Positions 1-64,000 of a stretch of 64,000 bases of DNA are shown here, piece after piece (positions within the stretch are counted from its first letter, which is position 1; each line of letters starts with the position of its first letter). Made by a program: the position numbers and the translations under genes. Source of the DNA: Myxococcota bacterium (GTDB lineage: Bacteria > Myxococcota_A > Polyangia > Polyangiales > Sandaracinaceae); contig JAYZQJ010000191.1 of assembly GCA_036149055.1 (NCBI GenBank), positions 1 to 64,000 of the forward strand. The letters run 5' to 3'. The notes under the pieces are model-generated. The model was not told the origin of the DNA. It saw only the letters and a program-made list of their open reading frames with translations, and did no database searches.

Positions 1-2333
1 CGGACATGCTGAGCCCGTCGATGGAGCTCGAGGCGGACCTCGGGGTGGACTCGATCAAGCGGGTGGAGATCCTGGCGGCGCTGCGCGAGCGTGCGCCGGA
101 GCTGCCGGAGCTGGACCCGGCGATGCTGGGCAAGCTGCGCACCCTGGCCGAGATCACCGAGGTCCTGCAGGGCTCGGACGCCGCCCCCGCCGCTGCCACT
201 GCCACTGCGGCCGCGGCAGGCGTCGCGAGCGCCGGCGAGGCGAAGGTGAAGGCCGAGGCCCCCGCGCGCTTCGTCGTGCGCTGGGTCGACGCCCCGCTCC
301 CCGGGCTCGCCGCGCGCAGCGTGTTCGACGGGCCGATCGGCGTGTACGGCGCGCCCGCGCTGGCCGACGCGCTCCGGCGCCGAGGGCTCGAGGCGCGGGT
401 GGACGCCCCCGGTCGCGCGGCGGTGATCGTGTCGAGCGACGCGGCCGAGACCTTCCGCTTCGCCCGGGAGCACGCGCCCGGCAGCGCCGCGCTCTACTTC
501 GTGCAGCCGGTGGACGCCGGCGCGGCCGGGCTGGCGCGGACCGTCCGGCTCGAGCACCCGGCGCTGACCGCGCGGGCCATCGTCGGCACCGACGACCTCG
601 AGCGCGTCGCCGACGAGATCGCCTTCGGCGGCGTGACCAGCGAGGTGCGCCTCGACGGGGGCCGCCGGGTCCCGCGGGTGACGCGCGCCGAGTCGGTGAC
701 GCCCGCCGCCCGGGTCGAGCCGCCGGTGGTCGTGGCGTCCGGGGGCGCGCGAGGCGTCACCGCGGCTTGCCTCGTCGCGCTCGCGAAGGAGGTCGGCGGC
801 CGCTACCTGCTGCTCGGCCGCACCGCGCTGTCCGAGGAGGGCGAGGTGACGCGCGGCGTCGCCGACGACGCGCTCGAGGCGGCGCTGCTCGAGGACGCGC
901 GCGGCCGCGGCGAGGCGCTCAGCCCGCGCGCGCTCCGCGGCGAGGCGCGGCGGGTGCGGGCTGGCCGCGAGGTGCGGGCGACCCTGGCCGCGCTGCGCGA
1001 GGCCGGCGCCGAGGCGCGCTACGCCGCGGTCGACGTCGGAGACGAGGCCGCGGTCCGCGCCGCGCTCGACGAGGCCCGCGGGGCGTTCGGCCCCTTCACC
1101 ATGCTCGTGCACGGCGCGGGCGTGCTCGCCGACAAGCACCTCGTCGACAAGACCGACGAGGACTTCGCGCGGGTCTACGGCACCAAGGCGGACGGCGCGC
1201 GCGCGCTCACCGACGCCCTCGCCGGCGACCCGCTCTCGAGCCTGCTCTTCTTCGGCTCGGTGGCGGCGCGCTTCGGCAACGTCGGCCAGAGCGACTACGC
1301 GATGGCGAACGCCGCGCTCGACGCGCTCGCGCTCGCCGAGAAGGCGAAGCGCCCGGACGCCCGGGTCCGCTCGATCGCGTGGGGCCCCTGGGCCGGGGGC
1401 ATGGTCACCCCGGAGCTCGCCGCGCACTTCGCCGCGCAGGGCGTCTCGCTCATCGACCTCGACGAGGGCGCCCGCGCCTTCGCCCGCGAGGCGCTCTCCG
1501 ACCCGGCCGAGGCGCCGCTGGTAGTGCTCGGCGCGCCGCTCGCCCGCGGTGAGGATCGGCAGGCCCGCTTCGCCTTCCGGATCTCGCGCGACTCGCACCC
1601 CGAGCTCGCCGATCACACGGTCAAGGACGTCCCAGTGCTCCCGGTCGCGCTCGTGCTCGAGCACCTCGCCCGCGCGGCGAGGGCGCTCCGGCCCGACCTC
1701 GCGATGGCGCGCTGCCGCGAGGTGAAGGTCCTGCGCGGCGTGCCGCTGACCCGCTTCGACGAGGGGCAGGTCTTCGAGATCGGGCTGTCGCTGCTCTCGA
1801 ACGGGCACGGCGCCACCTACGCGGCCGAGCTGGCGAGCGCCGACGGGCTGCACTACCGGGCGCAGCTCGACCTGCTGCCCGAGCTCCCCGCCGGCGCCGC
1901 GCCGCGCCCCGCGCCCGCCGACATGAGCGCGCGCCCCGGCCCGCTCTACGGCGGCTGCCTCTTCCACGGCGAGCGCTTCCAGGTCATCCGCGCCCTCGAC
2001 GGCATCGGCGAGGCCGGCGCGGCCGGCACGCTCGTCGGCATGCCCGCGGTGGGCTGGCGCGGCGACGGCTGGCAGGTCGACCCCGCGCTCCTCGACGGCG
2101 GCCTCCAGCTCGCCGTGCTCTGGTCGGAGCGCCGCCTCGGCGGAGACACGCTCCCGACCGGCCTCGACGCCCTGCACGTGTACCGCCCCGGCCCGATCGA
2201 CGGCGAGGTCCGCGCGCTCGTGCACGGCCAGGACGCGGCGAGCGGCCGCGCGCGCTGCGACGTCACCTTCGTCGACGCCGACGGCGAGCCGCTCGCCGAG
2301 CTCCGAGGCGTCGAGACCCATCTCTGGCGATGA
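1..2333 (+). CDS. pfa2: PUFA synthase Pfa2/PfaA-type, C-terminal part (last ACP, KR, PKS-type DH); 5' end lies outside the window
   Basis: ACP motif LEADLGVDSIKRVEIL; KR motifs SGGARGVT, HGAGVLAD, GNVGQSDYAMAN, WGPWAGGM; DH motifs LADHTVKDVPVLP and DPALLDGGLQ; directly upstream of pfa3. Confidence 0.9.
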   Translation, partial: DMLSPSMELEADLGVDSIKRVEILAALRERAPELPELDPAMLGKLRTLAEITEVLQGSDAAPAAATATAAAAGVASAGEAKVKAEAPARFVVRWVDAPLPGLAARSVFDGPIGVYGAPALADALRRRGLEARVDAPGRAAVIVSSDAAETFRFAREHAPGSAALYFVQPVDAGAAGLARTVRLEHPALTARAIVGTDDLERVADEIAFGGVTSEVRLDGGRRVPRVTRAESVTPAARVEPPVVVASGGARGVTAACLVALAKEVGGRYLLLGRTALSEEGEVTRGVADDALEAALLEDARGRGEALSPRALRGEARRVRAGREVRATLAALREAGAEARYAAVDVGDEAAVRAALDEARGAFGPFTMLVHGAGVLADKHLVDKTDEDFARVYGTKADGARALTDALAGDPLSSLLFFGSVAARFGNVGQSDYAMANAALDALALAEKAKRPDARVRSIAWGPWAGGMVTPELAAHFAAQGVSLIDLDEGARAFAREALSDPAEAPLVVLGAPLARGEDRQARFAFRISRDSHPELADHTVKDVPVLPVALVLEHLARAARALRPDLAMARCREVKVLRGVPLTRFDEGQVFEIGLSLLSNGHGATYAAELASADGLHYRAQLDLLPELPAGAAPRPAPADMSARPGPLYGGCLFHGERFQVIRALDGIGEAGAAGTLVGMPAVGWRGDGWQVDPALLDGGLQLAVLWSERRLGGDTLPTGLDALHVYRPGPIDGEVRALVHGQDAASGRARCDVTFVDADGEPLAELRGVETHLWR

Positions 2334-2397
2334 GCCGACGCGCGCGTCGGCTCCCCGTGCCCTTGCCCATGCCCGCTTCGCACATTCGAGAGCTGCG

Positions 2398-5300
2398 ATG
2401 AGCTTCGACCCCATCGCGATCGTCGGCCGCGGCTGCGTGCTGCCCGGCGCGAGCGCGCCCGCCGCGCTCTGGGACCTCGTCGCCGCGGGGCGAGACGCGC
2501 TCGGCTCCGTGCCCGAGGGGCGCTGGCGGGTAAACCCGGCGCGCATCCTCACCTCGGATCCGCGCCAGAGCGCCGACCGCGCCTGGTCCGATCGCGGCGG
2601 CTACGTGCGCGACTTCCCCGCCGAGGACCGCGACCCCGTGTTCGCCTGGCCGCTCGCGGCGGGGCGGCAGGCGTTCGCCGAGGCGGGGCTCGAGCCGGGT
2701 CGCAGGGGCGGCGTCGTCCTCGGCAACCTGTCTTTCCCCAGCGTGTCCCACGCGCGCTACGCGGAGAACCTCTGGCTCGGCCGCCCCCAGGACGTCGACC
2801 CCCGGGAGCGCTTCCACTCCAGCCAGCCCGCGGTCGAGCTCGCCCGGTCGCTCCAGCTCGCCGGCGCGCCCAGCTTCTGCCTCGACGCGGCCTGCGCCTC
2901 GAGCCTCTACGCCATCCGCCTCGCCTGCGAGGCGCTCCACGACGGCGCGGCCGACGTCATGCTCGCGGGCGCCGTCAACTGCAGCGACGACCTGTTCATC
3001 CACGTCGGCTTCTGCGCCCTCGACGCGCTCAGCAAGACGGGCCGCAGCCGCCCCTTCCACCCCGAGGCCGACGGGCTCGTGCCGGGCGAGGGCGCGGCGG
3101 TGGTGGCGCTCATGCGCCTCGAGGACGCGCGCGCCGAGGGGCGGCCGGTGCTCGGCGTGATCCGCGGCGTCGGCCTCGCGAACGACGGCCGGGCTCGCGG
3201 CTTCCTCGCGCCCTCCGAGGAGGGGCAGGTCCGGGCGATGCGCGCCGCCTACGCGCAGGCGGGGCTCTCGCCCGCCGACATCGCGTGGATCGAGTGTCAC
3301 GCCACGGGCACCCCGGTCGGCGACGCGGCCGAGATCCGGAGCACGAGCCAGGTCTTCGCGGGCGCCGGCGAGGTGCCGATCGGATCGCTCAAGGCGAACC
3401 TCGGCCACCTCATCACCGCCGCCGGCGCGGCCGGGCTGCTCAAGGTGCTCGGCGCGTTCGAGCACGGCCTGCGCCCGCCGACCCCGCACCTCGACCGGGT
3501 GACCGACGCGCTCGCCGACGCGCCCCTCCGGGTGGTGCGCGAGCCCGAGCCGTGGACCGGCCCGCGCCGGGCGGCGATCAGCGCCTTCGGCTTCGGCGGC
3601 AACGACGCCCACCTGATCGTCGAGGCCGAGGCTCCGCCAACGCGTCGGGCAACCGAGCGTCGGCCGACGGAGCGTGCGCCGATCGCCGTCGTCGGGGTCG
3701 GGGCGCGGGTCGGCACGTTGGAGTCGGCCGAGGCGCTTCGGGACGCGCTCGCGACCGGCCGCGGGAGCCGCCGCGCCGACCGCGTCCGCCTGCCGCTCGA
3801 GGGCCTCAAGAGCCCGCCCGCCGATCTCGAGGCGGCGCTCGCCCAGCAGACGATGATCCTCGCGGCGGCGCTCGACGCCGTGCCCGCCGACCTCGATCGC
3901 GAGCGCACCGGCGTGCTCGTCGGCATGCAGTGCGACAGCGAGATCGCCCGCTACGGGGCGCGCTGGCGCGAGGGCGAGGCCCGCTTCGCGCCGGTGCTGA
4001 AGTCGGCCGGCGTGCTCGGCACGATGCCCAACATCCCGGCGAACCGCCTCAACGCGCAGCTCGACGTGCGCGGGCCCAGCTACACGGTGAGCGCCGACGC
4101 GCTCAGCGGGATCCGGGCGCTCGAGATCGCGGCGCGCGCGCTCCGGGCCGGCGAGCTCGAGACGGCGATCGTCGGCGCGGTCGAGCTCTCGGTCGAGCCG
4201 GTGCACGCCTCCGCCGCCGCGGCCGTGGGCGTCGAGGATCCGCCCGGCGACGCCGCCGTGGTGCTCGTGCTCGAGCGCCTCGACGTGGCCCGCGAGAAGG
4301 GGCGCCCGATCCTCTCGGTGATCGACGACGAGCCCCGCGAGCGGGTCGGCGCGCGCCTCGGCCGCCAGCTCGGTCACGCCCACGCGGCCCGCGGCCTGCT
4401 CGAGCTCACCGCGCTCGCGCTCGAGGGCCGGGCGGCGACGCTGCACCTCGAGAGCCTCGGCGGCGAGCGCGCGCGCGTGTCGCTGCGGCCCGACCCCGAG
4501 AGCGACGACCCGCCGCTGGTCGCGCCGCCGTCCCGCCGTCACCTCGAGCTGCCCGCGCACCCGCCGAGCCTGCTCGAGCCGCCCTCGACGCTCCCCCGCG
4601 CGCCCTCCCTGCCGGCCGCCGATCCGCGCTGGGTCGATGTCCCGCAGGCGGACACGCTGACGACCCGGCTCGAGCCGCCCGCGCCCGCCGCCGCCCCCGT
4701 CGCGCCGCCTGCGGCCCAGGTGAGCGGGGATCATCCGCTGCTCGCCCAGCTCCAGGCGCACCAGGCGCAGCTCGCGGCGACCCACGCGGAGTTCCTCGCC
4801 ACCCAGCAGCGCCTGCACGAGGAGTTCCTCGCCTCCCGAGCGCGCGCGTTCCAGGCCCTGCTCGGCGGGGCCGTGGTCATGCCTCCGAGCGCCGCGCCGC
4901 CGCGCTCCGCGCCCACGCCGCCTCCGGCCGCGCCGCCTCCGACCGCGCCGCCGCCTCCGACCGCGACTGTCAGCGCGCCGCCGACTCCGAGCGCGACTCC
5001 GCCGACGCCGCCGACTCCGCCGACTCCGCCCACGCCGGCGCCGCCGTCGCGCGAGCCTTCCCGCGGGCTCGCGCCGGCCACCCCGCCGCCCGCGCCGGAG
5101 GGGCCGACCTTCGACAAGGCGGCGCTCGAGATCCACGCCGGCGGCCGCATCAGCGAGATCTTCGGTGAGCGCTTCGCGCCGCAGGACGGCTACCGGGTGC
5201 AGTGCCGGATGCCGAAGGCGCCGCTCCTGATGGCCGACCGGGTCACCGGGCTGGTGGGGGAGCCGGCGAGCCAGGGCAAGGGCACCGTCTGGACCGAGAC

Positions 5301-8196
5301 CGACGTCACCGCCGACGCCTGGTACCTCGACAACGGGCGCATGCCGCCCGGGCTGATGATCGAGAGCGGCCAGGCGGACCTCTTCCTCATCAGCTGGCTC
5401 GGCGCCGACCTGCTCAACCGGGGCGAGCGCGCCTACCGCCTGCTCGGGTGCAAGCTCACCTGGCACCGCTCGCCGCCGAAGGTCGGAGAGACGCTCTCCT
5501 ACGACATCCACATCGACGGCCACGCCAAGCAAGGCGACGTGCGCCTCTTCTTCTTTCACTACGACTGCCACGTCGGCGGCGAGCCCGCGCTCACCGTGCG
5601 GAGCGGGCAGGCCGGCTTCTTCACCGAGGCCGAGCTCGCCGAGTCGGCCGGCGTGATCTGGTCGCCCGAGGAGCAGGAGATCGAGCCGGACGCCCGCCTC
5701 GATCCGCCGGCCGTCGAGTGCGCCCGCGATTCCTTCGACGACGCGGCGCTCGAGGCCCTGAGCCGCGGCGACGTCGTCGGCTGCTTCGGCGCCGGGTTCG
5801 AGGCCACCCGCTACCACGTCCGCACCCCGAGCATCGCCGCCGGCTACAAGCGGTTCCTCGGGCGGGTCGACGCGTGGGCGCCGCGCGGCGGGCCCTGGGG
5901 CCGCGGCTACCTGAAGGCGACCACCCGCATCGCGCCCGACGACTGGTTCTTCGAGGGGCACTTCCACGAGGACCCGTGCATGCCCGGCACCCTCATGCTC
6001 GAGGGCTGCCTCCAGGCGATGGCCTTCCACCTGATCGGGCTCGGCTACTCGCTCGACCGGGACGGCTGGCGCTTCGAGCCCATCCCTGACGAGACCTACC
6101 AGATGATCTGCCGCGGTCAGGTCACGCCGACCTCGAAGGAGCTCGTCTACGAGGTCTTCGTCGAGGAGCTGCACGACGGCCCGGAGCCCAAGCTCTACGC
6201 CGACCTGCTCTGCACCGTCGACGGCCTCAAGGCCTTCCACGCGCGGCGCTTCGGGCTGCAGCTCGTGCCCGACTTCCCGGTCAGCAGCCTCACGCTCCCG
6301 AGCGACGACCGCCCCGCCGCGACCCTCGACGGAGTCGTGCTCGACCGCGCCGCGATGCTCTGCTCGGCGTGGGGCCCTCCGTCCGCCGCCTTCGGCCCGC
6401 GCTACGCCGCGTACGACGGCGTCCGGCGCCCGCCGCGGCTCCCCGGCCCGCCCTATCACTTCGTCAGCCGGGTCACCCGCTTCGAAGGCGAGGCGTGGAC
6501 CAAGAAGCCCGGCCCCTCGGTCGAGGTCGAGTACGACGTCCCGCCCGACGCCTGGTACTTCGAGGGCGGGCGCAGCATGCCGTACGCGGTGCTGCTCGAG
6601 GTCGCGCTCCAGCCCTGCGGTTGGCTGGCCACCGCGAGCGGCTGCGCGCTCGGGCGCGAGGTCGACGTCCGCTTCCGCAACCTGGACGGGGAGGGCGAGG
6701 CCCTCGCCGAGGTCCTCCCGAGCGCGGAGCGCCTGACGACCACGGCCACGCTGACCTCGGTGAGCGACACCGCCGCGATGTCGATCGTCTCCTTCGACGT
6801 CGTCACCCGCGCGGGCGACACCGAGGTGCTGCGCCTGAAGACGGTCTTCGGCTTCTTCCCGGAGGCCGCCTTCGAGGCGCAGGCCGGCTTGCCCATCGGC
6901 GACACGCATCGCCGCCTGTTCGAGGCCACCGGCGGCGCGCCCACCCACCCGCTGCCCGGCCGCGGCCGGCTGGAGCTGCTCTCCGAGGTGCCTTACCTCG
7001 ACGTCTCCGGCCTCGGCGAGGCGCGGGCCGAGCGCCCGGTCGATCCGGGCGACTGGTTCTTCCGCGCGCACTTCTTCCAGGACCCGGTCCAGCCCGGCTC
7101 GCTCGGCCTCGAGGCGATGCACCAGCTCCTGCGCCTGGTGGCGGCCGAGAAGGGCCTGACCGACGGCATGGTCGCGCCCGACTTCAGCCCGCTCGACGGC
7201 CCGCACCGCTGGAAGTACCGCGGCCAGGTCCGCCCCACCGCGGAGCGCGTCGCCGTCACCCTCGCGACGACGAAGATCGAAGGCCGCCGCATCGAGGCCG
7301 ACGCCTCCTTCTGGGTCGACGGCAAGCGCATCTACGAGGCGACGCTGGGCACGACCGCGATCGACGCCGCCTCGCGCGAGGGCGTGCGCGCCTTGTGGCG
7401 CCGCTTCCTCGGCGTGGGCGAGTGGCTCGGCGAGGACGTCTACCTCGGCCTCTTCGATCGCTTCGTCGGCGAGGTCCACGTCGCCGACGTCCGGGCCCTG
7501 CGCGGCCGGCCGGCGCTCTACGTGGCCAACCACCAGACCGCGATCGAGACCCTGATGTTCTCGCTCCTCGGTGGCGCGATCAGCGGCGTGCCGATGGTCA
7601 CCCTCGCCAAGGCCGAGCACCGCGAGAGCTGGTACGGCGAGCTGCTCGCCTGGCTCTTCGCGCACCCGGACGTGACCGAGCCGGAGCTCACCCGCTACTT
7701 CGACCGCGGCGACCCGGCGGCGCTCCCCGCGCTCCTCGAGAGCGTGCCCATCGATCGCTCGATCTTCCTGCACGGCGAGGGCACCCGCGCGACGTCGGCC
7801 GGCCAGCCCCTCGGCCCGATGAGCGGCGTGCCCCTCGACCTCGCGATCGCCCGCGGCCTGCCGGTCGTCCCCGTCCGCTTCACCGGCGGCCTCCCGCGCG
7901 AGGGCGAGCTCAAGCGCGACTTCCCGGTGGGCATGGCGCGCCAAGACGTCTTCCTCGGCGCGCCGATCGAGGCGGCGGCCCTCGCCGCGCTCCCCTACAA
8001 GGAGCGCGTGTCCCGCGTCTCCGCCGCCATCGCCGCGCTCGGCCCCCGAGAGGACGCCCCGAACGCCCCCCAGCCCGAGCTCCCCGACGCCGCTCCCCGC
8101 GCCGTCCTCGCGAGCCTCGTCGACCCGGCGTCGATCCCCGACGACCCCTGGGGCCGACGCCTCCGCGCGCTCCTCAAGGGCGCGGGCGACGGGTGA
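2398..8196 (+). CDS. pfa3: PUFA synthase Pfa3 (KS, CLF, FabA-like DH domains, C-terminal AGPAT-like acyltransferase)
   Basis: KS triad DAACASS / ECHATGT / NLGHL; second KS-like domain lacks the catalytic Cys (TVSADALSG); FabA motifs FEGHFHEDPCMPG and FRAHFFQDPVQPG; acyltransferase motifs ANHQTAIE and GEGTR. Confidence 0.9.
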   Translation: MSFDPIAIVGRGCVLPGASAPAALWDLVAAGRDALGSVPEGRWRVNPARILTSDPRQSADRAWSDRGGYVRDFPAEDRDPVFAWPLAAGRQAFAEAGLEPGRRGGVVLGNLSFPSVSHARYAENLWLGRPQDVDPRERFHSSQPAVELARSLQLAGAPSFCLDAACASSLYAIRLACEALHDGAADVMLAGAVNCSDDLFIHVGFCALDALSKTGRSRPFHPEADGLVPGEGAAVVALMRLEDARAEGRPVLGVIRGVGLANDGRARGFLAPSEEGQVRAMRAAYAQAGLSPADIAWIECHATGTPVGDAAEIRSTSQVFAGAGEVPIGSLKANLGHLITAAGAAGLLKVLGAFEHGLRPPTPHLDRVTDALADAPLRVVREPEPWTGPRRAAISAFGFGGNDAHLIVEAEAPPTRRATERRPTERAPIAVVGVGARVGTLESAEALRDALATGRGSRRADRVRLPLEGLKSPPADLEAALAQQTMILAAALDAVPADLDRERTGVLVGMQCDSEIARYGARWREGEARFAPVLKSAGVLGTMPNIPANRLNAQLDVRGPSYTVSADALSGIRALEIAARALRAGELETAIVGAVELSVEPVHASAAAAVGVEDPPGDAAVVLVLERLDVAREKGRPILSVIDDEPRERVGARLGRQLGHAHAARGLLELTALALEGRAATLHLESLGGERARVSLRPDPESDDPPLVAPPSRRHLELPAHPPSLLEPPSTLPRAPSLPAADPRWVDVPQADTLTTRLEPPAPAAAPVAPPAAQVSGDHPLLAQLQAHQAQLAATHAEFLATQQRLHEEFLASRARAFQALLGGAVVMPPSAAPPRSAPTPPPAAPPPTAPPPPTATVSAPPTPSATPPTPPTPPTPPTPAPPSREPSRGLAPATPPPAPEGPTFDKAALEIHAGGRISEIFGERFAPQDGYRVQCRMPKAPLLMADRVTGLVGEPASQGKGTVWTETDVTADAWYLDNGRMPPGLMIESGQADLFLISWLGADLLNRGERAYRLLGCKLTWHRSPPKVGETLSYDIHIDGHAKQGDVRLFFFHYDCHVGGEPALTVRSGQAGFFTEAELAESAGVIWSPEEQEIEPDARLDPPAVECARDSFDDAALEALSRGDVVGCFGAGFEATRYHVRTPSIAAGYKRFLGRVDAWAPRGGPWGRGYLKATTRIAPDDWFFEGHFHEDPCMPGTLMLEGCLQAMAFHLIGLGYSLDRDGWRFEPIPDETYQMICRGQVTPTSKELVYEVFVEELHDGPEPKLYADLLCTVDGLKAFHARRFGLQLVPDFPVSSLTLPSDDRPAATLDGVVLDRAAMLCSAWGPPSAAFGPRYAAYDGVRRPPRLPGPPYHFVSRVTRFEGEAWTKKPGPSVEVEYDVPPDAWYFEGGRSMPYAVLLEVALQPCGWLATASGCALGREVDVRFRNLDGEGEALAEVLPSAERLTTTATLTSVSDTAAMSIVSFDVVTRAGDTEVLRLKTVFGFFPEAAFEAQAGLPIGDTHRRLFEATGGAPTHPLPGRGRLELLSEVPYLDVSGLGEARAERPVDPGDWFFRAHFFQDPVQPGSLGLEAMHQLLRLVAAEKGLTDGMVAPDFSPLDGPHRWKYRGQVRPTAERVAVTLATTKIEGRRIEADASFWVDGKRIYEATLGTTAIDAASREGVRALWRRFLGVGEWLGEDVYLGLFDRFVGEVHVADVRALRGRPALYVANHQTAIETLMFSLLGGAISGVPMVTLAKAEHRESWYGELLAWLFAHPDVTEPELTRYFDRGDPAALPALLESVPIDRSIFLHGEGTRATSAGQPLGPMSGVPLDLAIARGLPVVPVRFTGGLPREGELKRDFPVGMARQDVFLGAPIEAAALAALPYKERVSRVSAAIAALGPREDAPNAPQPELPDAAPRAVLASLVDPASIPDDPWGRRLRALLKGAGDG
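4880..5100 (+). repeat. Low-complexity Pro/Thr-rich linker coding region inside pfa3
   Basis: Imperfect ccgccgact/ccgccgacg repeats encoding TPPTPPTPPTPPTP. Confidence 0.8.
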
Positions 8197-10009
8197 AGTA
8201 GAGGTCCCAGGAGCCGCTGCGGCGGTCCTGCCAGATCAACAGTTCGCCCTCGGAGACGAGGTGGCGCTGCTCGGCCGGGTGACGCGTGACGAGGATGCCC
8301 GGTCCGCCGGGCTGGCCGATGCCCACGTCCCAGTTGCCGCGCTCGAAGCTGCGGTAGCCGACATGGATCGAGCCGCGGCTCTCTACGATCTGCGCGCCCG
8401 GCCCGCTCGCCCAGGTGGTGGGCGGCTGAGGGCTCAGCACGTCGAACCAGGTGCACAAGACCTCCCAGTCCGACGTCTCCGAGGGCGCCGGACCGGTGAC
8501 CCGGGCGCCGTCGCTCCAGCAGTTGCCCGCCAGGCTGAAGACCGGCGGCGTGTCGTGGCTCAGCGGCACGTGGTTCGGTGTCGCGAACGAGTAGTAGGTG
8601 AAGGCCTCGCTCCAGTCCGTGTAGTGGATGCGAGGGGTCCCCGAGTCGTCGGACAGATAGAGCAGCGTCGGAATGCTGCTCTGCCCGTGGGTGAAGGCTC
8701 TCTGGTCGTACCCTCTCCCGCCGGGAAAGTGGATGGGAGACGTCGAGGCGCCGGTGGCGCGCGCGATGTGTGCGCCGTGGACCATCAGGTCCCAGTCGCC
8801 TCCTCGTCGCTCGCTCCAGAAGACGTGGCCGCCGCGTGCGGTGGGGTCGTCGCTCTCCCCGCTCCCCAGCTCCATCTCGGCGCCGGTCGCGAGGTCGTAG
8901 CGATAGACGCGCCGCGCCGCGCCGACGCCCCGCGCGTAGGCCACGAGGTCGCCCCCGATCGACGGCTCCCCCTCGTCCTCCGGCGTGTCGGTGAGGCGCG
9001 TCGTCGTCCCCGCCGCCAGGTCGTGCACGAAGACGTCGAAGTTGCCGTGCTCGTTCGAGAGGAAGGCGACGCGATCGCCCGAGACGGCGGGGGCGACGAG
9101 ATCCCACGAAGCGGTGAGCAGGGGCTGGCCGTCGACGCAGGCCTCGTCGACCCGGCCGTCGCAGTCGTTGTCGAGGCCGTCGCAGGCGAGCGCGTCGGTC
9201 TCGGCCGGCGCGTAGTCCGGGCCCCACTCCTCCGCCCCGCACGGCCCGAAGGCGCCGTCGGTGCAGCTCCGAGTGGCGGCCCCGCAGACCCCGACGCCAC
9301 CGCAGCGCGGCCCCGACAGGTCCTCGTCGACGTCGCCGTCGCAGTCGTCGTCGACGCCGTCGCAGCGCTCGGCCGCGGGCCCGGTCGACCCCTCGCACGC
9401 GCCCCACGCCCCGTCCACGCAGCGCTGAGACCCGGGCGCGCACGCGCCGACGTCGGTGCCGCAGGGCCGCGCCTCACCGTCGACGCAGGCGCAGCCCTCG
9501 TCGGTCGCCCCGTCGCAGTCGTTGTCGAGCGCGTCACACCGCGCCTCGGTCGCTTCGTAGGCGGGCCCGCCCACGCACTCGAGCCGCCCGTCCACGCACT
9601 CCGCGACCGCGCCGGCGCACACCCCGACCGCGGGCTCGCAGGCGGCCCTCGGGACCGCCTCGTCGACCCGCCCGTCGCAGTCCTCGTCGCGCCCGTCGCA
9701 GGTCTCGTCGGCCGGGGCGACGCCGCCCTCGCAGTCACCCCAGCGCCCGTCGGCGCCGCAGCGCTGCGTCCCCGGGCGACAGGTGCCCTCGTTCGAGCCG
9801 CACCGGCGCTCCGCCCCGGCCGCGCACTCGCAGCCTTCGTCCACCCGGCCGTCGCAGTCGTCGTCGAGGCCGTCGCACCGCGGCTCTTCGGGCTGGGGGT
9901 CCGGGCAGGCGTCCTGCGTCGACGAGGCGTCGGGGCCAGGATCGTCGATGTCGGGGGCGTTGCACGCGCCGAGCGCCATGCCGATGGCGAGGAGCGAGAA
10001 GGTGCGCAT
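8174..10009 (-). CDS. Lipoprotein with CDGxDxDCDGxxDE Cys/Asp repeats and a C-terminal TolB-like beta-propeller (paralog 1)
   Basis: Lipobox MRTFSLLAIGMALGAC; five CDGxDxDCDGxxDE repeats; propeller motifs GNFDVFVHDL, GDWDLMV, GSWDLYF. Confidence 0.8.
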   Translation of the reverse strand: MRTFSLLAIGMALGACNAPDIDDPGPDASSTQDACPDPQPEEPRCDGLDDDCDGRVDEGCECAAGAERRCGSNEGTCRPGTQRCGADGRWGDCEGGVAPADETCDGRDEDCDGRVDEAVPRAACEPAVGVCAGAVAECVDGRLECVGGPAYEATEARCDALDNDCDGATDEGCACVDGEARPCGTDVGACAPGSQRCVDGAWGACEGSTGPAAERCDGVDDDCDGDVDEDLSGPRCGGVGVCGAATRSCTDGAFGPCGAEEWGPDYAPAETDALACDGLDNDCDGRVDEACVDGQPLLTASWDLVAPAVSGDRVAFLSNEHGNFDVFVHDLAAGTTTRLTDTPEDEGEPSIGGDLVAYARGVGAARRVYRYDLATGAEMELGSGESDDPTARGGHVFWSERRGGDWDLMVHGAHIARATGASTSPIHFPGGRGYDQRAFTHGQSSIPTLLYLSDDSGTPRIHYTDWSEAFTYYSFATPNHVPLSHDTPPVFSLAGNCWSDGARVTGPAPSETSDWEVLCTWFDVLSPQPPTTWASGPGAQIVESRGSIHVGYRSFERGNWDVGIGQPGGPGILVTRHPAEQRHLVSEGELLIWQDRRSGSWDLYFTRRPRP

Positions 10010-10022
10010 GGCGGTGGCCTGC

Positions 10023-10037
10023 GCAACTCGTGTGCCG
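10023..10037 (-). promoter_or_regulatory. Putative sigma-54 -24/-12 promoter
   Basis: CGGCAC-ACGAG-TTGC on the minus strand (GG-N10-GC), 13 nt before the ATG at 10009. Confidence 0.6.
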
Positions 10038-10086
10038 CGCTCGAGCGGAAGTCGGGACTGAAGGGAGGGGGGCTGCATCATTCTCC

Positions 10087-11844
10087 TCAAGGGCGGGGGC
10101 GACGGGTGAAGTAGAGGTCCCAGGTGCCGCTGCGGCGGTCCTGCCAGATCAGCAGCTCGCCCTCGGATACGAGGTGGCGCTGCTCGGCGGGGTGGTCGGT
10201 GATCAGGACGCCCGGGCCGCCGCGCTGGCCGATGCCCACGTCCCAGTTGCCGCGCTCGAAGCTGCGGTAGCCGACGTGGATCGAGCCGCGACTCTCGACG
10301 ATCTGCGCGCCGGGCCCGCTCGCCCACACCTCGGTCCCCCGCACGTGGAGGGCGTCCCAGCGCGCGCAGTGGACCTCCCAGTCGGCGGTCTCGGCGGGGG
10401 CGCCGCCGCCGACCCGGGCGCCGTCGGTCCAGCAGTCCCCCGCGAGGTTGTGGATGGGCGGCGTCGCGTCCCAGATCGCGAGGCTGTAGCCGATGCCGTA
10501 GTGGAAGTGCTCCGCGTATTCCGCGTAGTGCGGGAGCACGTCGCCGGTGGCGTCGCTCAGGTAGAGCGCGAACCCGGCGGAGCGCCGGACGAGCTGCGGT
10601 GCGATCTGTCGTCCCGGCCAGCCCAACGGCTGGTGCAGGGTGGTGCGCGCTCCAAAGCGGGGCGGCAGCCACGCGCCGCCGACCATGAGGTCGCGCCGTC
10701 CGCCGCCGACGTCCTCCGACCAGACCACGACGTGGCCGCTGGAGTCGACCGTCGGGCCGTCGCTCTCCACCGTCGACAGCGGGGTCTCGACGCCGGTCGA
10801 GAGATCGAACCGGAGGGCGCGCGAGGCGCTGCCGGCGCCGCGGGTGTAGACCACGACGTCGCCCCCGAGGGTGGGCGGGCCCTCGTCCTCGGGGGTGGTG
10901 GTGAGCCGCGTCTTCAGGCCGGTGGCCAGATCGAAGACGAAGACGTCGGCGTTGCCGTGCTCGTTCGAGAGGTAGGCGACCCGGGAGCCCGACACCGACG
11001 GGGCTTGGAGATCCTCGGGGCCGGTGAGCAGCGGCGCGCCGCCCGGGCAGCTCTCGTCGACGAAGCCGTCGCAGTCGTCGTCGAGGCCGTCGCATCGCCC
11101 GCCGCTCGCCTCGTCCTCGACGTAGTCGGCGCCGTACTCGTCGTGGCCGCACGCCCCGAAGCCGAGGGCGCCGCGGCAGGTCGCGCGCGCGTCGCCGCAG
11201 ACGCCGGCGGAGAGGGGGCAGACCGGGCCGACGAGCTCCTCGTCCACCACGCCGTCGCAGTCCTCGTCGGTCCCGTCGCAGGTCTCGGTCTCGGGGTGGA
11301 TGGCGCCCTCGCAGGCGCCCCACGCGCCGTCGAGGCAGCGCTGCACGCCGCCTTCGCAGGCCCCGACCTCGAGGCCGCAGCGCTGCGAGGTCCCCTCCCG
11401 ACAGGCGCAGGTCTCGTCGATGGCGCCGTCGCAGTCGTCGTCCCGGCGGTTGCATACCTCGGCCGTCGGGCCGACCGCCCCGACGCACGCGCTCCACGCG
11501 CCGTCCCGGCAGCGCTCCACGCCGGGCAGACACTCGCCCATCGCCTCGCCGCAGGGCCGCTCCTCCCCGTGCCGGCAACCGCAGCCCTCGTCGGTCTCCC
11601 CGTCGCAGTCGTTGTCGAGGCCGTCGCAGGCCGTCTCGACCGGCTGGTGGTCGCGGCCGTAGTCGCAGGTGGAGGCGCCTTCGACACAGCGAGGCACCGC
11701 GCCACGGCACACGCCCTCGTCGAGGCAGGCGGCCGGCGCGCAGCCGGCGTCCGGCTCGCCCGCGTCGGAGCCCGCGAATTCGTGGACGGAGTGGCACCCG
11801 GTCGCGAAGACGAGGGCGGCGAGGAGGGGGAGCGGTCGCGCCAT
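10087..11844 (-). CDS. Lipoprotein with Cys/Asp repeats and beta-propeller (paralog 2)
   Basis: Lipobox MARPLPLLAALVFATGC; same repeats; last 79 aa differ from paralog 1 at 5 positions. Confidence 0.8.
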   Translation of the reverse strand: MARPLPLLAALVFATGCHSVHEFAGSDAGEPDAGCAPAACLDEGVCRGAVPRCVEGASTCDYGRDHQPVETACDGLDNDCDGETDEGCGCRHGEERPCGEAMGECLPGVERCRDGAWSACVGAVGPTAEVCNRRDDDCDGAIDETCACREGTSQRCGLEVGACEGGVQRCLDGAWGACEGAIHPETETCDGTDEDCDGVVDEELVGPVCPLSAGVCGDARATCRGALGFGACGHDEYGADYVEDEASGGRCDGLDDDCDGFVDESCPGGAPLLTGPEDLQAPSVSGSRVAYLSNEHGNADVFVFDLATGLKTRLTTTPEDEGPPTLGGDVVVYTRGAGSASRALRFDLSTGVETPLSTVESDGPTVDSSGHVVVWSEDVGGGRRDLMVGGAWLPPRFGARTTLHQPLGWPGRQIAPQLVRRSAGFALYLSDATGDVLPHYAEYAEHFHYGIGYSLAIWDATPPIHNLAGDCWTDGARVGGGAPAETADWEVHCARWDALHVRGTEVWASGPGAQIVESRGSIHVGYRSFERGNWDVGIGQRGGPGVLITDHPAEQRHLVSEGELLIWQDRRSGTWDLYFTRRPRP

Positions 11845-11859
11845 GACCGCTGCGCCGAC

Positions 11860-11874
11860 GCAAGCTTCGTACCT
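11860..11874 (-). promoter_or_regulatory. Putative sigma-54 promoter
   Basis: AGGTAC-GAAGC-TTGC (GG-N10-GC), 15 nt before the ATG at 11844. Confidence 0.5.
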
Positions 11875-11956
11875 GCATGGCAAGGAGGTTGTCGGCGTGA
11901 CGGGTCTCGGCAGCGGGGCCGTTCACGGCGACCCTCGGCCCTGGTACCGTGGGCGG

Positions 11957-12226
11957 ATGAGCGCTCCGTTTCGCGCCACCGTGCGCCAGGTCTATCGGCT
12001 CAACGACACCCAGCTCGTCGTGCTGCGCGACGGCTACGAGGGCGACGTGGGGCCCGGGGACGAGATCGAGCTGCAGCTCCAGGAGGGCACGGCGAAGGCC
12101 AAGGTCGTCGACCTCGCGTGGGGGAGCGCGTTCCAGGCGACCGAGCCGCCGCTGACCCTGATCGTGAAAGGCCTCCCCGAGGGCGCGGAGCCCGCCGAGG
12201 AGGCCTGGGTCAAGACCTCGAGCTGA
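11957..12226 (+). CDS. Small hypothetical protein (89 aa)
   Basis: Protein-like composition and GC3-rich codons; fills the gap between flanking genes. Confidence 0.65.
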   Translation: MSAPFRATVRQVYRLNDTQLVVLRDGYEGDVGPGDEIELQLQEGTAKAKVVDLAWGSAFQATEPPLTLIVKGLPEGAEPAEEAWVKTSS

Positions 12227-12234
12227 CGTCGGTC

Positions 12235-12831
12235 TTACTGGGCCGGGGGCTCCGGCAGGCTGCTCGGCATGACGCTGTTCAGCTCGGAGAAGCCGATGGT
12301 GTAGCCCTCGGTGTTGCCGGTGAAGGTGCCGACGTAGACCGCGTAGGTGCCCGCGTTGAACTGGCCGACGATGAGCGGGTCGAGGCCGGTGCCGTTGCCG
12401 TCGTCGTTGCAGCGCCAGGTGCCGTCCGGGCCGCGGATGGCGAGCGTGGTGTCGTGCGCCGAGTTCACCATCACGCGCAGGTTGTTGAAGTTGCTGGTCA
12501 GGGTGACGTTGTGCTGCGGCTGGGCCGGGATGCGGCCGGCGTTGCAGTTCTGATCGAAGCTGTTCGCCATGGTCGAGCCGCCCGCGGTGCCCTGGGCGGT
12601 CTGCGGGTCGGGCATGAAGCCCGGGGTGAGCGACACGTTCGGCGTGGCCGAGCCGGGCTGGGGGCCGGTGGCCGGCTGCGTCGGGGGAGGGGTCGGGGGC
12701 TGCACCGGCGCGGTGGGCGTCGGGGCCACCGGCGGGGCGTCGTCGTCGTCGTCACCACCACAAGCGATGATGGCGCCGAGGATCATCCAGGCCGCGGCGA
12801 TGCGCAGACCCTTCGCTAGCTTCGTCTTCAT
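12235..12831 (-). CDS. Lipoprotein with Pro-rich linker and PPC-like beta-sandwich domain
   Basis: Signal peptide ending IIAC; LTPGFMPDP...DTTLAIRGPDGTWRCNDD...GTYAVYVGTF. Confidence 0.75.
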   Translation of the reverse strand: MKTKLAKGLRIAAAWMILGAIIACGGDDDDDAPPVAPTPTAPVQPPTPPPTQPATGPQPGSATPNVSLTPGFMPDPQTAQGTAGGSTMANSFDQNCNAGRIPAQPQHNVTLTSNFNNLRVMVNSAHDTTLAIRGPDGTWRCNDDGNGTGLDPLIVGQFNAGTYAVYVGTFTGNTEGYTIGFSELNSVMPSSLPEPPAQ

Positions 12832-12895
12832 CGGTACCTCGGGAGAATGAGAGGCGGGGATTGTGCCCGACGGGGCTCCCCTCGTCTCCCGAATT

Positions 12896-13777
12896 TCACG
12901 GGGTGGTCGGAGCGGGGGCCGCGAGCTCGCCGTCCGTGATCCAGGTGGACGCGTCTCGCGGGTCCTCGCCGGGGCCCGGGCCGAAGGTGCCGCCGATCGA
13001 GAGGCTGACCGTCGGGTAGAGGAGGTAGGGCGCGTCGATCCACATCCACTGTCCCTCGAGCGCGAGGCTCACCTCGTCGGTCATCTGGAGCCGCGCCTCG
13101 GCGCCCACCGCCACGACGAAGTGACCGAGGACCGACGTCGCCGGCTGGCCGAAGGCCGTGTCGAGGCTGGGCTGGCTGCGCACGCCCAGGGTGCCGGTCA
13201 GGCGGACCGCCTCGCCGAGCCAGCGCGAGGCCGAGAGGTTCGCGCCCACCAGGAAGTTCACCCGGAGCTCGTCGCTCTCCGGGCCGGAGCACGGGACGAC
13301 CTCGCCGGAGGAGTCGGTGCAGTCGCTGAAGACGGCCTCCTCCCACCGGATCGGCAGGATCGCGAAGCCTCCCTCGAGGCCGGCGGCGAGCAGGGTGCGG
13401 CCGTGGTCCAGGGGGAGGGTGAGCGTCGGATCCGCGAGCCCGTACCAGCCGGCGAGGCCCGGCGGCCGATGCGGGTCGCGGCTGATCCGCAGGGCGCCGG
13501 CGTCGAGGAACGAGCCGTAGTGGACGCGCATCGTGAAGTGCTCGTGCAGCCGGATGCCGGCCGCGCCCTCGATCTGGGCGCGGGGCACGTAGACCGCGGC
13601 GCTGCCGGAGGCCGTCGACGGCTCGACGTCGGTCTGGACCAGGACCCGACCCCGGACCTCCACGCGACCGCGAGAGGGCGCCGGCGTGGGGTTGGCGGGG
13701 AGCGGCACGAGCTGCGATCGGAGGGTGCCGCAGCCGGACGCGAGGAGGAGCAAGGTGAAAGCCAAGTGAGCACGCAT
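12896..13777 (-). CDS. Hypothetical lipoprotein, possibly an outer-membrane beta-rich protein
   Basis: Lipobox LLASGC; alternating beta-strand pattern near the C-terminus. Confidence 0.65.
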   Translation of the reverse strand: MRAHLAFTLLLLASGCGTLRSQLVPLPANPTPAPSRGRVEVRGRVLVQTDVEPSTASGSAAVYVPRAQIEGAAGIRLHEHFTMRVHYGSFLDAGALRISRDPHRPPGLAGWYGLADPTLTLPLDHGRTLLAAGLEGGFAILPIRWEEAVFSDCTDSSGEVVPCSGPESDELRVNFLVGANLSASRWLGEAVRLTGTLGVRSQPSLDTAFGQPATSVLGHFVVAVGAEARLQMTDEVSLALEGQWMWIDAPYLLYPTVSLSIGGTFGPGPGEDPRDASTWITDGELAAPAPTTP

Positions 13778-13789
13778 GCCGGCGGCGAT

Positions 13790-13805
13790 TGCGAACCGCG
13801 TGCCG
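13790..13805 (-). promoter_or_regulatory. Putative sigma-54 promoter
   Basis: CGGCAC-GCGGT-TCGCA (GG-N10-GC), 13 nt before the ATG at 13777. Confidence 0.5.
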
Positions 13806-13869
13806 CGCCGGGAGCGTGCCGCTCGGCCGTGTCAGCCCGTGCCAGGGCCGGGGGCGGCGTGAAGCACGC

Positions 13870-15108
13870 TCACCCGGTCTGGGCTTCGTCGTCGTCGTCG
13901 CTCGTGATCAGCCGCAGCGCCTTCGTGCGCATGCCGCTGACCCGGCGGGCCGAGAAGGGGAGCTCGTCGGCGGTCGCGTAGCGCATCACCCGGCCCGGGT
14001 CGGTCTCGGCGCGGCCGAGGTACCAGCCCTGGAGGAGGTCGACGCCGAGGCCGGCGGCGGCCTGCGACTCTCCGACCGTCTCGATGCCCTCCGCGACCAC
14101 CTGGGCGCCGGTGGTGGAGGCGAAGCGGCAGAGCAGATCCACCAACCGCTGCTTCCGGGGCTCGCGGTCGAGGTCGCGGGTGAGGCTCATGTCGAGCTTC
14201 ACGATGTCGGGGTCGATGTCGGCGAGCGCGGCGAGGGAGCTCGCGCCGGCCCCGAGATCGTCGACCGCGATCCGGAAGCCCGCCTCGCGCAGGCGCCCCA
14301 CCGAGGCCGCCCAGCCGGGGCGGCCGATGAGCGACGAGCGCTCGGTGATCTCGAGCACCACCCGGCGCGAGAACGCGCGCAGCGGACCCATGCGGATCAT
14401 CAGCGCCTCCGCGTCGGTCAGCTCGTCCGGGTGGAGGTTGAGGAAGAGCTGGGTCGGCGCCGGGACCTGCGAGAGCCAGCGGGCCGCCGCGTGGGCGACC
14501 GCCCGACCGAGCGCGTGCACCGCGCCGTGGGCCTCGGCCGCCGCCAGCACCTGCTCGGGCCCGGTGAGCACGTCGCAGTCGCAGCGCAGCAGCGCCTCGA
14601 AGGCCACCGTGCGCCGGTCGCTGGCCCGCACGATCGGCTGGAGGCCCAGGGAGATTCCGTCCCGCGCGATCAGCGCCTCGAGCGCGCGCCCCTGCTCCCG
14701 GTGGGCGGCGTCGCGGGCCCGGGCCCAGCGGAGGCCGGCCCGCTCGGCGGTGTCGATCGCCTCGCGCACCGCGGACACCAGGTCCTTCGGGTGCACGGGT
14801 TTCTGAATGATCTTGGCGACTTCGCCGCGGTTGACCGCGTCGACCATCACGTCGACGTCCAGCGCGCCCGAGACCAGCAGGCGCACCATCGAGGGCTGCA
14901 CGTCCCGGAGCCGGGCGAGCACGCTCAGGCCGTCGAGCCCGGGCATCCGGTAGTCGACGAGGGCCACGCTGAGGGACTCGCTCTTGGCGATGCGGAGGGC
15001 CTCGACCCCGCTCGCGGCGCCGACGGTCTCGAAGCCGGCGCGACGGAGCACCTGCTGGATCGTCCTTCGAACGAGATCGTCGTCGTCCACCACCAGGATC
15101 GAATGCAT
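13870..15108 (-). CDS. Response regulator with EAL (c-di-GMP phosphodiesterase) domain
   Basis: REC motifs ILVVDDD, VDYRMPGLDG, KP; EAL motifs FEALLR, IAVDDLGAG, VKLD, VAEGIE, LLQGW. Confidence 0.9.
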   Translation of the reverse strand: MHSILVVDDDDLVRRTIQQVLRRAGFETVGAASGVEALRIAKSESLSVALVDYRMPGLDGLSVLARLRDVQPSMVRLLVSGALDVDVMVDAVNRGEVAKIIQKPVHPKDLVSAVREAIDTAERAGLRWARARDAAHREQGRALEALIARDGISLGLQPIVRASDRRTVAFEALLRCDCDVLTGPEQVLAAAEAHGAVHALGRAVAHAAARWLSQVPAPTQLFLNLHPDELTDAEALMIRMGPLRAFSRRVVLEITERSSLIGRPGWAASVGRLREAGFRIAVDDLGAGASSLAALADIDPDIVKLDMSLTRDLDREPRKQRLVDLLCRFASTTGAQVVAEGIETVGESQAAAGLGVDLLQGWYLGRAETDPGRVMRYATADELPFSARRVSGMRTKALRLITSDDDDEAQTG

Positions 15109-15421
15109 GGCTCTCCTCACATCGACGGAGGGGTGAAGAACTTGACCTCCCGCCATCGGGACGTCCCCGCTCCCTCACATCGAGCCTTCGCCCCGCTGGG
15201 GCGCCACACAAGTCCACTGGATCGGACGCGTCCGCGGCGTCGGGCTTTCCCTGGCACGTCGAGATCGTTTTCCATCGGGGTGCGTAGCCTTTTTCGCACT
15301 TTGAACTCTCACGTCGTCGCGTTGCGCGGAGCCCCCGTCTTCGGCTAGCGTCGCCGCCCAGTTCCGGGAGGGGTGAGGTGCGCGCACGCGCAGGCCCGCC
15401 CTTCTCCGAGGAGGCTTTCAC

Positions 15422-17935
<2,514 letters not shown>

Positions 17936-17938
17936 GCC

Positions 17939-19060
17939 ATGGCCGAGACGTACGACGCCGAGGTGGCGATCATCGGCGCCGGCCCGGCCGGCACCGCCGC
18001 GGCCGCGCACCTCGCGAGCCTCGGGATCGACGACGTGGTCCTCGTCGACCGCCACGACTTCCCGCGCGACAAGACCTGCGGCAGCGGCATCTCCCCCAAG
18101 GGGATCAAGGTGCTCAAGGAGCTCGGCATCTGGGAGGAGGTCGAGCCCCACGCCTACTGGATCCGCGGCATCCGCATCGTCACGCCGGGCGGCCGCGACA
18201 GCTGGCAGTCGGCCGGCGACGTCGCCGAGGCCGTGGTCTGCCACCGCCGCACCCTCGATCACATCCTCTGGAAGAAGGCCGTCTCGGGCGGCGTGCGCTT
18301 CCTGCCCAACTTCGACGCCGCCGAGGCGATCGAGGAGGGCGGGCGCATGGTCGGCTTCAAGGCCCGCGACGGCCGCGAGGTCCGCGCCCGCTACACCCTG
18401 ATCGCCGGCGGCAGCCACTGCCGCGTCGGCCTGCCGGAGCTCCGGCCGCGCCGCACCATCCAGGCGATCATGGGCTGGTGGGACGACGCGGACTTCAAGC
18501 CGCACCACGTCGAGATGATCTTCGACCGGATGATCGAGCCCTACTACGGCTGGCTCTTCCCGGAGTCGGAGACGCGGGTGAACATCGGCATCACCTACGA
18601 GGATCCGCCCGGCGAGAAGAAGCACGCGCGGAAGCTCTTCCAGCAGTTCCTCGACAAGTACTACGGCGAGCGCCTCGCCAACGCGACGCAGGTCGGCGGC
18701 TGGAAGGGCCACCCGGTGGTCTGGAGCTACAAGATCGACAGCCTCACCGCGCCCGGCCGCGTCGCGATCGGGGAGTCCGGGCTGATGACCCACCCGGCGA
18801 CCGCCGAGGGCATCTACCAGGGCATGCGCTCCGGCATGCTCGGCGCCGAGGCCGTTCACTCGATCCTCCGCCGCGGCGTGGCCGAGCAGGAGGCGGGCGC
18901 GATCTACGAGCGCGAGTGCAAGAAGGCGTTCCAGCTCTCCTTCTGGGGCGGCGGCGTCTTCCGCAAGATGGTGCGCACCGACGCGCTCGACTGGGCGGTC
19001 GCGATCGGCGAGCAGCCGATGGTGCAGTCGGTCACCGCGAAGCTGATGGCGGCCATGTGA
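17939..19060 (+). CDS. Geranylgeranyl-reductase-family FAD oxidoreductase (candidate sterol double-bond reductase)
   Basis: IIGAGPAG, FPRDKTCGSGI, YGWLFP, NIGI, HPATAEGIYQGM. Confidence 0.85.
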   Translation: MAETYDAEVAIIGAGPAGTAAAAHLASLGIDDVVLVDRHDFPRDKTCGSGISPKGIKVLKELGIWEEVEPHAYWIRGIRIVTPGGRDSWQSAGDVAEAVVCHRRTLDHILWKKAVSGGVRFLPNFDAAEAIEEGGRMVGFKARDGREVRARYTLIAGGSHCRVGLPELRPRRTIQAIMGWWDDADFKPHHVEMIFDRMIEPYYGWLFPESETRVNIGITYEDPPGEKKHARKLFQQFLDKYYGERLANATQVGGWKGHPVVWSYKIDSLTAPGRVAIGESGLMTHPATAEGIYQGMRSGMLGAEAVHSILRRGVAEQEAGAIYERECKKAFQLSFWGGGVFRKMVRTDALDWAVAIGEQPMVQSVTAKLMAAM

Positions 19061-22000
19061 TGACGCCGCGGTACGACGTCGGGATCGTCGGCGCGTCGGT
19101 CGCCGGGTGCACCACCGCGCTGGCGTGCGCGAAGGCGGGGGCGCGCGTGCTCCTGCTCGAGGCCGACCCGAACGAGGCGGCCGCGCAGCACGTCGGAGCG
19201 TGGCTCCACCCGGACGCGATGGACGCGCTCGAGGGCCTCGGCGTCGACCTCGTGCCCCCCGTGGGCTACCCGACCGGCAAGGGCTACGTGCTCTTCCCGG
19301 AGGACGGCACCGAGGCCGTGGTCCTGCCGTACTCGGTGGGCCGCTTCGGCTTCTCGCTCCCGCAGGGCCTCCTGGTCGAGACGCTGCGGCAGCACTGCGA
19401 CGCCGACGAGGCGGTGACCCTCCGCTCGCCGGTCCGCGCGAGCCGCGTCGACGCGGGTACGCTCACCTGGCAGGAGCGCGGCCGCCCGCGCAGCGCCCGG
19501 GTCGAGCACGTCGTCTTCGCCGCCGGCGCGGACGTGCAGCCGATCAAGCGCGGCGCCGGCTACGTCTTCGGCGCGATCGAGCGGCCGCCGACGCACCGCA
19601 TCGCCAGCCTCGATCTGGTGGGCGCGACGCTGCCCTTCGAGGGCTTCCGACACGTCTTCGTCGGCGGCTGCGGCGTCGCGATCGCGCACCGCGTCGGCCC
19701 GGCCACCGTGCGCCTGGCGCTCGACGTGCCGCTCGGCTTCCGCGTGCCCCGCGAGGGCGGCGTGCAGCTGCTCGAGGCCTACGCGCCGTCGCTGCCGGAG
19801 GAGCTCGCCCTGCCCTTCGCCGAGGCGCTGCGCCGCGGGGCGCCGTCCTGGTCGCACGGCCGCATCCAGCCGCGCGGCAACATGATCCGCGGGGGCATCG
19901 CGCGGGTCGGCGACGCCGCCGGCAGCCTGCACCCGCTCACCGCGGCCGGCCCGAGCCTCGCGATCGCCGACGGCGTCGCCTTCGCCGAGTCCCGCTCGCC
20001 GGCCTCGTTCGCGCGCAAGCGCCGCCGCGACACCCGCCTCCCCGAGGCGATCGCGATCGGGCTCGCCGAGGTGCTGACCGACGAGGCGCCGGAGAGCGTC
20101 GCCATCCGCCGCGCGATGTACAACATGTGGCGCGACGATCCGGGCGAGCGGCTCCGCACGATGAGCTACATCGCCGGCGAGAACGAGGGGCTGCTGCGCT
20201 TCGGCGGCTCGTGTCTCCGGGTCATGCTCTCGAGCGCGGCCCGGGTGGCGAAGAGCGGCGCCCGCGGCGAGCTGCGCCACGCGCACCGGACCGGCTCGGC
20301 GCTGCTCGAGCGCATCGGCTGGATGGTCGGCGGCGCGCTCGGCTGGAGCGATCTCCTGCCCGACGCCTTCGCGGAGAAGCTCGAGGCGCGCGGCACCACG
20401 CGCTACCTCGGCGCGCTGCACCACACCGGCGAGGCCGAGGTCGTCGGGCTGCCCGCCCGGAGCGGCGGCGCGTCGTCGATCCAGACCGCGCTCGCGCGCG
20501 GCGCCCAGGCGCTGGTGAACGAGCAGGCCGAGGACGGCTCCTTCGAGGGGGAGGTCGTCTGGTGCCCGATGCTCGCCGCGCAGTACGTGCTCGCCTCGCA
20601 CGTGATGGACCGGCCGATCGATCCCGAGCGTCGGCGGCTGCTCCTGCGTCACTTCGAGGACACGTTGCTGCCCGGCGGCGCGTGGGGCCTGCACGAGAAG
20701 AGCGAGCCCTACCTCTTCGTCACCACGCTCGTGTACGTCGCGGCCCGGCTCCTCGGGGTCGACAAGGACGACGCGCTCATCCGCGAGGCGAAGGCGTTCA
20801 TCCGTCAGGAGGGCGGCGCGGTCGGCATCCCGAGCTGGGGCAAGCTCTGGCTCGCGCTCGTCGATCTCTACGCCTGGGAGGGCGTCAACCCGGTGGTGCC
20901 CGAGCTCTGGGCGACGCCGCGCTGGCTGCCGATGCACCCGAGCCGCTACTACTGCCACACCCGGCTCATCTACATGGGCATGGCCGCGCTCTACGGCGGG
21001 CGCGTGCGGCGCGAAGCGAACGCGACCATCCGCTGCGTGCGCGACGAGATCTTCCTCCAGCCGTACGGCGAGATCGACTTCGACGCCGCGCGCGAGACCC
21101 TCCGCGAGGGGGACGTGCACGACGCGCCGGGGCCGCTCCTGAAGCTGAGCTACCGGCTCCTCACCCGCTTCGAGCAGGCCAAGTCCGACGGCCTCCGGCA
21201 GAGGCTCCTCGGCGAGCTGCGCGACAAGATCCGCTACGAGCTCCGCTCGACGCACTACACCTGCATCTCGCCGGTCAGCGGCATGCTCGGCCTCCTCGCG
21301 CTCCACGCGAACGACCCGTCGGATCCCGACCTCGTGAAGGGGCTCGAGGGCTTCGAGGGCTGGATCTGGGAGGACGAGCAGGAGGGCGCGCGCATCGCCG
21401 GCGCCCGGAGCGCGACCTGGGACACCGCGTTCGCCGCCCAGGCGCTCGCGGCGGCCGCGGGTCACGTGGACGTCAGCGCGCCCCTCGAGCGCGCCGACGC
21501 CTTCCTCGCCAGCCAGCAGATCCGGCGCGGCACCGGCCTCGAGGGGCAGCACGACCGGCTCGACCCGACCGGCGGCTACTGCTTCGCCGGCGTCTGGCAC
21601 GGCTGGCCGGTCAGCGACTGCACCGCCGAGGCGATGCTCGCGCGGCTCCACAACCCGGCCGCGAAGCCGAGCGCCCGCGCGATGGAGCAGGCGGCCGAGT
21701 TCGTGCTGCGCTGCCAGAACGCCGACGGCGGCTTCGGGAGCTACGAGGCGCGGCGGCACGCGCGGCTCTCGATCGACTGGCTCAACCCGAGCGAGATGTT
21801 CGGCGCGTGCATGACCGAGCGCTCCTACGTCGAGTGCACCGCGTCGTGCGTGCAGGGCCTCGCCGCCTTCCGCGAGCGCTACCCGGACCGGCTCCGCGGG
21901 CGCGTCGACGCGGCGATCGAGGCCGGCGTCGCCCGCCTCCGCGCCGAGCAGCGCGCCGACGGCTCCTTCGAGGGCATGTGGGGCGTCAACTTCATCTACG

Positions 22001-22455
22001 GGACGCTCTTCGGGGTCCGCGGGCTGCTGGCCGGCGGCGTGCCCTGCACCGACCCGCAGATCCGCCGCGCCTGCGCGTGGCTGCTCGAGCGCCAGCGCCC
22101 CGACGGCGGCTGGGGCGAGCACTTCGCGAGCGTGCTCGAGGGCCGCTACGTGGAGCACGAGGAGGCGCAGGTCGTGCAGACCGCGTGGGCGCTGACCTGC
22201 CTGCTCGAGGCCGAGGAGCCGGACTTCGCGGCGCTCGAGCGCGCGGCCCGGCTGCTCGCCCGGACCCAGCGGTCCGACGGAACGTGGCCGAAGCAGGATC
22301 CCGAGGGGATCTTCTTCCACACCGCGCTCCTCGAGTACCGCCTCTACCGCGCATACTTCCCGCCCTGGGCGCTCGGGCTCTTCGCGAGCCGCGCCGAGGC
22401 CAGGGCCGCCTGGACCGAAGGGGGCCGCGCCGAGCGCCGCCCCGCCATCGTCTGA
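19060..22455 (+). CDS. osc: Fusion of a degenerate squalene-epoxidase-like domain and an oxidosqualene cyclase
   Basis: N-terminal domain IVGASVAG, GAWLHP, VGDAAGSLHPLT; cyclase motifs HGWPVSDCTAE, YCHTR, WGKLWLA; QW repeats QAEDGSF, QNADGGF, QRADGSF, QRPDGGW, QRSDGTW; TGATG coupling to the upstream gene. Confidence 0.88.
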   Translation: MTPRYDVGIVGASVAGCTTALACAKAGARVLLLEADPNEAAAQHVGAWLHPDAMDALEGLGVDLVPPVGYPTGKGYVLFPEDGTEAVVLPYSVGRFGFSLPQGLLVETLRQHCDADEAVTLRSPVRASRVDAGTLTWQERGRPRSARVEHVVFAAGADVQPIKRGAGYVFGAIERPPTHRIASLDLVGATLPFEGFRHVFVGGCGVAIAHRVGPATVRLALDVPLGFRVPREGGVQLLEAYAPSLPEELALPFAEALRRGAPSWSHGRIQPRGNMIRGGIARVGDAAGSLHPLTAAGPSLAIADGVAFAESRSPASFARKRRRDTRLPEAIAIGLAEVLTDEAPESVAIRRAMYNMWRDDPGERLRTMSYIAGENEGLLRFGGSCLRVMLSSAARVAKSGARGELRHAHRTGSALLERIGWMVGGALGWSDLLPDAFAEKLEARGTTRYLGALHHTGEAEVVGLPARSGGASSIQTALARGAQALVNEQAEDGSFEGEVVWCPMLAAQYVLASHVMDRPIDPERRRLLLRHFEDTLLPGGAWGLHEKSEPYLFVTTLVYVAARLLGVDKDDALIREAKAFIRQEGGAVGIPSWGKLWLALVDLYAWEGVNPVVPELWATPRWLPMHPSRYYCHTRLIYMGMAALYGGRVRREANATIRCVRDEIFLQPYGEIDFDAARETLREGDVHDAPGPLLKLSYRLLTRFEQAKSDGLRQRLLGELRDKIRYELRSTHYTCISPVSGMLGLLALHANDPSDPDLVKGLEGFEGWIWEDEQEGARIAGARSATWDTAFAAQALAAAAGHVDVSAPLERADAFLASQQIRRGTGLEGQHDRLDPTGGYCFAGVWHGWPVSDCTAEAMLARLHNPAAKPSARAMEQAAEFVLRCQNADGGFGSYEARRHARLSIDWLNPSEMFGACMTERSYVECTASCVQGLAAFRERYPDRLRGRVDAAIEAGVARLRAEQRADGSFEGMWGVNFIYGTLFGVRGLLAGGVPCTDPQIRRACAWLLERQRPDGGWGEHFASVLEGRYVEHEEAQVVQTAWALTCLLEAEEPDFAALERAARLLARTQRSDGTWPKQDPEGIFFHTALLEYRLYRAYFPPWALGLFASRAEARAAWTEGGRAERRPAIV

Positions 22456-22499
22456 GAATTCTGTCGTCGAGCCGTACCGATGCAGTCCAAGGAGCAGTC

Positions 22500-25400
22500 A
22501 TGAACCGCAGCAGCTACGACGTCGTCGTCGTCGGAGCCGGGCCCGCCGGGTGCGGCGCCGCGCTCGCTCACGCCCGCCGGGGCGCCTCCGTGCTCGTGGT
22601 CGAGGCCGACCCTCGCGCCGCGAAGCGCTTCGCCGGCGAGTGGCTCCACCCCACCGGCGTCGCCGTGCTCGACGCGCTCCGGGTCGGCCGCCTCGAGCAG
22701 GCGAGGGCCCGCGCGGGCTACGGCTTCGTCATCTTCCCCGACGACGGCAGCGAGCCGATCGAGATGGCCTACACCGAGGGCGTCGCGCTGAGCGCCGAGC
22801 ACCACGCGATCGTCGAGGCGATGCGCGACGCGCTCCGGGCCGAGGACCGGGTGGAGCTGCTCATCGGAGGCCGCGCGGTGCGGGTCGCCGACGGCGTCAT
22901 CCGGATCGAGGACAAGAAGAGCGGCCGCGCGACCGACGTGCGCGCCGGACGGATCATCGGCGCCGACGGCCGCAAGTCGACGGTGCGCGAGAGCCTCGGC
23001 GTCCCGACCCAGAAGAGCGCGCCGCTGAGCTACATGGCCTCGGTCGAGCTGCGCGACGTGGAGCTGCCCTTCGAGGGCTTCGGTCACCTCGTCCTCGGCG
23101 GACCCGGCCCGGCGCTCTTCTACCGCATCGGCGACGGGCTCATCCGCGGCTGCCTCGACGTGCCGATCGCGCTCGGCCCGAACGCGCGCTCGCTCGAGGC
23201 GCTCTGGGACGGCTTCGGCCCGGTGATGCCGGAGTCGATGCGCCCCGCGCTCCGCGCCGCCCTCGAGCGCGGCCCGAGCGGCTGGGCGATCAACCAGTTC
23301 CGCCCCCGCGCGCTCTTCGGCGCCGGCGACGTGCGGCTGGTCGGCGACGCGGTCGGCCACGTGCACCCGATGACGGCCACCGGCATGACGCTCGGCCTGC
23401 TCGACGCCAAGGCCCTCGCCGAGAGCGACAGCCTGGAGTCCTACGCCAAGGCGCGCCGGAGCTACGTGCCGGAGCTGCTGTCGAACGCGCTCTACCACTG
23501 CTTCCGCCGTGACGACCCGAGCGCGACCGCGATCCGCCGCGCGATGTTCGAGACGCTCCGCAAGGAGCCCCGCGAGCGCCGCCGCACGATGGACATCCTC
23601 GCCGGCACCGATCAGAGCCGGCGCAGCTTCGGCTCGGCCTTCCTCCGCATCGCCGCCCGCGCGGTCGGCGGCTCCCTCGAGAGCGAGCGCCCGCTGTCGC
23701 GCCTCATGAGCTTCGGCGAGTGGATGCAGTGGCCCGCCGCGCTGGTGGTGCCGAGCGGCCTCGACGCGAGCGTGCGCGCCCAGAGCAGCACGACGCACCC
23801 GATCCCGCAGCTGGCCAAGCTCACGCCGACCGCGGCCCCCGTGGCCCCGCCCGAGACGCCCGGCGGGAAGGCGCCGGCGCTCGACGTGCCGCTCACCCCG
23901 GCCCTCGAGCGCGGCACCGCGGCGCTCCTCCGGGAGCTCGAGCGGCTCGCGATGCAGTTCGGCGAGGTGCCCGACGCGACCCTGGCCGGCCCGGCGCTCT
24001 CCTGCATCCGCGCGATCACCGCGACCCGGATGCGCCTCGGCATGGCCGCGCGCATGACGCTCGGGCGTCGCCGCCTCGCCACCGAGGGCTTCCCCCGCCT
24101 CCTCGACGCCGAGCCGCACGCGCGGCACCTGGCGGAGCTCTGCCTGGTGCTCCTCGACGGCGCGCCGTGGGACGAGCAGCCGATCGCGAGCCTCGACGAG
24201 GGCGTGCGCGCGCTGCTCGACTGCCAGACCGAGAGCGGCGGCTTCGCGCGCTCCCGGGGCGTCGCCTCCTCGCCCGGCGCGGCCGGAGAGCTCGAGCTGA
24301 CCGCGCTCGCGTGTCGGGCGCTCGAGGTGGTCGCGCGCAAGGGCAAGAGCGACGCCGACCTCGGCCGCGCGCTCGAGCGGGCCGCCGACTGGGTCGTCTC
24401 GCTGCAGGGCGACGACGGCGACTTCGGCGGCGACGTCTCGCGCACCGCCTGGGCGATCGAGGCCCTCATCGCGGCCGGCGTGCACCCCGGCGATCCGGCG
24501 GCGCGTCGCGCGGTCCGCTGGCTCTCGGTGGCGCTCGACCCGAGCGGCGATCCGGTCGAGGCGGCGCGCGCCGTCCGGGCGCTCCTCGCCGCCGGCGTCT
24601 CCTCCAACGAGGCGATCGTCTCCGCGGCCCGCGGCCTCGCGTCGCTCGAGGAGACCGACTGGCGCGTGGCGCGCGAGGTGGTCGAGGCGCTCGCCGCCTG
24701 TGAGGTCCGCCGGGCCGAGCGGCCGCAGAAGCGCGCCCGTCGCCGCAAGCGCGGCAGCGACAAGTCGCCGATCGGGCCCGAGCTGAAGGCGGACTGGAAG
24801 TTCTGCCGCCAGGCGCTCGGCGAGGTCTCGCGCACCTTCGCGCGGCCGATCGAGATGCTCCCGCCGAAGCTCGAGGTCGCCGTCTCGCTCGGCTACCTCC
24901 TCTGCCGCATCGCCGACACCGTCGAGGACCACGTCGCGGTGCCCTTCGAGGTGAAGGACGATCTGTTCGCGAAGCTCTGCGCGGTGCTCGAGCACGGCGC
25001 GGATCCGGCGCCCTTCGCCGAGGCGTTCACCCACATCGAGGGCGACGACGCGGAGCTGTCCCTGGCCCGCGAGCTGCCGCGCGTGATGCGGGTCTACGAC
25101 GCGCAGGACGAGGCGACGAAGAAGGCGTGCACGCGCTGGGTCACCGAGATGGCCCGCGGCATGAGCCTCTACACGCACCGCAAGCCCGAGGCCGACGGCG
25201 TCGCGGCGCTGCACACGATCCCGGACCTCGAGCGCTACTGCTACTACGTGGCGGGCACGGTCGGGCACCTCCTGACCGACCTCTTCGTCGACGCGATCGG
25301 CGAGGACCCCGAGGGCGCGCTCGCGATCGCGATGCGGGACCACGCGGAGGGCTTCGCGACCGGCCTGCAGCTCACGAACATCCTGAAGGACGTGACCGAC

Positions 25401-25820
25401 GACCTCGCGCGCGGGGTCTCGTTCATCCCGCGCACCGAGTGCGCGCGGCAGGGCTTCTCGGTCGCCGATCTCGCCGACCCGAAGGTGCGCGACCGGGCCC
25501 ACGCCGCCGTCTCGCCGGTCTTCGACATCGCCAAGGAGCGGCTCGACGCGGCGCTCGAGTACTCGCTGCTCATCCCGTCCGAGCACCGCCAGATCCGGCT
25601 CTTCTGCCTGCTGCCGCTCTGGATGGCCGGCCGCACCCTGGCGCTCGGCCGCGGCAACGACGCGATGTTCGAGCCCGACCTGCCGGTCAAGATCACCCGG
25701 AGCGAGGTCGAGTCGCTGATCGCCGAGTGCATGACGCTCGCCGAGGACGACGACGCGCTGCGCGCTCGCTACGCGCGCCTGTTCGAGCCGGCCCAGGGCC
25801 AGCGGCGGGAGATGCGATGA
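22500..25820 (+). CDS. Fusion of squalene epoxidase, a cyclase-like QW-repeat remnant and squalene synthase
   Basis: Epoxidase motifs VGAGPAG, RFAGEWLHPTG, ADGRKS, GDAVGHVHPMTATGMT; QW repeats CQTESGGF, LQGDDGDF; squalene synthase motifs VSRTF, YLLCRIADTVED, YCYYVAGTVG, LQLTNILKDVTDD; AAGGAG RBS. Confidence 0.88.
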   Translation: MNRSSYDVVVVGAGPAGCGAALAHARRGASVLVVEADPRAAKRFAGEWLHPTGVAVLDALRVGRLEQARARAGYGFVIFPDDGSEPIEMAYTEGVALSAEHHAIVEAMRDALRAEDRVELLIGGRAVRVADGVIRIEDKKSGRATDVRAGRIIGADGRKSTVRESLGVPTQKSAPLSYMASVELRDVELPFEGFGHLVLGGPGPALFYRIGDGLIRGCLDVPIALGPNARSLEALWDGFGPVMPESMRPALRAALERGPSGWAINQFRPRALFGAGDVRLVGDAVGHVHPMTATGMTLGLLDAKALAESDSLESYAKARRSYVPELLSNALYHCFRRDDPSATAIRRAMFETLRKEPRERRRTMDILAGTDQSRRSFGSAFLRIAARAVGGSLESERPLSRLMSFGEWMQWPAALVVPSGLDASVRAQSSTTHPIPQLAKLTPTAAPVAPPETPGGKAPALDVPLTPALERGTAALLRELERLAMQFGEVPDATLAGPALSCIRAITATRMRLGMAARMTLGRRRLATEGFPRLLDAEPHARHLAELCLVLLDGAPWDEQPIASLDEGVRALLDCQTESGGFARSRGVASSPGAAGELELTALACRALEVVARKGKSDADLGRALERAADWVVSLQGDDGDFGGDVSRTAWAIEALIAAGVHPGDPAARRAVRWLSVALDPSGDPVEAARAVRALLAAGVSSNEAIVSAARGLASLEETDWRVAREVVEALAACEVRRAERPQKRARRRKRGSDKSPIGPELKADWKFCRQALGEVSRTFARPIEMLPPKLEVAVSLGYLLCRIADTVEDHVAVPFEVKDDLFAKLCAVLEHGADPAPFAEAFTHIEGDDAELSLARELPRVMRVYDAQDEATKKACTRWVTEMARGMSLYTHRKPEADGVAALHTIPDLERYCYYVAGTVGHLLTDLFVDAIGEDPEGALAIAMRDHAEGFATGLQLTNILKDVTDDLARGVSFIPRTECARQGFSVADLADPKVRDRAHAAVSPVFDIAKERLDAALEYSLLIPSEHRQIRLFCLLPLWMAGRTLALGRGNDAMFEPDLPVKITRSEVESLIAECMTLAEDDDALRARYARLFEPAQGQRREMR

Positions 25821-26524
25821 TGGGCTTCGAGCTTCCGATGATGGACAACCTCTGGTTCCACGTCGCGATCGGCATCACGCTCTTCGTCGACGCGGTCCTC
25901 CTGGTGTTCCTCAGCTGGGCCTACCGCTCGCCGCGCTTCGCGAAGTACCACATTCGCAAGCCGATGGAGATGCGGGTCAGCAAGTCGAATTACCGCTGGA
26001 CGGTGGGCGTCATCGGCCTGCTGTCGAGCAGCTCGACGGTGGTGCTCATCTACGGGCTCGCCCCGCTGACCATCAGCGAGACGACGACCACGCCCTGGTG
26101 GCTCATCGCGCTGCAGTTCTTCGGCGTGCTCTTCGTCTACGACTTCGCCTACTACTTCATGCATCGGACGATGCATCACCGGAAGCTCATGCCGCTGGTG
26201 CACGAGATCCATCACCGCGTCCGCGTGCCGAGCGCGCTCGAGAGCCTCTACCTCTCGCCGGTCGAGATGCTCGCGGGCCTGCTGCTGCTGATGGCGGTGA
26301 CGTGGGCGCTCGGCCCGGTGCACTGGATCGCCTTCGTGGCGGTCTTCTTCCTCTACTCGACGCTGCACATCGTCATCCACTCGGGGATGACCTTCCCGCA
26401 CCCGGTCTTCCGCGTGATGAACCACCTCACGATGAAGCACCACAAGCACCACCTGAACAAGCACGGTCACAACTTCGCGTCCGTGACCCCGCTGCCGGAC
26501 ATCGTGTTCGGCACCTCTGTCTGA
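25817..26524 (+). CDS. Sterol desaturase / fatty acid hydroxylase family (ERG3/ERG25-like) membrane di-iron enzyme
   Basis: His boxes HRTMHH, HEIHH, HSG, HHKHH; hydrophobic helices; ATGA overlap. Confidence 0.85.
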   Translation: MMGFELPMMDNLWFHVAIGITLFVDAVLLVFLSWAYRSPRFAKYHIRKPMEMRVSKSNYRWTVGVIGLLSSSSTVVLIYGLAPLTISETTTTPWWLIALQFFGVLFVYDFAYYFMHRTMHHRKLMPLVHEIHHRVRVPSALESLYLSPVEMLAGLLLLMAVTWALGPVHWIAFVAVFFLYSTLHIVIHSGMTFPHPVFRVMNHLTMKHHKHHLNKHGHNFASVTPLPDIVFGTSV

Positions 26525-26531
26525 GGCAGTC

Positions 26532-28202
26532 ATGTTCCTTCGCAGACCCGAAGTCCCGGAAGGGCTCAAGCCCGCGCCGGAGCTGTCCGGCGGGCTCCCG
26601 CTCGTCGGTCACACCGTCGAGTTCGTGCGCGACACGATCGGCATGCTCGAGCGCGCCCACCACGAGCTCGGCGAGGTCGCCGCGGTGCGCGTCGCCGGCC
26701 GCCGCATGGTCGCCCTCTTCGGCCCCGAGGCCCACGAGGCGGTCTTCCGCGCGAAGGACCAGGTCCTCGACCCGCGCGAGGCCTACAAGATCATGACCCC
26801 CGTCTTCGGCGAGGGCATGGTCTACGACGCCTCGCCCGAGAAGATGAACGAGCAGTTCAAGATGCTGCTCCCGGCGCTCAAGGACCGCCGCATGCGCACC
26901 TACGGGGAGACCATCCTCGACGAGGTCGAGCGCAGCGTCGCGGACTGGGGGGACGAGGGCGAGATCGACATCGTCGACTACTGCCGCGTCCTGACGAACT
27001 TCACCTCCTCGCGCTGCCTCATCGGCGAGGAGTTCCGCGAGCGCATGACCGACGAGTTCGCGCGCATCTACCACGACCTCGAGCGCGGCGTGACGCCCCT
27101 CGCCTACATCGACGCGAACCTCCCGATCCCGAGCTTCAAGAAGCGGGACGCGGCCCGGGTCCGGCTCGTGAAGCTGATCGGCGCGATCATCGACGAGCGC
27201 GCCCGGACCGGCCGGACCGGTGAGGACTTCCTCCAGACCCTGATGGAGGCCCGCTACCAGGACGGCGCGGCGCTCACCCACGACGAGATCACCGGGATGC
27301 TGCTCGCGGCGATGTTCGCCGGGCACCACACCAGCTCGGTCACCACCGCGTGGGCCCTCATCGAGCTCTGCAAGAACCCCGCGTACATGCGGCGCGTGGT
27401 CGCGGAGCTCGACGAGACCTACGGCGAGAGCGGCCAGACCGACTACCAGTCGCTCCGCAACATCCCGGTCACCGAGCACGCGGTGAAGGAGACCCTGCGG
27501 CTCTACCCGCCGCTCTTCCTGCTCATCCGGGTGGTGCAGAAGGACTGGACCTTCAAGGGGCACCACCTGCCGAAGGGCACCTGGATCCTCGTGTCACCGA
27601 CCGTCTCGCAGCGCGACCGCGAGGTCTTCACCCACCCTTACACCTTCGACCCCGACCGCTTCGCCGAGCCGCGCAACGAGGGCAAGAAGGACTGGGCGTT
27701 CATCGCCTTCGGCGGCGGCCGCCACAAGTGCCTGGGCAACGCGTTCGCGCTCCTCCAGGTCAAGGCGATCCTCGGCACGCTCCTGCGGCGCTACGAGTTC
27801 GAGCTGGTCGACCCGAAGGTGAAGCCGGACTTCCACGGCCTCGTCATCGGCCCCTCCGAGCCCTGCCGGCTGCGCTACCGCCGCCGCGAGGAGAAGGTCG
27901 CCGCCCGCCCGGCCCCGAAGGTCGAGGAGGCGCCGAAGCCGGCGCCGAAGAAGAAGGAGGAGCGAGTCCAGCTCCGGATCGCGCTCGACCTCGATCTCTG
28001 CCAGGGCCACGCGGTCTGCGTGAACGAGGCGCCGGGCGTCTTCTACGTCTCGGACGAGACCGGCAAGGTCGCCCTCCACACCGATCGCCCCGACCCGAGC
28101 CAGAACGACGCCGTGCGCGCCGCGGCCGACTACTGCCCGCAGCGCGTCATCCAGGTCCACGAAGAAGACGAAGCGCCCCTCACCTGCCCCGTGGCGCACT
28201 GA
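26532..28202 (+). CDS. cyp51: Sterol 14alpha-demethylase CYP51 fused to a C-terminal ferredoxin
   Basis: CYP51 signatures AYKIMTPVFGEGMVYD and FAGHHTS; ETLR; heme motif FGGGRHKCLG; ferredoxin motif CQGHAVC...CP. Confidence 0.92.
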   Translation: MFLRRPEVPEGLKPAPELSGGLPLVGHTVEFVRDTIGMLERAHHELGEVAAVRVAGRRMVALFGPEAHEAVFRAKDQVLDPREAYKIMTPVFGEGMVYDASPEKMNEQFKMLLPALKDRRMRTYGETILDEVERSVADWGDEGEIDIVDYCRVLTNFTSSRCLIGEEFRERMTDEFARIYHDLERGVTPLAYIDANLPIPSFKKRDAARVRLVKLIGAIIDERARTGRTGEDFLQTLMEARYQDGAALTHDEITGMLLAAMFAGHHTSSVTTAWALIELCKNPAYMRRVVAELDETYGESGQTDYQSLRNIPVTEHAVKETLRLYPPLFLLIRVVQKDWTFKGHHLPKGTWILVSPTVSQRDREVFTHPYTFDPDRFAEPRNEGKKDWAFIAFGGGRHKCLGNAFALLQVKAILGTLLRRYEFELVDPKVKPDFHGLVIGPSEPCRLRYRRREEKVAARPAPKVEEAPKPAPKKKEERVQLRIALDLDLCQGHAVCVNEAPGVFYVSDETGKVALHTDRPDPSQNDAVRAAADYCPQRVIQVHEEDEAPLTCPVAH

Positions 28203-28216
28203 AGAGAGAGCAGCAC

Positions 28217-29791
28217 ATGCAGAACGTCGCCATCGAGCTCGAGAGCACCCCCGAGGTCATCGACTGCCGCGAGCCGGCCACCCACGCGCCCCTCGGCAAG
28301 GTGCCGGTGGACGGGCCGGACGTGGTCCGCGCCAAGGTCGCGCGGGCGCGCGTCGCGCAGAAGAGCTGGGGGGAGAGCACCTTCTCGGAGCGCCGCCGCC
28401 TCCTCAAGACCATCCTCGCCCACGTGCTCGACCACGCGGACGAGCTCTGCGAGGTCGTGGTCCGCGACGCCGGCAAGACCCGCGAGAACGCGGTGATGGG
28501 CGAGATCTGGCCGGTCTGCGAGAAGCTCCGCTGGACGATCGCGAACGGCGAGAAGCACCTCCGCCCCGAGCGCATGTCGAGCGGCCTGTTCCTGCACAAG
28601 AAGGCCACCGTCCTCTACCAGCCGCTCGGCGTCATCGGCGTGATCTGCCCGTGGAACTACCCGCTGCAGAACGTGCTCGGGCCGACCATCCCGGCGCTCT
28701 TCGCGGGCAACGCGGTGGTGGTGAAGGTCTCCGAGCAGGTCGCGTGGTCGTCGGCGCGCATGCAGCGCATCTTCGACGAGGCGTTCGACGCGCTCGGCTA
28801 CCCGAAGGACACCGTGCAGATCGTCAACGGCTACGGCGAGACCGGCGCCGCGCTGGTCCGCTCGGGCGTCGACAAGGTGATCTTCACCGGCTCGGTCCCG
28901 AACGGCCGGAGGATCATCGAGGGCAGCGTCGAGAACATCACGCCCGTCATCCTCGAGCTCGGCGGCAAGGACGCGTTCATCGTCTGCGAGGACGCCCACA
29001 TGGAGCAGGCGGTGCACGCCGCGCTCACCGGCGTGTTCATCGCGGCCGGCCAGAACTGCATGGCCGCCGAGCGCGTGCTCGTGCACGCGAAGGTCTACGA
29101 CGACTTCGTCGGCCGCCTCGTGAGCGAGGTGAAGAAGCTCCGCGTGGGCGACGCGCCGCAGGGCGCGGTCGACGTGGGCGCGCTCGTCTCGCCGCAGCAG
29201 GTCGAGATCGTCGAGCGGCTCGTGAACGACGCGGTCGAGAGCGGCGCGCGGGTCCTCGTCGGCGGCAAGCGCGGCGATCGCCCGGGCCAGTTCTTCGAGC
29301 CCACCGTGCTCGTCGACGTCACCCCGGACATGGCGATCATGAACGAGGAGGTCTTCGGCCCGGTGATGTGCGTGCACCGCTACGAGACCGACGACGAGGC
29401 GATCGAGATCGCCAACGGCACCCGCTTCGGCCTCGGCTCCACCGTGATGAGCCGCTCGGGCACGCGCGCCCGCCGCCTCGCCGAGCGCCTCCGCGTCGGC
29501 TCCTGCACCATCAACGACTTCGGCTTCACCTACATGGCGCAGGACCTGCCCTTCGGCGGCGTGGACGCCAGCGGCTTCGGTCGGCTCAACGGCCGCGAGG
29601 GCCTGCGAGGCTGCACCAACCAGAAGGCCATCCTCGAGGATCGGCTGCCGCTGCACATGCCGGCCAAGCTCTACCCGGTGAAGCCCGAGGTCTACCCGCT
29701 CGTGCGCGGGGTGCTCCGGACGCTCTACCAGCCGACCCTGACCGGCCGCGCCAAGGCGGTGGTCGAGCTCGCCAAGAACCTCCGCCGATGA
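28217..29791 (+). CDS. Aldehyde dehydrogenase
   Basis: PWNYP, FTGS, LELGGKD, GQNCMA, EEVFGP. Confidence 0.93.
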   Translation: MQNVAIELESTPEVIDCREPATHAPLGKVPVDGPDVVRAKVARARVAQKSWGESTFSERRRLLKTILAHVLDHADELCEVVVRDAGKTRENAVMGEIWPVCEKLRWTIANGEKHLRPERMSSGLFLHKKATVLYQPLGVIGVICPWNYPLQNVLGPTIPALFAGNAVVVKVSEQVAWSSARMQRIFDEAFDALGYPKDTVQIVNGYGETGAALVRSGVDKVIFTGSVPNGRRIIEGSVENITPVILELGGKDAFIVCEDAHMEQAVHAALTGVFIAAGQNCMAAERVLVHAKVYDDFVGRLVSEVKKLRVGDAPQGAVDVGALVSPQQVEIVERLVNDAVESGARVLVGGKRGDRPGQFFEPTVLVDVTPDMAIMNEEVFGPVMCVHRYETDDEAIEIANGTRFGLGSTVMSRSGTRARRLAERLRVGSCTINDFGFTYMAQDLPFGGVDASGFGRLNGREGLRGCTNQKAILEDRLPLHMPAKLYPVKPEVYPLVRGVLRTLYQPTLTGRAKAVVELAKNLRR

Positions 29792-31392
29792 TCGAGACGT
29801 TCGACTACGTCGTGGTCGGCGGGGGCTCCGCCGGCTGCATCGTCGCGGCCGAGCTGAGCGAGGATCCGCGCGTCCGGGTGCTGCTCCTCGAGCGCGGGGA
29901 CGACGCGCAGGAGCACCCCGAGACGCTCCGCGCCGACGGCTACAAGGACGCGTTCGCGAACGACGCGCTCGTGCTCGAGCGCTTCAGCGTGCACGCCGAT
30001 CGCTGGGGTGACCGCCGGCTCTTCATGGGCTCGGGGCACGGCCTCGGCGGCAGCGGCAACATTAACGGCATGGTCTACACCCGCGGCGCAAAGGTCGACT
30101 ACGACGCCTTCCCCGAGGGCTGGCGCTGGGCCGACGTGGTGCCCGACTTCGAGCGCATCGAGGCGCAGCTCCGCCCGCGCCCCCGCGCGGCGACGGCCTT
30201 CACCGAGGTCTGCCTCGACGCGGCCGAGGAGGCGGGCTTCGCGCGCTCGAAGGACCTGAACGACGGCGACCTCGGCGGGGTGCTCGGCTACGAGCACATG
30301 AACTACGAGGGTGACGACCGGCGCAGCAGCTACGTCGCCTTCCTCCTGCCCGCGCTCGACCGCGGCAACCTCGTGGTCCGCACCAACGCGAAGGTCGAGC
30401 GCCTCACCGTCGACGAGCGGGGCGTCACCGGCGTGCGCTACGCCTGGGACGGCGGCGACCACGAGGCGCGGGCGGTCCGCGAGGTGGCGATGTGCGCCGG
30501 CGCCCTCGAGACGCCGCGCCTGCTGATGCTCTCGGGCATCGGGCCGAGCGGCGCGCTCCGGCACGTGGGCCTGCCCGCGGTGCACGAGGTGCCCGGGGTG
30601 GGCGAGAACCTCCACGACCACCCGAACGTGAGCCTCTTCTTCCGCGGTCAGCGCGAGGTCGACTGCAACTACCCGCAGCTCTACGGCTTCCACCGCGCGA
30701 ACGAGGCGACCGACCTGCCCGAGGGCGCGAGCGACACCTGCTACGTCTTCTACCCGGCCCGCAGCTCGCTCAAGGAAGCGATGATGCGCATGCTGCCGAC
30801 GCTGGTGCTGCCGGAGCCGCTCTACGATCTGCCCGCGATGCCCAAGCTGGTGCGCGGCGGCGTGCGCCTCGCCTTCGGGCCGCGCGCGATGCGAGAGGCG
30901 GTCAAGCGCGTCTACGGCATCGTCGTCATCCTCGGCAAGCCCAAGAGCCGCGGCCGGCTCCGGCTCACCGCCTCGAGCCCGAGCGCCCCGGCGGCGATCG
31001 ACCCGGGCTACTTCGCCGACCCCGAGGACATGGAGACGATGATCCGCGGCGTCGAGCGCGCCCGCCGCATCGCCCGCGCGCAGCCGCTCCGGTCGTGGGG
31101 CAACACGGAGCTCTTCCCCGGCCTGCTCGGGCGCTCGCGCGACGCGATCGAGGGCTGGATCCGGCAGAACGTGATGACCACGTATCACTACGCCGGCACC
31201 TGCGCGATGGGCGACAACGGCGCGAGCGTGTGCGATCCGCGCCTCCGGGTGCGGGGCGTGCGCGGCCTCCGGATCGCCGACGCCTCGGCCATCCCGTTCA
31301 CGCCGGTCTCGGCCCTCAACGCCCCCTCCATGCTGGTCGGCCACCGCGCCGCCCGCTTCATGCGCGAAGAGTCCCCAAGCGTGGACGCCTGA
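29788..31392 (+). CDS. GMC (choline dehydrogenase-like) oxidoreductase
   Basis: VVGGGSAG, GLGGSGNINGMVY, VGENLHDH, YHYAGTC, RIADAS; ATGA overlap with the ALDH gene. Confidence 0.92.
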   Translation: MIETFDYVVVGGGSAGCIVAAELSEDPRVRVLLLERGDDAQEHPETLRADGYKDAFANDALVLERFSVHADRWGDRRLFMGSGHGLGGSGNINGMVYTRGAKVDYDAFPEGWRWADVVPDFERIEAQLRPRPRAATAFTEVCLDAAEEAGFARSKDLNDGDLGGVLGYEHMNYEGDDRRSSYVAFLLPALDRGNLVVRTNAKVERLTVDERGVTGVRYAWDGGDHEARAVREVAMCAGALETPRLLMLSGIGPSGALRHVGLPAVHEVPGVGENLHDHPNVSLFFRGQREVDCNYPQLYGFHRANEATDLPEGASDTCYVFYPARSSLKEAMMRMLPTLVLPEPLYDLPAMPKLVRGGVRLAFGPRAMREAVKRVYGIVVILGKPKSRGRLRLTASSPSAPAAIDPGYFADPEDMETMIRGVERARRIARAQPLRSWGNTELFPGLLGRSRDAIEGWIRQNVMTTYHYAGTCAMGDNGASVCDPRLRVRGVRGLRIADASAIPFTPVSALNAPSMLVGHRAARFMREESPSVDA

Positions 31393-31410
31393 AACCGCAC
31401 CATCGGGCCT

Positions 31411-33102
31411 ATGCTCCCAGTACGGGGAGAGGCCGTGGGGGTAGAGGACGGAGTCGCGACATCCTGGAGAGAGCCCGCCCTTCGGCGCGCGATCGACTGG
31501 GTGCTCGCGCTCGGCTCGCTCGTCGCGCTGATGACGGCGGGCCTCGTCTGGGCTCAGGACCCGGCGGGGCTGCTCGCGCCTCCGTACCTCGCGATGATGC
31601 TCGCGTTCGGTGGCGTGCTGCTCGCGCGTCTCGGGCGCCTCTCGTTCTCCGCTCGGGCCCGGGTCTTCTCCGCGTCCATCGTGCTGATGGGCGGGCTGGC
31701 GCTGCTCAACTTCGGCCTCGCGCCGGGGCCCTTCGTGGCCCTGGCCCTGGCCTCGGTCACCGCGGGCGCCTTCCTCGGGAGGCTCGCGCTCGGGGTGACG
31801 CTCGCCGGCGGGACCCTCTCGGTGATCGCGGCGGGCTGGCTCGTCACCCGCGGGCACGTCGCGCCGGTCAGCGCCTCGTTCGTCGCGGGCGACATGCAGC
31901 ACTGGGTCCGGGCCGCGGTCGAGTACGCGCTCTTCGGCGGCAGCGTCGCCGCGGTCCTCATGCAGCTCGTCGTGCAGCTCGAGCGGCGCGAGGTCGCCAA
32001 GGCGCGCGCGCAGCGGCTCGAGGCTCTCGGGCGATTGGCCGGCGGGGTCGCCCACGACTTCAACAACGCGCTCCAGGTGATCTTCGTCTGGCGCGAGCTG
32101 CTCGCCGAGCACGACGACGACGAGGTGCGGGAGGCGATGGAGGAGATCCACGCCTCGGCCGAGCAGGCGAGCCGCCTCACCGCGCAGCTCCTCGCCTTCG
32201 GCCGTCGCGACGTGTGGACGCCCCGCGCGCTGACGCTCGCCGAGGAGGTCTCGCGCTGGAGCGGCTCGGTGCGGCGGCTGCTCCCCGAGGACGTCGCGCT
32301 GGAGGTCCGGACCACGGCCTCCCCGACCGTGATGTGCGACCCCGGGCAGCTCGAGCAGATCCTGCTCAACCTCGTGGTCAACGCCCGTGACGCGATGCGG
32401 GGCGGCGGACGCGTCCTCATCGCGCTCGACGAGGTGGACGCCGACGAGGTCCCGGGGCGCGCGCTGCCGGCGGCGCGGATCGCGCGGCTGAGGGTCGAAG
32501 ACGACGGCCCCGGCATGCCCGAGGACGTGCGTCAGCGGGTGTTCGAGCCGTTCTTCACCACCAAGGACGAGCTGGGCACCGGGCTCGGCCTGTCGATCGT
32601 CTACGCGGCGGTGCAGCGCGCGGGCGGCGCGGTGAGCGTCAGCTCCACGCCGGGCGAGGGGACGACCTTCTCGGTGTTCCTCCCGTGCGTCGCCGCGGAG
32701 GTGAGCGAGGAGGCGGAGAGGGCCTCGCGCCCGGCGCCGCACACGCACGAGGGCGTCGTCCTGCTCGCCGAGGACGAGGCCAACATTCGCAGGAGCCTCG
32801 CCGGCTGTCTGCGCGACGCCGGCTACACGGTGCTCGAGGCGGAGGACGGCGACCGCGCGATGGCCCAGGTGGAGTCGCACGACGGGCCGATCGACGTGCT
32901 CTGCACCGACGGCGTGATGCCCGGCGTGTCCACCCACAGCGTCATCCACCGCTACCTGGAGCTGCACCCGGAGGGGCGCGTCCTGATCTGCTCCGGACAC
33001 GTCGACGAGGAGCTGGTCCGGCGGGATCTCGACGGGGATCACCTCGAGCTGCTCCCCAAGCCCTTCGCGCCCAGCGAGCTCTTGAGGCGGCTGCGCGGTT
33101 GA
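31411..33102 (+). CDS. Membrane hybrid sensor histidine kinase with REC domain
   Basis: TM helices; GGVAHDFNN; NLVVNARDA; FEPFFTTK; GTGLGL; REC LLAEDE...KPF. Confidence 0.9.
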   Translation: MLPVRGEAVGVEDGVATSWREPALRRAIDWVLALGSLVALMTAGLVWAQDPAGLLAPPYLAMMLAFGGVLLARLGRLSFSARARVFSASIVLMGGLALLNFGLAPGPFVALALASVTAGAFLGRLALGVTLAGGTLSVIAAGWLVTRGHVAPVSASFVAGDMQHWVRAAVEYALFGGSVAAVLMQLVVQLERREVAKARAQRLEALGRLAGGVAHDFNNALQVIFVWRELLAEHDDDEVREAMEEIHASAEQASRLTAQLLAFGRRDVWTPRALTLAEEVSRWSGSVRRLLPEDVALEVRTTASPTVMCDPGQLEQILLNLVVNARDAMRGGGRVLIALDEVDADEVPGRALPAARIARLRVEDDGPGMPEDVRQRVFEPFFTTKDELGTGLGLSIVYAAVQRAGGAVSVSSTPGEGTTFSVFLPCVAAEVSEEAERASRPAPHTHEGVVLLAEDEANIRRSLAGCLRDAGYTVLEAEDGDRAMAQVESHDGPIDVLCTDGVMPGVSTHSVIHRYLELHPEGRVLICSGHVDEELVRRDLDGDHLELLPKPFAPSELLRRLRG

Positions 33103-33105
33103 TCG

Positions 33106-34548
33106 ATGCTCCGGGCGCCCGTGCGCATCGTCTGCATCGCCCTCCTGCTCGTCGCCTGTGGACCCTCGCGACCTCCGCTGACCCCGGAGACGCGCGCCGC
33201 CTATCACGACCTGCGCGTGTCCCCCGAGCGCTGCCGCGAGCCGGCGACCCCGGTGACCCGCGCCCAGGCGGTGCGCGACCTCGGGGTGCTCGAGCGGGTG
33301 CTGACCCGCGGCTACGCGGGCTACGGCCTCCACCCGCCCGAGCGGGTCGGCCGCGCCATCGCCGAGGCGCGCGCGTCGCTCCCCGACCAGACCCTGCCGC
33401 CGCGCGCCTTCCGGGAGCACGTGTTCCGTCACGTCGCCTTCCTCGACGACAACCACGTCGGGCTCTGGTTCTACGACGACGAGGGCCGTCACTTCCGGGC
33501 CACCAGCGAGCACCGGCAGGCCTACGTCGCCGACGCCCGGCTCACCCGGACCGACGCAGGCTTCGTCGACGCCGAGGGCCGGCGCCTCCTCGGCTGCGGA
33601 GACCACGCGCCCGCCTCGATCCTCCGCCCGGTCGCCGCGCCCCCCGCGATCACCTGGGCGCCGATCCTGCTCTCGCCGCTGCCGATCGAGTCGATCTCGT
33701 GCGCTCTCTCGGGCGACGTCGAGGTGACCTACCCGCTGCGCCGGCTCTCGCTCGGCCGCGGCGGCGGCGCGCCCTACGAGCGCCTCGAGGCCCCGTTCCC
33801 GTGGCTGCGCGTGCGCACGCTGGCCTACAGCCGGCGAGGCGCGCTCGAGGAGTTCGTCGCCAGCGCGACCGAGGTGCGCGACGCCCCGGTCGTCGTGCTC
33901 GATCTCCGCCGGGCGGGCGGCGGCAGCGATCGTTTCCTCGTGCGCTGGTTCCGCGACCTGACCTCGGCGGACCTCTCGTACTGGGCGGTCGAGGACGTGC
34001 GGAGCGAGGTCAACCTCCAGGGCGCGCTCAACTTCTGGGGCTGCGTGCGCTCCTTCAGCGGGGCGGACGCGGGCGGCCGCGAGTGGCTCGACGCGCGGGT
34101 CGGGCGGGCCGAGCGCGAGCTCGACGAGGCGATGCGCCAGCGCGGCCCCTTCCGCGACGTCCTGCCGGATCGCGTGACCCTCGACGGCCGGGCGCCGGGC
34201 CCGTTCGGCGGCCGGCTCATCGTGCTCGTCGACCGCGGCTGCGCGAGCGCCTGCGAGACCAGCGTGATGCTCGCCCGCCAGATCCCCGGCGCGATCGTCG
34301 TCGGCGAGAACACCGAGGGCACGATGAAGGTCGGCGAGCTCCGCTGGTACCGCCTGCCCGAGAGCGGCCTCTGGCTCAGCGCCGGCACCCGCGTCCACCG
34401 CGACCCCAACCCGAACGGCGGCTTCGCCGAGGGCCGCGGCTTCCTCCCCGATCTCTGGCTCGACGGCCGCGACGTCGACGGCACCGTGCGCGCCCTCGCC
34501 GAGTGCCTGACCGGGCCCGAGCCCGAGGCCTGCGTCCCGGCCCGATGA
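33106..34548 (+). CDS. S41-family peptidase-like lipoprotein
   Basis: Lipobox LLVAC; VLDLRRAGGG, LVDRGCASACE, VVGENTEG. Confidence 0.75.
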   Translation: MLRAPVRIVCIALLLVACGPSRPPLTPETRAAYHDLRVSPERCREPATPVTRAQAVRDLGVLERVLTRGYAGYGLHPPERVGRAIAEARASLPDQTLPPRAFREHVFRHVAFLDDNHVGLWFYDDEGRHFRATSEHRQAYVADARLTRTDAGFVDAEGRRLLGCGDHAPASILRPVAAPPAITWAPILLSPLPIESISCALSGDVEVTYPLRRLSLGRGGGAPYERLEAPFPWLRVRTLAYSRRGALEEFVASATEVRDAPVVVLDLRRAGGGSDRFLVRWFRDLTSADLSYWAVEDVRSEVNLQGALNFWGCVRSFSGADAGGREWLDARVGRAERELDEAMRQRGPFRDVLPDRVTLDGRAPGPFGGRLIVLVDRGCASACETSVMLARQIPGAIVVGENTEGTMKVGELRWYRLPESGLWLSAGTRVHRDPNPNGGFAEGRGFLPDLWLDGRDVDGTVRALAECLTGPEPEACVPAR

Positions 34549-34551
34549 GCG

Positions 34552-35517
34552 TCAGCGCCGGGCGTCGACCGCGAGGGTGGCGCCCGGGTCGGGACGCGCG
34601 CGTCCGGAGGCCCAAGGGGACGGGGTCACCATTCGGCGCAGCGCCTCCTCGATGACCGGGTTCCAGCTGATCCAGGAGTGGTTCCCGTCGTACTCGAGGT
34701 GCTCGTGCGGGACCTCGTTCTCCTCGAGGTGCGCGACGAAGCGCCGGGAGGTGTCCGCGATCGGGCCGCGGTCGGCGTCGCCCCAGGCGACCATCAGGCG
34801 CATGCCCTCGAGCGCGTCCGCGTCGCTCCAGCGGAGGAACGGGTCGTCGGCGCGCACCCGCGCGCGGGCCTCCTCGCCGTGGGTCGGGCCGAAGATGCGG
34901 TCCATCGGGATCATCGGTTGGAAGAGCGGGTTGCGCGCGAGGTTGATCATCTGCTCGGTGTCGAGCACCGGGGCGCTGATCATCGTCGCGCTCGCCCAGT
35001 CGTGGTGCAGCGCGAAGCGGATGGTGCCGGAGCCGCCCATCGAGACGCCCATGACGTGACACCAGTCCGGGCAGGGCAGGGTCTCGTAGTCGAAGGCGAC
35101 GCGCGGCACGACCTCCCGCATGACCCAGTCCTCGTAGCCCGCGGACCCGTCGTACCAGTTCGCCCAGAAGCCGAGCTCGCCCTGCGGCATGACCATCACC
35201 ACCCGAGGGATGCGCCCCGCGCGCGTGGCCTCGTCGAGCCGGGCGCTGAGCCCGTGGCGATCGAAGCTCGCCTCGTCGTCGCCCCCGCCGTGCAGGAAGA
35301 CCACCAGCGGCAGCCGCTCGCCCCGCACGTAGCCGGGCGGCGTGTAGACCGCGTAGCGCATCGCGCGGCCGTTCATCGCTCGGCTCGAGAGCTCTCCATA
35401 CGAAAGGCGCCGCTCGAAGCCCTGCCCACCGCAGGCCATCAGGAGCGCGAGCGCCAGCCCGACTCGAATGACGTTCCCCACAGGGGCCAGGTAGATCCAG
35501 GAGCCCCGGGCCGCCAA
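34552..35517 (-). CDS. Putative esterase (alpha/beta hydrolase); exact start uncertain
   Basis: VYTPPGY, FLHGGG, nucleophile motif GVSMGG, GNHSW. Confidence 0.85.
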   Translation of the reverse strand: MAARGSWIYLAPVGNVIRVGLALALLMACGGQGFERRLSYGELSSRAMNGRAMRYAVYTPPGYVRGERLPLVVFLHGGGDDEASFDRHGLSARLDEATRAGRIPRVVMVMPQGELGFWANWYDGSAGYEDWVMREVVPRVAFDYETLPCPDWCHVMGVSMGGSGTIRFALHHDWASATMISAPVLDTEQMINLARNPLFQPMIPMDRIFGPTHGEEARARVRADDPFLRWSDADALEGMRLMVAWGDADRGPIADTSRRFVAHLEENEVPHEHLEYDGNHSWISWNPVIEEALRRMVTPSPWASGRARPDPGATLAVDARR

Positions 35518-35541
35518 TCGGTCGGGGCTCCCGGGGCGCGG

Positions 35542-35829
35542 TCAGAGCCAGCCCTGCTCCTGGCTCGTGATCGCGAACGTGACCTCCACGTCGCGGCCCT
35601 CTTCGTTCCGGAAGCGCACGGCCACCGTCTCGGCGTCCGCGTCGACCTCGACCTCGAGGTCGCCGTCCACCGCCTCGCCGCCGAAGGCCGCCACCGCCGC
35701 GCTCGAGACGTAGGTGTTCGAGCGCAGGGTCACGGGGCCGTCATCGCAGGCCCCCTGCGTGATGCAGCCCGTCGCGCCGATCACGCCGCCGGTCAGCAGC
35801 CCGAGGATCACTCCGGTCCAGCGCCTCAT
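35542..35829 (-). CDS. Small hypothetical lipoprotein
   Basis: Signal peptide ending ATGC; ATGA-coupled to the upstream gene. Confidence 0.6.
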   Translation of the reverse strand: MRRWTGVILGLLTGGVIGATGCITQGACDDGPVTLRSNTYVSSAAVAAFGGEAVDGDLEVEVDADAETVAVRFRNEEGRDVEVTFAITSQEQGWL

Positions 35830-36104
35830 CGCGCCACCTCCTCGATCCAGATGTCGTCGAGCGCATCGTCGGCGTCCGGGTCGAGCGCCGCCTGGCCGTA
35901 GTCGGCCTGCCGCAGCACCGGAGCCGCGGGGGCGACGGCCTCGGGATCCTCCGCCCGCACGTTGCCGTCGTAGATCACCGAGACCACCTCGAGCGAGGCG
36001 TTGACGGAGGGAGGCCTGCAGGAGAGCGCGTCGGCGACGCCGGCGGCACCCATTGGCACGCCGAGCAAGGCTGAAAACACGAACAAAACGAGATGTCTAG
36101 GCAT
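35826..36104 (-). CDS. Small secreted hypothetical protein
   Basis: MPRHLVLFVFSALLG...ADALSC signal peptide; GGAG RBS. Confidence 0.6.
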   Translation of the reverse strand: MPRHLVLFVFSALLGVPMGAAGVADALSCRPPSVNASLEVVSVIYDGNVRAEDPEAVAPAAPVLRQADYGQAALDPDADDALDDIWIEEVAR

Positions 36105-36117
36105 GGTCGTCTCCGCT

Positions 36118-36133
36118 TGCAGAGATCGGGCCA
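36118..36133 (-). promoter_or_regulatory. Putative sigma-54 promoter
   Basis: TGGCCC-GATCT-CTGCA (GG-N10-GC), 14 nt before the ATG at 36104. Confidence 0.45.
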
Positions 36134-36160
36134 TGCCGGGAGGCCGCGTCCGCTCGCTCG

Positions 36161-37798
36161 CTACCGGGCGGTCTCGGCCAGCCGCTGCTTCTCGGCCGCG
36201 CGGATGAAGCCGGCGAAGAAGAGGGCGATGAGCGGGCCGGCGAGGGTGGTCGCGAAGACGATCGTCCAGAGCAGCTCGGTGTTCTTCGGGCCGCTCTCCG
36301 GGCAGTAGGCGCCGATGAGGAAGCCGCTCATGACGCCGACGAGCGGCTTGGCCGCGAACATCGGGAGCTGGGTGAGGCCCATGTAGCTGGCCTCGCGGCC
36401 GGGGGGCGCCATCACCGCGACGTACTCGTAGAGCCGTGGTGACCAGAGCGCCTCGCCGAAGCTCAGGACCACGATGAAGGCGATCGGGCCCGCCACCCGG
36501 TAGTCCACGCCGTCGCCGAGGAGAGGGCCGAGCCACGCCTCCGCCAGGCCTTCGATGGGGTGCTGCACGACCATGCAGAGGACCGACGCGGCGGTGATGA
36601 AGGAGCCGGTCATGATCACCGACCACGCGCTGTAGCGGCTCGTCATCGAGCCGATGATCGGCGTGATGGTCATGATCAGGAGCGGGTTGAGGGACCAGTA
36701 GGCGGCCTGAGGCGTGTCCTCGCCGAACTCGCGGATCATGTAGGTCGGCCAGGTGGAGTGGGCGTGCACGAAGATGGCGCGCACCAGGACGAGCACGCAG
36801 ATGAACAGGAGGTAGGCCCAGAAGGTCTTCTCCTTGAAGAGCCCGACGCCGATCTTGGCCGCCTGGTTCAGCACCGCCCGGGCGCCGGTGCCGCCGCCGG
36901 GGAGCGCCGGCTTGGTCTCGGTGCGGAGCGTGCGCAGGAGGAGCAGCGAGATCACCGCGAGCCCGGCGGCGACCGCGAAGATCATCTCGTAGCCGCTCAG
37001 CCCGAAGGGGGCCGCGGGGAGCGCGCGCCCGGCGGCCTCGGCTTCGGCGGCGGCGCGGATGAGCTCGAGGTCGGCCTCGGTCCAGTGATCGAAGCTCCGG
37101 CCGCCGGTGATCATGCGCCCGAACGCGCGCACCGCGCCGTCGACCTGCTCGACCTCGGGGCCGGCGGGGAACTGGGGCGTGAGCGACTCGGTGAGGGCGG
37201 CGCGCGCCGTCTCGGGGGCCGGGCCGACGCCGCCGTCCATCAGCTCGCCCGGACGGATCACCCGGCCGAGGAGCGAGATGCGCAGCCAGCTCACCACGTG
37301 GTTGGCGATGAAGGCGCCGAGGTTCATGACCACGTAGAAGATCGAGTAGGCGAAGGCGCGGATCTTGGTGGGCGCGTGGGTCTTGATGGCGGCCGTCATG
37401 ACCGGCTTCATCGAGGCCACCGCCCAGGCGCTGATGATCAGCCCGGCGAGCGGGATCGCCGCGACCTCGGAGCCCAGCAGCATCGCGCGGCCGATCACGG
37501 CGGTGAGCGCGGCGATGATGAGGGCCTTCCGCTGGCCCATCGCGTCGGCGACGAAGCCGGCGAGGAAGGTCAGGAGCGAGACCACCGTGCCCCAGGTCCC
37601 GAAGATGAGGCCGCTCACCTCGTCGGAGAACCGGAGGTCGTCGTGGAGGTAGAGGATCAGGACCGCGAGGACCGCGAAGTAGGAGATGCTCTCCAGGAGC
37701 TTCACCGCGTAGATGATCCAGAGGTCGCGGGGCGCGCCGAGCAGCCCGCGGAAGTCCTCGGCCATCCCTCGCATCAGGGGACGCTTCGCTTCGGCCAT
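36161..37798 (-). CDS. MFS transporter (POT/peptide transporter-like)
   Basis: Multiple TM helices; GFVADAMGQRK; AYSIFYVVMNLGA; SFGEALWSPR. Confidence 0.85.
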   Translation of the reverse strand: MAEAKRPLMRGMAEDFRGLLGAPRDLWIIYAVKLLESISYFAVLAVLILYLHDDLRFSDEVSGLIFGTWGTVVSLLTFLAGFVADAMGQRKALIIAALTAVIGRAMLLGSEVAAIPLAGLIISAWAVASMKPVMTAAIKTHAPTKIRAFAYSIFYVVMNLGAFIANHVVSWLRISLLGRVIRPGELMDGGVGPAPETARAALTESLTPQFPAGPEVEQVDGAVRAFGRMITGGRSFDHWTEADLELIRAAAEAEAAGRALPAAPFGLSGYEMIFAVAAGLAVISLLLLRTLRTETKPALPGGGTGARAVLNQAAKIGVGLFKEKTFWAYLLFICVLVLVRAIFVHAHSTWPTYMIREFGEDTPQAAYWSLNPLLIMTITPIIGSMTSRYSAWSVIMTGSFITAASVLCMVVQHPIEGLAEAWLGPLLGDGVDYRVAGPIAFIVVLSFGEALWSPRLYEYVAVMAPPGREASYMGLTQLPMFAAKPLVGVMSGFLIGAYCPESGPKNTELLWTIVFATTLAGPLIALFFAGFIRAAEKQRLAETAR

Positions 37799-37847
37799 GC
37801 GCGCGGGACCATAGTGCGCGCGGGGAGGGCGATCTACCCTCCGCCCG

Positions 37848-38327
37848 ATGACCAAGGCGGAGATCGTGGCCGCGGCGAGGGCGCAGATCCAGCGGGATCT
37901 CGGCCGGATGCGCGGCTGGGCGGAGGAGACCCGGCGAGCGGCGACCCACGAGGAGGCGCGGCCCGAGAACGACAAGGACACCCGGGGCCTCGAGCAGAGC
38001 TACCTCGCGCGCGGCCAGGCCATGCGCGCCGAGGAGCTGGCCGAGGCCGACGAGCGCCTCCGCTTCCTGACGCTGCGGAGCTACCGCCCCGACGACCCCA
38101 TCGGCCTCGCCGCGCTGGTGAAGGTGGAGGTCGACGAGGAGCCTCGCACCTACTTCCTCGCGCCGGTCGGCGGCGGCATCGAGGTCGAGCTCGACGGTGA
38201 GCGCGTGCAGCTCGTCACCCCCGCCTCCCCCCTCGGCCGCGCCCTGGTCGACAAACACGTCGACGACGAGTTCGAGCTCCGCCTCGCCGGCCGCGTCCGC
38301 GAGGTGATCGTCACCGATCTCGAATAG
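37848..38327 (+). CDS. GreA/GreB-family protein
   Basis: ENDKDTRGLEQSYLARGQ; C-terminal VTPASPLGRAL. Confidence 0.8.
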   Translation: MTKAEIVAAARAQIQRDLGRMRGWAEETRRAATHEEARPENDKDTRGLEQSYLARGQAMRAEELAEADERLRFLTLRSYRPDDPIGLAALVKVEVDEEPRTYFLAPVGGGIEVELDGERVQLVTPASPLGRALVDKHVDDEFELRLAGRVREVIVTDLE

Positions 38328-38346
38328 CCGGTCTCCATTCGGGGGC

Positions 38347-39018
38347 TCAGAGGGGGCAGATGATGTCTTCGCTGCGCCAGGCTCCGTCGGTGCAGGTGAG
38401 GCTCGCCTGGGTGCCGATCGAGCAGGTTCCGTAGTCGCAGACGAGGCCTTCGTCGCCGCACGCGGCGCCGGCGTTCGGGGTCTCGCGGGGGCAGCGCTCG
38501 TCGGCGGGGGCGGTCGTGCAGTCCCACATCGGGGTGCCGCCGCAGGGGCCGCCGAAGCAGTTGGTGCAGCCGCAGGCGCTGTCTCCGTACTCGCAGTACG
38601 TGCCCTCCATGCCTTCGCAGCCATCCACCGCGCCGGGCATCTCGGCCGGGCATCCGCTCCGCTCGAGCGGCGCGCAGTCCGGCATCTCCGCCGTCCAGCT
38701 CCCGTCGGTGCACGTCGCGCGGTCCCGGCAGGAGAGGCGCGGGTCGTCCCCGTAGCTGCACACCAGCCCGGGCTCGTCGCACGATCCGCCGCTCGGGAGC
38801 GACGCCGGGCAGGGGCCGCTCGGGCCCGCGTCGGTCACCACCCCGCCGTCGTCGGCGCTCCCGCCGTCCTCCGGCTCGCCCGCGTCCTCGCCGACGGTGC
38901 CCGCGTCTCGCCCGGCGTCCATCTCGGCGACGCCGCCGTCCGTCCCCGCGTCGGCCGGCGGGCTCTCACCGTCGCACCCCAACGTCAGCAGCAGCACCAG
39001 ACACGCCCAAGCTCTCAT
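38347..39018 (-). CDS. Cys-rich lipoprotein with DAG-repeat linker
   Basis: Lipobox LTLGC; three CP...C...C.YG modules. Confidence 0.7.
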   Translation of the reverse strand: MRAWACLVLLLTLGCDGESPPADAGTDGGVAEMDAGRDAGTVGEDAGEPEDGGSADDGGVVTDAGPSGPCPASLPSGGSCDEPGLVCSYGDDPRLSCRDRATCTDGSWTAEMPDCAPLERSGCPAEMPGAVDGCEGMEGTYCEYGDSACGCTNCFGGPCGGTPMWDCTTAPADERCPRETPNAGAACGDEGLVCDYGTCSIGTQASLTCTDGAWRSEDIICPL

Positions 39019-39094
39019 GGGGACAGGGTGCGCAATCCTCCGCTCTCGATGCAAGAGAGGCGCGGCCGTTGTACCGCGGCGCGCGCCGCACTAC

Positions 39095-40333
39095 ATGAGC
39101 CTGGTGACCGACCGACCCTTCGACGTCGTCCTCTGGGGCGCCACCGGCTTCACCGGCCAGCTCGTCGCCGAGTACCTGGTGAAGCACCACCTCGCCGACG
39201 GGCTGAAGCTCGCCCTCGCCGGCCGCAACGAGGCCAAGCTCGCCGAGGTCCGCGCCGGGCTCGGGCCCGCGGCGAAGGACCTGCCGCTGCTGCTCGGCGA
39301 CAGCTTCGACGAGGAGGCGCTCTCGTCGATCGCGCAGCGCGCGAAGGTCGTCTGCACCACCGTCGGCCCCTACGCGAAGTACGGCGAGGCGCTCGTCGAC
39401 GCCTGCGTGCGCCACGGGACGCACTACTGCGACCTCACCGGCGAGACGCCCTTCATCCGCCGCATGATCGACCGCCACCACGAGGCGGCGAAGAAGTCCG
39501 GCGCGCGCATCGTGCACTGCTGCGGCTTCGACTCGATCCCGAGCGACCTCGGCACCTGGATGATGCAGGAGGGCATGAAGGAGCGGCACGGCGTCTACGC
39601 CAAGGAGGTCCGCTTCTACGCCGGCGAGAGCAAGGGCGGCTTCAGCGGCGGCACGCTCGCCAGCATGATGAACCTGATGAAGGAGGCGCGCCGCGATCCT
39701 TCGGTCCGCAAGATCCTCGGCCACCCCTACGCGCTCAACCCCGAGGGCGAGCGGAAGGGCCCCGACGGCTCCGACCCGATGGGCGTCGCCAAGGACCCCT
39801 ACCTCGAGCTCTGGACCGGGCCGTTCGTCATGGCCTCGATCAACACCCGGGTCGTGCGCCGCTCCCACGCGCTCCGCGGCTATCCCTGGGGCGAGGACTT
39901 CCGCTACTCCGAGCGCATGACCTTCGGCAAGGGCGCCAAGGGGCGCGTCGCCGCCACCGCGGTCGCCGGAGGCCTGGCCGCGTTCGTCGGCGCGGCGACC
40001 CTCGACGTCGGTCGCAAGGCGCTCGAGAAGATCCTCCCCTCGCCCGGCGAGGGCCCGGACGCTCAGGCGCGGCAGGAGGGCTACTTCAAGATCCGCTTCG
40101 TCGCGCTCGCGGACACGGATCGCGGCGAGGTGGAGCTGCGAGGCCTGGTCGTCGGGCAGAACGACCCCGGCTACGGCGAGACCTCCAAGATGCTCGGCGA
40201 GAGCGCGATGTGCCTCGCCAAGGACGAGCTCGACAGCGAGCCCGGGGTGACCACCCCGTCGGTGGCCATGGGCCCGCAGCTCATCCAGCGGCTCCGCCGC
40301 GCCGGCATGACCTTCGAGGTCAGCGAGTCTTGA
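39095..40333 (+). CDS. Saccharopine dehydrogenase-like / trans-acting enoyl reductase family
   Basis: WGATGFTG, AGRN, TVGPY, HYCDLTGE, CGFDSIPSD. Confidence 0.88.
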   Translation: MSLVTDRPFDVVLWGATGFTGQLVAEYLVKHHLADGLKLALAGRNEAKLAEVRAGLGPAAKDLPLLLGDSFDEEALSSIAQRAKVVCTTVGPYAKYGEALVDACVRHGTHYCDLTGETPFIRRMIDRHHEAAKKSGARIVHCCGFDSIPSDLGTWMMQEGMKERHGVYAKEVRFYAGESKGGFSGGTLASMMNLMKEARRDPSVRKILGHPYALNPEGERKGPDGSDPMGVAKDPYLELWTGPFVMASINTRVVRRSHALRGYPWGEDFRYSERMTFGKGAKGRVAATAVAGGLAAFVGAATLDVGRKALEKILPSPGEGPDAQARQEGYFKIRFVALADTDRGEVELRGLVVGQNDPGYGETSKMLGESAMCLAKDELDSEPGVTTPSVAMGPQLIQRLRRAGMTFEVSES

Positions 40334-41315
40334 TGACGATCTTGCCGCGGGCCCGGCCGGTCTCGCTGTAGGCGTGGGCCTCGGCGATCTCGTCGAGCTC
40401 GAACACCCGGTCCACCACCGGGCGGATCGCGCCGGCCTCGATGCGGCGCGTGATCTGCGCGAGGAGCGCCCCGCTGCTCTCGCGGAGCACGTGGTGCACG
40501 CCCACCCCGCGCAGCCAGCCGCGCAGGGTGATGCTCGCGAGCTGCCCGACCGCGATCGGCGCCCCGAGCACCACGCCGTACTTCTTCGTCGCCGCGGGGA
40601 AGCCGCCGATCATCGTGCTGAGGTGCCCGCCCCGCTTCAGCACCTTCAGCGAGCGGTCGCGGGTCTCGCCGCCGAGCGCGTCGAGCACGAAGTCTTGCTT
40701 CTCCAGCACCTCCTCGAAGCGCTCCTCGCGGTAGTCGACGTGGCGGTCGGCGCCGAGCGAGAGCACGAGCTGTCGGTTCCTGGCGCTGCAGGTCGTCGCG
40801 ACCTCGGCCCCGAGCTCCTTCGCGAGCTGGATCGCGAAGGTCCCCACACCGCCCGAGCCCGCGTGCACGAGCGCGCGATCGCCGCGCTTGAGCCGCCCCT
40901 TCACCACCAGCGCGTCCCAGGCGGTGAGCCCCACGAGCGGGATCGACGCCGCCTCCTCGTGGGTCAGCCCGCGCGGCTTGCGCGCCACCACCCGCTCGTC
41001 GACCGCGAGCTGCTCGGCGTAGCAGCCGGGGCGCCGGTGCGTGGGTGAGCCGTAGACCGCGTCGCCCACCCGGAAGACGGTCACGTCCCGGCCCACCGCG
41101 GTCACCACGCCGCTGAAGTCCAGCCCCAGCGTCCAGGGGAGCCGGTAGTGGATGAGCGCGCGCTGGCCGCCGCTCCGGATCTTCACGTCGACCGGGTTCA
41201 CGCTCGAGGCGTGCACGTCGACGAGGAGATCGCGCGGCCCGGGCGTCGGCGCGGGGACGTCGTCGACCTGGAGGACCTCGGGCGGTCCGTAGCGATGGAT
41301 GCGAGCCGCGCGCAT
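40320..41315 (-). CDS. NADP-dependent MDR-family oxidoreductase
   Basis: SVNPVD, LGLDFSG, HAGSGGVG, GKIVI. Confidence 0.9.
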   Translation of the reverse strand: MRAARIHRYGPPEVLQVDDVPAPTPGPRDLLVDVHASSVNPVDVKIRSGGQRALIHYRLPWTLGLDFSGVVTAVGRDVTVFRVGDAVYGSPTHRRPGCYAEQLAVDERVVARKPRGLTHEEAASIPLVGLTAWDALVVKGRLKRGDRALVHAGSGGVGTFAIQLAKELGAEVATTCSARNRQLVLSLGADRHVDYREERFEEVLEKQDFVLDALGGETRDRSLKVLKRGGHLSTMIGGFPAATKKYGVVLGAPIAVGQLASITLRGWLRGVGVHHVLRESSGALLAQITRRIEAGAIRPVVDRVFELDEIAEAHAYSETGRARGKIVIKTR

Positions 41316-41407
41316 GCGGGCCGAGCCTACTCAGCGCCGCCGCCCCTCACCACGAAGAAAGCGCGTAACGGACCCGGCGGCCCCGCATACGGCACGTCGG
41401 AGACCCC

Positions 41408-41968
41408 ATGCACCTCGAGGATCGCAGCGACGAAGCGCTGATGGCGGCCTACCTGGCGGGCGACCAGGCCGCGCACCGGGCCCTCTTCGACCGGCTGGCC
41501 CCGGTCCTGACCGCGCTCATCCGCCGGCAGCTCCGGGACGAGGCCGAGGCGGAGGACGTGCTCCAGCGGACCTTCCTGGCGATGCACCGGGCCCGCCACG
41601 ACTTCCGCCCCGGCGCCAGGGTGCGGCCCTGGGTCTTCACCATCGCGATGAACCTGGTCCGGGACACCTTCCGCCGCCGCAAGCGACGCCGGGAGAGCCC
41701 CCTCGAGCTCGACGGTCGCCACGATCCGGTGGTCTGGTCCCACAGCGGGCTCGAGCGGGCCGAGGAGGCGGCGCTGGTGCGCCGGGCGATCGCGAGCCTG
41801 CCCCGGGATCAGCGCCGGGCGGTCGAGCTGCACTGGCTCGAGGAGCGGCCCTTCGCCGAGATCGCCGAGCTGGTCGGCGCGAGCGTGAGCGCGGTGAAGG
41901 TGCGCGCCCACCGCGGATACAAGAAGATGAAGCGCTGGCTCGAAACCGAGACCGAGCTGCGGGCGTAG
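41408..41968 (+). CDS. ECF RNA polymerase sigma factor
   Basis: AEDVLQRTF, WVFTIAMN, EIAELVG...VKVRAHRG. Confidence 0.9.
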   Translation: MHLEDRSDEALMAAYLAGDQAAHRALFDRLAPVLTALIRRQLRDEAEAEDVLQRTFLAMHRARHDFRPGARVRPWVFTIAMNLVRDTFRRRKRRRESPLELDGRHDPVVWSHSGLERAEEAALVRRAIASLPRDQRRAVELHWLEERPFAEIAELVGASVSAVKVRAHRGYKKMKRWLETETELRA

Positions 41969-42008
41969 GGAGGCCTGCGCTCCCGGCGACCGTCCGAGCG
42001 CCCACGCC

Positions 42009-42638
42009 GTGCCCGACCCCCGAGACGATCTCTACGAGCGGATTCGCGAGGACATCGCGAGCGAGCGTGGCGCGCTCGCCTGGATCCGCGCGCGGCCGAC
42101 GCCGTTGCGCGCGGCGCTGCTCGGCGCGCTCGGCTTCGGGGGCGCGGTCGCCCTCATCGCGGCCATGCGGCCGGAGTCCTTCACCCGGCCGCGCACCCTG
42201 GGCTGGGCGATCGGGCTCACCGGCGCGATCGCGATGACCGCGGTGGCGATGGCCGCGCTGCTCCGGCCGGTGCACGCCGACGGCTGGTCCCCGCTCCGCC
42301 GCCGCCTGGTCGCCGCCGCGATCGCGCTCGGCGCGCTCGGCGCGCTCACCCTCGCGGGCGACGGAAGCCTCGGCGCGCTCGGGACCGGGCACTGCCTGAT
42401 GATGGGCGCGGTGGCGTCGCTCCCGACCTTCGTCGCGGCGCTCCTGCTCGATCGCCACCCTCGACGCGGCGCGCTCTTCGCCGCGCTCTCCGCCACCCTC
42501 GTCGGGGCCCTGACCCTCCAGGTGATGTGCCGCGGACGCAGCCTGCTGCACCTCGTCACCGAGCACTTCGGCGTGGTGCTCGCCGGCGGCCTCTTCTACT
42601 TCTCGGTGGCCGCGCTGCTCGCCCGCGTCCGGCGCTGA
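42009..42638 (+). CDS. Membrane anti-sigma factor (NrsF/DUF1109-like)
   Basis: About 6 TM helices with two Cys and a late His; directly downstream of the ECF sigma. Confidence 0.6.
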   Translation: MPDPRDDLYERIREDIASERGALAWIRARPTPLRAALLGALGFGGAVALIAAMRPESFTRPRTLGWAIGLTGAIAMTAVAMAALLRPVHADGWSPLRRRLVAAAIALGALGALTLAGDGSLGALGTGHCLMMGAVASLPTFVAALLLDRHPRRGALFAALSATLVGALTLQVMCRGRSLLHLVTEHFGVVLAGGLFYFSVAALLARVRR

Positions 42639-43495
42639 TCGCGCCAGCTCCCCGACGCGATGACGGGGCCGTCTCCCAGGTACCGGTAGGTCCACGCGAG
42701 CCGGGTCCCGCCCGGGGCGCGGACGCGGGTGACGATGCGGCGATACATCGATCCCTCGCGCCCGTAGCCGAGGAAGTCCTCGACCTCGTCGAGCTCGCGC
42801 AGCGCGCGCGCGGGATCGGCCAGGGTGATCAGCTCGCCGTGGACCTCGCCGGCGTCGCCCGGCACGAGGCCGGGGTAGGGCCCCAGGTCGACGAGGCGCC
42901 CGCGAGCCCGGGCCTCCTCCCAGGCGAGCGGCCCGTGGCGCAGGGCGATCGGCTCGCGCAGCTCCCCGCGCATGAGCGTGCCGTACACGAACACCGCGCT
43001 CGGCAGGGCCGGGGCGTCGAGGCCGCGCGCGGCGGCGAGGAGGGGGGCCTCGGGGAGGCGATGAGCCCGCAGCCCGCGCAGCACCGTCTCCACGTAGGCG
43101 TCGGTGGGCGCCACGTGCGCCGTCTCGCGCCGGGCCGGCACGACCTCGTAGGTGACGGCGCGCCGCTCGTCGCCGCCCTCGGTGATCGCGGTGACCTCCA
43201 CCCGCGCGTAGAACCGGGGCGCGCCTTCCTTGTCGTCGAGCGCCGCCCAGCCCGCGTCGTCGACCTCGTAGAGCACGCCGGGCACCGACGCGCCGAGCCG
43301 CGGGCGCACGCTCAGGGCGCCGCCGCGACGCGCGGCCGAGCGGTAGTGGAAGACCAGCTCGTGGTCGGGGAGCCACGCCGCCTCGATCGCGCGGATCCCC
43401 TCGTGGCGGTGGCCGCGCTCGGCGCACCAGCGGGCGAGGTCGCGCGCGCAGAGGTTCGAGCCGTATCCGAAGTAGAGCACTCCGAAGCATGACAC
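42596..43495 (-). CDS. Tandem gamma-glutamylcyclotransferase (AIG2-like) domain protein
   Basis: YFGYGSNL...LDDKEG and VFVYGTLM...LDEVE. Confidence 0.82.
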   Translation of the reverse strand: MSCFGVLYFGYGSNLCARDLARWCAERGHRHEGIRAIEAAWLPDHELVFHYRSAARRGGALSVRPRLGASVPGVLYEVDDAGWAALDDKEGAPRFYARVEVTAITEGGDERRAVTYEVVPARRETAHVAPTDAYVETVLRGLRAHRLPEAPLLAAARGLDAPALPSAVFVYGTLMRGELREPIALRHGPLAWEEARARGRLVDLGPYPGLVPGDAGEVHGELITLADPARALRELDEVEDFLGYGREGSMYRRIVTRVRAPGGTRLAWTYRYLGDGPVIASGSWRDQRRTRASSAATEK

Positions 43496-43529
43496 GACCC
43501 GCGCGCCGTCACGGTGCTATGACTCTGCC

Positions 43530-44690
43530 GTGAACCGCGCGCACCCCGCTGTCCTCCTGCTCCGGCTCGCGTCCCTCACCGCGCTGGCCTTCAGCGTCAC
43601 GCTCGCGATCGACTACTACGGGCCGCGCTCCACCTTCTGCGGGCCGAGCGGCGGCTGCGCCGAGGTCCGCGCGTCGGACATCGGGATCCTGCTCGGCGAC
43701 TACCTGCCGGCGCTCGGGCTGCTCGTCTACACCTCTCTCTTCGTCGGCAGCCTCTTCTCGAGCCGCGAGGCGCTCCGGGCGGTCGGCGCGCTCGCCGCCC
43801 TGGGCGGGGTTGGCGCGGCCGCGTTCCTCGGGCTGCAGGCCCTCGTGATCGAGGCGTGGTGCCCGTTCTGCGTCGGCGTCGACGTGGCCGCCCTCCTCGC
43901 CGCGGCCGCCGGCGGCTGGATCCTCGGCGCGAAGGTCGGCGAGCCCGGCGCCAGGAGCACCCTCGCCAGCCCCTGGTGGGGCCTCTTCGCGGTCGCGGTG
44001 GCCGGCCCGCTCGTCTGGGTCTTCGCGCTGCCCGACCCGGATCTCCCCGCCCCGATCGTCGAGCGCTGGGACCGCACCGCCGACGTCAACATCGTCGAGA
44101 TGGCCGACTTCGAGTGCCCCTACTGCCGCGCGCTCGACCCGGTCCTGCACGAGGCGATGGAGGAGAGCGGACGGGACGTGCACCTCGCGCGCATCATGGT
44201 GCCGCTCCCCTTCCACGAGCACGCGCGCGGCGCGGCGGCGGCGTACCTCTGCGCGGAGCGGCAGGGGGAGGGCGACGCGATGGCGGGCCGCCTCTTCGAG
44301 AGTGAAGACCTCACGCGCCCGGCGCAGGTGGCGATCGCGGGGGCGCTGTCGCTCGACGTGGAGGCGTTCGAGGGGTGCCTCGACGACGACGCCATCGACG
44401 ACGCGATCGACGCCGACATGGAGGACGCCCGTCGCGCCGGCATGCAGGGCCTGCCCACCGTCTGGGTCGGGGAGCGCGCGCTCGTCGGCTTCGACGCCCG
44501 CAACGGCGCCGCGCCCTACGCCGAGGCGATCCGGGACGCGGCGGAGGGGCGCGGCCGCCGGGTGCGGTGGTGGCTCTTCGTCGCGCTCGCGATCCTCGCC
44601 GGGCTGATCGCCGGCGCCGGCCGCCGCCTGGCGATCCGGGCCGCCGAGAAGAGGGCAGCGGAGAAGAAGCCCGGCCGCAAGAAGCCCTGA
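43530..44690 (+). CDS. VKOR-DsbA/thioredoxin fusion
   Basis: VKOR C-x5-C plus WCPFC in a TM region; DFECPYC; GLPT cis-Pro loop. Confidence 0.85.
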   Translation: MNRAHPAVLLLRLASLTALAFSVTLAIDYYGPRSTFCGPSGGCAEVRASDIGILLGDYLPALGLLVYTSLFVGSLFSSREALRAVGALAALGGVGAAAFLGLQALVIEAWCPFCVGVDVAALLAAAAGGWILGAKVGEPGARSTLASPWWGLFAVAVAGPLVWVFALPDPDLPAPIVERWDRTADVNIVEMADFECPYCRALDPVLHEAMEESGRDVHLARIMVPLPFHEHARGAAAAYLCAERQGEGDAMAGRLFESEDLTRPAQVAIAGALSLDVEAFEGCLDDDAIDDAIDADMEDARRAGMQGLPTVWVGERALVGFDARNGAAPYAEAIRDAAEGRGRRVRWWLFVALAILAGLIAGAGRRLAIRAAEKRAAEKKPGRKKP

Positions 44691-44692
44691 CG

Positions 44693-45496
44693 TCACTCCA
44701 CCGCGATCACGCTCGGGAGCTGGCCCGCGCCGAGCTCGGGCATGTCGAGCTGGAAGCTCTCCGGCTCACGCACCCCCTCGGGCCGGCGGAGGCCGACCTC
44801 CAGCAGGGAGCCGCGGCCGAGGCGCTCGATGCCGTCCTCCTCGGCGATGATCTCCAGGGCGCCCGGCCGGGGCCGCAGGCCCTCGAGGTGTCCGACGTAG
44901 TGATGCGCCTCGGGATCCCAGCGCAGCGACAGCGGGTGCAGGTGGCCGTCGTCCCCGGGGAAGCTGAGCGTCAGGTCGATGTCGAGGCGGGCGTCGGGCG
45001 CGTCGAGCACGTAGACGTGCGCGTGGCCGTCCGGCTCGACCGCGACCTCCATGACGTGGTCGCCCACCGCGACGACCGAGCCCTCGTGCGCGCCGCGGGG
45101 CAGGATCTCGGCGACCTCCACCGACGCGCGGCGCCGATGCCCCTCGTGCACCACCAGCACCTGCGCCTCGCCCGCCCGCGGCGTGGACTCCATCTCGCCG
45201 ACGAAGCCCTGCACCTCGTCGGTCCACCGCAGCGCCACCGCGTGGGCCTCGCCCGCCTCGTCCTCGAGCGTCACCGTGACGCCGGCGTCCGCGAGATCGT
45301 GCTCGGAGCGCACGTGGAAGTGCAGCTCCCCGGTGGCGTGCACCACCAGCTCGCCGACCACCCCCTCGAGAGGCACGAGCACCCCGCCGTGCCGCGCCGT
45401 CAGCAGGGGCGCCTCGGCCTCGGCCGCGGGCTCCGAGGGAGCCTCCTGGCCGCAGGAGGCGAGGACGATCGACGAGGCGAGGAGGAGGCCGCGCAC
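44693..45496 (-). CDS. Hypothetical lipoprotein with an internally duplicated His-containing domain
   Basis: Lipobox VLASC; repeated RHGG/HEGS...E...H..LRW modules. Confidence 0.6.
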   Translation of the reverse strand: MRGLLLASSIVLASCGQEAPSEPAAEAEAPLLTARHGGVLVPLEGVVGELVVHATGELHFHVRSEHDLADAGVTVTLEDEAGEAHAVALRWTDEVQGFVGEMESTPRAGEAQVLVVHEGHRRRASVEVAEILPRGAHEGSVVAVGDHVMEVAVEPDGHAHVYVLDAPDARLDIDLTLSFPGDDGHLHPLSLRWDPEAHHYVGHLEGLRPRPGALEIIAEEDGIERLGRGSLLEVGLRRPEGVREPESFQLDMPELGAGQLPSVIAVE

Positions 45497-45538
45497 CGCC
45501 CGACGATACGTCGCGCCGGGCCCTGATACCATCGGGGA

Positions 45539-47092
45539 GTGAGCGCCGAGCGGGATCTCATGCGTGATCGCGCCCTCTGCCTCGTGGCGGCCGCCGTCGT
45601 CATGGGCTTCCACGTGCTCACGCGCCGCAACGAGCCCGACTCGATCGATCCGCTGACGCATCGCCTGGTGCTGGCCGGGGCGTTCGTGGCCCTGGCCGCG
45701 GCGAGCTTCGTGATCCCGATCGCCCGCCGGCAGCTGACGCCGGCGTTCCACGGGCTCGCGGGCGCGTATGGCGTGTGGACCGTGTGGACGGTGCACGTGA
45801 ACCACTTCGCGGCCGACAAGGTGATGGCGCTCTTCGCCCTGGTGCTCGGCACGAGCCTCGTGTTCCGCAGCGTGCGGCCGCTCGCCGTCTACCTCGTCGC
45901 GGTGGGTCTCGCCGTGCTCGGCGCGGTGGCGCTGGCGACCCGCCCCGAGACCCCGCCGGTGATGTTCCTCGCGCGCTTCGTGGCGCTGTCGATCGCGATC
46001 CTGGTGCTGGTGGGCTGGCGTGATCGGGCGCTCCGGCGAGCGAGCGAGGAGCGCGAGCGCTACCGGCGGCTCTTCGACTCCAACCCGGTGGCGATCGTGG
46101 TGCACGTGGACGAGCGGGTCATCGACGCGAACACCGCCGCCCTCCGGCTGGTCCGCGGCGACTCGGTCGACGACGTCCGCGGCCGCCCGATCTCCGACTT
46201 CATCTCGCCGCCCGAGGCGCCGCGGGTGCTGCAGCGGATCCGCTCTCGCACGCCCGAGGAGGCGGGCGCGCCCCTGGAGCTGATGGCCCGGCGGCTCGAC
46301 GGGACCTACGTCGAGTGCGAGGTCCGAGGGAGCCCCACCGTGCACGACGGGCGGGCGGCGACGCAGGTCGTCATCGTCGACATCTCCGAGCGCCGGCGGG
46401 TCGAGCGAATGCAAGAGGACTTCGTCAGCGCGGTGAGCCACGAGCTGCGCACCCCGCTCACGTCGATCCACGGCTCCCTGTCCTTGCTCGAGGCGAGCGT
46501 CGGTGGGCCGCTCAGCACGAAGTCGCAGGAGCTGGTCGGGCTGGCCAAGCGCAACACCGACCGGCTGCGCGGCCTGATCGACGACCTGCTCGACCTGCGC
46601 AAGATCGAGGCGGGCAAGCTCAGCTTCCAGTTCGAAGACGTCGATCTGGTGTCGCTGGTCGCCCACCAGATCGAGGACCTGCGAGCGCTCGCCGAGCAGC
46701 GCGGCCTCTCGCTGTCCTACGAGACGGAGGTCGAGGAGGCGCCGGTGTCGGTCGACGTCGGGCGCCTCGAGCAGGTGCTCACCAACCTGGCGTCCAACGC
46801 CTTCAAGCACGCGCCCGAGGGCACGGCGGTGGAGGTCACCGTGCGCGAGGCCGAGGGCGGCTTCGCGCTGACGGTGCGAGATCGCGGGCCCGGCGTGCCG
46901 CCCGAGTTCGTGGAGCGCCTCTTCGAGAAGTTCACCCAGGCCGACGGCGACGACTCGCGGCGGAGCCAGGGGACCGGCCTCGGCCTCTCGATCGCGAGGG
47001 AGATCGTCTTGCAGCACGACGGCGAGATCACCTACGCGGACGCGGACGACGGCGGCGCGACCTTCTCGGTCTGGCTCCCCGCGTCTCGTTGA
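45539..47092 (+). CDS. Membrane PAS-domain histidine kinase
   Basis: TM helices; PAS; VSHELRTPL; NLASNAFK; GTGLGL. Confidence 0.92.
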   Translation: MSAERDLMRDRALCLVAAAVVMGFHVLTRRNEPDSIDPLTHRLVLAGAFVALAAASFVIPIARRQLTPAFHGLAGAYGVWTVWTVHVNHFAADKVMALFALVLGTSLVFRSVRPLAVYLVAVGLAVLGAVALATRPETPPVMFLARFVALSIAILVLVGWRDRALRRASEERERYRRLFDSNPVAIVVHVDERVIDANTAALRLVRGDSVDDVRGRPISDFISPPEAPRVLQRIRSRTPEEAGAPLELMARRLDGTYVECEVRGSPTVHDGRAATQVVIVDISERRRVERMQEDFVSAVSHELRTPLTSIHGSLSLLEASVGGPLSTKSQELVGLAKRNTDRLRGLIDDLLDLRKIEAGKLSFQFEDVDLVSLVAHQIEDLRALAEQRGLSLSYETEVEEAPVSVDVGRLEQVLTNLASNAFKHAPEGTAVEVTVREAEGGFALTVRDRGPGVPPEFVERLFEKFTQADGDDSRRSQGTGLGLSIAREIVLQHDGEITYADADDGGATFSVWLPASR

Positions 47093-47297
47093 GGCCGCGT
47101 CGCGCGGGCCTAGCTTCGAGAGTGAACCCGGGCCGGAGCCGCCTCTCCCCACGGGACCAGACGCGTTCGGCATCGTCAGCACGTTCGTCGTCCGGCGACG
47201 TCGAGGCGGCCCCGTCCCGGGTCCTGCTTTCCGCGGTCGTCGCCGACCCGCCACATGGTCCATTGCCCCGTGGCGCGCGTCGCCGCAGGGTCGGGGC

Positions 47298-48074
47298 ATG
47301 GGCATCGAGATCCATCAGGTCGACGCGTTCGCGCGCGAACCGTTCACCGGCAACCCCGCCGCCGTGTGTCTCCCGGGCGCCGCGCGGGACGACGTCTGGC
47401 TGCAGAAGGTCGCGGCGGAGATGAACCTCTCCGAGACCGCGTTCCTCTGGGCCGAGGAGGGCGCGTGGAGACTCCGCTGGCTCACGCCGACCACGGAGGT
47501 GGACCTGTGCGGGCACGCCACGCTCGCGAGCGCGCACGTGCTCTGGGAGACCGGCCGCGCGGAGGGCGCGATCCGCTTCATCACCCGGAGCGGCGTGCTC
47601 GAGGCGACGCGGGAGGGCGAGGCGATCGCGCTCGACTTCCCGTCCACCGCGCCCGCGCCCTGCGCGCCGCCGGCCGGCCTGTTCGACGCGCTCGGCGCGG
47701 AGGGCGAGTGCCACCGCAGCCGCTTCGACGTGCTCGTGCGCCTCTCCAGCGAGGCCGCGGTGCGGGCGCTCCGACCCGACCTGCGCGCGCTCGCGGCGAT
47801 CGGCGCGCGGGGCGTGATCGTGACCGCCGAGGGCGACGCGCACGACTTCGTGAGCCGCTTCTTCGCCCCGGCCGCGGGCGTCGACGAGGACCCGGTGACG
47901 GGCAGCGCCCACTGCGCGCTCGCCCCCTTCTGGACCGAGCGCCTCGGTCGATCCCGCCTGCGCGCCTACCAGGCGAGCGCCCGCGGCGGGGAGCTGGAGG
48001 TCGAGGTGGCGGGCGACCGCGTCCGGCTCTTCGGCCACGCGATCACGGTGCTCTCGGGCCAGCTGAAGGTTTGA
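47298..48074 (+). CDS. PhzF-family isomerase
   Basis: VDAF...GNPAAV, NLSETAF, EVDLCGHATL, EDPVTGSAH. Confidence 0.92.
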   Translation: MGIEIHQVDAFAREPFTGNPAAVCLPGAARDDVWLQKVAAEMNLSETAFLWAEEGAWRLRWLTPTTEVDLCGHATLASAHVLWETGRAEGAIRFITRSGVLEATREGEAIALDFPSTAPAPCAPPAGLFDALGAEGECHRSRFDVLVRLSSEAAVRALRPDLRALAAIGARGVIVTAEGDAHDFVSRFFAPAAGVDEDPVTGSAHCALAPFWTERLGRSRLRAYQASARGGELEVEVAGDRVRLFGHAITVLSGQLKV

Positions 48075-48087
48075 GGGCGCTTCTGGC

Positions 48088-48115
48088 TTGACACCGGCCG
48101 CCGCTCGGCTAACTT
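48088..48115 (+). promoter_or_regulatory. Sigma-70-type promoter of the tRNA
   Basis: TTGACA-N16-TAACTT, 13 nt upstream of the tRNA. Confidence 0.7.
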
Positions 48116-48128
48116 CGCCGCTCCCGAC

Positions 48129-48201
48129 GCCCAGATAGCTCAGTTGGTAGAGCAGGGCATTGAAAATGCCCGTGTCGGCAGTTCGATTCTGTCTCTGGGC
48201 A
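48129..48201 (+). tRNA. tRNA-Phe(GAA), CCA not encoded
   Basis: Acceptor stem GCCCAGA/TCTGGGC, D-arm GCTC/GAGC, anticodon arm GGGCA-TTGAAAA-TGCCC, T-loop GTTCGATTC. Confidence 0.97.
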
Positions 48202-48213
48202 CTGCTCTCGCGG

Positions 48214-48245
48214 GGAGCGGGCTTTCGAGCCCCTCCTCCTTCTTC
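48214..48245 (+). terminator. Hairpin downstream of the tRNA (probable terminator)
   Basis: GGAGCGGGCT-TTCG-AGCCCCTCC followed by a pyrimidine tract. Confidence 0.55.
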
Positions 48246-48317
48246 GAAACCACGGGCCGACCTCCGGACCGGGCGCTCTGCGCCCCAGGAGGCCGGCCTG
48301 ACTGGTTCCCTCTCCTC

Positions 48318-49445
48318 CTACGAGGCGAGGCGAATGGGGGCGGCCTCCAGGCTACGCTCGTCGAGGCGCTGCTCGAGGTAGGCGAGGACGGCGGCCTCCT
48401 CGGGGCGCAGGGTGGCGAGCTCATCACGGAGCTTGGCCTGGGCTCGGTCCCGGACGGCGGCGGCGACGGTGGCGATGTCTTCTTCGCTCTGCCCGAGCAC
48501 CTGCGGGTGGATGTAGCAGGAGCGGCAGACGGCGACGGTGTTGCCCAGCTCCTTGGCGACGCGCTCCACCGCCCGGAGGAGGCGGCGATCCTGGCGGGCC
48601 TCGTCGTCCACCCGCTCGAGCTCCTCGAGGGCGACCGCCGCGAGCACCGTGCCGGCCCAGGTGCGGAAGTCCTTGGCGGTGACCCTCGCCTGCGCAGCCT
48701 CGCGGAGGTAGGCGTTGACGTCCTCGCTGGTGACGTCGCGCTTGCGGCCGTCGTCGTCGAGGTACTTGAAGAGCTCGTAGCCCGGGGTCTCGAGGCACTC
48801 GACGATGACCTCGACGAGCGCCGGGTCGTCGACCTCGACGCGCCAGTCCTTGCCGGACTTGGCCTTGAAGTCGAGCACGATGTCGGCGCCGTCGCCGCGC
48901 ACGACGTGCTTCTTGCGGATGGTCGTCAGCCCGTAGCTCTCGTTCTTGCGGGCGTACTCGTCGTTGCCGATGCGGATCAGGGTGGTCTCGAGCAGCCGGA
49001 CGACCGAGGCGAGGACCCGGCGGCGGGTCAGCCCTTCGGTCTCCATGTCCCGCTCGACGCGGCGACGGATGCTGGGCAGCACCTTGCCGAAGGCGATGAC
49101 GCGGTCGTACTTGTGCCGGTCGCGGACCCGGCGCCAGGCGGGGTGGTAGATGTACTGCTTGCGGCCGGCGTCGTCGCGACCGGTCGCCTGGATGTGTCCG
49201 CGCGGATCGCGGCAGATCCAGACGTCTCTCCAGGCCGGCGGGATGACGAGGCGATCGAAGCGGCCGCGCAGGCGATCGCTGCGCACCGTCTCGCCGCGGG
49301 CGTCGAAGTAGGTGAAGCCGCGGCCGCACTTGCGTCGGCCGTAGCCGGGCTCGTCACCGTCGACGTAGCGGAGCCGAGCTTCCTCGGCGGAGGCGTGGGG
49401 ATCGTCGTCCAGGATGCGGCGGGCCCACGAGAGGTCGTGTTTCAC
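48318..49445 (-). CDS. Bacterial (poxvirus-like) DNA topoisomerase IB
   Basis: IPPAWRDVWI, GRKQYIYH, IRIGNDEY, KSGK, AKDFRTW, LGNT.AVCRSCYIHP. Confidence 0.92.
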   Translation of the reverse strand: MKHDLSWARRILDDDPHASAEEARLRYVDGDEPGYGRRKCGRGFTYFDARGETVRSDRLRGRFDRLVIPPAWRDVWICRDPRGHIQATGRDDAGRKQYIYHPAWRRVRDRHKYDRVIAFGKVLPSIRRRVERDMETEGLTRRRVLASVVRLLETTLIRIGNDEYARKNESYGLTTIRKKHVVRGDGADIVLDFKAKSGKDWRVEVDDPALVEVIVECLETPGYELFKYLDDDGRKRDVTSEDVNAYLREAAQARVTAKDFRTWAGTVLAAVALEELERVDDEARQDRRLLRAVERVAKELGNTVAVCRSCYIHPQVLGQSEEDIATVAAAVRDRAQAKLRDELATLRPEEAAVLAYLEQRLDERSLEAAPIRLAS

Positions 49446-49457
49446 ACCCTGGAACAC

Positions 49458-49473
49458 AGCAACCGACGTGCCC
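49458..49473 (-). promoter_or_regulatory. Putative sigma-54 promoter of the TopIB gene
   Basis: GGGCAC-GTCGG-TTGCT (near consensus), 13 nt before the GTG at 49445. Confidence 0.6.
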
Positions 49474-49639
49474 ACTCCAGGGCCGGCGGCGAAAGCGGCG
49501 CTCGCTCCGGGGCGCGCTGCCACGCCGCCACGTGCGGCCACCCCCGGCGGGGAGCGCGCCCGATCGGATCGGGACCCCCGCGGTCAGCTCGAAGCCGCTT
49601 GGCACGGGAGGTGATCCCCTCTTCGGGGCGGAGGTACAT

Positions 49640-50212
49640 TTGGACCATCTAGAGCTGAGAATCGACGAAGACGTCCCGGGCCGGGACCGCGCCGAGGCCT
49701 TGGTACGAGAGCAAGCGGCCAAGCTCGAGCGCCACACCGACAACGTCACGAGCTGCCACGTCGCGATCGAGCGACCGCACGCGCACCCGCAGAGCGGCTC
49801 GGACTATCGCGTCCGGGTGGAGGTCCGGCTCGCCGGGCAGCGCCCGTTCACCGTGCGGCGCGAGCCGGGTGACGGCGAGATCCACGACGACCTGAGCGTC
49901 GCGATCCACGACGCCTTCGCGTCCGCCGACCGCAAGGCCCGAGAGCTGCACCGCCAGCAGCAGGACCACCGCCCCTCGGCCGGTCAGCAGCAGGTGGGGG
50001 TCGTGCGCGACGTCGAGGACGACTTCGCCACGCTCCTGACCCCCGACGGCCGACAGGTCTTCGTCCCGCTCGTCGCCTCGGGCGGCGACGCGGCTCTCGA
50101 GCCCGGCATGGCCGTGGCGTTCCAGGACGCGGGTCACCGGGACGGCCAGCCCTGGGGAGACCAGCTCAGCGTCCTGGACGCGCGCACCGAGCCCCCTTTC
50201 GGAGAGGAATGA
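49640..50212 (+). CDS. HPF/RaiA-family ribosome-associated protein with a cold-shock-like C-terminal domain
   Basis: KLER...SCHVAIE.PH...YRVRVEV...AIHDAF; GGAGGT RBS before a TTG start. Confidence 0.7.
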   Translation: MDHLELRIDEDVPGRDRAEALVREQAAKLERHTDNVTSCHVAIERPHAHPQSGSDYRVRVEVRLAGQRPFTVRREPGDGEIHDDLSVAIHDAFASADRKARELHRQQQDHRPSAGQQQVGVVRDVEDDFATLLTPDGRQVFVPLVASGGDAALEPGMAVAFQDAGHRDGQPWGDQLSVLDARTEPPFGEE

Positions 50213-50216
50213 TCTG

Positions 50217-51380
50217 ATGTTCACCATGCTCAGCCGAGCCAAGCTCGAAGCCCTCGTGAAGGCCGACGAAGGCCCCTGGGTCACCCTGTCGACGCCGCTC
50301 CACGGCGGCGGCCCGTTCACCAAGGAGGACACGCTGCGCTTCCGTCACCTCGTCGACCGCGCGCGCGAGCAGCTCGAGGCGCGCGCCGACGTCAACGGAG
50401 AGGCGCAGGTCATCGTGGAGGAGCTCGAGGACATCCTGAACGACCGCGGCGTCTTCACCGCGGGCGCGCGCGGCCTCATCGTGCTGGCGAGCCCGATGCG
50501 GGCCGAGCTGTGGCACGTGCCCGAAGAGGTGGAGGAGCGGGCCATCGTCGACGCCCGGCCCCACGTCGAGACGCTGCTCCCGCTGACCGCGAGCTCGTCG
50601 CATTTCTACGCCGTGAGCCTGACCCTTCACGGGACCCGGCTCTTCAGCTGCGACCGCCACGAGGCGCGCGAGCTGCCGCTGCCCGACGACGCGCCGAGCC
50701 GCCTCGAGGACGCGGCCGGCTGGGAGACCGAGCCGCAGCACCTGCAGTACCACCCCACGACCCCCATCGGCGGCTCGCCGCGCAACGGCGTGCCCATCTA
50801 CCACGGGCAGGGCGGCGGCATCGACGACCGCGACGTCGACATCGTCAAGTACCTGCGCGCCATCGACGCCGCGCTCTGGGAGGCGATCCCCCACCGCGAC
50901 GCGCCGATCGTGCTGATGGCGACCGAGAAGGTGGAGGGCCTCTTCCGCGGCGTGACCCGGCTCCCCCGGCTGTGCGACGCGTTCGTGCACGGGAGCTTCG
51001 GCGCCGCGGAGCCCGCGGAGATCCACGCCCGCGCGTGGCCGGTCGTGGAGCCGCTCTTCGCCCACCGCCTGATGAACGACGTGCAGCGCCTGCGGGACGC
51101 GCGCGGGACCGGGCTGGCCCTCGAGCGGCTCGACGAGGTGGTGCTCGCGGCCTGGGACGGCCGGGTCGACACCCTCTTCGTCCGCCGACGCGGCGCCTGC
51201 GCCGGGGTGCTCGACGAAGAGCGGCGCAAGGTCATCCTCGGCGACGACGTGCCCGGGCAGGTCACCGACCTGTGCGATCGTGCGGCGGCCGACGCGTTCG
51301 CCAAGGGCGCCGTGGTCCACGTGGTCGACGAGCTCCACATGCCCTTCGAGGGCCCGGTGGCGGCCATCCTACGCTGGTGA
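50217..51380 (+). CDS. Bacterial archaeo-eukaryotic release factor family (baeRF3/7-like) protein
   Basis: YHGQGGG, YLRAIDAAL, AAWDGRVDTLFV, C-terminal VAAILRW. Confidence 0.75.
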   Translation: MFTMLSRAKLEALVKADEGPWVTLSTPLHGGGPFTKEDTLRFRHLVDRAREQLEARADVNGEAQVIVEELEDILNDRGVFTAGARGLIVLASPMRAELWHVPEEVEERAIVDARPHVETLLPLTASSSHFYAVSLTLHGTRLFSCDRHEARELPLPDDAPSRLEDAAGWETEPQHLQYHPTTPIGGSPRNGVPIYHGQGGGIDDRDVDIVKYLRAIDAALWEAIPHRDAPIVLMATEKVEGLFRGVTRLPRLCDAFVHGSFGAAEPAEIHARAWPVVEPLFAHRLMNDVQRLRDARGTGLALERLDEVVLAAWDGRVDTLFVRRRGACAGVLDEERRKVILGDDVPGQVTDLCDRAAADAFAKGAVVHVVDELHMPFEGPVAAILRW

Positions 51381-51494
51381 CCTCTCGCCGGCCGACCCTC
51401 GCAGCGACGTGTACATGGTGCACGTCGCTTTTTCATGCGTTGCGGCTGCACGCTCCTACACTGTGTGCTAGATGCCGCCCCCGAGGGGGTCGAG

Positions 51495-53225
51495 ATGACC
51501 GAAGAGTTCGACGAGGCGGCCGCGATCAAGGGGACGGGCGCCGGCAAGGCGATGCTGGGGGTGGGCCTGGTGGTCCTGCTGCTCGGGGGCGGCGGGGCCG
51601 CGGCCTGGTGGCTGACGAGCGAGCCGAACCGTGACCCGACGCGGGTCCTGGTGGTGCGCGACGGCGCGGTGCACGAGCACTTCGACGAGCCCTTCGCGCG
51701 GGCCTTCGGGCGGAAGCTCGAGGACCACGGCTTCGACGTCGTGGAGAGCGAGGCGCCGCTCACCGCGGAGGGCGACGCCGCGATCGCGGAGGCGCGGGCG
51801 CGGGCCACCGAGGTCGAGGCGGCCACGGCGGTGATCCTCCGCTTCGGCGTGGACGACGAGCGGGCCGGGGTGCTCGAGGGCCAGCGCCTCTACCGGCCGC
51901 ACCTCGAGGCGGTGGTGGTCCCCTACGAGGGCGAGACGATCGCGCACTCGGGGGAGTTCGCGTACGAAGGCGTCAGCGCGCTCGAGGTCGCCAGCAACGT
52001 GCAGGCCACCTGGCTCGACACGGTCGCGCCCGACACCATCGACGCCCTCTACCGGACCGCGCCGGTCCGCGAGATCCTCGACGGCCGCGACCTGGCGATG
52101 GACCGCATGCAGCACGTGGTCTCGCTGCGCGACAAGCAGGCGATGGTCGAGCGGCGCCAGGAGCAGCTCGCCTCGTTCCGGCAGGAGTGCCAGCTGGCGC
52201 GGCAGCGCATGATCGACACCGCGAGCGGCGAAGACGGGGTCACCTGCCTCGGCGACCCGTGCCGGCCCTGGAGCACGGTGGGCGTCAGCCCGGACGGGCA
52301 GACCGCCTACGTGCACGAGAGCTACCGCGAGCCGATCGTCGAGCACGTCGACAGCGGCCGGATGCGCTGGACCGAGCCGCCCGAGGGGGTCTACGCCCTG
52401 CCGCTCGCCGAGGGTGGGGAGCCGCGCCCGCTGCTCCGGGTCGGCCACTTCTACAGCCTCGCCACGATGCGCGCGGACGGCAGCGCGCTGTCGGCCGCCT
52501 TCTTCGCCGACGGGACGCCGGCCGTCGTCACGCTCGACCCGGCGACCGGCGAGTGGCCGGGGCGCTGGCTCCTCGAGGCCAACGAGCGCGTGCTCCGCAA
52601 GGAGCCCTCCGCTGACCGGCGCCACGCGCTGGTGTACCGGCGCCGCGAGGGCTGGGCGCTGCTCGGCGAAGGCGAGCCGGTGGTGATGCCGACCTTCGAG
52701 GACGCCAAGCTGGTCGACTTCCCCGACGGCGAGACGCGGGTGGTCGGCGTGCTCGAGTCGGGCGAGCTGATGGTGGTCGGGCTCGACGCGGCGCCGGGCG
52801 AGCAGCGCTTCCCGATCGAAGGGCGGGTGACGATGCTCGACCCGCACGAGGGCCGCATCGACATCATGACCCGGGTCGGTCGGCAGTGTTCGATCGTCCG
52901 CTTCGATCTGGCCGAGCGCACCCTGTCCGAGCCGACGCCGCTGCCGATCTGCATGGGCGACGTGACGAGCCTCGCCGACGGTCGCCTGGTCGGCGGCGCG
53001 CGTCACACCGTCCCGGGCGACGCCCCCGGCGACTGGGAGATCCTGGTGGTGAACCCCGAGGACCAGAGCGTCACCCAGCTCACGCGCAACGGCGAGACCG
53101 ACGAGATCCCGCACGTGAGCGCCGACGGCTCGCGCGTGGTGTGGTCGCGCCGCATCGGCGACTGGCCGGAGGGCTGGGACATGCGGCTGTACCGCCGCGT
53201 GGTCTGCTACGCGGACATGCCCTAG
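51495..53225 (+). CDS. Membrane-anchored protein with a TolB-like beta-propeller
   Basis: N-terminal TM helix; VSPDGQ, TQLTRNG...PHVSADGSRVVW. Confidence 0.65.
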   Translation: MTEEFDEAAAIKGTGAGKAMLGVGLVVLLLGGGGAAAWWLTSEPNRDPTRVLVVRDGAVHEHFDEPFARAFGRKLEDHGFDVVESEAPLTAEGDAAIAEARARATEVEAATAVILRFGVDDERAGVLEGQRLYRPHLEAVVVPYEGETIAHSGEFAYEGVSALEVASNVQATWLDTVAPDTIDALYRTAPVREILDGRDLAMDRMQHVVSLRDKQAMVERRQEQLASFRQECQLARQRMIDTASGEDGVTCLGDPCRPWSTVGVSPDGQTAYVHESYREPIVEHVDSGRMRWTEPPEGVYALPLAEGGEPRPLLRVGHFYSLATMRADGSALSAAFFADGTPAVVTLDPATGEWPGRWLLEANERVLRKEPSADRRHALVYRRREGWALLGEGEPVVMPTFEDAKLVDFPDGETRVVGVLESGELMVVGLDAAPGEQRFPIEGRVTMLDPHEGRIDIMTRVGRQCSIVRFDLAERTLSEPTPLPICMGDVTSLADGRLVGGARHTVPGDAPGDWEILVVNPEDQSVTQLTRNGETDEIPHVSADGSRVVWSRRIGDWPEGWDMRLYRRVVCYADMP

Positions 53226-53231
53226 GGAGGC

Positions 53232-53861
53232 CTAGTTGAGGTGGATCGTCTCGCCGTTGACGACCACGTCGTCGCTGGCCTTGATCCGCGCCTGACCGCG
53301 CTTGGCCTCGAGCTCGATGGACTGGGCGCGGACCCGCATCTTGCCGGGGAGGTCGAGGTCGACGTCGTCGGTGAGGATGCGGATCACCGGCTTGCCCTCC
53401 TCCTCGAAGACCTCGATCAGATCCTCGCCGCCCGCGGTCTGCACGCGGACCGCCTCGTCGCGCTTCAGCTCGAGCGCCGCCTTCGTCTCCCGCGGCGCCT
53501 CGGGCCGCGCGGCGAAGCCGTCGATCACGCCGGTGACGACGTACTCGGGCCAGTTGGTCGCGCGGGTCATCAGCACGCGGTCGGATACGCGGACCGGGAG
53601 GCTCTGCAGGGTCGGGAGCCACTTCTCGAAGGTCTGGCCCTCGAGGTCCTGCCAGCGCACCCGCACGCGCCCGCGGAGAGAGGGGTGACGGTCGTCGACG
53701 ACCTCGCCGACGAGGCTCTCGGTGGCGCCCGCCGGCTGGAGGATGCGCTGCGGCGCGGGGGCGCTGGCGCTCTCGAGCATCTCGTCGAGCGCGCTCTTCT
53801 CCTCGGCCTCGGTCGACTCTTCTTCGGCCTGTCGGTTCTTCATCGGCTGCTCCATCGTCAT
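53232..53861 (-). CDS. Small spike/baseplate-like protein (Gp5/GpV-type OB-fold plus short beta-helix)
   Basis: VGEVVD...GRVRVRW...DRVL...VVTGVI; C-terminal VVVNGETIHLN; located in the VgrG cassette. Confidence 0.55.
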   Translation of the reverse strand: MTMEQPMKNRQAEEESTEAEEKSALDEMLESASAPAPQRILQPAGATESLVGEVVDDRHPSLRGRVRVRWQDLEGQTFEKWLPTLQSLPVRVSDRVLMTRATNWPEYVVTGVIDGFAARPEAPRETKAALELKRDEAVRVQTAGGEDLIEVFEEEGKPVIRILTDDVDLDLPGKMRVRAQSIELEAKRGQARIKASDDVVVNGETIHLN

Positions 53862-53868
53862 GCGCGCG

Positions 53869-56800
53869 TCATCGCCGGGTCAGCCCGCAGGTTGCGGGCA
53901 GCGCGGTGAATCGAGTGGGGGAGGGCGGGAGGAGGCGCGACGGGCGCCAGCGCTCCCACGGCCCCCAGAAGAGGGCCTCGGGGTCGGGCAGCGTGATCTT
54001 CGCTGCCTCCGGATCGAAGCGCGCGCGGGGACCGGCGCCGCCGTCGCCCCGGTCGAGCGCGGTGACGAAGCGCTCGAGCAGCTCCGCCTCGAGCCGCTCG
54101 CTCGACAGCTCGCCGAGGAAGGCGTCGTAGCCGCGTCCCAGCCCGAGCGGGCTCGCCTCCGAGAACGGGTCGAGCACGTAGCCGTAGAGGTCGGTCCCCC
54201 CGGCGACGCCGAGCGGGCTCGCGCTCAGGTAGCTGCCGGTCTCGGGGTCGTAGACCCGGAGCCACGCGTGCTGGAGCCTGGTGTCGGGGTCCTCGAAGTG
54301 GCCGGGGAAGCGCCACGGGCAGCGCACCTGCTCCACGTCGAGCGACATGGTGCCGAACACGTCGAGCTCGCCCTTCCAGGCGACGTTGCCCTTCGCGTCG
54401 GTCAGCTCGGTGGGCACGCCGATCGGGTCGGTCAGCACGGCGTGGGCGGAGCCGGGGCCGAGGCGTCCGACGAGCTGGCCGGCCTCCCAGATCCAGCTCA
54501 CCACCGCGCCGTCCTCGATCTCGTGCAGCAGCGTGAGCCCGTCCCAGACGTACTCGGTGGTGCTCACCGGCTCCCACACCGGCTCGTCGAGGCCCTCGAT
54601 CTCGACCCGCGTCTCGCGGCGGCGCGCGACCCTCCGGCCCAGGCCGTCGTAGTCGTAGGTGACGCGCTCGTCGTCCGACAGCCACACGCTCGTGAGGCGG
54701 CCGGCCCCGTCCCAGCGGTAGCGGGTCTCGTCGCCGATCGCCGTCTTCTTGGAGACGCGCCGGCCCTCCGCGTCCCAGCCGTACTCGTTGCCGTAGCTCT
54801 CGGCGACGCGGAGGCCGTCGTAGCGCACGTCGTCCCGGCCCTCGGCGCGGAACACCCGGCCGACCTCGTCGAGCGCCCGCACCAGGGGGCCGACCTGCAC
54901 GAGCCGTCCGCGCGCGTCGTGACGATGGGTGGCGCCGCCGCGGCGCACGAGCGTCGCCTCGCCGTGCCAGGCGAAGTCCATCGACGCGAGCGACCGCTCG
55001 CCGAACCTCACCTCGCGCCGGACCGCGCGGCCGAGCCCGTCGCGCTCCCAGCGGAGCGACAGCCCGCCCGGCAGCTGCCGCACGCGCTCACGCCCCCGCG
55101 CGTCCCGGTCGAAGCGGAGCTCGAGGGTCTGCTCCCCCTGGGTCGCGACCAGCTTCGTCGCCGCGCCGAGCGCGTCCCGCTCGATCCGGACCTGCAGCCC
55201 GAGGCTGGAGTCGTAGGCCACGCGATCACCGCGCGGGTCGTAGGTGGAGCGCACCTCATGCTGCTCGAAGCGCTCGCTCGTGGGCCGGCCCTCGCCGTCG
55301 TGCTCGAGCGTGAGCACCCGGTCGGCGTCCTGCGCCCGCGCGAGCTTCCCGCCCGGCGTCCACGCGAAGCGCTGGAAGCTCCCGTCGCCGTGCTGGAGCT
55401 CCACCGGCCGCCCGGCGCGATCGCGCTCCACCTCGGTGCGCGAGGCGCCCCGCATCGCGCGCCTCACGAGGCCGCGGTGGTCGCGGAGCGCGTGGCGCTT
55501 CTCCTCGGAGAAGCCGCTCTCCTCGGTCACCCGCCCGGCCGCGTCGCGCACCAGCTCCCAGAAGTCGAAGGCCTCGGACTCGACCATCTTCACGCGGCCC
55601 TCCGCGTCGTGGTGGAGCCGGGCCCCCTCGCCGCCCTGGGCCACCTGGGTGAGCCGCCCGAGATCGTCGCGCTCGAGGCGCAGATCGCGCGCCCCGTCGT
55701 GCAGCCGCGTGACCCGGCCCTCGGTGTCGTTCTCGTAGGTGCGGCGCACCGACTCGGGCAGGTGGAGATCGGCGACCCGTCCATCCGGCGCGTAGCGGAC
55801 CGTCGTGATCTGCCCGAGCTCGTCGGTGAGATCGGTGGGCCGCCCGAGCGCGTCCCGCGACGCGTGCCGCGCGCCCGCGGCCCCGATGATCGACGTCGCG
55901 GCGCCCGACGCGTCGCGCTCGATGGCGAGGCGCGTCTCTCCCGGCAGTAGCAGCGACCGGAGCGGTCCCTCGCCCTCGTAGTCGAAGACCACGCTCCCGC
56001 CGCAGCGATCCACCGCCGCGCCGAGCCGACCGAGGTGATCCCACGAGCGCTTGCGCGCCTGCCCGTCGGCGTCGGTCTCCTTCGTCATCCTCCCGGCCGG
56101 GTCGTGCTCGAGCGCGATCGAGCCGGCGTCGGGCCCGCTCACGTCGGCCAGGTGGTAGGCGGCGTCGTAGAGGAAGGTGGTCTCCCCGTCGACGGTGGTC
56201 TGCGAGGCGAGGAGCCCGGAGCTCTCGTCGAAGACCCGCGCGGTCTCGTTCGCGAAGCGGTCGAGCACCCGGTCGACCTGGTAGGCGGGCGTGGCGCGCG
56301 CCGAGAAGGAGCTGCCGTTCGCGTCGACGATGCCGATCACGCGATCGTCTTCGCTCCACAGGTACTCGCGCTGCTTCTCGTCCTCGCCCCACCGCTCGCC
56401 GACGCAGCGGGCGCGCGCCCCCTGCCCGTCGTAGGTGAAGCGCCGGACGAGCCCGTTCGGCAGCTGCTGCTCGGTGAGCAGGCGCGCCTGGTAGCGATAG
56501 CGCGTCGCGCGGCTCCGCCCGTCGACGGCCTCGCGGAGCTGGCCCGAGACGTCGATCTCGTAGCGCGCCGCGACCGTGTGATCGGCGCCGTCGCGGGTCG
56601 GCGCGAAGACGCGGGTGAGCCGGCCGCGCTCGTCGTGCTCGAAGCGGACGTGCCGGCCGCCGGGCAAGACGAGGCGGTCGAGCCGCCCGTGCGTGTCGTA
56701 GCGCACGTCGAGCGCGCTCCCGTCGGCGGCCCAGATGCGGGTCAGCTTCGCGCGCGCGGCGCCGACCGAGACGCTCTCCGCGATCGACGTGAAGCCGAAG

Positions 56801-58443
56801 CGCTGGCCGGCGGCCGTCCGCACCTCGTAGGCGTCCGACGCGACCCGGAGCAGCGTCACGCCGACGTTCGGGTGGTGCACGCTCGCGCCGAGCCCGAGCT
56901 CGCCCCCCGGGAGCGGCACGCCGATCTCGCGGCCGTCCTCCATGCGATGGAGGATCCAGCCGTCCTGCACCCACACCGCCTGCTCCAGGCAGTGCGACCA
57001 GCCGAGCCCCAGCGCGCCGGCTCGCCACGCCATCGACGAGGAGTAGAAGCGCCGGAACGCGAAGCCCGCCGGCCCCGCGAGCTCCCAGTCCGTCTCGGTG
57101 AGCAGCAGCCGCCCCGCGATCGGGTCGACGTCGCCCAGCCCCACCGCGTCTTCGTGCGCGACCTGATCTCGCTCACGCCGGGGCCGATCCTCGGGGAGGA
57201 GCGCGCCCATGATCTCGACGTAGCCGGGCTCGCCCGGTCGCCGCCGCTGCGGCCGCACGTCGAGCTTCCCCTCCGCCTCGAGCTGCTTGATCTTCGGATA
57301 GATCGGCTCGGGCGTCTCGAACGGGATCGGGTGGCCGTCGACCCAGAGGGTGATCGGGATCTCGCCGTGGATGCCCGGGAAGAACGCGCGCGGCATGTCC
57401 TCGCGGATCCCGGCCCACGTGATCTCCACCTTCTCCTCGTGCGGCGTGATCACGACGTGGAGGATCTTGGCCTCGACGAGCTGCCGGTCCCCCTCGACCT
57501 CGATCTCCATCTTCGGGAAGCGCGGGATCGTGAACGTCATCCGCTCGCGCTCGGGGTGCATGCCCACTACCTCGATCGGCGTGCCCTCCTTCAGGTCGGA
57601 GAACGTCATCCCGAGCGAGGCCTCCTGGTAGTAGACCGGCGGGATCGCCTTCCCGGTGGTGATGTCCCCCGCGAGCTCCCGCCAGCGCTCCGGCGCGAGC
57701 CCCCGGCGCACCTCCTCCAGCAGCTCGCCGTCCGGCACCGGGAACCACGGCTTCGCGCCCACGTAGTAGCCCCGCGGGAACATCGCCGGGTAATGCCAGT
57801 CGAGAAACCAGGGCAGCGGCTGCCGATACCAGAGCGCCGGATCCTTCACGATCAGGTTCTCGGCCGTCAGCAGATGGTCCGGATCCTCGAGGTTCGGCAG
57901 CTCCACCCCGTCGATGGGCGAGTCGACGACGAGGTAGCCCTTACCGGACTGATTGCGGGGATACATGCCTGGATGGTCAGCCTTGAGGCGCAACAACTCC
58001 CAGAAGCTCTGCGGAGACGGCACCGGTACCCGTTCATCCACGCCGCCGTATGAGTTTCTGTAGCTCAGCTCGATCTCGGAGAACTCGTCCGGCTGGCTCA
58101 GACGTGGCTGGCCGTCGGTCCACTCCACCCACCTGTCGCCGAAAACCGCCACCCTCTTCTTCGAGCGACCTATCCGAACCTCGACCTGATGCCGACGAAC
58201 CAGTCGGCCAGCGGGGGCGAAGGCTTTACCCTGGACCACGACATCCGCGGTGGCCTTGAAGGGCCAGTAATCCGAGCCCGGCGGCCAACTCGAGGTGTCC
58301 TCGGCATTGCGAACGTCTCGCGCCAGCCGGGTGTCGAGTCTCCTACCGTCCGCGCTGACCGCTCTCTTGCAGGTCGCCCAACATCGCTGAGGCGCGCCCA
58401 TGGCGGGCGACAGCCAGACCACTCCATCCGTCTCGGTGTTCAT
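53869..58443 (-). CDS. DUF2169-like domain fused to an RHS/YD-repeat core with a short C-terminal tail (alternative start at 58494)
   Basis: DYWPFKATADVVVQGKAFAP, VFGDR, YGG, LPNLEDP; DUF6531-like VDPIAG...FRRFYSS...GLGWSH; YD repeats; WRFPGHFED...RVYDPETG; ATGA coupling at 58443. Confidence 0.85.
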   Translation of the reverse strand: MNTETDGVVWLSPAMGAPQRCWATCKRAVSADGRRLDTRLARDVRNAEDTSSWPPGSDYWPFKATADVVVQGKAFAPAGRLVRRHQVEVRIGRSKKRVAVFGDRWVEWTDGQPRLSQPDEFSEIELSYRNSYGGVDERVPVPSPQSFWELLRLKADHPGMYPRNQSGKGYLVVDSPIDGVELPNLEDPDHLLTAENLIVKDPALWYRQPLPWFLDWHYPAMFPRGYYVGAKPWFPVPDGELLEEVRRGLAPERWRELAGDITTGKAIPPVYYQEASLGMTFSDLKEGTPIEVVGMHPERERMTFTIPRFPKMEIEVEGDRQLVEAKILHVVITPHEEKVEITWAGIREDMPRAFFPGIHGEIPITLWVDGHPIPFETPEPIYPKIKQLEAEGKLDVRPQRRRPGEPGYVEIMGALLPEDRPRRERDQVAHEDAVGLGDVDPIAGRLLLTETDWELAGPAGFAFRRFYSSSMAWRAGALGLGWSHCLEQAVWVQDGWILHRMEDGREIGVPLPGGELGLGASVHHPNVGVTLLRVASDAYEVRTAAGQRFGFTSIAESVSVGAARAKLTRIWAADGSALDVRYDTHGRLDRLVLPGGRHVRFEHDERGRLTRVFAPTRDGADHTVAARYEIDVSGQLREAVDGRSRATRYRYQARLLTEQQLPNGLVRRFTYDGQGARARCVGERWGEDEKQREYLWSEDDRVIGIVDANGSSFSARATPAYQVDRVLDRFANETARVFDESSGLLASQTTVDGETTFLYDAAYHLADVSGPDAGSIALEHDPAGRMTKETDADGQARKRSWDHLGRLGAAVDRCGGSVVFDYEGEGPLRSLLLPGETRLAIERDASGAATSIIGAAGARHASRDALGRPTDLTDELGQITTVRYAPDGRVADLHLPESVRRTYENDTEGRVTRLHDGARDLRLERDDLGRLTQVAQGGEGARLHHDAEGRVKMVESEAFDFWELVRDAAGRVTEESGFSEEKRHALRDHRGLVRRAMRGASRTEVERDRAGRPVELQHGDGSFQRFAWTPGGKLARAQDADRVLTLEHDGEGRPTSERFEQHEVRSTYDPRGDRVAYDSSLGLQVRIERDALGAATKLVATQGEQTLELRFDRDARGRERVRQLPGGLSLRWERDGLGRAVRREVRFGERSLASMDFAWHGEATLVRRGGATHRHDARGRLVQVGPLVRALDEVGRVFRAEGRDDVRYDGLRVAESYGNEYGWDAEGRRVSKKTAIGDETRYRWDGAGRLTSVWLSDDERVTYDYDGLGRRVARRRETRVEIEGLDEPVWEPVSTTEYVWDGLTLLHEIEDGAVVSWIWEAGQLVGRLGPGSAHAVLTDPIGVPTELTDAKGNVAWKGELDVFGTMSLDVEQVRCPWRFPGHFEDPDTRLQHAWLRVYDPETGSYLSASPLGVAGGTDLYGYVLDPFSEASPLGLGRGYDAFLGELSSERLEAELLERFVTALDRGDGGAGPRARFDPEAAKITLPDPEALFWGPWERWRPSRLLPPSPTRFTALPATCGLTRR

Positions 58444-59495
58444 AGCAGCGGTAGGTCCTCCCACCCGGTACCTTCGGAGACGGGGTTCGACCATCCTCCC
58501 GCATCCCCCTGCAGGTCTGCCGGTCGCTCCCCGCCACGTGCGACCCCGTCAGCGTGCGCCCCGTAAGAGCCCACCCCCGCGGAACCGTCCATGGTCCAGT
58601 GACCTGGTCTCCCGTCGCGACCGGGATGCCACGTTCCGCCAGCCTGCCCATGCACATTGCCAGCGTCGGGCCCGATTCGTCCTCCCGCAGAGCCTCGGAC
58701 CTCGCGTGAGTCCCCGTCCCGGCTGATGCCGACGCCAACTTCCCCGAGATGGCCGCCGACAGGCTTGTACTCGAACCCGACGTCTCCTCGGTATCCTCCG
58801 AGATCCTGGAACGCGATTCCCACGAGCGCAGCGGCGAGCGCTCCGAAGTCGGGGATGGGCGACACATCGAGCAGCCCGTACGACCCAGGGTCGAAGTTCA
58901 CGGCGTCCTTTCCGCCAGCAGCTGCTCTGAGGGCGGAGAGCACCATCGTGACGAGCGTATCCACCCAGCCCATGACCAGGTCGGCTGTGTGCATCCCCAC
59001 CATGAGGCTGTTGAGCCAGAACGCCGAACCCGTCCCGCTCGTGGGTGATGGGATATCTCCGCATACAAGCAGCGGCGTGGGCACGACCGCCCAGTCCACC
59101 ATCGTCATGCAGGCCACGGCCGCACCGTTGGCTTTCACCTCTCCGGCCCTGAACTTGGCTTTTCGGGAGGAGCTGAGAAGGTGGATCGGCATCAACAGAT
59201 CGACGGGAGGGTCGATGGAGAGATGGAAAATGAGAGGGCCGCAATCATGCTTCTCGAGCCCGAACCAGACATGGTTATGGTAGACGGTGCTAGTTAGCTT
59301 GTTTGCGCCGAGCAAGAATCCTGGCGGCCACAGTACTGGGACCGGCGCTTCCACGGATAGCGACAGTGGCTTCGGCACGAAGAACGGTGGTGCGGCCGTC
59401 AAGAGAAGGTGGTTGTGAACCGAAGGCTGGGCACCGATGTAGTCGAGAAACGCGGTGAGGTCCCAAACGACCGAGACATGGTTGGGAAATCTCAT
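58440..59495 (-). CDS. Hypothetical protein with a possible PAAR-like N-terminal domain and Gly-rich C-terminus
   Basis: TSTVYHN...HDCG...H...EVKANGAAVAC; position between two DUF2169 genes. Confidence 0.55.
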   Translation of the reverse strand: MRFPNHVSVVWDLTAFLDYIGAQPSVHNHLLLTAAPPFFVPKPLSLSVEAPVPVLWPPGFLLGANKLTSTVYHNHVWFGLEKHDCGPLIFHLSIDPPVDLLMPIHLLSSSRKAKFRAGEVKANGAAVACMTMVDWAVVPTPLLVCGDIPSPTSGTGSAFWLNSLMVGMHTADLVMGWVDTLVTMVLSALRAAAGGKDAVNFDPGSYGLLDVSPIPDFGALAAALVGIAFQDLGGYRGDVGFEYKPVGGHLGEVGVGISRDGDSREVRGSAGGRIGPDAGNVHGQAGGTWHPGRDGRPGHWTMDGSAGVGSYGAHADGVARGGERPADLQGDAGGWSNPVSEGTGWEDLPLL

Positions 59496-59498
59496 GTG

Positions 59499-60584
59499 TC
59501 ATCCCCCGTCCGTAAATCGCAGCCTCGTGCTGCGGGCCCACGATTCGTCTTCCACGACGAAGCGAGCCCAGTGGCGATACGTGATCGTGAAGACCGATTC
59601 TTCTGGAAAGATGGTCAACAGTTGAGGTCGTAGCTGTCCGCTCCCGGTCCGTGGTCCTATTTCGTAGTCGAACTCCGGCGCCGCGGCGGGAATCTGGAAC
59701 CGGAGTACGCCGGAGGGGGAGCAGCCTCGCAGAGTGCACTGCTGGCCCACCATGCTCGCGGGAAAACGGAGCGCTGGGTGCGCGAACCAGAGGCCCTCCC
59801 CGGAGGGCGCCGGTTCGCGAGGAAACGACCTCTCCGGCGGCTCGTCGTCGATCCGCACTCCGCGAGCCTCCGCCGCCCACTTCATTCGCAGCCCCAGTTG
59901 AAGGGGCATCGGCGCCCAACATTCAGGCTCCACCCCCGCGCGGGGATCGTATGTTGGGACGTCTGTCGACTCGACATTGGGCAGCGTTCTGTCGAGCACG
60001 ACGCGGGGAAATCCGGCTGCACATCCCGTTCTCTCGGCCAGGCCACGTACGCTCTCGGTGGGGTCGAAGCCGCGCCCCTCCGCGTTGAGCTGGTACTCGA
60101 CCGGCACGGAGGTCTTCGCATCCAGGTACACCTCGGCGCGACCTCCGAATGCGCGAGACCAGGTCAGTTCCATGCGTGAGAACGAAGCGGGTGGTGATAC
60201 GGCTAGATCTCCCTCCGGTCCCCGTTGCCATTGCCGGTCGCCGATGACTCGCAGGGTTCGAGACGCGTCTCCGACAGTCAGTGAGATGGTCATCTCCGTC
60301 GTCACGCCACCGTGGGGAGCGTGGGCACACCCAAGCAGGCAGACTTCGAGCCCGTCGGCGCGAGGTGGGATGACGTCGCGTGGGATCAGGCCGAGCCGGG
60401 TGGGCTCCTCATCTCGCAGGATTGGGCGGGGGGCATCTGTTTCGAGGCGGACGCGGTCCCCCTCGAGGCGGAACGTCGCTTTCGCCACGAGGGCGAGAGA
60501 GCGTCGAGCATGTCCCTCAGATGTCAGGCCGTGGTCGGATACGATGGCTTCGGCGGCGAGCTCGGTTGTGTTGACTAGCTGCAT
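59499..60584 (-). CDS. DUF2169-family T6SS adaptor
   Basis: LVAKATF, LLGCAHAP, LRVIGDRQW, LTWSRAFGG, LPNVE; follows vgrG. Confidence 0.75.
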   Translation of the reverse strand: MQLVNTTELAAEAIVSDHGLTSEGHARRSLALVAKATFRLEGDRVRLETDAPRPILRDEEPTRLGLIPRDVIPPRADGLEVCLLGCAHAPHGGVTTEMTISLTVGDASRTLRVIGDRQWQRGPEGDLAVSPPASFSRMELTWSRAFGGRAEVYLDAKTSVPVEYQLNAEGRGFDPTESVRGLAERTGCAAGFPRVVLDRTLPNVESTDVPTYDPRAGVEPECWAPMPLQLGLRMKWAAEARGVRIDDEPPERSFPREPAPSGEGLWFAHPALRFPASMVGQQCTLRGCSPSGVLRFQIPAAAPEFDYEIGPRTGSGQLRPQLLTIFPEESVFTITYRHWARFVVEDESWARSTRLRFTDGG

Positions 60585-60588
60585 GTCG

Positions 60589-63345
60589 CTAACACTTGAT
60601 CTTGACTTGGCTGGCCGCGTCGATCTCCGTGACCCCGGACGTCGCCGCGATCTTGACCGTGCCGCCGGCGATCTCGATGCCATCGGGCTTGATGCGGATG
60701 CTCGAGGACCCGACGGTGAGCTTGATCTCGTTCTCGGCGGTGATCTCGATCTTGTTTCCCGCCTGGATCGCCACCGAGTCATCGGCGATCTGCAGAAGCT
60801 TCTTCAGCGTGTGGACGCGGATGTTGTCCTCCGCCCGAATCTGAAGGTTCCCGTCGTCTTTGGCGTCGTACCAGACCTTGCCGTCGCCCGACTTGATCTG
60901 AACTCGCCCCTGCGTGTGCAGGTAGCCGAAGTCGTTCAGCTCGAAGTGGGTGCCGTCGCCCTGCTTCACCATGAACCGCTTCTTGGTGTCGATGTCCCAC
61001 TTGCCCTTGGCGACGGACGTGGTCTTGTTGCCCGCGGTGACGAGCAGGTCGTCTTTGCTCCCGTCGATCTGGGTTTCCCGGTTCTCGATGACCCAGAGCT
61101 TGTCGTTGCCGCCCTCCGGTCCGATCTGCGTCGTCCGATTGCCCTTGATCGTGTTCGTCTCGTCGACGTCGACCGTCTTCTCGCGGTTGTTGTGGACCGT
61201 GAGCTTCTGGTCGTTGCCGATGGTCTCGGTGTGGTCGTGGTCGACGGTGTTCGTCTGGTCGACCTTCACGTGGGTCGTGTGGCAGTGCTCGACGACCTCG
61301 TTGAAGTCCTTCTCGGCGTGGAGATAGATCTCCTCCTCGCCCTGCTTGTCCTCGACCTTGAGCTCGTTCGAGCCGCGCTGGCTCTCGTCGGCGCGGTTGG
61401 ACGAGCTGTTCGTCTTCCATCCGCTGACGGTCTTGTTGTCGGGTAGCGTCCAGGGGACGCCGTTGTCGCCGTTGTAGAGGCAGCCGGTGATGATCGGGCG
61501 GTCGGGGTCGCCGCCGAGGAAGCTGACGATCACCTCCATGCCGACGCGGGGGATCCACATGGCGCCCCAGCCGGCGCCGGCCCACTGCTGCATCACGCGG
61601 ATCCAGGCGCTCGAGCGCTCGTCGCCCGCGCTGAGGCGGTCCCAGTGGAAGCGCACCTTCACCCGGCCGTACTGGTCCGTGTAGATCTCCTCGTTGCCCT
61701 CGCCGACGACCGTCGCCGTCTCGGGCCCGGGCATGGTCGGGCGCGTGGGCGCCGGCGGGCGGTAGGGCATGTCCGCCGGGACCAGCTCGAGCGTCGCGTG
61801 GAAGCCGCCGCCGGCGCCCCCGGGCTGGCCGCTGCCGCTCACGCGCGTGATCAGGTACCGGCCGTCGTGCGTGTCGGCGCCGACCAGCTCGAAGATGTGG
61901 CCCGGCTTCGCCTCGATGACGGTGGTCTGGATGGACCAGTGGGCGCGGCTCAGGTCGAGGCGCTCGGTCTGGTGCTGGGCGTGGCGCTGCGCCGTGTGCT
62001 CTCGGTAGCGGCCGACGCCGTCGTCGTACCCGTGGTGCCGCACGTTGTGGAAGTGCTCGTGCACCTCGAGCGCCGGGCCCGCGTGGTCCCCGCGGCCGTC
62101 GTGTCGCTGCTCTACCGGGGCGTTCGGGCGGGTCCAGTCGTAGCCCGTGCTGTGCACGTCGGTCGGGCCCATCCAGCGCTGTCGCTGGATGTGGAACGCC
62201 GCCTCGCGCCCGACGGCGGCGTTCTCCTGCTGCGTGTAGTGCATCCGCCCCTCCGCGTGCTCCAGGATGCGCGGGCGGTTGTCGTTCGTGTCGCAGAGGA
62301 CGAGGACCTCGTGCTCCTCCGAGTCGTGGTCGAAGTACCACCAGATGCCCTCCTCATCCATCAGGCGAGAGAGGAAGCCCCAGTGCGTCTCGCGGTGCTG
62401 CACCAGGTACTCGTGCACGGGGTACTGCTCGGTGAGCTCGACCCGCAGCTCCCGCTGTCGGTCGCCGACCAGCTCGTGCAGCACCTCCTTCACGAGGCGC
62501 GGCACGTTCATGTCCTGGTAGATCCGCGAGTCCTGGCCCTGCGTCATCATCCAGGCCGCGGGCACGATCTCGAGGTGGATCAGCTGCTCGTCGCGGCCGT
62601 GGTCGACCGACGCGCGGCGGATGATGCCGCGCAGGTTCCGCTGGTGCTCCTCGCGCTCGATGCTCACGTGCGCGTCCTTGGCGAAGAGCTCCGTCTCCTC
62701 CAGGAAGCTGTCGCGATCCACCGCCGCCTCGACGCTGATCACCGGGAGCTCGCCGATCGCGTCCTCGTAGTGCAGGGACCGCACGTTCCAGGTCACGTCG
62801 CTGCCGTCGACGTGCAGGTGGTAGCGCACCGTGTGGGCCTCGCCGAAGAGGCCCTCCACCATGTCGATGGCGCCCTCGACGAGCTGTCCCGCGCCGCGCG
62901 CGATCTGGCCGACGCCGGCCATGACCGCCTGCGCCTCGCCTTCGGGGACCACGTAGCGCGCCGCGTCCGCGAGCCCGCCCGCGCCGCTGCCGATGTCCGA
63001 GATGTCGCCGTTGCGGATGCCTTTGGCGAGGCCGTCGAGGCCCTTGGCGCCCTTCGCCACCGACTCGCCGACGTGCGCGGCGGTCTCGAGCCCCTCGCGC
63101 CAGTCTTCGGCGGTGTGGTCTTCGGGCTCGCCGTGCTCGTCGTCGCCGTGCTCCTCGCCCTCGCAGTGCTCCTCTTCCTCTTCGGGGATCATGCCGGCGA
63201 TGCCCTCGGCGATGCCGGCGAAGCCCTCGCCCATCTCCTCCACCGAGTGAGCCGGGCCGTGCTCGTCGTCCCCGTGCCCGCTGCGGTCGTGCCCGCCGCC
63301 TCCGCCATGGCCGCCGCCACCGCCGTGTCCACCGTGGTCCGTCAT
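60589..63345 (-). CDS. vgrG: VgrG (TssI) spike protein with a His/Glu/Gly-rich N-terminal extension
   Basis: VQHRETHWGFLSRLMDEEGI, GPETATVVG, TDQYGRVKVRFHWDR, IPRVGMEVIVSFLGGDPDRP, EEIYLHAEKD; Gp5-type beta-helix repeats. Confidence 0.93.
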   Translation of the reverse strand: MTDHGGHGGGGGHGGGGGHDRSGHGDDEHGPAHSVEEMGEGFAGIAEGIAGMIPEEEEEHCEGEEHGDDEHGEPEDHTAEDWREGLETAAHVGESVAKGAKGLDGLAKGIRNGDISDIGSGAGGLADAARYVVPEGEAQAVMAGVGQIARGAGQLVEGAIDMVEGLFGEAHTVRYHLHVDGSDVTWNVRSLHYEDAIGELPVISVEAAVDRDSFLEETELFAKDAHVSIEREEHQRNLRGIIRRASVDHGRDEQLIHLEIVPAAWMMTQGQDSRIYQDMNVPRLVKEVLHELVGDRQRELRVELTEQYPVHEYLVQHRETHWGFLSRLMDEEGIWWYFDHDSEEHEVLVLCDTNDNRPRILEHAEGRMHYTQQENAAVGREAAFHIQRQRWMGPTDVHSTGYDWTRPNAPVEQRHDGRGDHAGPALEVHEHFHNVRHHGYDDGVGRYREHTAQRHAQHQTERLDLSRAHWSIQTTVIEAKPGHIFELVGADTHDGRYLITRVSGSGQPGGAGGGFHATLELVPADMPYRPPAPTRPTMPGPETATVVGEGNEEIYTDQYGRVKVRFHWDRLSAGDERSSAWIRVMQQWAGAGWGAMWIPRVGMEVIVSFLGGDPDRPIITGCLYNGDNGVPWTLPDNKTVSGWKTNSSSNRADESQRGSNELKVEDKQGEEEIYLHAEKDFNEVVEHCHTTHVKVDQTNTVDHDHTETIGNDQKLTVHNNREKTVDVDETNTIKGNRTTQIGPEGGNDKLWVIENRETQIDGSKDDLLVTAGNKTTSVAKGKWDIDTKKRFMVKQGDGTHFELNDFGYLHTQGRVQIKSGDGKVWYDAKDDGNLQIRAEDNIRVHTLKKLLQIADDSVAIQAGNKIEITAENEIKLTVGSSSIRIKPDGIEIAGGTVKIAATSGVTEIDAASQVKIKC

Positions 63346-63360
63346 CGTCGCTCCCCGTGC

Positions 63361-63376
63361 TGCGCTCCGAATGCCA
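63361..63376 (-). promoter_or_regulatory. Putative sigma-54 promoter of the vgrG cassette
   Basis: TGGCAT-TCGGA-GCGCA (GG-N10-GC), followed by a GGGGAG RBS and the ATG at 63345. Confidence 0.45.
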
Positions 63377-63433
63377 GCACGCCACCCGCTTCGGCCCCCC
63401 TCGACCGCGGTTGCGTGCCCCGGCGCATTTTTC

Positions 63434-64000
63434 TCACAAACCGTCGGCCCGGTTCCAGCGTCGCCGGAAAGACAGCGTGATCTCCACGCCCGAGAGCTCG
63501 CGCGCGGAGAGCTCCAGCCGGCTCAGCGACGCCCTCACGCACTGCTCCATGTCCGGATGGTCGAGAGTCGACCGGCCGCTGAGCACCGACTGGACGCCCG
63601 TCGGCTGCAGAAGGAGCTGAACCACCAGCGAGCCGGCGTCGGGAGGCGCGGGCGCGCGCGCGTGGCAGTCGGCGAGCGCCGCGAGCCGACGGGAGATGGC
63701 CTCACGCACCCCCTCGAGCTCACCGAAGAGCTCGATGCGATCGATGATGACCTCGGCCTCGAACGCGGGCGCGCGATCTTCGTAGCTCGTGGGACGCTCG
63801 GGGAGCGCGGAGGAGGGAGGCGCGAGCCCCGAGAGACCGACGCGGCTCAGATCCGGCAGAGGCGCCACCGACTCGAGGCGGCGGGGGGCGATGAGCCACG
63901 GCTGATCGAAGCCCGCCTCGGCGGCCACCTGGATGGCCCGGGCCCAGCTGCGGACGTCGGCCTCGGGGCCGAGCTCGAACGCCAGCCGCCTCCGTCGCGG
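63434..64000 (-). CDS. Partial protein with an AgmX/PglI (TonB-C-like) C-terminal domain
   Basis: Frame is open to the window edge; RRLAALADCH...GSLVVQL...EQCVRASL. Confidence 0.5.
   Translation of the reverse strand, partial: PRRRRLAFELGPEADVRSWARAIQVAAEAGFDQPWLIAPRRLESVAPLPDLSRVGLSGLAPPSSALPERPTSYEDRAPAFEAEVIIDRIELFGELEGVREAISRRLAALADCHARAPAPPDAGSLVVQLLLQPTGVQSVLSGRSTLDHPDMEQCVRASLSRLELSARELSGVEITLSFRRRWNRADGL

Follow-up and report, generated by a model that had tools for sequence, protein, structure and literature searches.

The window, the whole stretch of 64,000 nucleotides analysed here, comes from a member of the Sandaracinaceae (Myxococcota) and carries a sterol cluster with two neighbouring genes, A and B, that encode large multidomain proteins. 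The nearest named relatives are from the Sandaracinaceae, referred to below as the family. The co-oriented run contains the following genes and domains:

15422-17935, + strand: HMG-CoA reductase (HMGR) joined in frame to an SdmB-like SDR, with a ribosome-binding-like site and an ATG at 16814 before the SdmB part
17939-19060, + strand: geranylgeranyl-reductase-family (GGR) gene (TIGR02032, 157 bits, cut-off 159), its stop overlapping the start of A
19060-22455, + strand: gene A, 1131 residues, epoxidase-like domain and complete oxidosqualene cyclase (AlphaFold2 pLDDT 92, pTM 0.92)
19060-20394, + strand: A N-domain, residues 1-445, probable pseudo-enzyme of squalene epoxidase fold, its FAD and pocket residues eroded
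20491-22386, + strand: A C-domain, residues 478-1109, oxidosqualene cyclase with VSDCTAE and Val at the 453-equivalent, lanosterol type
22500-25820, + strand: gene B, 1106 residues, single chain of an epoxidase, a barrel derived from a cyclase, and a squalene synthase (AlphaFold2 pLDDT 93, pTM 0.75)
22500-23780, + strand: B N-domain, residues 1-427, squalene epoxidase, its motifs GxGxxG, ADG and GD intact
23892-24719, + strand: B middle domain, residues 465-740, oxidosqualene cyclase beta-barrel without gamma domain, DCTAE or active-site loops
24792-25760, + strand: B C-domain, residues 765-1087, squalene synthase with both aspartate-rich motifs
25817-26524, + strand: fatty-acid-hydroxylase-family gene (PF04116, 75 bits), its start overlapping the stop of B
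26532-28202, + strand: cytochrome P450 fused to ferredoxin (PF00067 and Fer4_13/15)
28217-29791, + strand: aldehyde dehydrogenase, part of the co-oriented run
29788-31392, + strand: GMC oxidoreductase, last gene of the co-oriented run

Genes A and B are 44 bp apart. A contig of 10,808 bases from another run covers positions 19951-30758 without gaps, so the two reading frames are not artefactual; together with the separate A and B frames found throughout the family, it rules out an assembly or frameshift error. By its position, and by analogy with the cluster in the available part of PMC12004948, the gene at 17939-19060 is probably the C-24 sterol reductase Bsr. The product of 25817-26524 is a possible sterol desaturase or oxidase (the genome contains 12 PF04116 matches), and architecture and context suggest that the P450-ferredoxin fusion is of the CYP51-ferredoxin type. 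In this genome, the squalene epoxidase (SE) family is matched by A and B only. Contigs from four RNA runs cover the sterol cluster (the stretch occurs in eight RNA runs from two studies), which is no proof of transcription or co-transcription.

The N-domain of A has the fold of a squalene epoxidase, matching human SQLE with a TM-score of 0.80 (by target) and retaining the C-terminal helices, and by its place in the trees it descends from squalene epoxidases. Its family match is weak (SE, 24 bits, in Pfam/NCBIfam), and it keeps 5 of the 11 flavin-binding and pocket residues scored. The motifs GASVAG, GAWLHP and FAAGAD lie at residues 11, 46 and 153. The C-domain is a two-barrel oxidosqualene cyclase with DCTAE at residue 853 and Val at position 453; it matches human lanosterol synthase (E 9e-127) and the models TIGR01787 (461 bits, above the cut-off of 323) and TIGR03463 (713 bits, below the cut-off of 851). 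Under the Val/Ile rule, as set out in the accessible text of PMC4919349, Val at the 453-equivalent position denotes the lanosterol type. The high pTM of the gene A model suggests that its two domains are packed in a fixed way.

In B, the N-domain contains all 11 scored residues, with GAGPAG at residue 12, GEWLHP at 46 and ADG at 155, as well as GDA, which completes the GxGxxG, DG and GD set of squalene epoxidase flavin motifs. Its best match in the PDB is human SQLE (E 9e-23; TM-score 0.81 by target). Across gene B, Pfam/NCBIfam searches gave SE at 68 bits, faint cyclase matches and SQS_PSY (PF00494) at 146 bits. The C-domain has the SQS_PSY fold and two aspartate-rich motifs (DTVED at 806, DVTDD at 964) and is nearer to squalene than to phytoene synthases; its best NCBIfam match, TIGR01559 at 120 bits, is below the equivalog cut-off of 287.

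A preliminary description of this DNA had called the middle of B a short cyclase remnant. A motif search of the whole protein indeed finds no DCTAE, and the gamma domain and active-site loops are missing, so that the marks of an oxidosqualene cyclase are absent. It is no scrap, however, being a whole folded barrel of about 280 residues, all-helical in the AlphaFold2 model and collinear with the C-terminal beta-barrel of A-type cyclases (hhalign 99.7%, cyclase positions 284-645). An intact cyclase hidden in longer B homologues is ruled out, with DCTAE in 0 of 152 such regions. Strings of the type DxDD are scattered in 15 of the 152 B-type barrel rows, far from the catalytic position. The motifs quoted in the preliminary description were found, where searched, at the places it gave, and its view that both genes open with homologous epoxidase domains was borne out: the two N-domains are 33% identical over 518 columns (E 1e-53), in an alignment that takes in GYVLFPEDG/GFVIFPDDG, LPFEGF and AIRRAMY/F.

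The pair is widespread in the family. Two epoxidase matches are present in 28 of 31 family genomes, one match in one genome and none in two, the genome of the window not being counted (27 of 30 have two if the unpublished genome G023, on which nothing else here depends, is set aside). In all 28 loci that hold the end of A and the start of B, A lies upstream of B on the same strand; 16 have the genes directly adjacent and 12 have one gene between them, an ERG4/ERG24-type reductase in 11 (two called by Pfam, the others by shared sequence) and a P450 in one. Sandaracinus amylolyticus, which according to the literature, as partly available, produces cholesterol, encodes both types, P0145 (A-type) and P0027 (B-type). 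One small family genome (L074) has an A of 1015 residues whose cyclase has also lost DCTAE.

Relationships of the epoxidase domains were analysed with a 400-row FastTree and a 52-row IQ-TREE drawn from those rows and later loci; the latter was calculated under LG+G4 without a mixture model, has one long outgroup branch as its root and leaves the forks among B types open. A single clade (100/99) contains every epoxidase-cyclase fusion and clusters with stand-alone enzymes of cyanobacteria and Gemmataceae (100/99). The family B epoxidase domains (97/89) group with P0061 of Cystobacter fuscus (98/81), to which the B epoxidase is about 55% identical, compared with about 35% to the neighbouring A. 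Some stand-alone epoxidases nest among the B types in the 52-row tree, so fission of fusions does happen. Tandem duplication into sister paralogues, as proposed in the preliminary description, is contradicted by these trees: monophyly of family A plus family B (9 + 9 rows) costs 225 log-likelihood units and is rejected (p-AU 1.3e-6), and monophyly of all A plus all B (41 fused rows versus 11 stand-alone) is rejected too (p-AU 0.0027). If the genes had been duplicated in tandem recently, within this lineage, and had decayed reciprocally and at the same time, their adjacency and shared N-terminal homology would be accounted for, but the AU test refutes this under LG+G4 and the B epoxidase is much closer to the Cystobacter protein than to A, making such a history scarcely credible.

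The other parts of the operon also divide into two groups. The B synthase falls among those of Cystobacter and other B types (96/82), with a 100/100 branch between it and the A-operon synthases. In quick trees, the family HMGR (SH-aLRT 100) and cyclase (97) group with A-type operons; the cyclase placement agrees with Lee and Welander 2025 (PMC12004948), in the available part of which the S. amylolyticus cyclase is sister to Polyangium cyclases. A profile search with the barrel of B against 1.84 billion representatives retrieved B types first, followed by generic QW-repeat proteins through summed repeats. Because summing raised the generic proteins, best single-domain scores were compared, with medians of 88 bits for A-type cyclases, 75 for stand-alone Val cyclases, 59 for stand-alone Ile cyclases and 41 for DxDD cyclases. 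The highest score being that for A-type cyclases, gene B probably descends from some ancient epoxidase-cyclase fusion.

Outside the family, the two types live apart. Of 40 loci retrieved, 20 (one running into a contig end) contain an A-type fusion and belong to family codes f18 and f3; motifs common to named Polyangium proteins suggest the term Polyangiaceae-type for them. B is absent from all 20, and 19 contain a separate synthase, either free or fused to SdmB or HMGR. The ADG aspartate is missing in all 20 as well. Among ten A-only genomes tested, eight have A as their only strong SE-family match and two have a second, stronger stand-alone epoxidase, in a count of the SE family, as distinct from the AltSQMO epoxidases of the fatty-acid-hydroxylase family. 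Eight stand-alone epoxidases likewise lack this aspartate. Its loss can thus be ruled out as a mark of a dead enzyme, since aspartate-less A types serve as sole epoxidases and stand-alone enzymes do without it.

B types outside the family adjoin stand-alone cyclases in the loci read. Their barrel is full in L060, L122 and L125-L127, shortened in L090 and L094, and gone in L068, L128 and L129; in protein P0118 it is deleted outright. The f9 loci have B in one operon with a stand-alone cyclase of the same clade as the A cyclase. Death of the barrel and loss of the aspartate are therefore independent of A-B pairing, both being seen where each type lives alone. In time, then, the two decays are not reciprocal, contrary to the earlier proposal: the B barrel is already dead beside stand-alone cyclases, and A types that are sole epoxidases have already lost the aspartate, a loss older than the pairing. 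A ribosome-binding-like site and ATG precede SdmB in 19 of 22 distinct HMGR-SdmB fusions of the family versus 1 of 10 synthase-SdmB fusions, a count with four duplicates dropped and no chance control; such a leftover start would fit, weakly, a synthase gene lost from between HMGR and SdmB.

We consider it likely that the core of the Sandaracinaceae sterol operon is a mosaic of two older fusion lineages, followed by one-sided decay of the A epoxidase. The ancestral A-type operon would have contained, in order, HMGR, its own synthase, SdmB, GGR and an active epoxidase-cyclase fusion. It would then have gained a B-type gene, with the barrel already dead, and lost its own synthase, the direction of gain being the one we infer. 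Made redundant by B, the A epoxidase would have lost catalytic residues stepwise, furthest in the subgroup of the genome studied here.

A possible but doubtful alternative history is an ancient duplication with differential loss, in which a fusion was duplicated early in the order and one copy became B, with function unchanged; the family would have kept both copies adjacent, whereas elsewhere one copy was lost and, in some families, the fusion was split. That the B barrel is closest to A-type cyclases, that f9 operons pair B with a stand-alone cyclase of the A clade, that fissions happen and that all 28 loci holding both have A upstream of B on one strand agree with such a history. The distant synthase lineage belonging to A operons does not, and A must have stayed active long enough to serve alone elsewhere. 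Furthermore, family B is sister to the Cystobacter protein and not to the B types of nearer families, and joint monophyly of all A and all B is rejected.

The mosaic reading includes decay of the A epoxidase, which was followed at 11 sites in human SQLE numbering, chosen after the alignment was seen and with flavin roles that we largely presume. Polyangiaceae-type A proteins keep 10-11 sites in 88 of 90 scorable rows and family B proteins in 75 of 75. Within family A, 9-11 sites are kept in the basal rows (33, of which 26 have 10 or 11), 7-10 in the next group (17 rows) and 5-7 in the subgroup of this genome (10 rows). An independent epoxidase profile built from 115 stand-alone epoxidases only gave median scores of 530 bits for Polyangiaceae-type A, 534 for family B, and 433, 386 and 336 for family A from basal rows to own subgroup; A and B of this genome score 329 and 546 bits. 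Both the site scores and the profile uphold the idea that erosion of the A epoxidase is confined to the family that also holds B. The claim that the FAD motifs of A are broken stands in part: both are changed, but only the GxGxxG change is peculiar to the subgroup of this genome, loss of the ADG aspartate being wider. The ratio of epoxidase to cyclase tree length is 1.53 in 21 family loci versus 1.08 in 19 outside loci.

From seven family pairs, simple NG86 estimates on these GC-rich genes gave dN/dS of 0.05-0.49 for the A N-domain, 0.08-0.34 for the A cyclase and 0.07-0.49 for the B barrel. These values indicate that the A N-domain and the B barrel are still conserved, under purifying selection; the A N-domain has no consistent excess over the A cyclase in the seven pairs, giving no case for present-day relaxation, and the change in the A epoxidase was probably episodic. 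S. amylolyticus P0145 keeps GxGxxG and GD, so A may not be dead family-wide. Residue mapping can mislead here: Tyr195, required in human SQLE according to the consulted part of PMC6327030, is Phe in nearly all bacterial enzymes, B included, and was ruled out as an activity marker (all 75 family B rows have Phe).

Judged by its residues, the A epoxidase of this genome is probably inactive. Continued flavoenzyme activity, whether in epoxidase back-up or on a newly acquired substrate, would be in keeping with the sole-epoxidase role of relatives without the ADG aspartate, with the eight stand-alone enzymes that lack it and with the well-preserved sites of the 26 basal rows. In the copy of this genome, however, 6 of 11 sites are gone, the second Gly of GxGxxG among them, and no row of its subgroup (10 of 10) exceeds 7, making retained catalysis here highly improbable. 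We think it unlikely that the domain is a non-catalytic lipid-binding module, one that captures oxidosqualene on behalf of the cyclase in the same chain or regulates that cyclase by sensing sterols. The fold and C-terminal helices are kept, L074 retains its 1015-residue A despite the lost DCTAE, and the Trp, His and Pro of the GEWLHP loop are invariant in 60 of 60 family A rows, where other sites vary; the pocket residues equivalent to human Tyr335 also vary in family A, which speaks against this putative module. These readings of function and those of history are not mutually exclusive.

The proposal that the inactive parts dock A to B, the A pseudo-epoxidase and/or the dead B barrel binding the other chain so that oxidosqualene is channelled from B to A, draws on the purifying selection acting on both domains, on the retention of two epoxidase domains in 28 of 31 genomes and on the direct adjacency and shared orientation in 16 of 28 loci. 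It is unsupported, since each inactive domain persists without a partner: the barrel is kept where the neighbour of B is a stand-alone cyclase devoid of an epoxidase domain, and the A N-domain persists without B. In addition, the barrel is deleted outright in L068, L128, L129 and P0118, 12 of 28 loci have another gene between A and B, and human SQLE is monomeric in solution according to the part of PMC6327030 available. Such a heterodimer is thus distinctly unlikely. The same low probability attaches to a version in which the A epoxidase, freed from catalysis after two unrelated fusions met, became a docking or hand-over module binding B; if true, an ancestral contact between epoxidase and beta-barrel was perhaps reused in trans, and the result would be a two-chain metabolon from farnesyl diphosphate (FPP) to lanosterol whose birth is traceable as a gradient across one bacterial family.

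Under the mosaic reading, A and B probably share the route from FPP to lanosterol, with activities assigned from known sterol chemistry. The C-domain of B would condense two FPP to squalene, and its N-domain would epoxidise squalene to oxidosqualene. This would reach A, most simply by membrane diffusion, where the cyclase would turn it into lanosterol, to be demethylated and reduced by products of the neighbouring genes. The sequences support this division of labour, which the preliminary description had proposed. The main reason for keeping the inactive-looking domains of A and B may be structural, each serving the chain to which it belongs; as they persist without a partner and some lineages have dispensed with the barrel, their most likely roles are in folding, spacing or membrane placement.

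Epoxidase-cyclase fusions have been published before, as MsbE (PMC7074536, in the part available) and as "fused SMO/OSC homologs" (Brown et al. 2023, PMC10070321, likewise). Like gene A, MsbE is described there as an epoxidase N-domain fused to a Val-type (lanosterol) cyclase; compared by description only, its flavin-binding residues are discernible, whereas those of A are eroded, and its synthase is on another scaffold, whereas here an intact second epoxidase fused to a synthase adjoins A. The S. amylolyticus cluster, as partly seen in PMC12004948, resembles this operon in being a single sterol cluster with a GGR-family reductase and A-type and B-type proteins, although its A (P0145) is less eroded; the consulted text is silent on fusions, on a second epoxidase domain and on a dead barrel. 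C. fuscus P0061 has the architecture of B (epoxidase, cyclase barrel, squalene synthase; 1163 residues); its kin outside the family, at loci other than that of P0061, adjoin a stand-alone cyclase, unlike B here beside the A fusion. Polyangium aurulentum P0166 and Polyangium sp. P0228 are of the same clade as A and share the loss of the ADG aspartate, but their other scored residues are intact, and at related loci the synthase is separate and B is absent. Human SQLE (6C6N) and lanosterol synthase (1W6K), the best sequence and fold matches of the domains, are separate single-function proteins, unlike the fusions A and B.

Word searches of the available text of PMC8237579, PMC7306690, PMC4919349, PMC12324236, PMC10202945 and PMC12004948 with its preprint, and of the accessible supplements of PMC8237579, PMC7306690 and PMC12004948, gave no mention of the A/B fusions. 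A search of the literature, mostly of the text of freely available papers, brought up no account of the A-B pair, its mosaic origin, the B architecture or a pseudo-epoxidase, although a figure or table label is possible.

The chemistry is that of a known pathway; the novelty lies in its arrangement. Gene B is a natural one-chain candidate for conversion of FPP to oxidosqualene and, if active, would be of use in triterpene engineering. The origin of eukaryotic sterol synthesis is debated, and in this debate, which makes use of squalene epoxidase trees, the sterol genes of myxobacteria have a central place. The Sandaracinaceae have two epoxidase domains of different origin, one of them fast-evolving and probably dead, so choosing the cyclase-fused copy can mislead trees and annotation. 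The family thus presents a graded series from active enzyme to pseudo-enzyme that includes a cultured member.

HMG-CoA reductase (HMGR) and the short-chain dehydrogenase/reductase-type (SdmB-like) domain occur in fused form here and in related operons, with squalene synthase joined to one or both of them in some relatives:

window 15422-17935, HMGR and SdmB-like domain in one frame, with an internal ATG at 16814
L115:3626-7582 (related operon), HMGR, squalene synthase and SdmB in a single frame
L106-L110, L112 and L117-L119 (related operons), synthase-SdmB fusions
L116 (related operon), HMGR-synthase fusion

An ATG with a ribosome-binding-like site precedes the SdmB part in 19 of the 22 distinct HMGR-SdmB fusions of the Sandaracinaceae, and the single frame possibly yields two products.

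Frames are divided at two related loci. In L001, HMGR and gene B are each spread over several frames (1242-4081 and 9971-13434), and in L061 (7163-12150) the squalene synthase of gene B is a separate frame; these arrangements represent either sequencing error or real splits.

The epoxidase-cyclase fusions of L115 and L116 lack the canonical DCTAE string in a pattern search, and the L115 genome also encodes a second, stand-alone epoxidase. In the small Sandaracinaceae genome G009 (2.9 Mb, 75% complete), an A-type frame of 1015 aa is retained (L074:3832-6876), the cyclase part of which is also degenerate, without DCTAE; the query used found no gene B match in this 75% complete assembly. The stand-alone epoxidases of L071, L072, L088, L091 and L092, which come first in their operons, followed by synthase, HMGR and cyclase, are devoid of the ADG aspartate of the flavin motif, which is a second, independent loss of this residue.

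Elsewhere on the contig, the following were identified, the last about 7 kb past the window end:

window 6-8196, polyketide- or PUFA-synthase-like genes (KR, DH, KS and FabA-like domains)
window 48318-51380, genes for a bacterial type IB topoisomerase and a release-factor-like protein of the baeRF family
window 53869-62341, a gene combining DUF2169, DUF6531 and RHS repeats, with another DUF2169 gene; this region is lower in GC and resembles a polymorphic toxin or secretion locus
G000:C191:71092-73146, minus strand, second triterpene-cyclase-like gene, squalene-hopene-cyclase-like, with a DCDD motif

The stretch downstream of gene B includes three further genes:

window 25817-31392, genes for a hydroxylase-family protein, an aldehyde dehydrogenase and a GMC oxidoreductase

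Genes of these three kinds after gene B are found only in the nearest relatives of the genome (L003, L006 and L045); this restriction suggests sterol tailoring or breakdown specific to the subgroup.

Follow-up and report, generated by a model that had tools for sequence, protein, structure and literature searches.

Known routes of sterol C-4 demethylation

The described origins of sterol C-4 demethylation, namely SMO (ERG25), SdmA and the Leishmania CYP5122A1, are each credited to one oxygenase that performs three steps. SdmA of E. salina and Calothrix alone produces a 4-methylaldehyde, and SdmA together with SDRs demethylates lanosterol in E. coli without ALDH or GMC genes (PMC10202945, accessible parts); the aldehyde therefore accumulates at the C-4 oxidation step. 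An ALDH family that includes yeast Msc7 and plant ALDH22A1 has been filed as an 'ERG27-analog' ketoreductase, without an assay (Hoshino and Gaucher, 2021; PMC8237579). Here, we describe a bacterial sterol operon in which a diiron-type His-box membrane oxidase, a GMC flavoprotein and a member of this ALDH family may divide the three oxidations among them.

Organization of the operon

The window analyzed here is a stretch of 64,000 nucleotides, and the source of the operon is a marine myxobacterium of the Sandaracinaceae. All ORFs are on the + strand, with GC3 values of 0.96-0.99 (Table 1). The hydroxylase, ALDH and GMC ORFs of a preliminary description were all confirmed as real genes with Pfam domains, as was the translational coupling it proposed: the GMC start overlaps the ALDH stop (ATGA). 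The His-box gene start overlaps the squalene synthase stop in the same manner (ATGA). The SDR that it assigned to the same operon is indeed present and is SdmB-like, but is located outside the hydroxylase-to-GMC span, 8 kb upstream, as a fusion to HMG-CoA reductase. Its list did not include the CYP51-ferredoxin gene, which separates the His-box gene from the ALDH gene. The fused architecture of this product, in which a ferredoxin accompanies a CYP51 P450 domain, was confirmed (best PDB match 6mcw, 'Cytochrome P450 51', 537 bits); it is within the span and outside the proposed relay.

Table 1. Features of the sterol operon, in order of position in the window
Feature	Coordinates	Strand	Details
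HMG-CoA reductase fused to SdmB-like SDR	15422..17935	+	PF00368 + PF01370; SDR domain about 16817-17935, C-terminal
Geranylgeranyl reductase family protein, likely Bsr-type C-24 reductase	17939..19060	+	TIGR02032, 157 bits
Epoxidase-like domain fused to oxidosqualene cyclase (OSC), likely lanosterol synthase	19060..22455	+	TIGR03463, 713 bits
Squalene epoxidase + degenerate barrel + squalene synthase fusion	22500..25820	+	PF08491, 68 bits; PF00494, 146 bits; PF13243 remnant weak
His-box membrane oxidase, FA_hydroxylase superfamily, myxobacterial 'ERG25' family	25817..26524	+	235 aa; PF04116, 75 bits
CYP51-ferredoxin fusion (C-14 demethylase)	26532..28202	+	PF00067 + Fer4; best PDB matches CYP51
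ALDH, Msc7/ALDH22A1 ('ERG27-analog') family	28217..29791	+	524 aa; PF00171, 462 bits
GMC flavoprotein, alcohol/choline oxidase type	29788..31392	+	534 aa; PF00732/PF05199

The geranylgeranyl reductase is 60-95% identical to the protein in the same slot of other family clusters; the Bsr function is described in PMC12004948. The OSC contains the DCTAE motif and has Val at the position of human V453, the residue used in a rule for the OSC product (PMC4919349), suggesting that the fusion is likely a lanosterol synthase. A promoter and terminator scan gave no signal above chance. Nine RNA runs contain the stretch, and in one of them, from seawater (X1), a single contig of 10,808 nt spans 19951-30758; as these runs have no DNA control, they do not demonstrate transcription or co-transcription.

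The His-box oxidase, GMC, ALDH and SDR

In the His-box protein, H116, H120, H129, H132, H133, H208, H211 and H212 are invariant in 20/20 orthologs, as is H188, and PF04116 is matched above its cut-off, as expected for the three-His-box FA_hydroxylase membrane fold. The AlphaFold model is helical (pLDDT 89), and a fold search with it found only Scs7p, weakly (E 0.3). The protein belongs to the same 90% cluster as HBQ15216.1, which is filed as ERG25 in Table S3 of PMC8237579 (Hoshino and Gaucher, 2021); in the published tree, as far as the flattened PDF text conveys it, this cluster mate is within the ERG25 ingroup, with human SC5D and yeast ERG3 as the outgroup. No eukaryotic member of the family with a name was retrieved by homolog and Atlas searches, and a PDB sequence search gave no matches. 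The preliminary description had listed a C-5 desaturase identity among the grounds for abandoning its proposal. In a FastTree phylogeny, the protein is outside the clade labelled as C-5 desaturases, which has another member in the same genome: a paralog on contig C245, 25% identical to the His-box protein, groups with sequences labelled lathosterol oxidase. Automatic labels of lathosterol oxidase or Delta7-sterol 5-desaturase occur in 31/120 rows for relatives of this paralog and in 0/120 for the His-box family. The His-box protein is predicted to carry out the first hydroxylation of the C-4 methyl group.

The GMC protein has features of a primary-alcohol oxidase or dehydrogenase: the GxGxxG FAD motif (G11, G13, G16) and the C-terminal His/Asn pair (H467, N511) are invariant in 20/20 sequences, and the top fold matches are alcohol and choline oxidases. 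It scores 313 bits with the choline dehydrogenase model and 19.6 bits with the cholesterol oxidase model (NF058674, cut-off 850), and no cholesterol oxidase is present among the fold matches listed at ranks 1-50, so that it fails as a cholesterol oxidase by both measures. A named subfamily is not given because the score is below every NCBIfam cut-off. The predicted reaction is conversion of the 4-hydroxymethyl group to the 4-formyl group.

In the ALDH, N147, E247 and C281 are invariant (16/16 sequences); we take these to be the oxyanion Asn, the general-base Glu and the catalytic Cys, respectively. Homologue matches include CDF35134 and fungal Msc7, and the protein groups with fungal Msc7 and red algal ALDH22A1 in a single clade that excludes the other ALDHs (36/57 rows; SH-aLRT 100 in a quick tree, the careful search being unfinished). 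As a PF00171 protein and not an SDR, it does not belong with ERG27, an SDR-family NADPH ketoreductase. Literature searches found no sterol substrate for the eukaryotic Msc7/ALDH22A1 proteins, and a mention of tomato ALDH22A1 has no sterol link; in C. glabrata, MSC7 is at the top of the list of genes that hyperactive Upc2A induces, which also includes ERG genes (PMC8509923, Table 2). The operon ALDH is predicted to convert the 4-formyl group to the 4-carboxyl group.

For the SDR domain, the best SDR model is SdmB (NF052578), at 304 bits against a cut-off of 600 in this methanotroph-based model, and the TGAAGHLG and YVHSK motifs are intact; the fused SDR is predicted to act as C-4 decarboxylase and 3-keto reductase. 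In three other loci, the HMG-CoA reductase-fused SDR has lost YxxxK, and these have an SDR of a second type (61-68% identity). This second type was considered as a marker for the His-box/ALDH/GMC trio and rejected as non-discriminating, since it occurs in 11/15 family genomes with GMC only and in 7/11 with SdmA only.

Search for SdmA and distribution of the genes

As the preliminary description had noted, the operon contains no Rieske oxygenase. SdmA scores 406-428 bits in 12 family relatives, in all of which (12/12) its gene is flanked by those for the SdmB-like SDR and for the geranylgeranyl reductase; this slot is empty in the source operon. At E<=1e-25, SdmA had no match in the source genome (96% complete) or in a second genome (G018, 100% complete). 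The source genome encodes eight Rieske proteins; two of the three that were scanned touch the SdmA model over the Rieske domain only (63 and 28 bits).

Among 28 OSC-positive family genomes, a count that leaves out one genome (G029), 11 have SdmA only, 15 have ALDH and GMC only, one has both and one has neither; the three OSC-negative family genomes have none of these genes. On the OSC tree, the SdmA state changes six times, and over six independent pairs GMC changes opposite to SdmA in 5.4 on average and never in the same direction. After this phylogenetic correction, exclusion of SdmA and GMC within the family reaches a median p of 0.0625 (range 0.031-0.125) and is thus borderline. Of the genomes with GMC only, 5/15 have an SdmA-like paralog of lower score (169-244 bits), which may be the actual SdmA; at the four of its loci that were inspected, no neighbours matched sterol-gene queries.

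The linkage on which the preliminary description had depended is conserved: ALDH and GMC adjoin in 16/16 family genomes that carry them, all 16 of which also have the His-box ortholog, in 14 at the same locus. In genomes with the His-box gene and ALDH and without operon-type SdmA, GMC is also present (15/15); a single family genome (G011) has the His-box gene with neither ALDH nor GMC, and His-box orthologs stand alone in five family genomes that lack GMC. A role of ALDH and GMC as helpers of CYP51 at C-14 was rejected, as CYP51 is present in 12/12 OSC-positive family genomes without GMC and the trio is often distant from CYP51. Literature searches found no description of the near-exclusion of SdmA and GMC, of the GMC-ALDH adjacency or of the class-wide linkage of GMC to the His-box gene or SdmA described below.

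In a sample of 301 genomes of the class, exclusion does not hold, as 48 OSC-positive genomes have both SdmA and GMC; it is limited to the family of the window. The His-box gene or SdmA is present in 78 of the 83 GMC-positive class genomes, and GMC occurs in 66/81 OSC-positive genomes with either oxygenase versus 4/38 with neither. It also occurs in 13/182 OSC-negative genomes, in some beside hsaC/hsaD-like ring-cleavage genes. The His-box gene is within 15 kb of GMC in 24 of 30 genomes without SdmA and in 0 of 26 with SdmA. SdmA is located 1.64-1.75 kb upstream of GMC on the same strand in 19 others, and the gap is occupied by ALDH in the three loci fetched (3/3). Five fetched loci contain His-box/ALDH/GMC/SDR operons, in which the SDR is SdmB-like in three (291 bits in L087) and of the second type in two. 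The ALDH-GMC pair likely behaves as a portable back end for the C-4 oxygenase of each lineage; this partner would be the His-box protein in some families and a diverged SdmA in another (f16).

A proposed split oxidation relay and its alternatives

The order of the genes, the families of their products, the conserved catalytic residues and the way in which the genes occur and are linked in different genomes point to a role of the His-box, GMC and ALDH proteins at C-4, which we consider probable. More specifically, and with about an even chance, the three would form a relay that converts the C-4 methyl group to alcohol, aldehyde and acid, feeds the SdmB-type decarboxylase and replaces SdmA. The His-box enzyme would hydroxylate the methyl group with O2, as in the first ERG25 step, GMC would oxidize 4-CH2OH to 4-CHO, and ALDH would oxidize 4-CHO to 4-COOH with NAD(P)+; the SDR would then oxidize the 3-OH, the resulting beta-keto acid would lose CO2 and the ketone would be reduced back. 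As the literature assigns the 4-beta methyl to SdmB and the 4-alpha methyl to ERG25, the two types, an oxidase like ERG25 and an SDR like SdmB, would have to fit stereochemically to act together. Genome comparison and conserved linkage favour the C-4 demethylation first proposed in the preliminary description, with less novelty than was supposed: the ERG25 and 'ERG27-analog' labels had been given in 2021 to the His-box protein and to the family of the ALDH, respectively. Its other suggested ending, a steroid acid, is less likely because the decarboxylase-type SDR is retained in the genomes examined.

The His-box protein might instead be a full three-step C-4 oxidase like ERG25, with GMC and ALDH mopping up alcohol and aldehyde leaked from it or from SdmA, and raising flux or saving oxygen without being required. 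We regard this as somewhat unlikely. SMO/ERG25 and SdmA are described as performing three successive oxidations alone, which counts against the relay and means that ALDH and GMC could be helpers; SdmA-based sets function in E. coli without the pair, and among 40 high-scoring SdmA genomes of the class, 27 also have GMC, unlinked in 26. However, a dispensable helper does not readily account for the constant company of GMC wherever the His-box gene and ALDH occur in the family without operon-type SdmA, or for the repeated entry of the pair into oxygenase operons.

It is improbable that the pair acts at C-3, where GMC would oxidize the 3-beta-OH as cholesterol oxidases do, these being GMC proteins, and ALDH would serve as the 3-ketoreductase. 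The ALDH retains its Cys/Glu/Asn set, whose chemistry forms a thiohemiacetal on aldehydes, and to our knowledge ketone reduction by this chemistry is not known. The GMC scores given above also disfavour a cholesterol oxidase, and the operon already contains an SDR able to handle C-3. The ketoreductase role was proposed from phyletic pattern and synteny (Desmond and Gribaldo, 2009; Hoshino and Gaucher, 2021); on the other side, the yeast copy fails to rescue loss of ERG27.

There is a similarly small chance that the trio makes a steroid acid by oxidizing a side-chain methyl group (C-26/27), either for signalling or to begin the breakdown of sterols, or that 25-hydroxylation is the reaction of the His-box protein. 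CH25H is a member of this superfamily, 25-hydroxycholesterol is made in E. salina, and in one family (f3) the trio adjoins hsaC/hsaD-like genes, often without OSC. This would leave unexplained why the pair is directly behind SdmA in 19 genomes and trades places with SdmA, and why a decarboxylase-type SDR ends five operons; in addition, a 25-OH is tertiary and permits no further oxidation by GMC or ALDH.

Finally, the very improbable reading of the His-box protein as a C-5 desaturase with ALDH and GMC as unrelated passengers, which draws on the plain label 'sterol desaturase family protein' in the sources and on the position of the gene after ERG2 in three close relatives, is largely refuted by the separate clade and desaturase labels of the C245 paralog, the outgroup position of SC5D/ERG3 in the accessible form of the published tree, the conserved ALDH/GMC linkage and the finding of no ERG2 or EBP for a Delta7 substrate in the source genome (for ERG2, by tblastn with the ERG2 of a relative, since PF04622 matched in no control genome).

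Implications and comparison with known systems

The split relay, if true, would be a further C-4 route and would account for sterol-gene genomes of the family, about half of them, that do without SdmA. A broader and less probable view is that ALDH and GMC are an old portable back end, with one oxygenation per methyl group and a dehydrogenase finish, whose ALDH half survives in eukaryotes that make sterols as Msc7/ALDH22A1, which would be a 4-formylsterol dehydrogenase. Oxygenase turnovers per methyl group would then drop from three to one, with either the His-box oxidase or SdmA as the partner. If GMC is a dehydrogenase, both C-4 methyl groups would be removed with two O2 instead of six, a saving that bears on low-oxygen sterol synthesis and on the proposal that the eukaryotic pathway came from myxobacteria. 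The 2009 'ERG27-analog' prediction would be reassigned, given that the protein has the intact catalytic set of an aldehyde dehydrogenase and is regularly accompanied by a GMC of the alcohol oxidase type. An orphan enzyme family of yeast (Msc7) and plants (ALDH22A1) would gain a function: in fungi, plants and protists it would act in the sterol pathway, a role so far unrecognised, and would not be the 3-ketoreductase that is missing in plants.

The operon is close to the myxobacterial 'ERG25-ERG26-ERG27-analog' set (PMC8237579; PMC2817430), with which, in the accessible parts of these sources, it shares the His-box family (HBQ15216.1) and the ALDH family (CDF35134). In one genome of Table S3 of PMC8237579, the accessions run in the order OSC, SQMO, ERG25, CYP51 and ERG27, which is that of the source operon. 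There, in contrast, the ALDH is read as a 3-ketoreductase; 'GMC' has no match in the PMC8237579 supplement, and no SdmA swap or SdmA-ALDH-GMC operon was found in the accessible parts of the two papers, nor is ALDH or GMC mentioned in those of the Nannosterol paper. The yeast Msc7 and plant ALDH22A1 proteins are 40-47% identical to the operon ALDH and fall in one well-supported clade with it; the eukaryotic matches are extended at the N terminus and reach about 570-670 aa.

In the SdmA/SdmB(/SdmC) system, a published Sandaracinus cluster is of the same operon type, with Bsr, OSC and an SdmB-like SDR (PMC10202945; PMC12004948, accessible parts). The predicted end result is also the same; the source genome differs in having a His-box oxidase and two dehydrogenase-type enzymes, with SdmA not found. 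The eukaryotic set of SMO/ERG25, ERG26/NSDHL and ERG27 likewise begins with a His-box oxidase and uses SDR decarboxylation, with the same predicted intermediates. Unlike SMO, which is credited with all three oxidations by itself, the His-box protein described here is shorter (235 aa) and is accompanied by an SdmB-like SDR and two extra oxidizing enzymes.

Sterol Gene Run of the Window

The sterol genes of the window form a 16-kb same-strand run which ends with 25817..31392 and has a GC3 of 0.96–0.99 from end to end; the closest named relatives are Sandaracinaceae MAGs. The hydroxylase, GMC, ALDH and SDR genes, which the preliminary description combined at 25817..31392 as a C-4 demethylation module, are real, but a CYP51 gene within this span had been left out and the SDR is located 8 kb upstream. 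ALDH and GMC are joined by an ATGA overlap. The cyclase residue at the human V453 position is Val, a mark of lanosterol production in the bacteria tested in PMC4919349.

Genes of the sterol run in the window
Feature	Position	Strand
HMG-CoA reductase fused to SdmB-like SDR	15422-17935	+
Geranylgeranyl reductase family gene	17939-19060	+
Epoxidase-like domain fused to oxidosqualene cyclase (OSC)	19060-22455	+
Squalene epoxidase fused to squalene synthase	22500-25820	+
His-box gene	25817-26524	+
CYP51-ferredoxin	26532-28202	+
ALDH	28217-29791	+
GMC	29788-31392	+

HMG-CoA reductase and the SdmB-like SDR are fused in most clusters of the family. GAGGAG and an ATG just precede the SDR domain (about 16800-16817), suggesting that this domain may also be produced as a separate protein. 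Two epoxidase-like domains lie within 19060-25820: the OSC-fused one (PF08491, 24 bits) diverges faster family-wide than the squalene synthase-fused one (68 bits). Behind the latter comes a degenerate cyclase-like barrel. The two domains and the barrel suggest duplication of an SE-OSC gene, with one half decayed per copy. Two large ORFs at 6-8196 begin with acyl carrier and ketosynthase-like sequence and presumably resemble a synthase cluster for polyunsaturated fatty acids or polyketides.

The Three Proteins

Every His box is intact in 20/20 orthologs of the His-box protein; the reductase of family f3, a candidate electron donor, has no match in the window's genome.

ALDH retains Cys281, Glu247 and Asn147. 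Among the 10 of 150 matches looked up, the best ones outside the myxobacteria come from eukaryotes, among them Chondrus CDF35134 and a fungal 'Meiotic Sister-Chromatid recombination aldehyde dehydrogenase'. A quick tree groups ALDH with Msc7 and ALDH22A1 sequences in a single clade (SH-aLRT 100). Identity of P38694, the seed of the published 'ERG27-analog', with Msc7 fits this fungal match. The value of the module lies in a concrete test of Msc7/ALDH22A1 family function. C. glabrata MSC7 ranks first among the genes that G898D Upc2A induces (PMC8509923 Table 2), and a second azole/hypoxia study also found it up-regulated (PMC5928633).

GMC keeps the FAD motif and His467/Asn511, and alcohol and choline oxidases are nearest to it by sequence and fold. 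Cholesterol oxidase, a candidate type for GMC, was rejected, being nearest by neither measure. In G022, GMC (L065:6028-7586) is broken into two ORFs by a frameshift or an assembly error.

SdmA and Other Sterol Genes Not Found

The window's genome (96% complete) has 8 Rieske matches, all of which fall short of E 1e-25 on the SdmA model NF052579; the same holds for every protein of G018, a genome of the same genus (100% complete). SdmA scores 406-428 bits in 12 family genomes, where it has the SDR on one side and the reductase gene on the other; in the window these two genes are separated by 3 bp. A weaker SdmA-like paralog (169-270 bits) located elsewhere in nine family genomes is absent from both same-genus genomes. 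The relatives' ERG2 and in-cluster ERG24 are missing from the window's operon; in the whole genome, no ERG2 or EBP was found, and the single ERG4/ERG24-family gene sits on a separate contig. Contig C245 carries a lathosterol oxidase-like gene (L098:3595-4620) in this genome, where no Delta8-Delta7 isomerase was found.

Linkage of ALDH and GMC

The family sample comprises 31 genomes, with the unpublished genome G029 excluded from every family count, and 28 have OSC. GMC and ALDH orthologs occur in the same 16 genomes and are adjacent in all; a His-box ortholog is present in 16/16, at the same locus in 14. The linkage is thus conserved. The trio lies inside the OSC operon in only 5 of these genomes, the remainder having a separate ALDH-GMC-His or His-ALDH-GMC unit. 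The OSC-positive genomes carry SdmA only (11), GMC only (15), both (1) or neither (1); the Fisher value for this pattern (p 6e-6) is an overstatement because kin are not independent. Among six independent pairs on the OSC tree that differ in SdmA, GMC changes oppositely in 5.4 on average and in the same way never (median p 0.0625). A role of ALDH and GMC as CYP51 helpers is ruled out, as CYP51 is present in 12/12 OSC-positive family genomes without GMC.

In the class sample (301 genomes, completeness at least 85%), 119 genomes contain OSC, 83 GMC, 66 a member of the His-box family and 63 an SdmA of at least 300 bits; misses are possible, because only 4 to 9 candidates were scored per genome. 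Contrary to the family pattern, SdmA and GMC occur together in 48 OSC-positive genomes, and gene position is more telling than co-occurrence. GMC has the His-box gene no more than 15 kb away in 24/30 genomes without SdmA versus 0/26 with SdmA. In family f16, SdmA (315-347 bits) is located 1.64-1.75 kb upstream of GMC in 19 genomes, and ALDH occupies the gap in 3/3 loci fetched. GMC is present in 66/81 OSC-positive genomes with His-box or SdmA versus 4/38 with neither. These class counts are concentrated in a handful of families and do not represent independent events. The order His-ALDH-GMC-SDR recurs in five loci. Among the OSC-negative genomes, 13/182 have GMC as well, 11 of them from family f3, in which TetR, a PaaE-type reductase, His-box and SDR genes accompany divergent ALDH-GMC, with hsaC/hsaD-like genes near.

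An island of f3-type layout is found in 4-5 Mb deltaproteobacterial MAGs (L004:128-11725 and L005-L012), with OSC in only 1/5 tested genomes; it also holds a putative cycloeucalenol isomerase-like gene, which has no Pfam match. Two f16 loci (L078:6340-11693, L079:6186-11300) have an SdmA-ALDH-GMC operon with divergent TetR. Operon-linked SdmA all score lower (315-347 bits versus 382 or more for nearly all unlinked SdmA), and judging from these scores may have lost later oxidation steps. Candidate sterol methyltransferases adjoin the trio or OSC at L105:10813-11802, L106:7216-8205 and L107:5501-6505, as does L088:1-894, presumably another by motif.

Proposed Chemistry and Alternatives

A methyl oxygenase (His-box, or SdmA) would convert CH3 to CH2OH, an alcohol oxidase-type GMC would form CHO, ALDH would form COOH, and a decarboxylating SDR would release CO2. 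As an alcohol oxidase and an ALDH stand between methyl oxygenase and decarboxylating SDR, a three-step C-4 relay by His-box, GMC and ALDH is the simplest chemistry, and we judge its chances to be even. Decarboxylation is a likelier endpoint than a steroid acid, because a second SDR type is present where the HMG-CoA reductase-fused SDR domain has decayed (L025, L037, L038). The likely products would be 4-desmethyl or 4-monomethyl, C-14-demethylated, C-24-saturated Delta8 sterols.

The pair might instead be a helper at the same carbon, which is rather unlikely but is the strongest alternative. A strict relay is disfavored by the demethylation that SdmA and SDRs achieve in E. coli in the absence of ALDH and GMC (PMC10202945), and by SMO being credited with three oxidations (PMC6385002); SdmA alone, however, yielded a 4-methylaldehyde (PMC10202945). 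Experiments have shown SdmA to be a C-4 methyl oxidase, and its tandem with the pair therefore ties the pair to C-4. Action of the pair at C-3 is improbable. Side-chain action of the trio is equally improbable. The f3 layout would suit C-4 methyl stripping from scavenged sterols, and a side-chain role in catabolism as well. Least credible by far is a C-5 desaturase with ALDH and GMC as passengers, since lathosterol oxidase/Delta7-sterol 5-desaturase auto-labels mark 31/120 relatives of another paralog in the genome versus 0/120 of the His-box family, and the two proteins fall in separate clades.

Relation to Known Systems

In the accessible text of Desmond & Gribaldo 2009 (PMC2817430), a Plesiocystis 'succinate-semialdehyde dehydrogenase' was picked as candidate ERG27 equivalent, and ERG27 loss is not rescued by the yeast copy. 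Hoshino & Gaucher 2021 (PMC8237579) took this gene up as 'ERG27-analog' (seed P38694); in their account its neighbors are mostly ERG25 and ERG26, and for one genome they list OSC HBQ15219, SQMO HBQ15218, ERG25 HBQ15216, CYP51 HBQ15215 and ERG27 HBQ15214. HBQ15216.1 and the window's His-box protein share one 90% cluster; with the 'ERG27-analog' listing, two of the three trio genes are thus already named in print, with no assay reported in the accessible text. GMC, ALDH as formyl-to-carboxyl enzyme, the SdmA swap and SdmA-ALDH-GMC operons were not found in the accessible full-text literature (the text of mostly open papers). The module is real and conserved; it is probably a variant form of sterol C-4 demethylation and not a new type of system.
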